A program made the position numbers and the translations under genes. From positions 1 to 35,684 of the forward strand of contig JBJOJU010000376.1 in NCBI GenBank assembly GCA_046046485.1: a DNA stretch of 35,684 nt. Reading direction: 5' to 3'. The notes beneath the pieces are model-generated. The model saw nothing but the letters and a program-made list of their open reading frames with translations. It did no database searches and had not been told where the DNA came from. This document shows, in pieces, positions 1-35,684 of the stretch; within the stretch, counting starts at the first letter, position 1, and every line of letters begins with the position of its first letter. The stretch is from Chloroflexota bacterium. GTDB lineage: Bacteria > Chloroflexota > Chloroflexia > Chloroflexales > Roseiflexaceae.

Positions 1-32
1 ACCGGAGCGGGTTGCGCGAGGATCCGTCATGA
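1..32 (+). CDS. Possible 3' end of a VapB-type antitoxin gene (partial, runs off the left edge)
   Basis: The frame is open from the window edge (..RSGLREDPS*) and ends at TGA 30-32. This stop overlaps the vapC ATG (29-31) as ATGA, which is typical of type II TA operons. Only 10 codons are visible, so no family can be assigned. Confidence 0.3.
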   Translation, partial: RSGLREDPS

Positions 33-463
33 TGAGGTATCTGCTCGACACGAATGTGGTGTCGGAGCTGATGAAACCCACGCCGTCCGGCTCGGTGCGG
101 GCGTGGGTCGATGCGCAAGCCGACGAAACGCTCGCGATTTCGGCAATTACCGTCGGCGAATTACTCCGCGGAGTCGCGAAACTGCCGGCAGGGAGCAGAC
201 GTGAACAAATGCGGAAGATTGTCGAAACCCGACTCATCCCGCATTTCGGTGATCGTCTCTTACCGCTCGATACCGCTTGCATGACCGTGTGGGCGGCACT
301 GACGGTCAGCTGTGAGCAAAACAGTCGAACGCTACCAGCCGTCGATAGTTTCATCGCTGCGACGGCGCTGACACATCGGTTGACGTTGGTGACACGGAAC
401 ACACGCGATTTCGTCGGCACGGGGGTAGAGCTGGTGGATCCGTGGAATGTAGGTTACGGGTGA
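29..463 (+). CDS. vapC: PIN-domain ribonuclease toxin, VapC/FitB-like
   Basis: The 144-aa ORF starts MMRYLLDTNVVSEL (PIN acidic Asp). It also has the conserved VGELLRGV, VDSFIAATA and LVTRNTRDF motifs. A GAGGA RBS lies at 17-21 and the start overlaps the upstream frame as ATGA. Confidence 0.85.
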   Translation: MMRYLLDTNVVSELMKPTPSGSVRAWVDAQADETLAISAITVGELLRGVAKLPAGSRREQMRKIVETRLIPHFGDRLLPLDTACMTVWAALTVSCEQNSRTLPAVDSFIAATALTHRLTLVTRNTRDFVGTGVELVDPWNVGYG

Positions 464-475
464 AAGTTCGGGCAT

Positions 476-536
476 CACACGGAGGCGCGGAGTACACAGG
501 CAAAGAACGCAGTCATTTCCTCCGTGTCTCCGTGTG
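476..536 (+). promoter_or_regulatory. Dyad with two alternative 3' arms between vapC and the small Cys-rich gene
   Basis: CACACGGAGG (476-485) is perfectly complementary to CCTCCGTGT (519-527). Shifted by one repeat, it is also complementary to CTCCGTGTG (528-536). No T-tract follows, so this is not a classical terminator. Confidence 0.35.
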
Positions 537-568
537 AGCATGTTCGATAATCACACAGGAGCGTTTGT

Positions 569-778
569 ATGGCCATCAATTGCACCATCACCTGCCCGCA
601 CTGCGGGGCAGCGACCGAAGAGACGATGCGGGTACGGGTCATCGAGCGCGCCATCAACTGTGCCGCGTGTGGCGCGCAGATCGACGCGCCCGCCGCAGCC
701 CATTGTGTCTGGTGTGCCTACGGCGACACCCCGTGCCCAGTGGTGCAAAACGAGGGTAGCTGCAACCCGGTGCAGTAG
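569..778 (+). CDS. Small cysteine-rich zinc-ribbon-like protein resembling the GDCCVxC-domain family, with a degenerate motif
   Basis: The 69-aa ORF has AGGAG at 557-561, 7 nt before the ATG. It carries CPHC..CAAC pairs and then AAHCVWCAYGDTPCPVVQ. This aligns with the family signature GDCCVxCSYG.VPCPP as I recall it. Confidence 0.6.
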   Translation: MAINCTITCPHCGAATEETMRVRVIERAINCAACGAQIDAPAAAHCVWCAYGDTPCPVVQNEGSCNPVQ

Positions 779-800
779 GAAAAAACCCTTGGGAACGAGC

Positions 801-838
801 GGCAGGGCGTGCGAATCGCACGCCCTGCCGTTTTCTCT
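801..838 (+). terminator. Intrinsic terminator after the small Cys-rich gene, between convergent genes
   Basis: A perfect 13-bp stem pairs GGCAGGGCGTGCG (801-813) with CGCACGCCCTGCC (817-829) and is followed by GTTTTCTCT. On the minus strand the T-run is 13 nt away, so it is weaker for pepF. Confidence 0.7.
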
Positions 839-858
839 GCATACCGCTGCGGACGGAA

Positions 859-2667
859 CTAACTGAGCTTCTCGAGCTCGTCGAGCAGGGTGTCGAAGTG
901 GTCCATCGCGGCCTGGACGGGAGCGGGCGAGGCCATGTCGACCCCGGCACCGCGCAGCAGGTCGATCGACGACTTGGAAGAGCCACCGCTGAGGAAGCCG
1001 AGGTAGTTGCTGACGGCGGTGGCATCGCCCTTCTCGACGTTTTCGGCCAGCGCCAGGGCGGCCGATATGCCGGTGGCGTACTGGTAGACGTAGAAGTTGT
1101 AGTAGAAGTGCGGGATGCGCGACCACTCGAAGCCGATTTCGTCGTCGAGGGTCACCGCGGGGCCGTGGTAATCCTTGACCATCTGGTAGTAGCGCTCGGT
1201 CAGGCCGTCGGTGGTGAGCGGCTCGTCGTGTTCGGAGCGGGTGTGCATGTCGAGTTCGAACTCGGCAAACATCGTCTGGCGCACCAGGGTGCGACGGATG
1301 TCTTCGAGCTGCTGCACGACCAGGTGGCGGCGGATCGCGGCGTCGGTGCGCGTTTTCATCAGGTGCTGCACCAACAACGCCTCGTTGAGGGTCGACGCGA
1401 CTTCAGCGACGAAAATCGTGTAGTCGGCGTAATGGTACGGCTGGGTCTTGCGGGTGAAGAACGAATGCATCGAATGGCCCAACTCGTGCGCCAGGGTAAA
1501 GACGTCGTCGAGCCGGTTTTGGTAATTGAGCAAAATGTAGGGCGCCGTGGTGGGCGAACCGGTGCTATAGGCACCCGAGCGCTTGCCCTTGTTTTCGTAG
1601 ATGTCGATCCAACGCGATTCGTAGGCCATGTCGAGGGCCGCGGCGTACTCGGCACCGAGCGGGCGCAGGGCGGCGGCGACCATCTGGCAGCCTTCGCGGT
1701 AGTCGACGGCGAGCTCGACGCCGGCCTGGATGGGCGGGTAGAGGTCGTAGATGCGCAGATCGTCGAGCTGCATCAGTTTTTTACGCAGCGCGTAGTAGCG
1801 ATGCATCTTGGGCAGGTTGGCTTTGACCGTGCTGACCAGGTTGTGATAGACGGGCACCGGGATGTCGTTGGGAGCCAGTGCCGCCTCGACCGCCGAGCCA
1901 TAGCCGCGGATGCGGGCGTTGACGACGTTGCTCTTCACCCCTTGAGAGAGCGTCATCGCCAGGGTGTTTTTGTGGGCGGTGTAGGTCTTGTAGTACGTGT
2001 GAAAGGTATCTTTGCGGACGCGGCGATCGTTGCTCTCGAGGTATTTGCCGTAGCGGCCATGCGAGAGTTCGACGGTGGCGCCGTTTTCGTCGGTGATCGA
2101 GCCGAACGTCATGTCGGTGTTGTTGAGGGCACCGAAGATAGCGTAGGGGGCTGAGGTGACCTCGCCCAACTGCGCCAGCACGCCTTCGACCTCGGTCGAG
2201 CGGGTATGCAACCGGTTGCGCAGCAGCACATCGAAGTAGTAGGCCATGCTGCTGAGCGTGGCGTCGCTCGCGATCCAGCTGCGCAGGGTCTCTTCGGGCA
2301 CGGCCAAGATTTCGGGCTCGACGAAGGCTGTGGCGGCCTGGGCTTTGGCGACCATCGACTGCGCCTGGGCGTTGAGTTCTTGGCCGGCGGCATCGCCCGA
2401 ATCGCTGTCGTAGCGGCAGTGGGCATAGATGTAGAGCTGGTGGGCGGTTTTCATCAACGCCTCGCGGCCCTTGACGACGGCGACCAAGGCGGCTGCACCG
2501 TTGGCGACGGTGCCCTGCAGAGCGGTGAGCGCTGCGATGTGCCCGTCGACGGCGGTGAGCTCGGCGCGCCAGGCTGCGTCGTCGGCGTACATGAGCGACA
2601 GATCCCAGGTATCGGCGCTGGTCTGTTCGGCGCGGGTGAGGACTTTTGTGGCGTCTGGGGCGGTCAT
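859..2667 (-). CDS. pepF: Oligoendopeptidase F (M3B metallopeptidase)
   Basis: The 602-aa ORF has the HELGHSMH zinc motif within TLAHELGHSMHSFF. Family-typical length and C-terminal YATGISAA region are present. The ATG is preceded by AAAGGA. Confidence 0.95.
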   Translation of the reverse strand: MTAPDATKVLTRAEQTSADTWDLSLMYADDAAWRAELTAVDGHIAALTALQGTVANGAAALVAVVKGREALMKTAHQLYIYAHCRYDSDSGDAAGQELNAQAQSMVAKAQAATAFVEPEILAVPEETLRSWIASDATLSSMAYYFDVLLRNRLHTRSTEVEGVLAQLGEVTSAPYAIFGALNNTDMTFGSITDENGATVELSHGRYGKYLESNDRRVRKDTFHTYYKTYTAHKNTLAMTLSQGVKSNVVNARIRGYGSAVEAALAPNDIPVPVYHNLVSTVKANLPKMHRYYALRKKLMQLDDLRIYDLYPPIQAGVELAVDYREGCQMVAAALRPLGAEYAAALDMAYESRWIDIYENKGKRSGAYSTGSPTTAPYILLNYQNRLDDVFTLAHELGHSMHSFFTRKTQPYHYADYTIFVAEVASTLNEALLVQHLMKTRTDAAIRRHLVVQQLEDIRRTLVRQTMFAEFELDMHTRSEHDEPLTTDGLTERYYQMVKDYHGPAVTLDDEIGFEWSRIPHFYYNFYVYQYATGISAALALAENVEKGDATAVSNYLGFLSGGSSKSSIDLLRGAGVDMASPAPVQAAMDHFDTLLDELEKLS

Positions 2668-2711
2668 AGGAATCCTTTCTGATGTTTTCTGTAGTATAGC
2701 CGACTGGCGTC

Positions 2712-4916
2712 TCAGCGGACGGCTACCCAGTCGATGCGCACCATCAGGCGACGCATCTGGCCGGTCAGTGGGCCGCGCTGGCGGCGATAGTCGACGGCGT
2801 CGGGCACGAATGTCGGCCCGCGCAGGCGGAAGACGATATCTGCGCCCGCCGGGCGCAACGGCAGATCGATGGTCACTTCGCGCACCCGCCGGTCGTCGGC
2901 GGCGAAGCTACCGATGACGCGATTGTCGAGCCAGATGTCGATGGGGGCGCCGGCGGGGACATCGGTGGGCCAGCCGCGGCCGTCGACGCGCAGCGTCAGC
3001 GTCTGGGGCGCACCGCTGCCGGCGCCGGGCAGGCGGATCTCGGCGCCGTCGCTGCACCAGCGCAGCGTGATATCGAGCACGGCGTCGCCTTCGCCCAGAT
3101 AGCAGCCCCGCAGATAGCCCAGATCGAGGTCGCTCCCCGCATCGATGCGGTTGGTCGGCGCCGGTCGCAACCACTGCCAAGCCCACTCGACCGGGTTGCG
3201 CCGGTCGACGGTGGTGCTGCCGAACAACGCCCGGGCACTGGCCACGTCACCGCTGCTGCGGGCGGCATCGGCGCGGACCAGCTGGATTTCGACGATCTCG
3301 GGGTCGTCGGCGGGCAGCAACGCCGCTGCCGCGGCCGGGTCACCCTGCCAGCTCGCCTGCAGCGCCGCGCCGATGCGATCGAAGGGCAGCGGCAGCGGAC
3401 TGGGCAGTGGCGCACGCGGGTCACCGCGCAGCACTGCCGCGTAGGTCGCCAGATTGGCCCGCAGCAGCTGGGCGTCGCGCACCAGGGTGTTGCAGAACAC
3501 CACCGACGGCGACGGCCCAAAGAACGACGGCGCGACGCCCCACAACCCGCTGACGGGGGTCGCGGCGCAGCACCACACCACACAGGCGGCGGCGATGACC
3601 GCCCCAGCCTGCGGGTCGAGCAGCTCGCGCCAGCGCCGCTGCCAAACAAAGACCAGACACGCCGCCGCGGCGATAGCCAGGAGGGGCAGCAAGACGATGC
3701 GGAAGCGGGTGATACTGAACACCCCCGCCCCCAACAACACCGGCAGCAGCACAAACAGCAGAAACACCGCGTGTTGGCTGCGCGTCGCGCCGTCACGGCG
3801 CATCACCCACAACCCGACAATCGCGGGGAAGAGCACGATGAGGTACCAGACATCGTCGAGCCAAAACAGGAGCTGAGCGTAGCCTGCATCGACGGCGCCG
3901 ATGGTGAAACCCTTGGTGAAGCGTTCGGCGCTGCCGTAGCGGATCTGCCAAAACGCCACGAATTCGCCGGGGATGCGGGCGACGAAGGCAGCCGGGTGCG
4001 CCACGATCAGACAGAGCGCTTCGCGCGTCATGGCACTTTGGCGGGCGGCTTGGGTAGCCACTGCGCCGGGGAAGGGCGCACAGGTCGCCGCCGGCGCCGG
4101 GGCAGCGGGGTCGAGCAACGCCGCGACGTAGGCATCGGTCAATACCGAGCTCTGCTCGGGTTCGACGGCGGCGTGCGCACTCACCAGCAGGTTGTAGGCG
4201 CCGGTGGTGTCGACCATGACCAAGCCGCCGAACGTGCGGCTTGCATAGATGCTCCAGGGCAACAGAATCACTAAAAACGCCGCCAGCAGCCCTACCGTCG
4301 CTCGGGTGCGCACGCCGCTGCTGGCGCCACCGCCGTAGCGCATCCACAGCAGCAGAAAGGGCACGAATACCAGGGTCATCCCCCGCGTCAACGTCGCCAA
4401 CCCCAGCAACACCCCGATGACGACCGCCCGCAGCAGGCTCGGCTGGGCGATCTGTACCCCCAGCGAGACCCAGAGCAGCGTCAACAACAAGGTCAGGTAG
4501 ATGGTCTCGGTCAGCGCCAACAGCGGCATCGTCGCCAGGGGCAACGACACGGCGACCAACACGGCGGCCACGTTGGCGACGGCACTGTCGTGGGGCCAGA
4601 TCCGGCGGGCGATGAGCCAGACGAGCACGACGTGCGAGAGCGAGATCACGCTCTGGAATGCAGCGATCCAGGTCAACGTGCCCCCCAGGCGCAGCAACCC
4701 GGCGACCATCATCGGGTAGAGCGGCGCCCGGGTCCAGTAATAGTCGAGGTACCAGGCGAACCCGCGCCCATAGGCGAGCCATTGGGCAGCCGACAGATAC
4801 TCGCCTTCGTCCGACATCAGCGTGGTGCGCGGCAGCATAATCCAGACCGTGACGCGCAGCGCCACAGCGGCGAACAGAGCCAGCACCAGCCAGCGCAGAC
4901 GACCGAGTTGTTCCAT
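2712..4916 (-). CDS. Polytopic membrane glycosyltransferase, GT39/ArnT(PMT)-like, with a ~250-aa soluble C-terminal extension
   Basis: The N-terminus reads LMSDEGEYLSAAQWLAYGRGF (the D-E loop after TM1 typical of the PMT_2/ArnT family) and many TM helices follow. I trimmed the start to the ATG at 4916 because AAGGAG sits 5-6 nt upstream; the track ORF begins at 4973. Confidence 0.8.
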   Translation of the reverse strand: MEQLGRLRWLVLALFAAVALRVTVWIMLPRTTLMSDEGEYLSAAQWLAYGRGFAWYLDYYWTRAPLYPMMVAGLLRLGGTLTWIAAFQSVISLSHVVLVWLIARRIWPHDSAVANVAAVLVAVSLPLATMPLLALTETIYLTLLLTLLWVSLGVQIAQPSLLRAVVIGVLLGLATLTRGMTLVFVPFLLLWMRYGGGASSGVRTRATVGLLAAFLVILLPWSIYASRTFGGLVMVDTTGAYNLLVSAHAAVEPEQSSVLTDAYVAALLDPAAPAPAATCAPFPGAVATQAARQSAMTREALCLIVAHPAAFVARIPGEFVAFWQIRYGSAERFTKGFTIGAVDAGYAQLLFWLDDVWYLIVLFPAIVGLWVMRRDGATRSQHAVFLLFVLLPVLLGAGVFSITRFRIVLLPLLAIAAAACLVFVWQRRWRELLDPQAGAVIAAACVVWCCAATPVSGLWGVAPSFFGPSPSVVFCNTLVRDAQLLRANLATYAAVLRGDPRAPLPSPLPLPFDRIGAALQASWQGDPAAAAALLPADDPEIVEIQLVRADAARSSGDVASARALFGSTTVDRRNPVEWAWQWLRPAPTNRIDAGSDLDLGYLRGCYLGEGDAVLDITLRWCSDGAEIRLPGAGSGAPQTLTLRVDGRGWPTDVPAGAPIDIWLDNRVIGSFAADDRRVREVTIDLPLRPAGADIVFRLRGPTFVPDAVDYRRQRGPLTGQMRRLMVRIDWVAVR

Positions 4917-4921
4917 GTCGA

Positions 4922-4944
4922 CTCCTTTGCGTAGCGCCATTATA
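4922..4944 (-). promoter_or_regulatory. Candidate -10 box plus RBS for the glycosyltransferase gene
   Basis: The minus strand reads TATAAT (4944..4939) and then GGCGCTACGCAAAGGAGTCGAC-ATG. No convincing -35 element is present. Confidence 0.35.
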
Positions 4945-5025
4945 CGCCAGCGCGATTTGCGACACATCGTCATACGACAGCGCGTCGCAGACGCACTCGT
5001 TATACTGTGGGCACACGAGGTTCAC

Positions 5026-6072
5026 ATGCTCCGACTCGACGCTGTTTCACACACCTATGGGAAAAAAACCGCCCTGGCCGGGTGTTCGTTGGCGTTGGCA
5101 GACGGTGCCCGCGCTGCCATCATCGGCCCGTCGGGCTGTGGAAAAAGCACCCTGCTGCGGATCATCGTCGGGCTCGAAAACGGGCACACCGGCAGCGTCC
5201 ACTACCGTGGCCGCGACATCACCGCGCTGCCGACGCACGTGCGTGGGATCGGGTTGATGTTCCAAGACCACGCCCTCTTCCCCCACCTGACGGTCGCTGC
5301 CAACATCGCGTATGGCCTGTATGGGCAGCCGGCTGCCCAGATCGCCGCCCGTGTCGCCGCGCTGGCGCGTCTGTTCGACGTCGAAAGCCTGTTGCAGCGG
5401 CTGCCCGAACAGCTCTCGGGGGGCGAACGCCAACGGGTCGCACTGGCGCGCAGCATTGCCCCCAGCCCGGGGTTGCTGCTGCTCGACGAACCCTTCGCCG
5501 CCCTCGATCGCACCCTGCGCGACCGCTTTCTGCGGGAGCTGCCCACCCAACTGCAGCGCGAGGGGGTGTCGACCATCTACGTCACACACGACCCAGCCGA
5601 TGCGATGCTCGTCGCCGACACCCTGATCGTGATGCGGGCCGGGCAGATCGTGCGCCACGACACCCCCAGCGCGCTCTTCCGCGACCCACAGACGACGTTC
5701 GTCGCCGAGCTCCTCGGGTTACGCACCGCGATTGCCTGCGTGGGCACGGCGACAGAATGCACCACGGTCTATGGGGCGTTCCCCATCGCCGCGCCCGCTG
5801 CGACGCAGCTGTTGATCCGCCCCACAGCGGGCATCGACGCGCACCAGCACCCCCACAGCGACATCGACACCGTCGTCAGCGCCGTCGCACCGGGCGTGGT
5901 CTGGCCGGTGCTGACGCTCACCCACCGCGACGGCAGTGCTGCATTTACCTACGACTGGCCCTTCGGCACCCCACCGGCACCGGGGACGGCGCTGCGCGTG
6001 GCGCTGCGCCACGATTGTCTGGCTGCACTCACCGACGATACCGACGTCTCGGCCACCGGGACGTTTGTGTGA
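5026..6072 (+). CDS. ABC transporter ATP-binding protein (PotA/FbpC/CysA-like, with a C-terminal regulatory domain)
   Basis: It has Walker A GPSGCGKST, the signature LSGGERQRV and Walker B LLLLDEPF. I trimmed the start to ATG 5026 (MLRLDAVSHTYG), which is preceded by GAGG; the track ORF begins at 4822. Confidence 0.9.
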   Translation: MLRLDAVSHTYGKKTALAGCSLALADGARAAIIGPSGCGKSTLLRIIVGLENGHTGSVHYRGRDITALPTHVRGIGLMFQDHALFPHLTVAANIAYGLYGQPAAQIAARVAALARLFDVESLLQRLPEQLSGGERQRVALARSIAPSPGLLLLDEPFAALDRTLRDRFLRELPTQLQREGVSTIYVTHDPADAMLVADTLIVMRAGQIVRHDTPSALFRDPQTTFVAELLGLRTAIACVGTATECTTVYGAFPIAAPAATQLLIRPTAGIDAHQHPHSDIDTVVSAVAPGVVWPVLTLTHRDGSAAFTYDWPFGTPPAPGTALRVALRHDCLAALTDDTDVSATGTFV

Positions 6073-6120
6073 TAATGGGCGCAGATTTCCCTTTTCATTG
6101 ATACCCAGAGGAGGCGCACG

Positions 6121-6930
6121 ATGCGCGTCGGACTCGTCCAGATCAACTCCCAAGAAGACCGGCACCGCAACGTCGCCCGTGCCATCGAGCTGGTGGGCAA
6201 AGCCGCCAGCCAAGGGGCGCAACTGGTCGCCTGCCCCGAATACACGACGTTTCTCGGCCGCCCCGATGTCCAGGCGCAGCACGTCGAAGCTCTCGACGGC
6301 GAGACCGCCCAGGCGTTTGCAGCGGCTGCGCGCCAGCACAAGGTGTGGATCCACGCCGGGTCACTCATCGAGCGCAGCGGCCAACCCCACAAGAACTACA
6401 ACACCTCACTCGTCTTCAACCCGCAGGGTGAGCGCGTGGCGACCTACCGCAAGATCCACCTGTTCGACGTCGACATCGCCCCGGGGAGCTACCGCGAATC
6501 TGACACCCTGTTGCCGGGCGACGACATCGTGACCACCGACATCGACGGGGTGACGCTGGGCCTGTCGATCTGCTTCGACGTCCGCTTCCCCGAGCTCTAC
6601 CGTGCGCTCGCCCTGGCCGGCGCCAAGGTCATCGCCGTCCCGGCGGCCTTCACGGCGTTCACCGGCAAAGACCACTGGGAAGTGCTCCTGCGTGCCCGTG
6701 CCATCGAAAACCAGTGCTACATCATCGCGCCGGCCCAGTGGGGCGAGCACCCTGTCGGGCGCATGTGCTATGGCCGCAGCATGATCATCAACCCCTGGGG
6801 CACGGTCATCGCCCAAGCGCCCGACGGCGAAGGGGTGGTCGTGGCCGACCTCGACATGGCCGACCTGCAGCGCATCCGCACCGCGGTGCCGTCGCTGGCC
6901 AACCGCCGCCCCGCCGTCTACCCGCGCTGA
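6121..6930 (+). CDS. Carbon-nitrogen hydrolase family protein (Nit/omega-amidase-like)
   Basis: AGGAGG lies 6 nt upstream of the ATG. The Glu-Lys-Cys triad context is present: [15 protein letters not shown] and [12 protein letters not shown]. Confidence 0.9.
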
Positions 6931-6940
6931 TATGCGTCAA

Positions 6941-6977
6941 AGCCCCCTGCCGCAGCTGCGGCAGGGGGCTTTGTTGT
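6941..6977. terminator. Bidirectional hairpin between convergent genes
   Basis: A perfect 30-nt palindrome AGCCCCCTGCCGCAGCTGCGGCAGGGGGCT (6941-6970) is followed by TTGTTGT. The T-tails are only moderate on either strand. Confidence 0.55.
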
Positions 6978-6980
6978 CGG

Positions 6981-7979
6981 TCAGGCGTCGGGGGTGAGGA
7001 TGATTTTGCCCGCGCCCATGTTGTCTTGGTAGGCGCGCACACCGGCGGCGGCGGCGCTGAACCGATACGTCGCCGCGACCTCGGTGGTCATGCAGTCGGC
7101 CAGCGACGTCTGAATATCAACCATGGCCCGCAGGACGGTGGCCAGCCCGCGGCGCCGGATCCACTCCGTCAACCAGAAGCCTTCGACGACCCGATTGCCG
7201 AACAAGAGCGTCCCCACGTCGACCTGTACCGGCGCCAACGACAAGGCACCGTATGTCAGCACACGACCACCCCGGGGCAGCGCAGCCAGCATCGTCCCCG
7301 TCAGGGTGCCGGCGACCGCGTCGAACCCGATGGCGCAGCGCTGGGCACTACACACTTCGCGCAGCCGCGCGGCAAAATCGTCGCTGTCGCTCACCACCAC
7401 CGTTGCACCCAACGCCTCGAGTGCGGGCACGTGCTGCGCAGAGCGGACAATCGCCACGGCGGTGAGCCCACGGGCCCGAGCGGTGCGGATCAGCATGCGT
7501 CCCAACGCACTATTGGCTGCGTTGAGCAGTACCCCGGCCGACTTGCCCTGCACGGCCCGGTCGATGAGTGCCCACGCCGTGAGCGGGTTTACCAGCAACA
7601 TCGCCCCCTGGGCGTCGCTGATGCTGCGGCGCACCGGCATACAGCTCGTCAGCGACGCCACGGTGTATTGGGCCCAGGTGCCGTGCCCGCCTTGGGTGGC
7701 GACGGCGACACGACGTCCCACCAACACCGCCCCGGCCCCGCCGCCACTGGCGACCACGTCGCCGCACCCTTCGAAACCGGGAATCGTCGGCGGCTCGCGG
7801 CGCACGCCGTAGCGACCCCGCAGAAACATCAGGTCGGACGGGTTGACCGCGGCGGCACGTATTTTCACCAGCACCTCGCCCGGCCCGGGCGTGGGCACCG
7901 GCACCTCGCGCACGTGTAACCCTTCGGGGCCGTCGAACGACTCCAGTCGAATCGCCTGCATGGTCGTTGGAATGGGCAT
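6981..7979 (-). CDS. NAD(P)H-dependent quinone oxidoreductase / MDR-family zinc-type alcohol dehydrogenase-like protein
   Basis: The 332-aa ORF has PGPGEVLVKIRAAAVNPSD and an MDR-type nucleotide-binding region (LLNAANSALGRMLI). Its start codon directly abuts the upstream stop codon (7980-7982). Confidence 0.85.
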   Translation of the reverse strand: MPIPTTMQAIRLESFDGPEGLHVREVPVPTPGPGEVLVKIRAAAVNPSDLMFLRGRYGVRREPPTIPGFEGCGDVVASGGGAGAVLVGRRVAVATQGGHGTWAQYTVASLTSCMPVRRSISDAQGAMLLVNPLTAWALIDRAVQGKSAGVLLNAANSALGRMLIRTARARGLTAVAIVRSAQHVPALEALGATVVVSDSDDFAARLREVCSAQRCAIGFDAVAGTLTGTMLAALPRGGRVLTYGALSLAPVQVDVGTLLFGNRVVEGFWLTEWIRRRGLATVLRAMVDIQTSLADCMTTEVAATYRFSAAAAGVRAYQDNMGAGKIILTPDA

Positions 7980-8858
7980 TTAGGCCTCCACTGTCGATGC
8001 GACGGTCGTGACAGCCACGACGCCGTCGCGGACGGCTATCTGATACGTCGCACCAATCTGCGCGACGATGGTCCCTGGGCGCTGCACCCCACCCATCACC
8101 ACCACGGCATGCCCGATCTGCTCACGATTCCCGTCGATGACCCCAAAAACCGGGTGCCCGAGCATCTGCAGCGCCACCACCCGCCGCACATACAGTTGCG
8201 CGGGGATATCCCAGTCGAGTTCTTCGTCGTCGAGCGAAAACGGCGCGGCGTACGACGCCTGTGCCTCGTCTTGGGGGGTGCCGGTGTCGCCGCGCCACGC
8301 AGCAGCCAACCCGGCACCGATAACCCCCGAAGCCGCCAGATACATGCCGCGACCCACCAGCTCGGGGGTGATGTCGGCGGGCACCGGGCTGCTGTGTTGC
8401 GCCAAAATCGGGCCGGTGTCAAAATCGGCGTCCATCCAGTGCACCGTGGCCCCGAACACCGGCGCGCCGTCGTAGAGCGGTCGCAACGGGTTGGGCCCGC
8501 GATACGCCGGCAACAACGTAGGGTGGACGTTGATGGCCCCGTAGCGCGGGATGCGCAGAATCTCAGATGGCAGGCGAAAGGGGAACGTGTAGGTCAGTAT
8601 CACATCGGGTTCGAGCGCTTCGAGATGCGCCACCAGCCGTTTGACCCTGGTCGTCACGACGACGTCTTGGTCGTGCGGCGCTGCCGCGACAATCTCGCGG
8701 TAGGCATCCGAACGCCGCGCAGCCGGCCCGGGCGAGGTCACCACCGCCACGTGGTGGTGACCGTGGTGCCGGATCCAACCGGCGAGCCCCTGGTAGGCGA
8801 AGGGCATGCTGTTGAACGTCACGATGCGCCGGGGTCCCGGAGGGATGGGTGTGGGCAT
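7980..8858 (-). CDS. Formyltransferase family protein, Fmt (methionyl-tRNA formyltransferase)-like with a C-terminal domain
   Basis: The catalytic context INVHPTLLPAYRGPNP and HWMDADFDTGPIL (Asn-His-Asp) is present. I trimmed the start to ATG 8858 (MPTPIPPGPRRIV), which is preceded by GGGAG. The track ORF (to 9209) would overlap the upstream gene. Confidence 0.8.
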   Translation of the reverse strand: MPTPIPPGPRRIVTFNSMPFAYQGLAGWIRHHGHHHVAVVTSPGPAARRSDAYREIVAAAPHDQDVVVTTRVKRLVAHLEALEPDVILTYTFPFRLPSEILRIPRYGAINVHPTLLPAYRGPNPLRPLYDGAPVFGATVHWMDADFDTGPILAQHSSPVPADITPELVGRGMYLAASGVIGAGLAAAWRGDTGTPQDEAQASYAAPFSLDDEELDWDIPAQLYVRRVVALQMLGHPVFGVIDGNREQIGHAVVVMGGVQRPGTIVAQIGATYQIAVRDGVVAVTTVASTVEA

Positions 8859-8859
8859 C

Positions 8860-9732
8860 TCAGGCTCCCTGTTCCGACGGCTTCCCCGTCGTCTGGGCGA
8901 AAAAGGCATCGACCGACGCGGCGACGGCCGCGGCGTTTTCGTCGTGCACCGCCATCGACCCGGCGAACACCGCACTCGTCGCCTGGGGCAGCGCCGCCAG
9001 GAACGCCGGCAGCCGTGTGGGCGGCGTCGTGCGCGCCTCGGCGCCCCAGACGATGTGCACCGGCTGCGTGAGCAGCGGCAGCACGGGGCGCAGGTCGCAG
9101 TTCGACACCATCGCCACGAAACACAACGGCGCGTAGGCCGCACCAGGGCGCTGTGCCGCCCGCACAAACGCGGCGGACATCGCATCGTCGAGCGCTGCTG
9201 GGCTGGCATAGGTCGTCGACTGCAGGAAATAGCGAATACTGCCGCGGGTCACCAACCCGCGGAACAGCACACGCCCGATCGGGCCGCGCAGCCAGGTCTG
9301 GGGCGATTTGGGCGTGACCAGGTCTTCCAACCCGGTCGGGCAGATCAACATCAACCGCTCGACCAACGCACCGACCGTCACCGCCGCCGTGCACGCATAT
9401 GCACCCGCCAACGAGACCGCATACAGACAAAAGACCCCGCCCAGATGGCGCGCCACATCGGCGATGAGCGCGCTGTAGAGCGCAGCGTCGTAGACGATAT
9501 CGGGGCGATCCGAATCACCGAAGCCGATGAGATCGAGTGCCACGACCCGGTAGTGCTGCTGCAGATGGGCAAACGGTCGGCGCAGCTCGTGGCTGCCCGC
9601 AGCTGCGTTGATGCTATGTACCAGTAGCACGGTCGGGCCACTCCCGGCCTCGTGGAGGGCGATGCGATAGCCGCGCCAGTCGAAAAACCGGACCGGTACG
9701 CCCAGCGGCGCCAATACTGTCGTCGCGGTCAT
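8860..9732 (-). CDS. Alpha/beta-fold hydrolase
   Basis: It has LLVHSINAAAG, the nucleophile elbow AVSLAG and a C-terminal His in MAVHDE. I trimmed the start to ATG 9732 (MTATTVLAPLG), which is preceded by AGGAGG. That ATG overlaps the upstream stop as ATGA. Confidence 0.8.
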   Translation of the reverse strand: MTATTVLAPLGVPVRFFDWRGYRIALHEAGSGPTVLLVHSINAAAGSHELRRPFAHLQQHYRVVALDLIGFGDSDRPDIVYDAALYSALIADVARHLGGVFCLYAVSLAGAYACTAAVTVGALVERLMLICPTGLEDLVTPKSPQTWLRGPIGRVLFRGLVTRGSIRYFLQSTTYASPAALDDAMSAAFVRAAQRPGAAYAPLCFVAMVSNCDLRPVLPLLTQPVHIVWGAEARTTPPTRLPAFLAALPQATSAVFAGSMAVHDENAAAVAASVDAFFAQTTGKPSEQGA

Positions 9733-11069
9733 TGTTCCCCTCCTGCGGTGCCGAGGTGCAGCGCTAACCACGCGCGTGCCCCGGCGGGGCTGTCGTACAC
9801 CCCGTCGAGCTGGGCTTCGTAGGCCGCCTGCAAAATCGTTTTGATGCGCGGCCCGGCGGGCACCCCGCTGGCGATGACGTCCTCGCCCCGCAACAGGGCC
9901 GGCACCGGAGCGGTGGCCGCGCCCAGGGCTTCGGCGACCGCCAAGAACGGCGCCCCCGGCTCGGCACGGGGCAACGGCGGGCGCCCCGAGCTGTCGGCAC
10001 CCACCAGACGTGCCCACCACTGGAGTTCGGCAGGTGCCAGCCGCGCCGCCAAGCGGCGCACGCTGCGCGGGCTGGGCGCCCCGTCGTTGGCAGCCATGTG
10101 CTCGCGCACCAAGGCGGTCACCGGCGCAGCAAAGCGCTCCGGGGCACCGATTGCCATGAGAAACGCGCGCGTCGGCGCATCACCGGCAGCCGCGTGCCCG
10201 TGACAGGTGATCCGGTCACCTTCGACCACGCTGGTACTGGGCTTGCCCAAATCGTGGCAGAGCGCCGCCAACGCCGTGATAATCACCGCCTCGTCGTCGA
10301 GCTGCGCACGGCGCTCGGCCATCCCCGCACACACATACAGGGTATGCACCCAGGCGTCGCCCTCGGGGTGGTGGATCGGGTCTTGGGCACACCCCACCAA
10401 AGCGGCGAGCATCGGGTAGATCGCCAACCATCCACTGTCGTACAGCAGTGTCAACCCCCGCTGCGGGAAGGGTGCCAGCGCCCACAAGCGCCATTCGTGC
10501 CAGATCCGCGCCGGGGCGATACTCGCCGCCCGCGCGACCACCGCCTGCGCCGCGGCACAGGTCGCCGCGGTGGGCGTGAAGTCGAGCTGGGCCGCCAGGC
10601 GCATCGCCCGCAACACCCGCAGCGGGTCGGCGGCGAATGCACCATCGAGCACCCGCAAAACCCCGGCCTGGCAATCGGCCACGCCGCCGGTGGGGTCGAC
10701 GATGGTGCCGTCGGGCAGCAGCGCGATTGCATTGATCGTCAAATCACGGGCAGCGGCGGCGTGGCGCAGGTCGGCGTGCGCCGCCACACTCACGTCGATG
10801 GCCAACGCCCCCTGCCGCCAGCGCACCGCCGGGTGATCGCCGCCGACCGCACCACCGGGCACCACGTGCGCGAGGGCGTGTTCGAGGGTGGGCAAATCGG
10901 CTACCACGACCTCGATGTCGATGTCGTGCACGGGTCGCCCGAGCAGCACATCACGCACGGCGCCACCCACCACGCGCCACGGCAGTGCAGCAGCGGTCAG
11001 ATATTCGGTCAGCGGGGCGACTGCGGCCAAGAGGGCGGTCACCGTCGGGAACGGGCGTCGGGTTTTCAC
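9729..11069 (-). CDS. cca: CCA-adding-type tRNA nucleotidyltransferase / poly(A) polymerase family protein with an HD domain
   Basis: It has the GGAVRDVLLGRPVHDIDIEV head motif, RDLTINA, and HD-domain motifs HHPEGDAWVHT and CHDLGK. The start is uncertain. I chose GTG 11069 because the track start (11210) would overlap the divergent redoxin gene. Confidence 0.75.
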   Translation of the reverse strand: MKTRRPFPTVTALLAAVAPLTEYLTAAALPWRVVGGAVRDVLLGRPVHDIDIEVVVADLPTLEHALAHVVPGGAVGGDHPAVRWRQGALAIDVSVAAHADLRHAAAARDLTINAIALLPDGTIVDPTGGVADCQAGVLRVLDGAFAADPLRVLRAMRLAAQLDFTPTAATCAAAQAVVARAASIAPARIWHEWRLWALAPFPQRGLTLLYDSGWLAIYPMLAALVGCAQDPIHHPEGDAWVHTLYVCAGMAERRAQLDDEAVIITALAALCHDLGKPSTSVVEGDRITCHGHAAAGDAPTRAFLMAIGAPERFAAPVTALVREHMAANDGAPSPRSVRRLAARLAPAELQWWARLVGADSSGRPPLPRAEPGAPFLAVAEALGAATAPVPALLRGEDVIASGVPAGPRIKTILQAAYEAQLDGVYDSPAGARAWLALHLGTAGGEQ

Positions 11070-11102
11070 GGCTTTCTCAGCGACGTAAATCAGCACTACA
11101 GG

Positions 11103-11108
11103 TATAAT
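11103..11108 (+). promoter_or_regulatory. Candidate -10 box for the redoxin gene; the complementary TATTAT may serve the divergent cca operon
   Basis: TATAAT at 11103-11108 lies 31 nt upstream of ATG 11140, with GAGAGGAG RBS between them. No good -35 element is present. Confidence 0.35.
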
Positions 11109-11139
11109 ACGCCCGTTATGCCCACGAGAGGAGTCCGAC

Positions 11140-11385
11140 ATGAGCGCACCCATCACGATGTACACCACCGCCTGGTGTTCCGATTGCAAATTGGCCAAGC
11201 GGGTCTTCAACGAGTTGAATGTCAGCTACACCGAAATCGACATCGAGCAGGTCCCCAGTGCCCGCGACGAAGTCGTCCGCCTCAACAACGGCGCGTCGTC
11301 GGTCCCCACCATCGTCTTCCCCGACGGGTCGATTCTGGTCGAGCCCTCGGCCGCGGTCCTCAAGGCCAAAGTCGCCAGCATGTAG
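11140..11385 (+). CDS. Glutaredoxin-family small redoxin, mycoredoxin/NrdH-like
   Basis: The 81-aa ORF has MYTTAWCSDCKLAK (CxxC) and VPTIVFPDGSILVEPSAAVLKAKV. It is collinear with mycoredoxin-type sequences as I recall them. Confidence 0.85.
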   Translation: MSAPITMYTTAWCSDCKLAKRVFNELNVSYTEIDIEQVPSARDEVVRLNNGASSVPTIVFPDGSILVEPSAAVLKAKVASM

Positions 11386-11396
11386 TCGTACAGATG

Positions 11397-11431
11397 AAAA
11401 AGCCCCCGGCGCGTGTGCGCCGGGGGCTTTC
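11397..11431. terminator. Bidirectional intrinsic terminator between the redoxin gene and purA
   Basis: The stem pairs AGCCCCCGGCGC (11401-11412) with GCGCCGGGGGCT (11417-11428) around a GTGT loop. The minus-strand tail is TTTTT (strong, for purA) and the plus-strand tail is TTCTGCTG (weaker). Confidence 0.8.
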
Positions 11432-11438
11432 TGCTGCC

Positions 11439-12734
11439 TTACAAAACGGGCAGTACCTCGATGATTTGATCGTGCCCCGGGCCGACCGAAATCATCGAAA
11501 TCTCGGCACCGATCAGGGCTGCCACTCGCCGCACGTAGGCCTGGGCGTTGGCAGGCAGGTCTTCCCAGCGGCGCACGCCGTCGGTGGGGGTCAACCACCC
11601 CGGCAGGGTCTCGTAGACGGGTTGGACCCGTTCGTAGTCGACGATGTCCGACGGCGGGTGGGCGAGCGCCTGCCCGTCGAGGGTGTAACCGACGCAGATC
11701 TTGATTTCGGCGAGTTCGTCGAGCACATCCAGCTTGGTCAGCGCCAGTCGGTCGATCCCATTGAGCCGCGCCGCATAGCGCGACGCGACGGCGTCGAGCC
11801 AGCCCACGCGGCGCAGGCGACCGGTGGTGGTGCCCACCTCGGCCCACGGCTTGCCCATCTGACGCAGCGCGTCGGCGGTGGCACCGTCGACTTCGCTGGG
11901 GAACGGCCCCGAGCCGACGCGGCTGGTGAACGCCTTGTAGACCCCCATCACGTGGTCGACCGCCAACGGCGACAACCCGGCGCCCTGGATCGCCCCGGAA
12001 ATCCCCGGCATCGACGACGTCACGTACGGGTAGGTCCCGTGGTCGATGTCGAGCATGACCCCCTGGGCTCCCTCGAGCAACAGCGGCGTTTTCGCATCGA
12101 CGGCTGCCTGCACCAACGGGTAGATATCGGTGATGTGCGCGGCCAACCGCTGGCCGTAGCCGGCGTATTCGGTCACCAACGCCTCGAGGTCATAGCGGGC
12201 GTCGCTCTGGTAGTAGGTCGCAAAGAGACGATTTTTCGCTGCCACAATCGGCGCCAACACCCGACGCAGCACCGCCGCATCACGCAGGTCGCCCATACGC
12301 ACCCCGGCGCGGGCCGTCTTGTCGGCGTAGGTCGGTCCGATGCCGCGCCCGGTCGTGCCGATCTTGGCGTCGCCGCGCTGCGCTTCGTCGAGCTTGTCTT
12401 GTTCGACGTGGTAGGGCATCACCACATGGGCCCGGTCGCTGATGCGCAGGCTGTCGACACTGATGCCGCGGGCGATCAAGCCGTCGAGTTCGCCGATGAA
12501 GTGTTTGGGGTTGACGACGGTGCCGTTGCCGACGATGTTGGTGATCTGCGGCTCGAAAATGCCGGCCGGCACCAGGTTGAGCTTGAAGGTCCCGTGTCGG
12601 TTGACGACCGTGTGACCGGCGTTATTGCCACCGCCGTAGCGCACGACGGTCGTCGCACGCGCGGCGAGGATATCGATGATGTGCCCCTTGCCTTCGTCGC
12701 CCCACTGCGCACCGACGACTGCTACAACTGCCAT
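11439..12734 (-). CDS. purA: Adenylosuccinate synthetase
   Basis: It has GAQWGDEGKGHIID, GTTGRGIGP and GTTTGRLRR. I trimmed the start to the ATG at 12734 (MAVVAVVG), which is preceded by GGAGGG. Confidence 0.97.
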   Translation of the reverse strand: MAVVAVVGAQWGDEGKGHIIDILAARATTVVRYGGGNNAGHTVVNRHGTFKLNLVPAGIFEPQITNIVGNGTVVNPKHFIGELDGLIARGISVDSLRISDRAHVVMPYHVEQDKLDEAQRGDAKIGTTGRGIGPTYADKTARAGVRMGDLRDAAVLRRVLAPIVAAKNRLFATYYQSDARYDLEALVTEYAGYGQRLAAHITDIYPLVQAAVDAKTPLLLEGAQGVMLDIDHGTYPYVTSSMPGISGAIQGAGLSPLAVDHVMGVYKAFTSRVGSGPFPSEVDGATADALRQMGKPWAEVGTTTGRLRRVGWLDAVASRYAARLNGIDRLALTKLDVLDELAEIKICVGYTLDGQALAHPPSDIVDYERVQPVYETLPGWLTPTDGVRRWEDLPANAQAYVRRVAALIGAEISMISVGPGHDQIIEVLPVL

Positions 12735-12799
12735 GTGCGGCCCTCCGTTGTACAACTCACACAAAAGCCGTGCGCGCAACAATCCCTGCACGCCGGTCG

Positions 12800-12816
12800 T
12801 GTAATAATATTATAAG
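12800..12816. promoter_or_regulatory. AT-rich divergent promoter core shared by purA and the TerC-like gene
   Basis: The plus strand reads TGTAATAAT (extended -10-like, 12800-12808). The minus strand reads TATAAT (12814..12809). No clear -35 elements are present. Confidence 0.35.
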
Positions 12817-12838
12817 TGAACTATCATACGGGGACACT

Positions 12839-13681
12839 ATGGACATCGCGACGCTGACGATTATCGTGCAATTAGTGTTCCTCGAAGGCATCCTCTCGAT
12901 CGACAACGCCGCCGTCCTCGGTGCGATGGTCAGTCACCTCCCCGACAACAAACCCATCCCGTGGCCCAAACCCCTCGCCTTTCTGAGTGCGTGGGGCGAG
13001 CGCGTCTTGGGGAATCAGCGCGCCGCCGCCCTCAAAGTCGGTCTGCTGGGCGCCTACGTCGGCCGCGGCTTGATGCTGGTCTTGGCCGGCTGGATTATCC
13101 AATTCCCCTGGCTGCGCGTCGTCGGGGCCGGCTATCTCATCTATCTGGCCGTCCGCCATTTCGCTGAGCGCTTCGACCACACCGGCGAAGACGGCACCCC
13201 GGGCACCACCCGTCTGGCGGCTAGCGGCTTCTGGGGCACGGTCTTGGCCCTCGAACTCGCCGACCTGGCGTTCAGCATCGACAACGTCATCGCCGCCGTG
13301 GCCCTGTCCGACCAGATCTGGATCGTCATGCTGGGCGTGGCAATCGGCATTTTGGTGATGCGTTTCGCGGCCCAGATTTTCTCGCGCCTCATCGCGTGGG
13401 AGCCGGCATTCGAAACCGCTGCGTTCCTCTTGCTGCTGACCATCGGCGCCGAGCTGCTTCTGCACGAATACGCACACATCGAACTCACCGAGGTCCAGCA
13501 GTTCTTCATCTCGATGGGCGTGCTCCTGGGCACCATCGGCATCGCCCGCTCGCCGCTGCGTCGCCCGGTCACCGTCATGCTCTTCCCCGTCCGCTGGCTC
13601 TTCTACTCGATCATCGCCTTCATCGACATGTTCAAAGAGCTGGCCACCACACCGCATATCCCCGACGAACCGACCCACTGA
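12839..13681 (+). CDS. TerC/DUF475-superfamily integral membrane protein
   Basis: It has paired motifs LEGILSIDNAAVLGAM and ELADLAFSIDNVIAAVALS and multiple TM helices. I trimmed the start to ATG 12839 (MDIATLT), which is preceded by GGGGA. Confidence 0.8.
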   Translation: MDIATLTIIVQLVFLEGILSIDNAAVLGAMVSHLPDNKPIPWPKPLAFLSAWGERVLGNQRAAALKVGLLGAYVGRGLMLVLAGWIIQFPWLRVVGAGYLIYLAVRHFAERFDHTGEDGTPGTTRLAASGFWGTVLALELADLAFSIDNVIAAVALSDQIWIVMLGVAIGILVMRFAAQIFSRLIAWEPAFETAAFLLLLTIGAELLLHEYAHIELTEVQQFFISMGVLLGTIGIARSPLRRPVTVMLFPVRWLFYSIIAFIDMFKELATTPHIPDEPTH

Positions 13682-13692
13682 TCGACACGCAG

Positions 13693-13727
13693 ACACCCCC
13701 GGCCACGCAGGCTGGGGGTGTTTTTTG
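13693..13727 (+). terminator. Intrinsic terminator of the TerC-like gene
   Basis: The stem pairs ACACCCCC(GGCC) with (AGGC)TGGGGGTGT (13693-13721) and is followed by TTTTTTG. Confidence 0.75.
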
Positions 13728-13731
13728 TGCG

Positions 13732-13775
13732 TTTTTTTTACAGAGAAAACCGGGGTACGCTGGTGCGTACCCCGG
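13732..13775 (-). terminator. Intrinsic terminator of aceB
   Basis: The stem pairs CCGGGGTACGC (13750-13760) with GCGTACCCCGG (13765-13775) around a TGGT loop. The minus-strand tail is TTTTCTCTGTAAAAAAAA. Confidence 0.75.
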
Positions 13776-13787
13776 CCGGAGTCAGGC

Positions 13788-15350
13788 TCAAGCCATCTGG
13801 TTGTAGCCGGGGACGGTCAGGAACTCGACGAACTCGGGGTTGAGGATCAACTCATCCAACAGCGCCACTGCCTGGTCGAGGCGCGGGCCGGCGAGGCGTT
13901 CCTGCAGCTTCTGGACCTCTTCGGTGCGCGTCATCTTGTAGAGATACGCATCGACGTCGCGGCCGTCGGCCAACTTGGCGCCGTGGTGCACCCACTGCCA
14001 GATCTGCGAGCGGGCGATTTCGGCGGTGGCGACGTCTTCCATCAGGTAGTTGATGGCCACCGCACCACGCCCGCCGAACCAGGCCTCGATATACTGCAAC
14101 GCCACGCTGATGTTGTTACGCAACCCGGCCTCGGTGATGTCGCCGATCGGAATCGTCAACAGATCCTGCGCCGTCACACTGACCTGGGGCACATAGGTGA
14201 TCTGGTTTTCTGCCGAAAAGGCCTTCTTGAAGATCTCTTGGACCGGCTTCACCAAGCCGGGGTGGGCCACCCAGGCACCGTCGAAGCCCTGGTCTGCCTC
14301 GCGCTGCTTGTCTTCGGCGAGCTTCGCCATCGAACGGTTGTTGGCGTTGACGTCGTCTTTGCGGGGGATAATCGCCGACATGCCCCCCATCGCGTGTGCG
14401 CCGCGGCGGTGACACGTCGCCACCACCAACTCAGCGGCCGACCGCAAGAAATGCACCGCCATCGTCACCTGGGCGCGATCGGGCAACACGAAATCGTCGC
14501 GGTGGTTGAAGGCCTTGATGAAGCTGTAGATGTAGTCCCAGCGCCCATGGTTGAGACCGCTCGAATGCTCGCGCAATTCGTACAAAATCTCGTGCATCTC
14601 GAACACCGCCAAGATGTGTTCGATGAGCACCGTGGCGCGGATGCTGCCCTGGGGGATGCCCAGTTTGTCTTGGGCGTAGACAAAAATCTCGTTCCACAAG
14701 CGGGCTTCGAGGTGATTCTGCAGCTTGGGCAGGTAGACGTAGGGGCCACTCCCGCGCTTGAGCAGTTCTTTGGCGTTGTGGAACAGGTAGAGACCCAGGT
14801 CGAACAACCCACCCGAGATAGGTGCGCCGTTGTAGGTGACGTGTTTTTCATCGAGATGCCAGCCACGCACCCGCACTGCCAACACCGCCGTCTCGTCGTT
14901 CAGCCGATAGACGCTGCCGTCTTTGGCGGTGAACGAAATCGTGCGCCGGATGGCGTCGCGCAGGTTGATCTGCCCCTGCACCACGTTGTCCCACAACGGT
15001 GCATTGGCGTCTTCGAAGTCAGCCATAAAGACCTGGGCGCCGCTGTTGAGGGCATTGATGACCATTTTGCGGTCGACGGGGCCGGTGATTTCGGTACGCC
15101 GATTGCGGAAGTTGGCCGGCGGCGGTGACACCTTCCATTCGCCGCTGCGGATATGCGCCGTCTCGGGGTTGAAATCCGGCAGTGCACCGGCTTTGAGCTC
15201 CGCCCAGCGGGTCACGCGGCGGGCCAGCAATTCGGCGCGGCGCGCTTCGAAGCGCACGACCAGATCTTCGACAAAGGCCAGCGCGTCGCGCGACAGAATT
15301 TCGTCGTATGCCGGGGTACGTTTCCCCGTGATCACCAAACCCTCAGTCAT
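13788..15350 (-). CDS. aceB: Malate synthase A
   Basis: The 520-aa length fits the A form. It has GLNHGRWDYIYS and YLMEDVATAEI. GAGGAG lies 7 nt upstream of the ATG. Confidence 0.95.
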   Translation of the reverse strand: MTEGLVITGKRTPAYDEILSRDALAFVEDLVVRFEARRAELLARRVTRWAELKAGALPDFNPETAHIRSGEWKVSPPPANFRNRRTEITGPVDRKMVINALNSGAQVFMADFEDANAPLWDNVVQGQINLRDAIRRTISFTAKDGSVYRLNDETAVLAVRVRGWHLDEKHVTYNGAPISGGLFDLGLYLFHNAKELLKRGSGPYVYLPKLQNHLEARLWNEIFVYAQDKLGIPQGSIRATVLIEHILAVFEMHEILYELREHSSGLNHGRWDYIYSFIKAFNHRDDFVLPDRAQVTMAVHFLRSAAELVVATCHRRGAHAMGGMSAIIPRKDDVNANNRSMAKLAEDKQREADQGFDGAWVAHPGLVKPVQEIFKKAFSAENQITYVPQVSVTAQDLLTIPIGDITEAGLRNNISVALQYIEAWFGGRGAVAINYLMEDVATAEIARSQIWQWVHHGAKLADGRDVDAYLYKMTRTEEVQKLQERLAGPRLDQAVALLDELILNPEFVEFLTVPGYNQMA

Positions 15351-15362
15351 CGATGTTTCTCC

Positions 15363-17759
15363 TCACTGCGATGCAATCGCCATATTCAGATGCGCACCGA
15401 GGTTGCGGAAATCCGCCGTCCAGTCGAGTGCTTCGGGATCGCCCTGGTCCGCTTTCGCCCGCATCTGCGGGTAATCGCGCTGCCACACGACATTATAGTT
15501 GTTCTGCACCATCCACAGGTCGACGTCGTAGGCTTTGGCCACGTCGACCATCCGCAACAGCGTGCGCACCTGCCCCTTGGTCAACGGCGTCGCCATGAAC
15601 TGCTGCCCGACCCGCGCCAAGGCCTGGGTCAACTGCAGTTTGACGGTCGCGCTGTCGTACGCCACGCCGTTCTGCACAGCATCGTCGATCAGCCCTTTCA
15701 CCCGCAGGCTGTCGGGCGCTTCGGCCGTCAGCGCACTGCGCACATCGGCGTGCAGCGCAGCCGAAGCGGCCACCTGCAATTCACCAGGCACGGGCAAGGC
15801 CATTTTCTGCAGAAAACGCATCAACGACGTGTGCTCGGCGTACATGTCGTGGTAGCGCTCGACGACTTTATCGACCACCTCGGCCAACATCGCCTCGAGA
15901 ATCGATCGCTGCTCCTCGCGGAAGATCGAATGCAGCGAGTAGCTGAACGGTCCCAGTGACTCGTCGAGCGCCTGTCTGACGGCGACCTGGTCGTTGCGGG
16001 CGACCGCAGGCACAATGCGATGCAGCAATGCATCGAGTTGTTCGTCGTCGGGGCGCACACCGCCGTGCATCTCCTGGTCGCTGCTGAGCACGACCCCGTA
16101 CTGGAAGCGGCGTTGTTCGCCGGTCAGCAGCGCGGTGATGTCGGTGACGCCGATGGCGATCCGCGTCGACCCGAGCGTCCAGCGGTGCTGCACGATGCGC
16201 TGCACTCGATGCAGATAGACCACGTCGCGATTGGCCGTTTCGTGGAACAACGCCGTCAGCGCATCGTGGGCGCACACATCGGCCAGCGACAACACCAGCG
16301 GCGACACCTCGCTGCGATAGACCGATTCCATCGTGACACCGGTGTTCGAGACGACCTGTTCGAGTTTTTCGTTGAAGCCTTCTTCGAGGCTGAGATCCAT
16401 CGTCTGTGCGGCCAGCTGCATGGCGCGGGCAGCATAGCGCAACACCTGCACCGTCTCGATGCCGGTCGGGTCGTTGAAAAACCAGGCACAGCTGGTGTAG
16501 CTCTGCATCAGCTGGCGCTGCAGCTCCATCAAGCCCAGGGCCGGCCAGCGCTCGTGGGTGGTGGCGTACTGGTGCAGAAACGCATCCATGCCCGCTTCGG
16601 TGGGATTGTTGATGACGGTGATATAGGCATCGCGGGCCGCCCACGGGTCACGATAGAACCGGCGCGCACTGCGTTCCCAGGCGTCGTTGACGGCCCCGGC
16701 CATGTAGTCGAGCGCGCTGCGCAGCGGTGCCCGCCAAACCTGGTTCCACCCTGCTTGGCCACCGGTGTGGCAGCCGCAGTCGCTGCGCCAACGTTCGACG
16801 CCGTGTGCACAGCTCCACGAGCTGTTTTCGACGATCTGGGCCTCGTGCGTGGGGGGGAACAGCGCCAAATACTCGCCGTACACGGTCACCGTGGCCAGAT
16901 TGAGCTGCTCGATGTTGTGCAACGCAAACGCCAGCGCCATCTCGCCGTGGCGGTGGTGGTGGCCATAGGTCTCGCCGTCGGTCGCCACGTGGGCGAGTTT
17001 GGGTGTGCCGTCGTCGTCGACGCCGGCGATGAGGGCGTTGGCCAGCGCATCGCCGTTCTGCAGCAGATTCTGGAAGGCGATCGCTTGCGACGTCGAGCCG
17101 TTGTAGAAAAACACCGCGATGGTGCGCCCCGATGGCAGATTGACCCGATAGGGCATGGTCGTGTCGACGCCGTAAGTCGTCGGCTGCCACGCGCTGCTGC
17201 CCAGCGGGCGTACGGCGGCGGCTTGGTGCGGTGCCAAAATCGTATATTTGATGCCGTATTCGGCCAGTGCTTCGAGCGAATCGGTGCACACCGCCGCCTC
17301 GGAGAGCCACATCCCCTCGGGTTGGCGGCCGTAGTGGTGTACGAAATCGGCGACGCCCCAGGCGACCTGGGTGCGTCGGTCGCGCGCGGTCGCCAAGGGC
17401 ATGATGATGTGCCCGTAGACCTGGGCGATGGCCGAGCCGTGGCCACCGAAGCGCGCGCGGCTCTCGACGTCGGCCGCGATGATGGCGTCGTAGGTGGTCG
17501 GTTCGGCGGCGCGCAACCAACGCATCAGTGTCGGGCCGACGTTGAAGCTGATATGGGCGTAATTATTGCGGATCGCCCGGATCCGGCCGCGCTCGTCTAA
17601 TATGCGCGCCGCGGTGTTGGGTGCGTAGCACTCCGCCGACACTCGGGCGTTCCAATCGTGGTACGGGGCGGCGCTGGGTTGGACGTCGATGGCGTCGAGC
17701 CAGGGGTTTTCACGCGGGGGTTGATAGAAATGGCCGTGGATACACACATAACGGGTCAC
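15363..17759 (-). CDS. Glycoside hydrolase family 57 protein (long form with a DUF3536-type C-terminal region)
   Basis: The N-terminus reads VCIHGHFYQPPRENPW and GETYGHHH is present; the length is ~800 aa. The start appears to be GTG at 17759, preceded by AGGAA. Confidence 0.9.
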   Translation of the reverse strand: MTRYVCIHGHFYQPPRENPWLDAIDVQPSAAPYHDWNARVSAECYAPNTAARILDERGRIRAIRNNYAHISFNVGPTLMRWLRAAEPTTYDAIIAADVESRARFGGHGSAIAQVYGHIIMPLATARDRRTQVAWGVADFVHHYGRQPEGMWLSEAAVCTDSLEALAEYGIKYTILAPHQAAAVRPLGSSAWQPTTYGVDTTMPYRVNLPSGRTIAVFFYNGSTSQAIAFQNLLQNGDALANALIAGVDDDGTPKLAHVATDGETYGHHHRHGEMALAFALHNIEQLNLATVTVYGEYLALFPPTHEAQIVENSSWSCAHGVERWRSDCGCHTGGQAGWNQVWRAPLRSALDYMAGAVNDAWERSARRFYRDPWAARDAYITVINNPTEAGMDAFLHQYATTHERWPALGLMELQRQLMQSYTSCAWFFNDPTGIETVQVLRYAARAMQLAAQTMDLSLEEGFNEKLEQVVSNTGVTMESVYRSEVSPLVLSLADVCAHDALTALFHETANRDVVYLHRVQRIVQHRWTLGSTRIAIGVTDITALLTGEQRRFQYGVVLSSDQEMHGGVRPDDEQLDALLHRIVPAVARNDQVAVRQALDESLGPFSYSLHSIFREEQRSILEAMLAEVVDKVVERYHDMYAEHTSLMRFLQKMALPVPGELQVAASAALHADVRSALTAEAPDSLRVKGLIDDAVQNGVAYDSATVKLQLTQALARVGQQFMATPLTKGQVRTLLRMVDVAKAYDVDLWMVQNNYNVVWQRDYPQMRAKADQGDPEALDWTADFRNLGAHLNMAIASQ

Positions 17760-17825
17760 GGGCTGGTTCCTGTGGTACGACGCTGCCGGGGTGGCAGCGC
17801 CGCATAAGTGAGTTTTTCTGTGGCG

Positions 17826-19730
17826 TCAGGCGTCGGTGCGCGGTGCGATGTAGACCGTCGCCAGCGGCGGAATGGTGAGCACCATCGAAGCCGGCATACC
17901 ATGGCACGGCACGTCCTCGACACGCAGGTGCGTCATCGCCCCGCTCCCGCCCCACTGGGTGTCGTCACTGTTGCAGATGACCTCCCAGGCGCCGCCGTGG
18001 GGCAACCCGATGCGGTATTCGTGCCGGGGCACCGGGGTGAAGCCACACACCACCACCACGTTGCGGGTGGCAGCGCCGCCCCGCCGCAGCAATGCCACCA
18101 CGCTCTGGTCGGCGTCGTCGCAGGCGATCCAGTGGAAGCCCCACGGGTCGAAGTCGAGCTGGTGCAGCGCACCCTCGTATTTGTGCAACCGGTTGAGCTC
18201 GGCCACGTAGCGCTGCAGACCGACGTGCATCGGGTCGTCGAGCAGGTGCCAGTCGAGCGACCGCTCATGCGACCATTCGCGCCACTGCCCGAATTCACCG
18301 CCCATGAACAACAGTTTTTTGCCCGATTGGCCGTACATGTAGCCGTACAACGTGCGCAGGTTGGCGAATTTCTGCCAGACATCGCCCGGCATTTTGTTGA
18401 GCATCGAACCCTTGCCGTGCACCACCTCGTCGTGCGAAAACGCCAGCGTGAATTGCTCGCTGAAGGCATACAACGAGCGGAACGTCAGCTTGTTGTGGTG
18501 GTATTTGCGGTGCACCGGGTCTTCGGCGAGGTACTTGAGCGTGTCGTGCATCCAGCCCATGTCCCACTTCATATTGAAACCCAGACCGCCGATGTAGGTC
18601 GGCCGCGACACCATGGGCCAGGCCGTCGATTCCTCGGCGATCATCACGATGCCGGGGAAGCGCTCGTGGACGGTTTCGTTCAAACGACGCAAAAACACGA
18701 TCGCGTCGATGTTTTCGCGCCCGCCGTAGGCATTGGGGATCCACTCGCCTTCTTTGCGCGAGTAGTCGAGATACAGCATCGAGGCCACGGCGTCGACGCG
18801 GATGCCGTCGATGTGATAGCGCTCGAACCACGACACCGCGCTCGAAATCAAGAAGCTGCGCACCTCGTGGCGACCGTAATTGAAGATGTAGCTGCCCCAG
18901 TCGGGGTGGTAGCCCTGGCGCGGGTCGGCGTGCTCATAGACTGCCGTGCCGTCGAATTGGGCCAAGCCGTGGGCGTCGACAGCGAAGTGCGAGGGCACCC
19001 AGTCCAAAATGACTCCGATGCCCTGCTGGTGCAGGTAATCGACGAACCCCATGAAATCTTGCGGGCTGCCGTAGCGACTCGTCGGCGCATACAAACCGAC
19101 CGACTGATAGCCCCACGAGCCGTCGAACGGGTATTCCATGATGGGCAGGATCTCGACGTGGGTGTAGTGCATGCTGGTGCAGTATTCGGCCAAGCGGCGC
19201 GCTGCATCGGCATACCCCAGCCAACTGTCGTCGGTGTGGCGCATCCACGACCCGAGGTGCACCTCGTAGATGCTCATCGGCTCGCCGTTGTTGTTGCGGG
19301 TGGCGCGGGCTTCCATCCATGCCGCATCGCCCCACGTGTGCGTCATATCGGCGACGATCGACGCCGTGTTGGGGCGCACCTCGCCGGCCGTGGCCAGCGG
19401 GTCGGCTTTCTCGAGAATATCGCCGCTCTGCGCCTCGATCGAGTATTTGTACGGCGTCCCCACCGGCACGTGCGCAATAAAGCCGGCCCAGATGCCCGAC
19501 GAGCCCTGTGCCCACAGCATGTTGCCGCCGCGCTGCCAGCCGTTGAAGTCGGCAATCACCGCCACCGAGCGCGCACTGGGTGCCCAGACGGCGAAATGCA
19601 CGCCCGCCACCCCGTCTTTGACGCAGGGAATCGCCCCCAGTTTGTGGTGGAGTGCGAAATGTGAACCTTCGTTAAAAAGATACTGGTCGTCTTGGGTTAC
19701 AAAGGTGTGCCCGATGAGCTGCGTGGTCAT
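17826..19730 (-). CDS. glgB: 1,4-alpha-glucan branching enzyme (GH13)
   Basis: The four GH13 conserved regions are present: [32 protein letters not shown] and [21 protein letters not shown] precedes the start. Confidence 0.97.
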
Positions 19731-19763
19731 GGAGACTTCTCCTGTTGAACCGTCGTCACTCTG

Positions 19764-21092
19764 TCAGCGTTGTTTCACCGCTTCGAGCACCGCTGCATAA
19801 AACGGATCGACACCTGCGACTGCCTCGAGATCCTGCAGACCAGCGGCGTTTTGCGGGTCGAGCAAGGTCTGCGCCCACCCACGCAAAAAGCGCGCACTGG
19901 GAAGCTCTTCTTTCGCGAGGACAGCAGAACTCAATCGTACCACGTTCTCTACCACCACCTCGCCGAATGCGCTCAGGTCTGCGGGAAAGTTCGGGTTCTG
20001 CAGGTCGACCAGTGCCGCCGGATCGACCCGGCGGATTTCGCGCACCGCCGCGTCGTAATCGCCGTACAACAACGCACTCATAAAGGGCGACGCGTCGTCG
20101 GCTGTCGGCTGCCGTTGGCTCGCGATCCGCGTGAGCAACGCCACCGTCCACGTGTCTTGGTCGGTCGTCGGTGTGGCTGCGAGTGCGAGCTCGCTGCTGA
20201 CGACGTTCCAGCGGTCGATCTGGCTGGCCGCGTATGCCGCCTGGATGTGTGCGTCACTGCTGGGCGCGGGTTTTTGCTGCACAAACGCGTTGCCGTCCCA
20301 TGCGTAGACTTCTTCGTACCACGCGCGCACACCACAGGCATAACAAAACACATAAAAATCGGTCGCGTCGCCCACCGCGTCGAGACTGCCGTCGCCGTTC
20401 ACATCGATCATGCGCAGTGCCCACCCGCCCGCATCGGAGTTGGCCGCGTATTCGAGTGTCAGCGCTTTCCCATCAAACGAAAAGACCTGACCGAAGCTGC
20501 TATGTGCGCCAACGCCACCGGTGACGGTGAAGAACGCACTGCCCGCGCGGTAGCTGGGCAGCAGCTCGAGCGCGCTGATGTATTGCCCGTCTTTGAAGTC
20601 GTATTCAGTGATTTTCTGCAGGCCGGCGCTGGTTTTCTGATAAATACTCAGCGGGTGGTATGACTGATAGTCTTCTTCGGTGCCGGTCGAATCGGTCATG
20701 CCCATTGCCAGACTGGCATAGAAGGGGCCGTCGGCGCCGTCCATCAACTTGACCACCGCGGTTTCGCCCAACATCGACGCCGAATCACCGTTGGCGTCGG
20801 GCGTCATCGTGGCAGCCAACAACGCGGCACTGGTGGCCGCGACCATCGTCGCATCGGCCGAATCGACGTTGCTGGGGGTACTCGTGGGGCGCGCAAACAC
20901 CGTCGGCGACGCGGCGGGGATGTCGGTCGCCTGTACCTCCGCCGTCGCAACCGGAGGCGTCGCCGCTCCGTCGGCGACCGCAGTCACTGCCGGCGCCGCA
21001 GTGGGCACCGCGGCCGGTGCCGGTTTTCCACAACTGACCACTACCAAGCTCGCCAACACCACGACACCCACCCACCGCGCGCGCAGCCCCAT
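19764..21092 (-). CDS. Hypothetical lipoprotein with a possible FG-GAP/VCBS-like Ca-binding loop
   Basis: It has a signal peptide with the lipobox LVVVSCG, followed by a Pro/Ala/Thr linker. IDVNGDGSLDAVGD is present. I recognise no family for the protein as a whole. Confidence 0.7.
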   Translation of the reverse strand: MGLRARWVGVVVLASLVVVSCGKPAPAAVPTAAPAVTAVADGAATPPVATAEVQATDIPAASPTVFARPTSTPSNVDSADATMVAATSAALLAATMTPDANGDSASMLGETAVVKLMDGADGPFYASLAMGMTDSTGTEEDYQSYHPLSIYQKTSAGLQKITEYDFKDGQYISALELLPSYRAGSAFFTVTGGVGAHSSFGQVFSFDGKALTLEYAANSDAGGWALRMIDVNGDGSLDAVGDATDFYVFCYACGVRAWYEEVYAWDGNAFVQQKPAPSSDAHIQAAYAASQIDRWNVVSSELALAATPTTDQDTWTVALLTRIASQRQPTADDASPFMSALLYGDYDAAVREIRRVDPAALVDLQNPNFPADLSAFGEVVVENVVRLSSAVLAKEELPSARFLRGWAQTLLDPQNAAGLQDLEAVAGVDPFYAAVLEAVKQR

Positions 21093-21194
21093 ACCCAGCC
21101 TCTGTGTTCTTTTTCAATACGACTACGGGTAGTATACTGCGCGACACTGCGTCAGATGCTTATAGATGGCTCATGCGCGGCTCACCAGCAGTGC

Positions 21195-22868
21195 CTATTT
21201 CACCCACAGCGCAATCACCCACCCCAGCACATACAACAACCCATAGCGGGTGTGCAGTACTGCCGTGCCCCGCAGCACCGGGTGGAGCTTCTCGGCCGCT
21301 GCTTCGGTGTGGGCGATTTTGATCAGCGACCAGGCCAGCGGCGCCGTCACAAAGGCCAGCAGCGTGGGCCACGGGGCCAGCCCGAGCGCGATGAGCACCA
21401 GCGTCGACACAAACGTCCCGCCCACCAGGATGTCGTACTCGATGCGTGCACCGCTGCGCCCGAAGACCGTCGCCAACGTGCGCTTGTGATTGATGCGATC
21501 GGTGTCGATGTCGCGCAGGTTGTTTGCATGCAGAATCGCCGCCACCACGAAGGCCACCGGCAACGAAGCAACGATGACCGGCCAGTTCCACGGATCGGGC
21601 TGCTGCTGGAAGGTCTGCAGGTAATACGACCCGAGCACCATGACCGGCCCCATGAAGATAAACACCGCCACTTCACCTAGCCCCACATAGGCCAGCGCGA
21701 ACGGCCCAGCGGTATAGAAATACCCCACCGCCACGCTACACAACCCCAGCCACAGAATGAACGGCCCCGTCGCATACACGAAATAGAGCCCGATCGCCGA
21801 GCCGACGGCGAAGGCCAACACGCCCGCCCAAAAAATCTGCTGCGGCGTCATGTCGCCCCGCAACAAGGCCCCGCCGGTGCCCCGCACGTTGGCCGTGTCG
21901 GTGCCCTTGGTGTAGTCGTAGTAGTCGTTCATCAGGTTGGTGCCGCCTTGGATGGCGATCGACCCGATCAACGCCAACACCAACCACAGCCAATTGATGG
22001 CCACGCCGTGGGCTGCGATGGCCGCCCCCAACAACACCGGCACGATGGCAGCAGTGTAGCTCCAGGGTCGCACCGCGCCCCACCATTTCTTCAACAACGG
22101 CATACGCGACTCCTTGACCGTGTGGCGCCACGGCACCACCAAGCGCTCGATTTCGTCCAACCCCACGGTGATCAACCACCCCAGCCCAGCGATGACCGTC
22201 ACCGCCGCCATCATGTCGGCGATGGCATAGAGCTCGTATGACTGCCAGATGCGGTAGCCGATGCCCTCGCTCGCGCCGACGAATTCGACGCCGACGATGA
22301 GCGTCAGCGCAAAGCCCATCGCCAACTTCCAGCCGTCGATAATCGCCGGCAAACACGCCGGCAGCGCAACCGTGCGGAACAACACGCGCTGATTAGCCCC
22401 GTACAAGCGGCCGACCTCGAAGAAGCGTTGGTCGATCTGCAGCACGCCGCCGATGGTGTGGATCACCACCATCAAAAAGACACTCACCGCCACGGTGGCG
22501 ATCTTGCTCACCTCGCCGATCCCCAGCACCACGATCACCAAGGGCAACAGGGCGATCTTGGGCACCGGGTAGAGCATCGTCGCCAGCGGCCGCACCAGTA
22601 GGTAGACCGTGCGATTCAACCCGCTCCAGATCCCCAGCAGCGTCGCCGGGATCGCCCCCACCAAGAACCCCAGCGCGATCCGCCGGCTGCTGACGACGAC
22701 GTCGCCCATGAGCGACCCGTCGGCCAGCCCCGCACCCAGGGCGACCACCACCTCGCTGGGCGGTGGGATAAAGATCCGATTGAGGACTCCCAGCTGCACC
22801 AGCGCTTCCCACAGCACGAGCAACAACAGCGGCGACAGCAGCGACAACCAGCGATTCTGGGGCATCAC
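21195..22868 (-). CDS. menA: In-frame fusion (or stop-less read-through) of an SsuC/TauC-type ABC permease and a MenA 1,4-dihydroxy-2-naphthoate polyprenyltransferase
   Basis: This is a single 557-codon ORF. Residues 1-255 are an ABC permease that ends ..IERLVVPWRH, as such permeases normally do. Residues 256-557 are a full MenA, with the start-like MPLLKKWWGAVRPWSY and motifs NLMNDYYDYTKGTD and NNLRDIDTDRINHKRTLA. No stop codon lies between the two parts. AAGGAG sits 6 nt before the internal ATG at 22103, so a separate MenA (21195..22103) is also possible. Confidence 0.8.
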   Translation of the reverse strand: MMPQNRWLSLLSPLLLLVLWEALVQLGVLNRIFIPPPSEVVVALGAGLADGSLMGDVVVSSRRIALGFLVGAIPATLLGIWSGLNRTVYLLVRPLATMLYPVPKIALLPLVIVVLGIGEVSKIATVAVSVFLMVVIHTIGGVLQIDQRFFEVGRLYGANQRVLFRTVALPACLPAIIDGWKLAMGFALTLIVGVEFVGASEGIGYRIWQSYELYAIADMMAAVTVIAGLGWLITVGLDEIERLVVPWRHTVKESRMPLLKKWWGAVRPWSYTAAIVPVLLGAAIAAHGVAINWLWLVLALIGSIAIQGGTNLMNDYYDYTKGTDTANVRGTGGALLRGDMTPQQIFWAGVLAFAVGSAIGLYFVYATGPFILWLGLCSVAVGYFYTAGPFALAYVGLGEVAVFIFMGPVMVLGSYYLQTFQQQPDPWNWPVIVASLPVAFVVAAILHANNLRDIDTDRINHKRTLATVFGRSGARIEYDILVGGTFVSTLVLIALGLAPWPTLLAFVTAPLAWSLIKIAHTEAAAEKLHPVLRGTAVLHTRYGLLYVLGWVIALWVK

Positions 22869-23632
22869 AGTACCCCTTCCTGCATCTGCACGGCCACCTG
22901 CTGGCGGATCTGCCCCCAGATGTCGCCGAAGGCCTGTTGGAACGCCGGCAACGTCCGCTTCGTGTCGATCGCCACATCCGGCAGGCCAGGCGTGACATCG
23001 GCAATCACGCGCCCCGGGCGCGCCGACAGCACCACGATGCGCTCGGCGACGATCAACGCCTCGTCGATGGCGTGGGTCACAAACACCATCGTGCCGCAGG
23101 CACCCTGGCGGCGCAGGTCACAGACCAGCTCCTGCATCAGCAAGCGCGTCTGGGCATCGAGCGCCGCAAACGGCTCGTCGAAGAGCACGATGTCGGGGCG
23201 GGTCGCCAACGCCCGGGCTATCCCCACCCGCTGCTGCATCCCGCCCGACAGCTGGTGCGGGTAGGCGTCGAAAAAGCGCTGCAACCCCATCCGCTCGGCC
23301 CATTCGTGGGCCCGCACCCGCCGCTCGGCCGGGGCGACCCCCTGCGTCATCAGCCCATAGCCGATGTTGTCGGCCACCGACAACCACGGAAAGAGCAGGC
23401 CGCTCTGGAAGACCATCGCCAGCCGCGCCCCCGGCGCCACGGTCACGCTGCCCGTGCTCACCCGCTCGAGGCCGGCGATCGCCCGCAGCAGCGTCGTCTT
23501 GCCGCAGCCCGAAGGCCCCACCAGCGCCAGCGCACTGCCCTGGGCAACCCGCAACGAGACATCGGTCAACGCATGCACCCCGTTGGGGTAGGTCACGCCG
23601 ACATCGGTACAGACAATCGGATCAGGAGCCAT
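22865..23632 (-). CDS. ABC transporter ATP-binding protein (nitrate/sulfonate/taurine SsuB/TauB type)
   Basis: It has Walker A GPSGCGKTT, the signature LSGGMQQRV and Walker B IVLFDEPF. Its stop overlaps the permease start by 4 bp. Confidence 0.9.
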   Translation of the reverse strand: MAPDPIVCTDVGVTYPNGVHALTDVSLRVAQGSALALVGPSGCGKTTLLRAIAGLERVSTGSVTVAPGARLAMVFQSGLLFPWLSVADNIGYGLMTQGVAPAERRVRAHEWAERMGLQRFFDAYPHQLSGGMQQRVGIARALATRPDIVLFDEPFAALDAQTRLLMQELVCDLRRQGACGTMVFVTHAIDEALIVAERIVVLSARPGRVIADVTPGLPDVAIDTKRTLPAFQQAFGDIWGQIRQQVAVQMQEGVL

Positions 23633-23646
23633 ACTGCCCTCACGGC

Positions 23647-23677
23647 AAAAAACCGCGGCGTCGGTGCGACGCCGCGG
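23647..23677 (-). terminator. Intra-operon terminator/attenuator hairpin between the SBP and ATPase genes
   Basis: A perfect 10-bp stem pairs CCGCGGCGTC with GACGCCGCGG (23653-23677). It is followed on the minus strand by TTTTTT and then the GAGGG RBS of the ATPase gene. Confidence 0.65.
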
Positions 23678-23707
23678 AAGAGAACAGAACGCAGGCGTTC
23701 GGCTGGG

Positions 23708-24769
23708 TTATTTGCCGGTTGCGCGGGCGACCAGTTCGGTGTTGATGAGCGTGTTCACATCCAGGTCTGTATCATACTCCAAGTAGCCACGCTCGCGGAA
23801 GTAGCTCTGCAGCGTCTCGAGGTTTGCGACCGGAATCACGCCCTCGGCGTTGTAGTGCGCAATCGAGGCCTTTTCGACCACCGCTGCCGGCACCTTGGTG
23901 TACTTCTCGATAATCGCCGCGATCTCGGGGGTCATGTACTCGCCCTGCAGATCGCCGCAGGCCTTCAGGTACGCGCGCATGAAGCCTTCCGACGTCGCGG
24001 TGTCGGCCAACATCGGCTCGCCCATGTACAGATACGTCGCGTAGAAGCCGTCGATGAAGTCGTCGGCCAAGATCGCTACCACGCCTTTGTCGATGTTGAT
24101 GGTGGCAAGCGGCTCACCCAAAATCGCCGCGTCGATCGAGCCGCCTTCCAGTGCCGCCGGCACATCCTTGAAGCCCACCGTCACCAGCTCGATGTCGGCC
24201 ATCGTCAGGCCGTTCTTTTCGAGCGCCTGGGCGACCCAGTACTCGGTCGCCGCGCCGGTGGCGTTGATGGCGACTTTCTTGCCTTTCAAATCGGCGACCG
24301 ACTTGAGCTCGTCGACGCGCTTGGCGCTGATGACCAACGGGCTCGTCAACGGCTTCGATTCGTTGTGCATCGGCGCCACAATCGAAAACTTCACCCCGCG
24401 AGCCGCCGCGTTGAACAAGCCAGCACCGGCACCACCGAAGGCGGCGTCGAAGTTGCCCGCTGCCAGCTGCACCACCGGGTCACTGCCGCCCTGGACCGGC
24501 GTCGACTCGATTTCGATGCCCTCTGCAGCGAAATACCCCCGCTCGATACCCACGTACAACGGCGCATAGATCGACACCGGGACGTAGCCCAAGCGCACTT
24601 TCTTCAATGCAGCCGACTCGGCCGTGGGCTCCGCAGCAGCGGTCGGCTCGGCCGCCGGTTCCGCGGCAGCCGTCGGTTCGGCTGGCACTGCCGTCGGCGC
24701 AGCCGCCGCACCAGCACCACAGCTGGCCAGCACCATGCCGACCAATATCAGCGACAATAGGCGTTTCAT
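23708..24769 (-). CDS. ABC transporter substrate-binding lipoprotein, NMT1/THI5 (SsuA/TauA)-like
   Basis: It has the lipobox VLASCG, then an Ala/Pro/Glu/Thr repeat linker, then VRLGYVPVSIYAPLYVGIERGYF, which is typical of the family. Confidence 0.9.
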   Translation of the reverse strand: MKRLLSLILVGMVLASCGAGAAAAPTAVPAEPTAAAEPAAEPTAAAEPTAESAALKKVRLGYVPVSIYAPLYVGIERGYFAAEGIEIESTPVQGGSDPVVQLAAGNFDAAFGGAGAGLFNAAARGVKFSIVAPMHNESKPLTSPLVISAKRVDELKSVADLKGKKVAINATGAATEYWVAQALEKNGLTMADIELVTVGFKDVPAALEGGSIDAAILGEPLATINIDKGVVAILADDFIDGFYATYLYMGEPMLADTATSEGFMRAYLKACGDLQGEYMTPEIAAIIEKYTKVPAAVVEKASIAHYNAEGVIPVANLETLQSYFRERGYLEYDTDLDVNTLINTELVARATGK

Positions 24770-24807
24770 ACCCGCACACTTTCATTCGTCGTCACCCAAT
24801 CGCGCAC

Positions 24808-24816
24808 ATTGTAACA
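24808..24816 (-). promoter_or_regulatory. Candidate extended -10 promoter of the ABC/MenA operon
   Basis: The minus strand reads TGTTACAAT about 35 nt upstream of the SBP start codon. No clear -35 element is present. Confidence 0.35.
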
Positions 24817-25122
24817 GAATTCACGTTGTCTATCGGCTGTCTTTTTTTATGGGAAAACTTTACTGGGCCCGACATTTGCCTGGCGGCAGCGGGGTCTGGC
24901 GCGGCGGGGCACTGCCCCGCGCGCCGTGCGGTGCGTGGCGCCGCACAACCGATCCCCGCTGCAAGCCCCACGCGCACATCGGCAGCACACCGGTGCACCC
25001 CGTGTGTCTCAATCGTTGTTTCTTCCTCTGTCTACCGCCACCGAGAGAAGCATCGATACATGCTTCTTCTACCTCCTGCGGGTGTTCCTCGTGTGCCGGT
25101 GTCTGGGTAGGCTGTGGGTGAC

Positions 25123-25150
25123 GGTCGCAGCCGCACCTGCGACCCCGTTT
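25123..25150 (+). terminator. Terminator-like hairpin inside the long upstream region of the pentapeptide gene
   Basis: GGTCGCAG (25123-25130) pairs with CTGCGACC (25137-25144) and is followed by CCGTTTCTG. The T-tract is short. Confidence 0.3.
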
Positions 25151-25259
25151 CTGCCACCGCTGCCCGCCCCAGGAGAACGATCCCCCCGAGTCAAACCAAC
25201 TGCCCCCCAAAACCGTCGATAATACCAGGAGAAATCACGCACCAACGGGGGATTTGCCT

Positions 25260-26894
25260 ATGCGTACCCGACCAATCTTGCGTTCCTGCATCGTGCTCAC
25301 CAGTTGCCTCATGTTGGGCATCGCACGCCCACCCGCTTCTGCACACGCCATCAGCAGCGACTGCGGCGCGACCCCGGCGCCGTTTGTCGACCTGAGCGGT
25401 TGCGACCTGCACGGCCGCGATCTCTCGTGGGCCGAGCTCGCGCACGCCAACCTCGCCGGCGCCAATCTCGCGGGTGCCACCCTCACCAGCGCCAATCTGG
25501 CCAGTGCCATCCTCACCGGCGCCGACCTGACCGGTGCCGTGCTGACCAATGTCAGTGCCACCAAAGCCGATTTCAGCACCGCCGATCTGACCAATGCCGA
25601 CGCGACCGGTGCCGCCTTGGTGGGCATCGTCCTGACCAACGCCACCGTCAGCGGCACAAACTTCAGCGGTGTCTCCTTCAGCGGCACGCTGGTGCGCGGC
25701 GTCAGCAGCGGTGGCCTGGTGGGGACGCCCGCGGCACTCCCCAGTGGCTGGAGCGTCACCGCCGGGTACCTCATCGGCCCCGGTGCCTACCTGGGCGGCG
25801 CCGCCCTCGACGGGGTGTCGCTCAGCGGGCGCACACTCACCAAAACCATCTTCACCGACGCCCATCTCGCCGGCAGCGACTGTACCGGCTGCGTCTTGAC
25901 CGGCGCCAAACTCAACGGCGCCGATCTGACCAATGCCGTCTTGACCAATAGCCGCCTCGACGGTGTCGCCATCGGCCGGGCCAACCTGACGGGCACGGTC
26001 TTGACCAACAGCGTCTTGACCAAGGTCCGCTCCGGTCTGCTCACGGGTACCCCAGCAAACCTCCCCACGGGGTGGGTCATCCGCGGCGGCTATCTGCTCG
26101 GACCCACCGCCGATCTGACCGGGGCTGCGCTGCGCAACCTCAGCCTGAGCGGGGTCTCGCTCGCAAAAGCGACGCTGACGAACCTCGTCAGCAGCGGCAT
26201 CAGCGCCGGGCCCAGCGCCCTGCCGGCCGGGTGGGTCCTGCGCGGCGGGCGCATCTACGGCCCATACGCCAACCTCACCGGTGCCAATCTCGCCCGCCTC
26301 AACATCGCGGGGCTGTCACTGGGCCATGCCACCCTGCGCAACGTCAGCTCGGGGGGTATCACCGGCACCCCGGCAGCAATCCCGGCCGGTTGGCGCCTGC
26401 GCAACGGCTACCTGGTGGGCCCGTACGCCAACCTCTCCAACGCACTCTTCGGCACCGCCGACCTCAGCAACATCCAGATCCAAGGTGCCCGCATCACCAA
26501 CGCCGACTTCGGTCGGACCGTACTGGCCAATGTCCGCTCGGGGGCACTCGTCGGCACACCGCGCAGCATGCCGCCGGGCTGGGTCGTCCGCAAAGGGTTC
26601 TTCATCGGCGCCACCGCGTCGCTGCGCGACGCCGACCTCAGCCACGCCGATCTGCGTGCGACCAACCTCGCCACCGCCAATCTGGCCAACGCCGATCTCC
26701 ACAGTGCAAACCTGGCCGGTGCCAATCTCAGCAGCGCCAATCTGACCGACGCCAACCTGACCGGTACCACCCTCACCAACACCAACCTCCGCACCGCCAC
26801 CCTCACCGATGTCACGGCCACGGGCATCGTCGGCGTCCCGGCTGCCCTGCCCCCCGGCTGGCGCCTCGTCGGCGGCACACTCATCGGCCCGTGA
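25260..26894 (+). CDS. Secreted pentapeptide-repeat protein with six interspersed conserved ~30-aa modules
   Basis: The signal peptide ends ..PPASAHA|ISS. Long runs of A(N/D)L(T/S/A)G-type pentapeptides are present. ATG 25260 is preceded by GGGGGA, and the track start at 25254 is a TTG. Confidence 0.9.
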   Translation: MRTRPILRSCIVLTSCLMLGIARPPASAHAISSDCGATPAPFVDLSGCDLHGRDLSWAELAHANLAGANLAGATLTSANLASAILTGADLTGAVLTNVSATKADFSTADLTNADATGAALVGIVLTNATVSGTNFSGVSFSGTLVRGVSSGGLVGTPAALPSGWSVTAGYLIGPGAYLGGAALDGVSLSGRTLTKTIFTDAHLAGSDCTGCVLTGAKLNGADLTNAVLTNSRLDGVAIGRANLTGTVLTNSVLTKVRSGLLTGTPANLPTGWVIRGGYLLGPTADLTGAALRNLSLSGVSLAKATLTNLVSSGISAGPSALPAGWVLRGGRIYGPYANLTGANLARLNIAGLSLGHATLRNVSSGGITGTPAAIPAGWRLRNGYLVGPYANLSNALFGTADLSNIQIQGARITNADFGRTVLANVRSGALVGTPRSMPPGWVVRKGFFIGATASLRDADLSHADLRATNLATANLANADLHSANLAGANLSSANLTDANLTGTTLTNTNLRTATLTDVTATGIVGVPAALPPGWRLVGGTLIGP

Positions 26895-26919
26895 CCACAG
26901 CGAGATCCACACGCACACG

Positions 26920-26940
26920 ATTTTGGTATTTTTAACAAAA
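26920..26940. repeat. 21-bp AT-rich box, copy 1 (ATTTTGGTATTTTTAACAAAA)
   Basis: It is identical to 27180-27200. It is an imperfect palindrome, TTTTGnTA-N4-TAnCAAAA. Confidence 0.9.
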
Positions 26941-27000
26941 AAACCAACGCGTCTCACGCTGGTAGGCGCGCAGCCCCGCCGAAGGCACTCCCATGCGCTC

Positions 27001-27066
27001 CGGTTTGAAAACGTCACGGCAATTTTGGTAATCATTCCGAATACGAAGATTCTTCAGCAGGCAGCC
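27001..27066. repeat. Promoter/operator-like block, copy 1
   Basis: The block reads CGGTTTGAAAA-N12-TTTTGGTAATCATTCCGAATACGAAGATTCTTCAGCAG. It is collinear with 27254-27320. It contains a perfect 11-bp palindrome GAAGATTCTTC and ATTCCGAAT. Confidence 0.8.
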
Positions 27067-27179
27067 AGCGCGCACACGCGGCTGCACTGGGCACCTGCAC
27101 GAGCCCCGGCAGACCCGCCAGCAGTCGATTTCGGCAACACAAAGCGGTATATCCAATGTTCAAGAGGCAACTCGCGTGC

Positions 27180-27200
27180 ATTTTGGTATTTTTAACAAAA
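27180..27200. repeat. 21-bp AT-rich box, copy 2
   Basis: It is identical to 26920-26940 and lies 260 bp downstream of it. Confidence 0.9.
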
Positions 27201-27253
27201 TCACTGCTCACAGCAGGCATCGGACGCCTGCCCGGGGCGTGGGCAGCAGCATA

Positions 27254-27320
27254 CGGTTTTATTGAAAAAACCTGCAGTTATTTGGTATATGTTCCGAATG
27301 TGAAGATGTTTCAAACAGCC
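27254..27320. repeat. Promoter/operator-like block, copy 2
   Basis: The block reads CGGTTTTATTGAAAAAA-N11-TTTGGTATATGTTCCGAATGTGAAGATGTTTCAAACAG. The gapless core matches copy 1 at 24 of 32 positions. The spacing to its 21-bp box is the same as in copy 1, apart from a 3-bp indel. Confidence 0.8.
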
Positions 27321-27330
27321 CGCACCCCGA

Positions 27331-27383
27331 CCACCGACACCATGCCGCCGCGTCCTCCGACCAACGGCAGTGTGGGTGGTTTT
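27331..27383 (+). terminator. Terminator/attenuator-like hairpin upstream of the kinase gene
   Basis: CCACCGACAC..TGCCG (27331-27347) pairs with CGGCA..GTGTGGGTGG (27365-27379), with one mismatch and a 2-nt bulge. TTTT (27380-27383) follows. Confidence 0.45.
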
Positions 27384-27490
27384 CACCAGCACAACGCGCA
27401 GTAGGATGCGCGTACTCGCCGATACCCGGCTCCGAACCGAGCACGCCGGCGACGCAACACAGCTGTAAGGATAGACCGAATGCAACCCGG

Positions 27491-27496
27491 TACAAT
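27491..27496 (+). promoter_or_regulatory. TACAAT box 6 nt upstream of the kinase ATG (possible leaderless start)
   Basis: The sequence reads GGTACAATAGGCAC-ATG and has no SD sequence. No good -35 element is present. Confidence 0.3.
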
Positions 27497-27502
27497 AGGC
27501 AC

Positions 27503-29638
27503 ATGTCTACTACACCACTGACCCAACCACACCTGCGTGTCATCGCAGCCTGCGCCAAAACCCTCAGCGCCACGACCCCGTTTTCGACCCGTATCGAACA
27601 CGTCTACGGGCTCCTGCGGGGGGTGATGGCCGTCGACGACATGCTGCTCAGTTATTGGACCGACACCCCGGGGCACGGCGCGTTGACCCACCTCGGCAGC
27701 AACGCCTGGGAGCTGCCGTGGGACGACACCCTCATCCGCGCGACCCTCGAGGGGCACCGTGCGCATACCCGCGAGAGCAGCCACCCCCTCAAAGCAGCGC
27801 CCGGTGAGTTCGCAGTGCGCCTGGTGACCACCCACTGCATCCCCATCAGTGCCAACGGCGCTGTCTCGGGAGTGTTTTCGTACCGCTACGACACTGCCAA
27901 ACCGCCCAGCAGCCGCGACACCGCCACCATCGACGCCTTGATCCCCCTGTTGGCCACCCAACTGGTGATCGCCGCTGCCATCGCACCCGCATCGCCACCG
28001 ACCCCACAACCGGTGGCGACGGCCCCGCTCGCCGAGCGGCTCGATCGCCTGCGCCTCGAACTCGACCCGCCGCTGCAGTTGCACACCCTGCTGGCGCGCA
28101 TCCTGGCCCACGCCGTCGCCGACACCCACGCCGAATTCGGCAGCATCGCGGTGGTGGACCACGAACGCCACGAAATCGAACTCTCGGCCGTCCACGGCTA
28201 CCGCGTCACCCCGCTGGTCTCGGGGGCGATCGAGCACATCCGCCACCGCTGGAACTGGGAGAGCGGCGTGGTGGGGAAAGTCGCCCGGTCCACCCAACCG
28301 CAACTCCTGAGCGACTGCAGCGGCGACGTCGACTACTTCTACAGCGACCGCCCGCTCCTGCGCAGCAAATTGGCCCTCCCCATCATGGTCGACGGCCGCT
28401 GTGCGGCAGTCCTCTGCCTCGACAGCACCCGCAGCGACGCCTTCGACAGCGCCGCGGTCGCCCTGGTGCAGGGCATCACCACCACGGCAGCGCCGCCCGT
28501 CAACCGCGCGCTGCGCTACCAAGAGCTCCTCGACCGGGGCACCCAGCTGGGTCAGGTTTTCCAGACGATTCCGTCCGGCTTGTTGTTGACCGATCGCTAC
28601 GGGCAGGTCTTGCGCCACAACCCGGCTTTCGAACACAATTGGGGGCTGAGCAGCGAGCAGGTGGGCATCGGCTTCCGCTTCCCCTATGACCTGCTGGCCC
28701 TCTGTCTGCCTCGCTTCATCGACTCCAACGCGTTTACCCAGTTCTGCGACCAAGCCCACAAACACCCCGACCAAGAGCTGAGCATGCTGGTCAAGCTGCG
28801 CAACCCGCACCAGGAGTTGGCCGTGCTGACCCGGCCCACCCGCGACAACAGCGAACACATCACCGGCCGGGTCTGGGTGATGACCGACACCACGCGCGAG
28901 ACCGAGGCCGACCGCATGAAGAGCGAGTTCACCTCGTTGATGTCGCACGAGCTCAAAACGCCGCTGACGTCGATCATGGGCTACTCCGACCTGTTGCTCA
29001 ACCGCGACCTCCCCCCCGACGCCCAAAAGAACCTCATCCGCATCTTGCGCAGCGAAGCCGAACACCTCCAGCAGCTCGTCAACGAAATGCTCGACGTCGC
29101 CCGCATCGAGGCCAACACCATCCGCATCACCCGGTGGCCCATCGACATCGCCCACGTCACCCTCGAGCTCATCAAACAGCTCACCCACAGTGTGACGTTT
29201 GCCAACCACCAGATGAGCTACGACATCGCCGAGCAGCTCCCGCCGGCCTACGCCGACAAAGAACGCGTGCGCCAGGTGCTGACCAATCTGCTGTCGAACG
29301 CCGCCAAATACGCACCCAACGGCGGCACCATCACGGTCCGCATCCGCATGCTGACCCAGCCGCCGCCCAAACACCCCGAGGGGGCGTTCATCCACATCAG
29401 CGTCGTCGACGAGGGCATGGGCATCACCGCCGAAAACCTGGCGCGCATCTGGGATCGCTTCGTACGGCTCGACACCAGCAACACCAAGAGCATCGGTGGG
29501 ACCGGCCTCGGGCTCACCATCGTGCGCGGGTTGGTCGAGCTGCACGGCGGCAAAGCTTGGGCCCACAGCGAAATCAACAAAGGCTCGGCGTTTCACTTCA
29601 GCCTACCGATCGCGTCGGATCTCGCCCACGACGCCTGA
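27503..29638 (+). CDS. Cytoplasmic sensor histidine kinase (two GAF-like regions, PAS, HisKA, HATPase_c)
   Basis: It has the H-box FTSLMSHELKTPLTSI, the N-box NLLSNAAKYAPNGG, and G-boxes DEGMGI and GGTGLGLTIV. No TM segments are evident. Confidence 0.9.
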   Translation: MSTTPLTQPHLRVIAACAKTLSATTPFSTRIEHVYGLLRGVMAVDDMLLSYWTDTPGHGALTHLGSNAWELPWDDTLIRATLEGHRAHTRESSHPLKAAPGEFAVRLVTTHCIPISANGAVSGVFSYRYDTAKPPSSRDTATIDALIPLLATQLVIAAAIAPASPPTPQPVATAPLAERLDRLRLELDPPLQLHTLLARILAHAVADTHAEFGSIAVVDHERHEIELSAVHGYRVTPLVSGAIEHIRHRWNWESGVVGKVARSTQPQLLSDCSGDVDYFYSDRPLLRSKLALPIMVDGRCAAVLCLDSTRSDAFDSAAVALVQGITTTAAPPVNRALRYQELLDRGTQLGQVFQTIPSGLLLTDRYGQVLRHNPAFEHNWGLSSEQVGIGFRFPYDLLALCLPRFIDSNAFTQFCDQAHKHPDQELSMLVKLRNPHQELAVLTRPTRDNSEHITGRVWVMTDTTRETEADRMKSEFTSLMSHELKTPLTSIMGYSDLLLNRDLPPDAQKNLIRILRSEAEHLQQLVNEMLDVARIEANTIRITRWPIDIAHVTLELIKQLTHSVTFANHQMSYDIAEQLPPAYADKERVRQVLTNLLSNAAKYAPNGGTITVRIRMLTQPPPKHPEGAFIHISVVDEGMGITAENLARIWDRFVRLDTSNTKSIGGTGLGLTIVRGLVELHGGKAWAHSEINKGSAFHFSLPIASDLAHDA

Positions 29639-29708
29639 TGCCCGTGCCGCGCTCATGGCCCAACCGCGCGGCAGTTGGATTTTTCACCCGCTCCGTATAG
29701 GCACGCCG

Positions 29709-30320
29709 ATGGCACACGAAATCCCCGCCGCCCCCGTGATGGTCGAGCTGCGCGTCAGCAATTCACGCTTTATCACCCACCTGGCACCCGCCGCCGACGT
29801 GGCCAGCGCCCGGGCGTACATCGCCGCCATCCGTGCCCAGATGCCCGACGCCAACCACCACGTCTACGCCTATGTCATCGGGCACGGCGGCACCGTCACG
29901 CTGGGCATGAGCGACGACGGCGAACCCTCGGGCACGGCCGGGCGCCCGGCGCTGGCGGTGCTCAAGGGGAGTGGCTTGGGTGACGTCGTGGTGGTGGTGA
30001 CCCGCTACTTCGGCGGGACGTTGCTGGGCACCGGCGGCCTCGTCCATGCCTACGGCGACAGCGTGCGCGCCGTCCTCGAGCAGGTCACCCGCGTCGAGAA
30101 AATCGCCCGCACGACGCTGCTGGTGGGTACTTCGTATCCGCTGTATGAGGCAATCAGACGCCTGTTAGCGGGCTTTGATTGTCAGATAATCGAAGAAAAT
30201 TTCGGCACCGACGTGACCATGACCATCCGCGTGCGCGTCGCCGATGTGGACGCCATCACGGCCCAACTGGTCGAGTTTTCGGCCGGCAGCGTCGACATCA
30301 TCCCCGGCGACGACGCCTAA
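29709..30320 (+). CDS. yigZ: YigZ/IMPACT-family protein (UPF0029)
   Basis: It is collinear with E. coli YigZ as I recall it: IPAAPV near the N-terminus, SRFIT, HHVYAY, DDGEPSGTAGRP and VTRYFGGTLLGTGGLV. I trimmed the start to ATG 29709; the track ORF begins at 29496. Confidence 0.88.
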   Translation: MAHEIPAAPVMVELRVSNSRFITHLAPAADVASARAYIAAIRAQMPDANHHVYAYVIGHGGTVTLGMSDDGEPSGTAGRPALAVLKGSGLGDVVVVVTRYFGGTLLGTGGLVHAYGDSVRAVLEQVTRVEKIARTTLLVGTSYPLYEAIRRLLAGFDCQIIEENFGTDVTMTIRVRVADVDAITAQLVEFSAGSVDIIPGDDA

Positions 30321-31477
30321 CCCACCGCCCGCAGACGGGGCACCACATCGGTCACCACTGCGATCGCGGCCTCGACGTCGTCCTGTGTCGTCGCCCGCCC
30401 CAATGTCAAGCGCAACGCCGCCTGGGTGTCGCCGCTGATAACCCCGATCGCCTGCAACACGTGCGACGGCTGCAACGACCCACTCGTGCACGCCGAGCCG
30501 CTCGAGGCACAGATGCCCCGCTGATCCAGCAATATCAACAGACTATCGCCGTCGACCCCATCGATGACAAAGCTCGCGTTGTTGGCCAAGCGCTCGTGCG
30601 GATGGCCGGTCAACGTCACCCCCGGCAGGCCCCCGACGATGCCGGCGATGAGGCGATCGCGCAGCGGCAGTAGCCGTGCGACTTCGCCAGCGCGTTCGTC
30701 GGCTGCGATCTGCAACGCCGCCGCGAATCCCACGATGGCTGCCACGTTTTCGGTGCCGGCGCGCCGCCGCCGCTCCTGTGCCCCACCGTGGATCTGCGGG
30801 GTGCAGCTCACCCCACGGCGCACATAATTGACCCCCACACCCTTGGGGCCATAGAACTTGTGCGCCGTCATCGTCAGCACGTCGACCCCCAATGCTTTGA
30901 CGTCGATGGGCAGCAGCCCCGCCGCCTGCACCGCGTCGGTGTGGAAGGGCACGCCGCGCGCGTTGGCCAGCACAGCCAACGCCGCGATGGGTTGGATGGT
31001 GCCGATTTCGTTGTTGGCATACATCACCGACACCAACGCGGTGTGTGACTGGAACGCCGCCGCCAGCGCCGCTGGGTCGACCAACCCCGTGCCATCGACC
31101 GGCAAAATCGTCAGGTCGACCCCCTGGCGTGCCATCGCCTCGGCGGCGTGCAATCCGGCGTGGTGCTCGATCCCGCTGATGATCACATGCGCCTTGCCGT
31201 GCTGCTGCAGGTACGCCTGGGTGACCCCTTTGATCGCGAGGTTATCGCCCTCGCTGCCGCCCCCGGTGAACACCACATCGGCCGCACTACAGTTGATGAT
31301 GGCCGCGACGGTGTCGCGCGCGGCGTCGAGGGCGTTCAGTGCCCGCCGCCCTGCCTGATGCAGGCTCGACGGGTTGCCGTAGATCTCGGTCAGACACGGC
31401 TCCATCGCGGCGTAGACGCGCGGGTCGAGCGGGGTGGTCGCGGCATAATCGAAATAACGCAGGGGAAACTGGCTCAT
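30317..31477 (-). CDS. Cysteine desulfurase (class V aminotransferase, NifS/IscS family)
   Basis: It has YFDYAATTP, the PLP-lysine context TMTAHKFYGPKG and the catalytic Cys loop SSGSACTSG. Confidence 0.93.
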   Translation of the reverse strand: MSQFPLRYFDYAATTPLDPRVYAAMEPCLTEIYGNPSSLHQAGRRALNALDAARDTVAAIINCSAADVVFTGGGSEGDNLAIKGVTQAYLQQHGKAHVIISGIEHHAGLHAAEAMARQGVDLTILPVDGTGLVDPAALAAAFQSHTALVSVMYANNEIGTIQPIAALAVLANARGVPFHTDAVQAAGLLPIDVKALGVDVLTMTAHKFYGPKGVGVNYVRRGVSCTPQIHGGAQERRRRAGTENVAAIVGFAAALQIAADERAGEVARLLPLRDRLIAGIVGGLPGVTLTGHPHERLANNASFVIDGVDGDSLLILLDQRGICASSGSACTSGSLQPSHVLQAIGVISGDTQAALRLTLGRATTQDDVEAAIAVVTDVVPRLRAVG

Positions 31478-31514
31478 ACCTACCTCGGAGTGACGTGCGT
31501 TCTAATATCTACAA

Positions 31515-31542
31515 TATATACAGGTTTAGTAGACTTTGTCAA
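31515..31542 (-). promoter_or_regulatory. Sigma-70-type promoter of the cysteine desulfurase gene
   Basis: The minus strand reads TTGACA (31542..31537), a 16-bp spacer, then TATATA (31520..31515). The GAGG RBS and ATG follow about 35 nt downstream. Confidence 0.55.
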
Positions 31543-31548
31543 TATCGT

Positions 31549-31598
31549 TCACCCCCATGGAGCACATCGCGCTACGCGGCATGTCTCCACGGGGGTGA
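31549..31598. repeat. Inverted copies of the 14-bp motif TCAYCCCCRTGGAG
   Basis: TCACCCCCATGGAG (31549-31562) faces CTCCACGGGGGTGA (31585-31598). This gives a 14-bp stem with 1 mismatch and a 22-nt loop, immediately upstream of the -35 box. Confidence 0.85.
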
Positions 31599-31604
31599 CA
31601 ACAA

Positions 31605-31663
31605 TCAAACCAACGCGCCCTGCGACTGATGTGGCTGACGTAGTCAAACCGACGCGCCCTGCG
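31605..31663. repeat. Two 20-bp direct repeats TCAAACCRACGCGCCCTGCG
   Basis: The copies at 31605-31624 and 31644-31663 differ at 1 position and their starts are 39 bp apart. Confidence 0.85.
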
Positions 31664-31720
31664 CGCACGCTGGGGTGGCGGAGGTCAATCTGTGCGCGGA
31701 ATGCACCACCAACCAATGTC

Positions 31721-31780
31721 GTCATGCCCGTGAAGACCCCGTCATCCCCGTGGAGACCCTGTCATCCCCGTGGAGACCCC
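31721..31780. repeat. Three tandem 20-bp repeats carrying the same 14-bp motif
   Basis: The units are GTCATGCCCGTGAAGACCCC, GTCATCCCCGTGGAGACCCT and GTCATCCCCGTGGAGACCCC. Two further inverted partial copies (CTCCATGG) lie at 31789-31799 and 31807-31818. Confidence 0.9.
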
Positions 31781-31823
31781 GAAGGGGGCTCCATGGCGAA
31801 GGGGTGCTCCATGGGCATCTCGT

Positions 31824-32156
31824 TCATCGTTCCCACGGTGTATCGGGGATGTGATAGTGCCAGCTGCGCTGCAGCCAGAGTTCGAGTTCGTCGTCGCGGT
31901 CGTAGCGTTCAGGCGACAAGACGACGTGGCCGTCGGTCTGGATACGTTTGGGGGCGTGTTGGCGTACCCCGGGCAGCTGGACGGCAGCGGCGAAATCCGC
32001 AGCCGTCAGACCGACCATCACCAGTTCGCCCCAGATTCCGGCGACGGCGTGCAACTGATAGAGAAATTCGATGCCGCCGAAGCGGCGCCGGATCGTGCAC
32101 CCCCGCGGCAGCAGGTACTCGGCGATCCGGTCTGCGGTGATGGTATTGGCAGGCAT
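31824..32156 (-). CDS. Small hypothetical protein (weak resemblance to RFGG-EF 'luciferase-like'/TfoX-N-type small domains)
   Basis: The 110-aa ORF has a GGAGGA RBS 6 nt upstream of the ATG. The RRRFGGIEFLYQLHAVAGIWGE segment recalls those families, but I cannot assign it confidently. Confidence 0.55.
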   Translation of the reverse strand: MPANTITADRIAEYLLPRGCTIRRRFGGIEFLYQLHAVAGIWGELVMVGLTAADFAAAVQLPGVRQHAPKRIQTDGHVVLSPERYDRDDELELWLQRSWHYHIPDTPWER

Positions 32157-32232
32157 CGGTTTCCTCCGGTCCTACACCACGTCAGCCCCTGCATGGGGGC
32201 ACGCCGTGGGGCTCTGTCAGGTCATTTGCTCA

Positions 32233-32267
32233 CCCTCAACCCTTAACCCTTAACCCTTAACCTTTCA
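32233..32267 (-). repeat. Heptamer microsatellite (GGGTTAA)n spanning the stop codon of the MBL gene
   Basis: The plus strand reads CCCTCAA CCCTTAA CCCTTAA CCCTTAA CCTTTCA. This is three perfect copies plus two degenerate copies. The minus strand therefore carries four GGG tracts separated by 4-nt loops. Confidence 0.9.
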
Positions 32268-33609
32268 CCTGATACGTCTGCGTCGTCACTCCGTCTGCTG
32301 CAGTGACCGTGATCACCGCCGTATTCCCGCGCAGCACGCGCACGAGCCGCCCGGGTGCCACGACCACGCCATCGAGGCGTACGACCGCGGCACTGGCACT
32401 ACTGAGCAGCTCGAGGGTCTGCGCCTGTACACCCGCCGACAGCGCCGGCAGCGTGATGACGGGTGCGATGGGCAGCGGCTGCCCGTCGCAGACGAGCAAG
32501 GCCAGCGCGGCATTCTGGGCCGGCGCGACCGCCAGACAGGCCCCGCGCCGCACATTGATAGCCGCCCAATCGGGGTCGGTCAGGCGGTCGCCGACGACGA
32601 CCTGCCAGACATCGCTGGCAGCCGGCCGCAACGACGGGACCAGGCATGCGTCGCCGTCGTCGACCAGGCGTTGCACCGCAATCTGCAGCGCGTCGAAATA
32701 GCGCTCGCCGTACATGGGCACGTCGTTGTGCCCGCCGTACCAGACGCGGACTTTGCCCGCCAACAGGCGACGCACCCGCAGCAGCGCGACCTGATAGGCA
32801 TCGATGGTCGCCATGCCGGGGAACTGCATCCACAGCGAATCGGTGATCGTCGGCCGGTTGCTCCCGAAGGCGTCGCCGGCGATCAACACGCCCCGCGCGG
32901 CGTCGTGGAGCACCATGCTCCCCGCCGAGTGCCCAGGCACGTGGTAGACGTCGAACACCCATCCGCCCAGGTCGAAGCGCATTCCCTCGTGGATGTCGAA
33001 AATACCCGTCAAATCGAGCGCAAAGCCCATGCTGTCTCGGAACGACGCCGCCATCGCCAGATCGTGGTGGCTCATATAGACGTCGTGGGCGTCTTCGAAT
33101 TGCCCTAACGCCGCGACGTGATCGGGGTGGCCGTGCGTCACAAACACATCCAACGGCTTGTCGCCCACCAACTGCTGGACAAACGCCCGCAGGTTCCCGT
33201 TCGCCAACCCCGCATCGACCAGCATGCAGCGCGCACTCCCCACCACCAGGTACATCTTGGTGTCGTCGTTGTCGACGATCATGTACAACCCGGGTTCGAC
33301 CTCGCGGGCGCTGTAGACGTCAGCATCACGCCGATCGATGACATACGTGAAGGTCGCCACCGCACTCTGCTGCCCGGCGGCGACGGTGATGGCGTAGATG
33401 GTGTACTTCGTGCGCACGCCCCGTGGGCCGTCGTCGACCGCTGCAACTACCGGCAGGACAAATGGGTCGAACACCGGGCACGCGGGGGTGGGCACGCTTC
33501 CGTCGGTCGTGAAGTGGATGGTCGCACCAGGGGTGTCGCTGCGCAGGGTAATCATCTGCGAGACGCCGTAGGTCCCCGGCACGGGGAAGGCAGTGGGTGG
33601 CTGGAGCAT
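32257..33609 (-). CDS. MBL-fold metallo-hydrolase flanked by a chitobiase/hexosaminidase-C-like N-terminal domain and a cadherin-like beta-sandwich C-terminal domain
   Basis: The HxHxDH motif is VTHGHPDHVAALG. The N-terminus reads GTYGVSQMITLRSDTPGATIHFTTDGSVPT. The C-terminus reads ..VRLDGVVVAPG..LRGNTAVITVTAADGVTTQTYQVKG. An AGAGGAAG RBS precedes the start. Confidence 0.8.
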   Translation of the reverse strand: MLQPPTAFPVPGTYGVSQMITLRSDTPGATIHFTTDGSVPTPACPVFDPFVLPVVAAVDDGPRGVRTKYTIYAITVAAGQQSAVATFTYVIDRRDADVYSAREVEPGLYMIVDNDDTKMYLVVGSARCMLVDAGLANGNLRAFVQQLVGDKPLDVFVTHGHPDHVAALGQFEDAHDVYMSHHDLAMAASFRDSMGFALDLTGIFDIHEGMRFDLGGWVFDVYHVPGHSAGSMVLHDAARGVLIAGDAFGSNRPTITDSLWMQFPGMATIDAYQVALLRVRRLLAGKVRVWYGGHNDVPMYGERYFDALQIAVQRLVDDGDACLVPSLRPAASDVWQVVVGDRLTDPDWAAINVRRGACLAVAPAQNAALALLVCDGQPLPIAPVITLPALSAGVQAQTLELLSSASAAVVRLDGVVVAPGRLVRVLRGNTAVITVTAADGVTTQTYQVKG

Positions 33610-33640
33610 GGGCTTCCTCTTTCGTGTGTGTCGTCATTGT

Positions 33641-33678
33641 AGTAGAAAGCCCGTGGGGCACCGTTTTCGGTGCCCCAC
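33641..33678 (-). terminator. Intrinsic terminator after the SGNH hydrolase gene
   Basis: A perfect 11-bp stem pairs GTGGGGCACCG (33653-33663) with CGGTGCCCCAC (33668-33678) around a TTTT loop. The minus-strand tail is GGGCTTTCTACT. Confidence 0.6.
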
Positions 33679-33701
33679 CACACTGCCGTTGGGTTTTCAG
33701 C

Positions 33702-34388
33702 CTAGCTGCGCGCCAGTACTTCGTGTGCCGCGGCCACGATCCGCGCTGCGACCTTGGGGCTGGCGTTTGCCCCCGGTTCGATGGCACGCACGATGTCTTC
33801 GGGCCCGAAATCCCCCCCAAACACGTCGGCTGCCACGGCGCCGTGTTTTTTCGCAGTATCGATGACATGCCGCGACACGATGCCCAGCACCGGGTTTATT
33901 GCGACCCACGACAACGAGCGGTCGATGACCTCCCCATCGAGCAGATCGCCTGCATACAACGTGATGTCATAGATCGGATAGATCGACACCAACACCAAGT
34001 GCTTCACGCCCCGATTTTTCAGCGCGGCGACCGTCGCGTCGTACGCTGCTAAGACAGGGTGTACCCCGCGGTACATCGCCGTCATGCCCTCGAGTACGTT
34101 GTTGACCTCCTGGTTATAGACACCAAACAGCTGCCGCAGATTGTTCCCCATCACGCTCAACACCAGCACGTCGTGTTCGGGCCGAAAGCCCGCCGCCAGT
34201 GTCGCCTCGAACTGGTCTGCCATGTGCTGGAGGCCCACACCGTCGATGGCGATGCACGTCGCACCGGCCGGCCACAATGCATTTACGCAATCGGTCACCG
34301 TCGGTGCGCTGCCGACATACGGTGCATTGTCGATGATCGAATCCCCCAGCAGGAACAGCCGCGGGGCACTGTCGGATTGGTGTGTCAT
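33702..34388 (-). CDS. SGNH/GDSL-family hydrolase
   Basis: Block I reads LFLLGDSIIDN. The length is ~228 aa and a C-terminal Asp/His region is present. Confidence 0.8.
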   Translation of the reverse strand: MTHQSDSAPRLFLLGDSIIDNAPYVGSAPTVTDCVNALWPAGATCIAIDGVGLQHMADQFEATLAAGFRPEHDVLVLSVMGNNLRQLFGVYNQEVNNVLEGMTAMYRGVHPVLAAYDATVAALKNRGVKHLVLVSIYPIYDITLYAGDLLDGEVIDRSLSWVAINPVLGIVSRHVIDTAKKHGAVAADVFGGDFGPEDIVRAIEPGANASPKVAARIVAAAHEVLARS

Positions 34389-34436
34389 TGAGAGACTTTC
34401 TATTAACGTACGTGAAACGTTTGACTGACAAATATG

Positions 34437-34465
34437 AGTATAGCAGAGGTTTGTATTTTTCTCAA
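34437..34465 (-). promoter_or_regulatory. Sigma-70-type promoter of the SGNH hydrolase gene
   Basis: The minus strand reads TTGAGA (34465..34460), a 17-bp spacer, then TATACT (34442..34437). It lies within an unusually AT-rich 230-bp gap. Confidence 0.55.
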
Positions 34466-34617
34466 CATTTGTAGAGAAACTCTATTACTCCGTTAACACA
34501 GCGCAGAATCTGATTTCTCACAGCCATCCAGCACCATCCGGCATTGACAAATGGGTATTTTTCGATGCATTTCACTATAACGTCGTCGTGACACGTTTTG
34601 TTGCAGCAGCCGCCCAC

Positions 34618-35055
34618 TCACTCCAGATTGGTCACCGCAAACGGCCCCCACTGCTCCTGCAGGTAGGCGACCACGATGCTGCGATGGCACTCGTGAGCGT
34701 GGTGTTCGCTGCACAGCAGTACGCCGCCGTCCAGCAATGTCCGGGGCACGCTGCGTTCGACGGCACGGCTGCGCAAGAGCTCGGTGAACTGTGGGGCGAA
34801 CGTCGACCATGGTTGGTGCTGCTTGCGCTGACCGTCGAGCAGCGCTTGGGTCGGGGCAAGCAACGGCTCGGCGACGTAGTCCATCGCGCAGATCGTGCGC
34901 GCGAAGTAAGCGAGGTCGTCTTTTTTGGCAAAACCGGCGAGTTGCGAGACGTTGTTGAGGCGGATATCGACGATGCGCCGGGCACCGGAGCTGCGCAACG
35001 TCTCGAAAAAGACCGCAGCAGATTTTTTCGTGAAACCGATGGTATAGACGTGCAT
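34618..35055 (-). CDS. DUF488-family protein
   Basis: The N-terminus MHVYTIGFTKKSAAVFFETLRSSGARRIVDIRLNN is typical of DUF488. The ORF is 145 aa. A GAGG RBS precedes the start. Confidence 0.8.
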   Translation of the reverse strand: MHVYTIGFTKKSAAVFFETLRSSGARRIVDIRLNNVSQLAGFAKKDDLAYFARTICAMDYVAEPLLAPTQALLDGQRKQHQPWSTFAPQFTELLRSRAVERSVPRTLLDGGVLLCSEHHAHECHRSIVVAYLQEQWGPFAVTNLE

Positions 35056-35100
35056 GCGGGTGACCTCGTCAGCAGAATCACCAGCATTGTAGCGGGTACG

Positions 35101-35472
35101 TCAGCGGGCGGCGTCGACCTGGGCACGGATATGTGCCAACAACACCTGGAGTGCCACGTCGACCCGGCCAGCCCGCCCCATGTGCGACTGAGTCACCGCG
35201 GCCGCAAACCCCACCGGGTCGAGGCGGGGCCACCCCAACGGCTCTTGGTCGTCGGCGAGCTCCCAGTCGCCGGTCGCGACTGTGTGGTGTTCGGCGTCTT
35301 GCAGGTCGAGCTCGACGACGATACGGTCAAAATGGCGCTGGCCAGGGTGGTCGGCGGCGACATGACCGTAGATCCGCCGCAAGACCACGCCCAACGATGG
35401 TCGCAGCACCGCCCAGTTATCGGCATCGACGGGGAGTTCGACGACGTCGTCGGTCGTGACACGTATGCGCAT
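35101..35472 (-). CDS. Hypothetical protein
   Basis: I trimmed the start to the ATG at 35472 (MRIRVTTDDVVEL) because AAGGAG sits 7 nt upstream. I recognise no family. Confidence 0.55.
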   Translation of the reverse strand: MRIRVTTDDVVELPVDADNWAVLRPSLGVVLRRIYGHVAADHPGQRHFDRIVVELDLQDAEHHTVATGDWELADDQEPLGWPRLDPVGFAAAVTQSHMGRAGRVDVALQVLLAHIRAQVDAAR

Positions 35473-35604
35473 GGGAGTCTCCTTTTTCGCTGTATCAATA
35501 TGCACAGTGTGTCGCGAAAAGGCAGATCGAGATAGGTGAAATTTTACAAGTTTTTCACAAAAAATCCGTTGGGTTGTGGCGTCTGTTGCTTTCCCAGGCA
35601 GGCA

Positions 35605-35645
35605 GACGCACCCAAACCCCACTGCCGGTGTCGCCGACAGTGGGG
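35605..35645 (-). terminator. Possible terminator of the gene entering from the right edge
   Basis: CCCCACTG (35617-35624) pairs with CAGTGGGG (35638-35645), plus 3 inner base pairs. The minus-strand tail TTTGGG is weak. Confidence 0.4.
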
Positions 35646-35657
35646 TGTTCGGTGTGA

Positions 35658-35684
35658 TTAGGCTTCGTCGTCTGCAGCGTCGAT
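35658..35684 (-). CDS. 3' end of an unidentified gene (partial, runs off the right edge)
   Basis: The minus-strand frame ..IDAADDEA ends at a TAA whose complement is at 35658-35660. Only 8 codons are visible. Confidence 0.25.
   Translation of the reverse strand: MDAADDEA

Follow-up and report, generated by a model that had tools for sequence, protein, structure and literature searches.

An ABC importer permease fused in frame to a MenA-type prenyltransferase is conserved in Chloroflexota

We found that, in the window (the whole 35,684-nucleotide stretch of DNA analysed in this study), an ABC importer permease and a MenA-type prenyltransferase are encoded by one uninterrupted gene. The fusion is real, and both of its domains are complete. 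It is a conserved and undescribed combination of known parts: the initial annotation was aware of no such fusion, and our literature search likewise gave no description of the architecture.

Results

Reading frame and domains of the fusion gene

The initial annotation had reported a single 557-codon frame running from a permease into MenA. The ORF list, Pfam and NCBIfam confirmed this frame and placed it on the minus strand (Table 1). The translation contained ...IERLVVPWRH, TVKESR and the MenA N-terminus MPLLKKWWGAVRPWSY exactly as described there. The DNA at the junction was GTCAAGGAGTCGCGTATG, with the M256 codon at 22103..22101. Homologues pointed to an alternative start, the ATG at 22865, which would give 556 codons. 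Pfam placed BPD_transp_1 at residues 76-246 (3e-22) and UbiA at residues 275-516 (1e-35), and the match to a permease and a MenA in a single ORF is far beyond chance.

Table 1. Positions in the window of the fusion gene, its parts and the genes of its operon
Feature	Position	Strand	Description or basis
Fusion gene	21195..22868	minus	Permease + MenA, single frame, 557 codons from GTG at 22868
Permease half, residues 1-249	22122..22868	minus	NitT/TauT-family type I importer transmembrane domain; BPD_transp_1
EAA / coupling-helix loop, residues 150-174, FEVGRLYGANQRVLFRTVALPACLP	22347..22421	minus	Predicted ATPase docking site
Linker TVKESR, residues 250-255	22104..22121	minus	AF2 pLDDT below 50
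MenA half, residues 256-557	21198..22103	minus	9-helix UbiA-fold 1,4-dihydroxy-2-naphthoate polyprenyltransferase domain; TIGR00751
First Asp-rich motif, N311 LMN D315 YY D318 YTKGT D324	21897..21938	minus	Alignments
Second Asp-rich motif, N449 N L R D453 IDT D457 ... K462 R463	21480..21524	minus	Alignments
ABC ATPase, 255 aa	22865..23632	minus	Pfam ABC_tran 1.5e-31
GC-rich hairpin, 11-bp stem, then TTTTTT	23653..23677	minus	Pattern scan only
Substrate-binding lipoprotein (SBP), 353 aa, NMT1/SsuA fold	23708..24769	minus	Pfam NMT1_2 1.5e-22, NMT1 2.7e-21

The identity of the C-terminal half as a prenyltransferase held in the profile search, where it passed the TIGR00751 menA cutoff (149.7 bits vs 102.15, residues 267-548) with both Asp motifs present. 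PRK06080-type models also scored highly on this half, yet stayed under their own stricter cutoffs. The AF2 model showed nine long helices in residues 268-556, and Foldseek matched it to UBIAD1 (8djk_B, TM 0.76) and ApUbiA (4od4, TM 0.72). The Asp-rich motifs of MenA bind Mg2+ and polyprenyl diphosphate. In the first motif, N311, N314, D315, D318 and D324 were kept in at least 97% of 44 aligned rows; in a 53-sequence alignment, D318 and D324 were strictly invariant and D315 was present in 90% or more. The second motif, including N449, N450, R452, D453 and D457, was likewise kept in at least 97% of the 44 sequences and was strictly invariant in the 53 except for R463 (90% or more). Judged by motif conservation, the MenA half appears to be catalytically intact.

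The permease half scored 79.7 bits against PF00528 (cutoff 26.4) and closed with a conserved PW(R/Q) motif. The alignment showed that the EAA loop, FE(V/I)AR..GA....(L/F)..V.LP..LP, was kept in every genuinely fused protein, including orphan fusions. By Foldseek, the closest folds were CmpB (9ua0_B, TM 0.84) and NrtB (8wm8_B, TM 0.80). SsuC/SaoP/TauC-like NCBIfam matches spanned residues 4-250, all far under equivalog cutoffs (SsuC 108.9 vs 347, TauC 102.4 vs 342), and MenA-linked permeases formed a cluster separate from the nearest unfused permeases.

Operon and neighbouring genes

The SBP, ATPase and fusion genes were co-directional, and the TGA stop of the ATPase overlapped the fusion start (GTGATG), so that the upstream arrangement given in the initial annotation stands. 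The SBP carried a signal peptide and a lipobox cysteine (Cys17, invariant in 40 SBP orthologues), followed by a disordered Ala/Pro/Glu tether (residues 18-55); its AF2 pLDDT was 88.9. Downstream of the SBP orthologues, the ATPase and then the fused permease::UbiA gene always followed. The ATPase had no extra regulatory domain. The hairpin lies inside the 75-nt SBP-ATPase spacer, where it is probably an intra-operon attenuator giving an excess of SBP.

Naming the cargo by homology was rejected, as the transporter components fell under equivalog cutoffs and PDB sequence matches were weak. The SBP reached 93.4 for SsuA_fam (cutoff 163.5) and 32 for the taurine SBP (cutoff 304), the ATPase reached 189 for TauB (cutoff 357), and its PhnT2-like match was under cutoff as well. 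Because all three components were far under the SsuABC, TauABC and NrtB cutoffs, the transporter is no orthologue of any characterised system. Foldseek neighbours of the SBP were SsuA, TauA, ThiY, a thiamin SBP and PqqT, the sulfonate and taurine binders being nearest; since sulfonate, taurine, pyrimidine, thiamin and PQQ binders share similar TM-scores, these neighbours do not discriminate between cargoes. The fold family takes in binders of aromatic cofactors, namely ThiY, the thiamin SBP and the quinone-binding PqqT.

Neither ssuD/E nor tauD was found near the fusion operon, no men genes were found in the window, and no EET genes (Ndh2, PplA, EetAB) were seen near the fusion. Rfam gave no riboswitch or leader RNA match across the window, nor in the 24650-25350 leader at E <= 1. 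When the neighbouring ORFs of 43 loci were clustered, only a generic GAF histidine kinase, present in 11 loci, recurred besides the ATPase and SBP. A VOC-family gene was inserted in five loci only.

Conservation of the fusion

Both Pfam domains were present in one polypeptide in all of the 120 best homologues (120/120), which answers the question of whether BPD_transp_1 plus UbiA recurs as an architecture. The uninterrupted in-frame fusion was found in 42 species-level Chloroflexota genomes of several classes, down to 41% identity, with carriers in Roseiflexaceae, Chloroflexaceae, Caldilineaceae, Litorilinea, Ardenticatenales, Anaerolineales and Thermomicrobiales. It was also in frame in hundreds of metagenome contigs (JGI, ENA, NCBI, Logan). 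Synteny was kept as well: SBP and ATPase lay directly upstream in most relatives, of the 34 loci whose upstream sequence was long enough, 28 had the complete SBP-ATPase-fusion operon, and a relative with 85% identity was syntenic. Six loci had the fusion without an ATPase or SBP within 10 kb; in L024, the 338-aa gene that precedes the orphan fusion was considered as a divergent SBP and rejected on examination. The two halves diverged equally fast (identity ratio about 1.0, r = 0.80, 861 pairs). Taken from the sequences found, the gene fusion appears to be ancient, selectively maintained and almost entirely a Chloroflexota feature.

Outside that phylum, a CSP1-3 MAG (L076) carried TetR-SBP-ATPase-permease-MenA, in which permease and MenA are separate genes that overlap at GTGA. 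A frame check rejected the reading of this locus as a frameshifted fusion and showed two separate overlapping genes. Because this MAG has the same operon with the genes split, the association of permease and MenA is independent of the fusion. Together with the ATG or GTG found at the junction in many lineages, the split pair agrees with the earlier suggestion that the junction is a former gene boundary.

Linker and topology

Linker length differed between homologues, from 6 aa at the shortest to more than 35 aa; from its low model confidence, the linker is predicted to be flexible. The whole-fusion AF2 model (pTM 0.53) packed the two domains without confidence. Because of this pTM and the linker pLDDT below 50, there is no structural support for a channel or channelling geometry between the halves. 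In the AF2 helices, the location of the EAA loop and of the Asp motifs suggests that both junction-side termini are cytoplasmic, consistent with the topological feasibility claimed in the initial annotation. Transmembrane segments were assigned from the AF2 helices, crude hydropathy prediction being too noisy.

Relation to men operons

In one locus, on an 11-Mb contig (L001), the fusion operon started about 200 bp past menE of a complete menD-H-B-A-C-E operon. This men operon has its own, different MenA, which suggests that the fused MenA of this locus is a second, specialised paralogue. Because L001 has a complete men operon, the fusion need not offset missing DHNA synthesis, and salvage would not be obligatory. 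A role in organisms without DHNA synthesis, as first put forward, is therefore unsupported as stated, the fusion operon of L001 directly following a men operon. Men genes adjoined the fusion in this 1 of about 47 loci, with none within 10 kb elsewhere, and three related men operons with their own MenA (L087-L089) had no ABC-fusion within 10 kb. We also searched for MenB on other fusion-bearing contigs. Among the best 120 MenB matches, only the L001 contig itself matched; these matches were all at least 79% identical, MenB being highly conserved.

Two fission cases (L045 and L046) had lost the whole ABC neighbourhood and kept no adjoining permease. In L045, a stand-alone MenA nested within the fusion lineage starts at the junction Met and adjoins menD-H-B-E/menC. 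This men-cluster setting suggests that the fusion-lineage MenA is a genuine menaquinone-pathway enzyme. The fusion lineage is distinct from the 'operon-type' MenA of Chloroflexota men operons, the two sharing about 43% identity.

Discussion

Retention of this fusion in dozens of distantly related genomes makes a quinone-precursor capture module probable. In its full form, we offer the following scheme tentatively: an importer tethered to MenA would capture an external quinone headgroup and prenylate it on arrival. The surface lipoprotein would take a soluble aromatic headgroup, likely DHNA or a close naphthoquinol or naphthoate, from the environment, and the ATPase-driven permease dimer would free it at the membrane's inner face. 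Two MenA domains, each tethered to the cytoplasmic C-terminus of a permease subunit by a flexible cytoplasmic linker, would then prenylate and decarboxylate it to demethylmenaquinone, trapping it in the membrane. Such a salvage or scavenging module could coexist with de novo DHNA synthesis. DHNA-type import coupled to prenylation is the best-fitting mechanism, and one that we infer. Whether the operon is the first menaquinone-headgroup transporter, working by 'vectorial prenylation' through a permease-tethered prenyltransferase, is a bolder claim that we consider possible but doubtful. DHNA is a documented cross-fed growth factor; bacteria exchange it and related headgroups, on which several species depend (PMC9704088). 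In the library searched, no paper contained any of six literal phrases of the type 'DHNA transporter' or 'DHNA uptake', and none describing a DHNA importer was found.

A different reading, unlikely in our view although it accounts for several of the observations, is that a housekeeping MenA is tethered to an importer of unrelated cargo, such as a sulfonate, another anion or a different vitamin precursor. The fusion would then serve co-expression, membrane insertion or stability, or co-localisation, or would be neutral and hard to reverse. It fits with SsuA/TauA/SsuC/TauC and NrtB/CmpB as the best SBP and permease neighbours, with the ability of the L045 MenA to serve as a men-cluster MenA when standing alone, with an inter-domain interface that lacks a confident prediction, and with the rarity of men genes beside the fusion. 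However, a fusion that arose by accident or was neutral would be unlikely to survive unbroken, with its halves equally constrained, across classes to 41% identity, and unfused permease and MenA genes are adjacent in another phylum too. The fissions point the same way, having lost the ABC genes altogether, and the operon-type MenA of L001 makes the fused copy dispensable for housekeeping there.

Regulatory or reverse coupling would have the SBP and permease sense an external signal that gates MenA, or pass a quinone or headgroup outward, for example handing the quinone product or headgroup to the surface lipoprotein to supply an extracytoplasmic quinone pool. We consider this improbable. The specialised paralogue beside a canonical MenA in L001, recalling DmkA of Listeria, would suit it, as would the constraint kept on the permease half of orphan fusions that lack an adjoining ATPase or SBP, and the recurrence of GAF histidine kinases at 11 loci. 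Against this, type I SBP-dependent importers are not known as exporters, and the EAA loop and a full ATPase are kept as in ordinary import.

There is also only a slim chance that permease and MenA act as two proteins, with MenA translated separately from an internal AAGGAG-N6-ATG at M256. In the linker DNA of the window, AAGGAG stands 6 nt ahead of the M256 ATG, and AAGGAG or GGGAG is placed likewise before the in-frame junction ATG of Chloroflexia relatives; the stand-alone MenA of L045 begins at exactly this Met, and the L076 genes are separate and overlapping. Yet the junction codon varies among homologues (ATG, GTG, CTG, ATY, GCG or none), and many lineages have CTG, ATC, ATT, GCG or no start-like codon there, without an SD-like sequence, while none has a stop. 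A GC-rich genome would moreover be expected to encode the conserved Lys-Glu as AAG and GAG, which makes conservation of the SD-like sequence inseparable from protein constraint. As there is no stop codon, every translation of the permease would yield the full-length fusion; free MenA could arise in addition by internal initiation, which cannot remove the fusion. Finally, an assembly or sequencing error or a very recent stop loss in this genome alone, which the initial annotation had allowed for, is a negligible prospect: the stop in L076 shows that a single-base difference can switch split and fused states, and nothing else was found in its favour, whereas the frame is open in 42 independent species-level assemblies and hundreds of metagenome contigs, with the 85%-identical relative syntenic.

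Both partners of the proposed capture module resemble known systems. Like E. coli MenA and human UBIAD1, the C-terminal part of about 300 residues has both Asp motifs and a UbiA fold of nine helices, for which UBIAD1 is the closest match. UBIAD1 is also a conceptual parallel, since the headgroup that it prenylates, menadione, is salvaged. The MenA enzymes known so far stand alone and are about 300 aa long, whereas here the N-terminus is covalently joined to an importer subunit, so that each transporter would carry two MenA domains. The importer shares with the NitT/TauT type I systems (SsuABC, TauABC, NrtABCD, CmpABCD, ThiXYZ, RibXY) an NMT1/SsuA-fold SBP, one ATPase and a single permease that works as a homodimer; the permease also has the EAA loop, and its fold is closest to CmpB/NrtB. 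We know of no described NitT/TauT importer with an enzyme fused to its permease, and to our knowledge this would be the first type I ABC importer whose transmembrane subunit carries a fused enzyme. RibXY of Chloroflexus, which imports riboflavin, shows that the same importer type brings in aromatic cofactors in the same phylum (PMC4418817).

The proposed trapping logic has parallels elsewhere, by analogy only. In PTS group translocation, PnuC/NadR 'metabolic trapping' of vitamins and FadL/FadD vectorial acylation, the substrate is modified on arrival and retained. Here the product would be a membrane-anchored quinone; the known cases use separate proteins or phosphotransfer, and none is an ABC permease fused to a prenyltransferase. 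DmkA, in the flavin-based EET locus of Listeria, is a second MenA paralogue beside transport genes and provides a dedicated quinone pool. It stands apart from the canonical men pathway, and L001 likewise has two MenA types. DmkA is unfused, however, and works with a flavin transporter of the ECF type.

The current annotation, '1,4-dihydroxy-2-naphthoate octaprenyltransferase', conceals the presence of the transporter half, and metabolic reconstructions of Chloroflexota MAGs would be misled by it. The finding bears on the ways in which transport and membrane-lipid chemistry can be coupled, and the conserved permease-MenA operon, in which MenA is attached to an importer of the high-affinity type, is a concrete, cloneable candidate for the missing DHNA uptake step. 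If the proposed mechanism is true, ABC importers would gain a type of group translocation that has not been described for them, and the cross-feeding of quinone precursors would be indicated for communities rich in Chloroflexota.

The fusion gene and its operon in the window

A single frame on the minus strand joined an ABC importer permease to MenA, exactly where the initial annotation had placed it (Table), and the permease end IERLVVPWRH, the linker TVKESR and the following MPLLKKWWGAVRPWSY were all present. The junction DNA reads GTCAAGGAGTCGCGTATG, with the codon of M256, the first methionine of the MenA half, at 22103..22101. Pfam search placed BPD_transp_1 at residues 76-246 (3e-22) and UbiA at residues 275-516 (1e-35) of one polypeptide. 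NCBIfam assigned residues 267-548 to the MenA equivalog TIGR00751 with a score of 149.7, above the cutoff of 102.15, and residues 4-250 resembled SsuC, SaoP, TauC and NrtB-like permeases, every score being far under cutoff. The C-terminal half classes as a MenA and the ABC system as a NitT/TauT type I importer; orthology of the permease to SsuC/TauC was tested and not found. Taken separately, the two halves are ordinary representatives of known superfamilies.

The substrate-binding lipoprotein (SBP) and ATPase genes previously described upstream were both found; the TGA of the ATPase gene overlaps the fusion start (GTGATG). Translation begins at the GTG (22868) or at the ATG (22865), the latter being suggested by homologues whose first residues are MPQNRW. 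In the 75-nt spacer separating the SBP and ATPase genes, a strong GC hairpin with 10 G-C pairs in its 11-bp stem precedes a run of TTTTTT; it looks like an intra-operon attenuator and would give binding protein in excess over the membrane components. No Rfam-type riboswitch was present for the operon in the window. The remaining window genes encode an M3 peptidase, a nitrilase-family protein, ADH, a TerC protein, malate synthase, a GH57 enzyme, GlgB, a pentapeptide-repeat protein, a GAF histidine kinase and others; no men (menaquinone synthesis) genes were among them in the 35.7 kb. The gene for a 442-aa predicted lipoprotein (signal peptide and VVSC lipobox; no Pfam match) follows the fusion gene after 102 nt and was kept there only in the closest relatives, L004 (60% identity), L005 (two copies) and L086 (438-aa gene).

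Table. Positions of the features in the window and in other genomic loci (L numbers)
Locus	Feature	Position	Strand	Remark
Window	Permease-MenA fusion ORF	21195..22868	minus	557 codons, one frame
Window	ABC ATPase	22865..23632	minus	255 aa; upstream of fusion, co-directional
Window	NMT1/SsuA-type lipoprotein (SBP)	23708..24769	minus	353 aa; upstream, co-directional
Window	GC hairpin	23653-23677	minus
Window	Predicted lipoprotein	19764-21092	minus
Window	GAF(-PAS) histidine kinase	27503-29638	plus
L024	GAF(-PAS) histidine kinase	7166-8923
L086	GAF(-PAS) histidine kinase	2063-4216
L021	Inserted VOC gene	8208-8933
L036	Inserted VOC gene	7983-8819
L037	Inserted VOC gene	8437-9168
L040	Inserted VOC gene	7180-7911
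L031	Inserted VOC gene	1-354
L027	VCA0040-like gene	4924-5904
L084	Fumarylacetoacetate-hydrolase-family gene	13621-15792		with the paired multi-VOC gene
L003	Fumarylacetoacetate-hydrolase-family gene	6684-7709
L001	Two MenA copies	3477-4379; 10001-11677		both MenA lineages present
L076	TetR-SBP-ATPase-permease-MenA	2253-7048		permease 248 aa, MenA 312 aa

Distribution of the fusion

In a collection of 5.8 billion proteins, both Pfam domains were found in all of the best 120 matches, whose full-length members measured 550-590 aa, fell from 91% to 58% identity and came from JGI, ENA, NCBI and Logan assemblies. A pattern-seeded and capped scan of GTDB, in which a single genome stood for each species and the counts are lower bounds, detected permease and MenA in one stop-free frame in at least 42 genomes, all MAGs, with identity down to 41%. 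Their labels were Roseiflexaceae, Chloroflexaceae, Chloroflexales, Chloroflexia, Caldilineaceae, Litorilinea, Ardenticatenales, Anaerolineales, Anaerolineae, Thermomicrobiales and Chloroflexota. These two results refute the assembly error or recent stop loss that had been considered initially, and an artefact is essentially excluded. An 85%-identical relative was syntenic with the window across aminotransferase, UPF0029, GAF kinase, SBP, ATPase, fusion, hypothetical protein, GlgB, GH57 and malate synthase genes. A library of 1.84 billion representatives at 50% identity contained the architecture in no more than about four full-length clusters (P0121-P0124, Pfam-confirmed), and the family is deep yet narrow.

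Public annotation calls the fused proteins simply MenA, and no description of the combination was found in the literature searched. We know of no other type I ABC importer in which the permease is fused to an enzyme. Other N-terminal MenA-like fusions in public data were PNPOx_N (FMN-binding split barrel)-UbiA and Cupin_2-UbiA, in the database proteins P0260 (594 aa), P0186 (450 aa) and P0166 (456 aa); domains that handle small molecules seem to have been attached repeatedly to the cytoplasmic N-terminus of MenA.

Conservation, fold and topology

Three alignments, with 13, 44 and 53 fused proteins respectively, showed conservation of MenA motif 1 (N311, N314, D315, D318, D324), motif 2 (N449, N450, R452, D453, D457, K462, R463) and the ATPase-coupling EAA loop of the permease. 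The prenyltransferase motifs on which the MenA reading had been made to depend are therefore both in place, alongside the TIGR00751 match. The 44-sequence alignment held one duplicate (L002) and a misread L076 frame, which could only lower the permease-half conservation figures. Pairwise identity of the halves was equal within every clade (ratio 0.98-1.03; r = 0.80 over 861 pairs), indicating that permease and MenA were co-inherited under similar purifying selection. The linker varied in sequence and in length, from 6 aa in the window to more than 35 aa in L008 and L015.

AlphaFold2 with 53 sequences folded each half well (mean pLDDT 80.2; linker below 50; pTM 0.53), and the linker is read from this model as a flexible tether rather than a rigid interface. 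In Foldseek comparisons, the MenA half resembled UBIAD1 (TM 0.76), the permease half resembled CmpB and NrtB (TM 0.80-0.84), and no PDB chain spanned both halves. The cytoplasmic side of the EAA loop and of the first Asp motif is established for the respective families. Two predicted helices follow the former and two precede the latter, so that the permease C-terminus and the MenA N-terminus both lie inside, consistent with the cytoplasmic junction proposed earlier. The 30-residue junction segment (residues 238-267) holds 7 Lys/Arg.

Origin of the junction

In the Chloroflexia clade, ATG occupied the M256 position, many Anaerolineae and Thermomicrobiales-type sequences had GTG, and elsewhere there was CTG, ATC, ATT, GCG or no start-like codon; AAGGAG or GGGAG stood 6 nt upstream in only part of the family. 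The stand-alone MenA of L045, which the fused clade includes, begins exactly at the junction Met (MRRQARIWW). In L076 (LDXQ01000068.1, 'Armatimonadetes bacterium CSP1-3', a MAG outside Chloroflexota by name), the only adjacent-but-unfused case among 43 genomes, the TGA that closes the permease gene (...LPWRP-TGA) overlaps the GTG start codon of MenA (GTGA), and Pfam showed each ORF to be complete; this split could be ancestral, secondary or a 1-nt assembly error. Together, these observations support well the suggestion that the junction was once a gene boundary, although not that its loss was recent, since the fusion is ancient.

In neighbour-joining trees, the MenA-linked permeases, split L076 included, grouped together, with the nearest unfused permeases mostly outside. 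The main fused MenA clade was coherent, with two stand-alone members nested within it, and a second, Thermomicrobiales-like fused group was placed apart. As these are distance trees without support values, one or two fusion events both stand.

Gene neighbourhood and menaquinone synthesis

SBP and ATPase genes lay directly upstream in 28 of the 34 loci with enough upstream sequence, and SBP orthologues looked up independently were followed by the ATPase and the fused gene every time, including in a Herpetosiphonaceae MAG. The fusion stood alone in six (L019 and the L024/L025/L027/L032/L034 clade), among unrelated neighbours (GAF kinase, Tmk, Dus, Lgt, DUF4126, LepA), with its EAA loop intact and its permease half constrained. 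Clustering of all neighbouring ORFs revealed no other widely conserved partner.

Several less frequent neighbours were observed. Five Anaerolineae/Ardenticatenales-type loci carried a VOC/glyoxalase-superfamily gene (~243 aa; PF00903 in the C-terminal half, N-terminal 90 aa without assigned domain) between the SBP and ATPase genes; because VOC proteins often bind or act on catechols, hydroquinones and quinone drugs, it may hint at the cargo class. Two distant loci had a fumarylacetoacetate-hydrolase-family gene flanking the operon; that of L084 is accompanied by the gene for a 375-aa multi-VOC protein matching Glyoxalase_5 (HPPD-type), which suggests aromatic or homogentisate metabolism beside the operon and may be coincidence. 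In L027, a VCA0040-like 'undecaprenyl phosphate translocase-like' gene, for another membrane protein handling polyprenyl lipid, directly precedes the lone fusion on the same strand. Of 43 loci, 11 had a GAF(-PAS) histidine kinase gene within a few kb of the fusion, and that of L024 directly precedes the fusion and shares its strand; next to the kinase gene of the window, no gene for a partner response regulator was seen.

On the 11.26-Mb contig of L001, the order is menD-menH-menB-UbiA(300 aa)-menC-antitoxin-menE, and the SBP, ATPase and fusion genes start ~200 bp after menE. Its MenB is 82-83% identical to those of Sphaerobacter and Nitrolancea. The internal MenA recurs in the related men operons L087-L089, where no ABC-fusion lies within 10 kb. 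Two MenA lineages occur in Chloroflexota, operon-type (~300 aa, inside menF-D-H-B-A-(C)-E operons) and fusion-type, only ~43% identical. A carrier genome can thus have complete synthesis of the MenA substrate 1,4-dihydroxy-2-naphthoate (DHNA), so that salvage confined to DHNA auxotrophs, as first envisaged, is not required, and the fused MenA can be a second, specialised copy. In L045, the men cluster (menD/H/B/E/C) has no operon-type MenA, and the stand-alone fusion-type copy beside it is the only one, so the fusion lineage appears to be bona fide men-pathway MenA.

Proposed function

Sequence comparison thus showed an ABC system of importer type that is conserved and has an intact MenA attached to its permease. 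Tentatively, and with somewhat less than even probability, we propose coupled import and prenylation: the importer would bring in a MenA substrate, which the fused MenA would prenylate. Such a cargo is favoured by the very long maintenance of fusion and adjacency, the split yet coupled form in another phylum, the loss of the whole ABC neighbourhood in both fission cases, the men operon adjoining the ABC operon of L001, and the aromatic-cofactor binders of the NMT1/SsuA fold, namely PqqT (the quinone PQQ), thiamin and pyrimidine-precursor binders. Riboflavin is handled by Chloroflexus RibXY of the same fold family (PMC4418817). DHNA cross-feeding, documented in a paper that lacks the words 'transporter' and 'uptake' (PMC9704088), also favours it, none of six literal phrases for DHNA transport occurring in the literature searched.

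Against a MenA substrate as cargo count the absence of any ligand-naming feature found for the ABC system, the nearest characterised relatives, which bind sulfonates, taurine, nitrate or bicarbonate, the lack of a riboswitch, the rarity of men linkage and the existence of lone fusions. MenA tethered to an importer of unrelated cargo is a less probable but serious alternative. Regulatory or reverse coupling is improbable. Some free MenA may arise in the window's clade by internal initiation at M256, which can neither be general across the family nor abolish the fusion product; predominantly separate translation of permease and MenA is equally improbable. For quinone-headgroup uptake and transport-coupled prenylation, the permease-MenA operon provides a specific candidate that is open to test.
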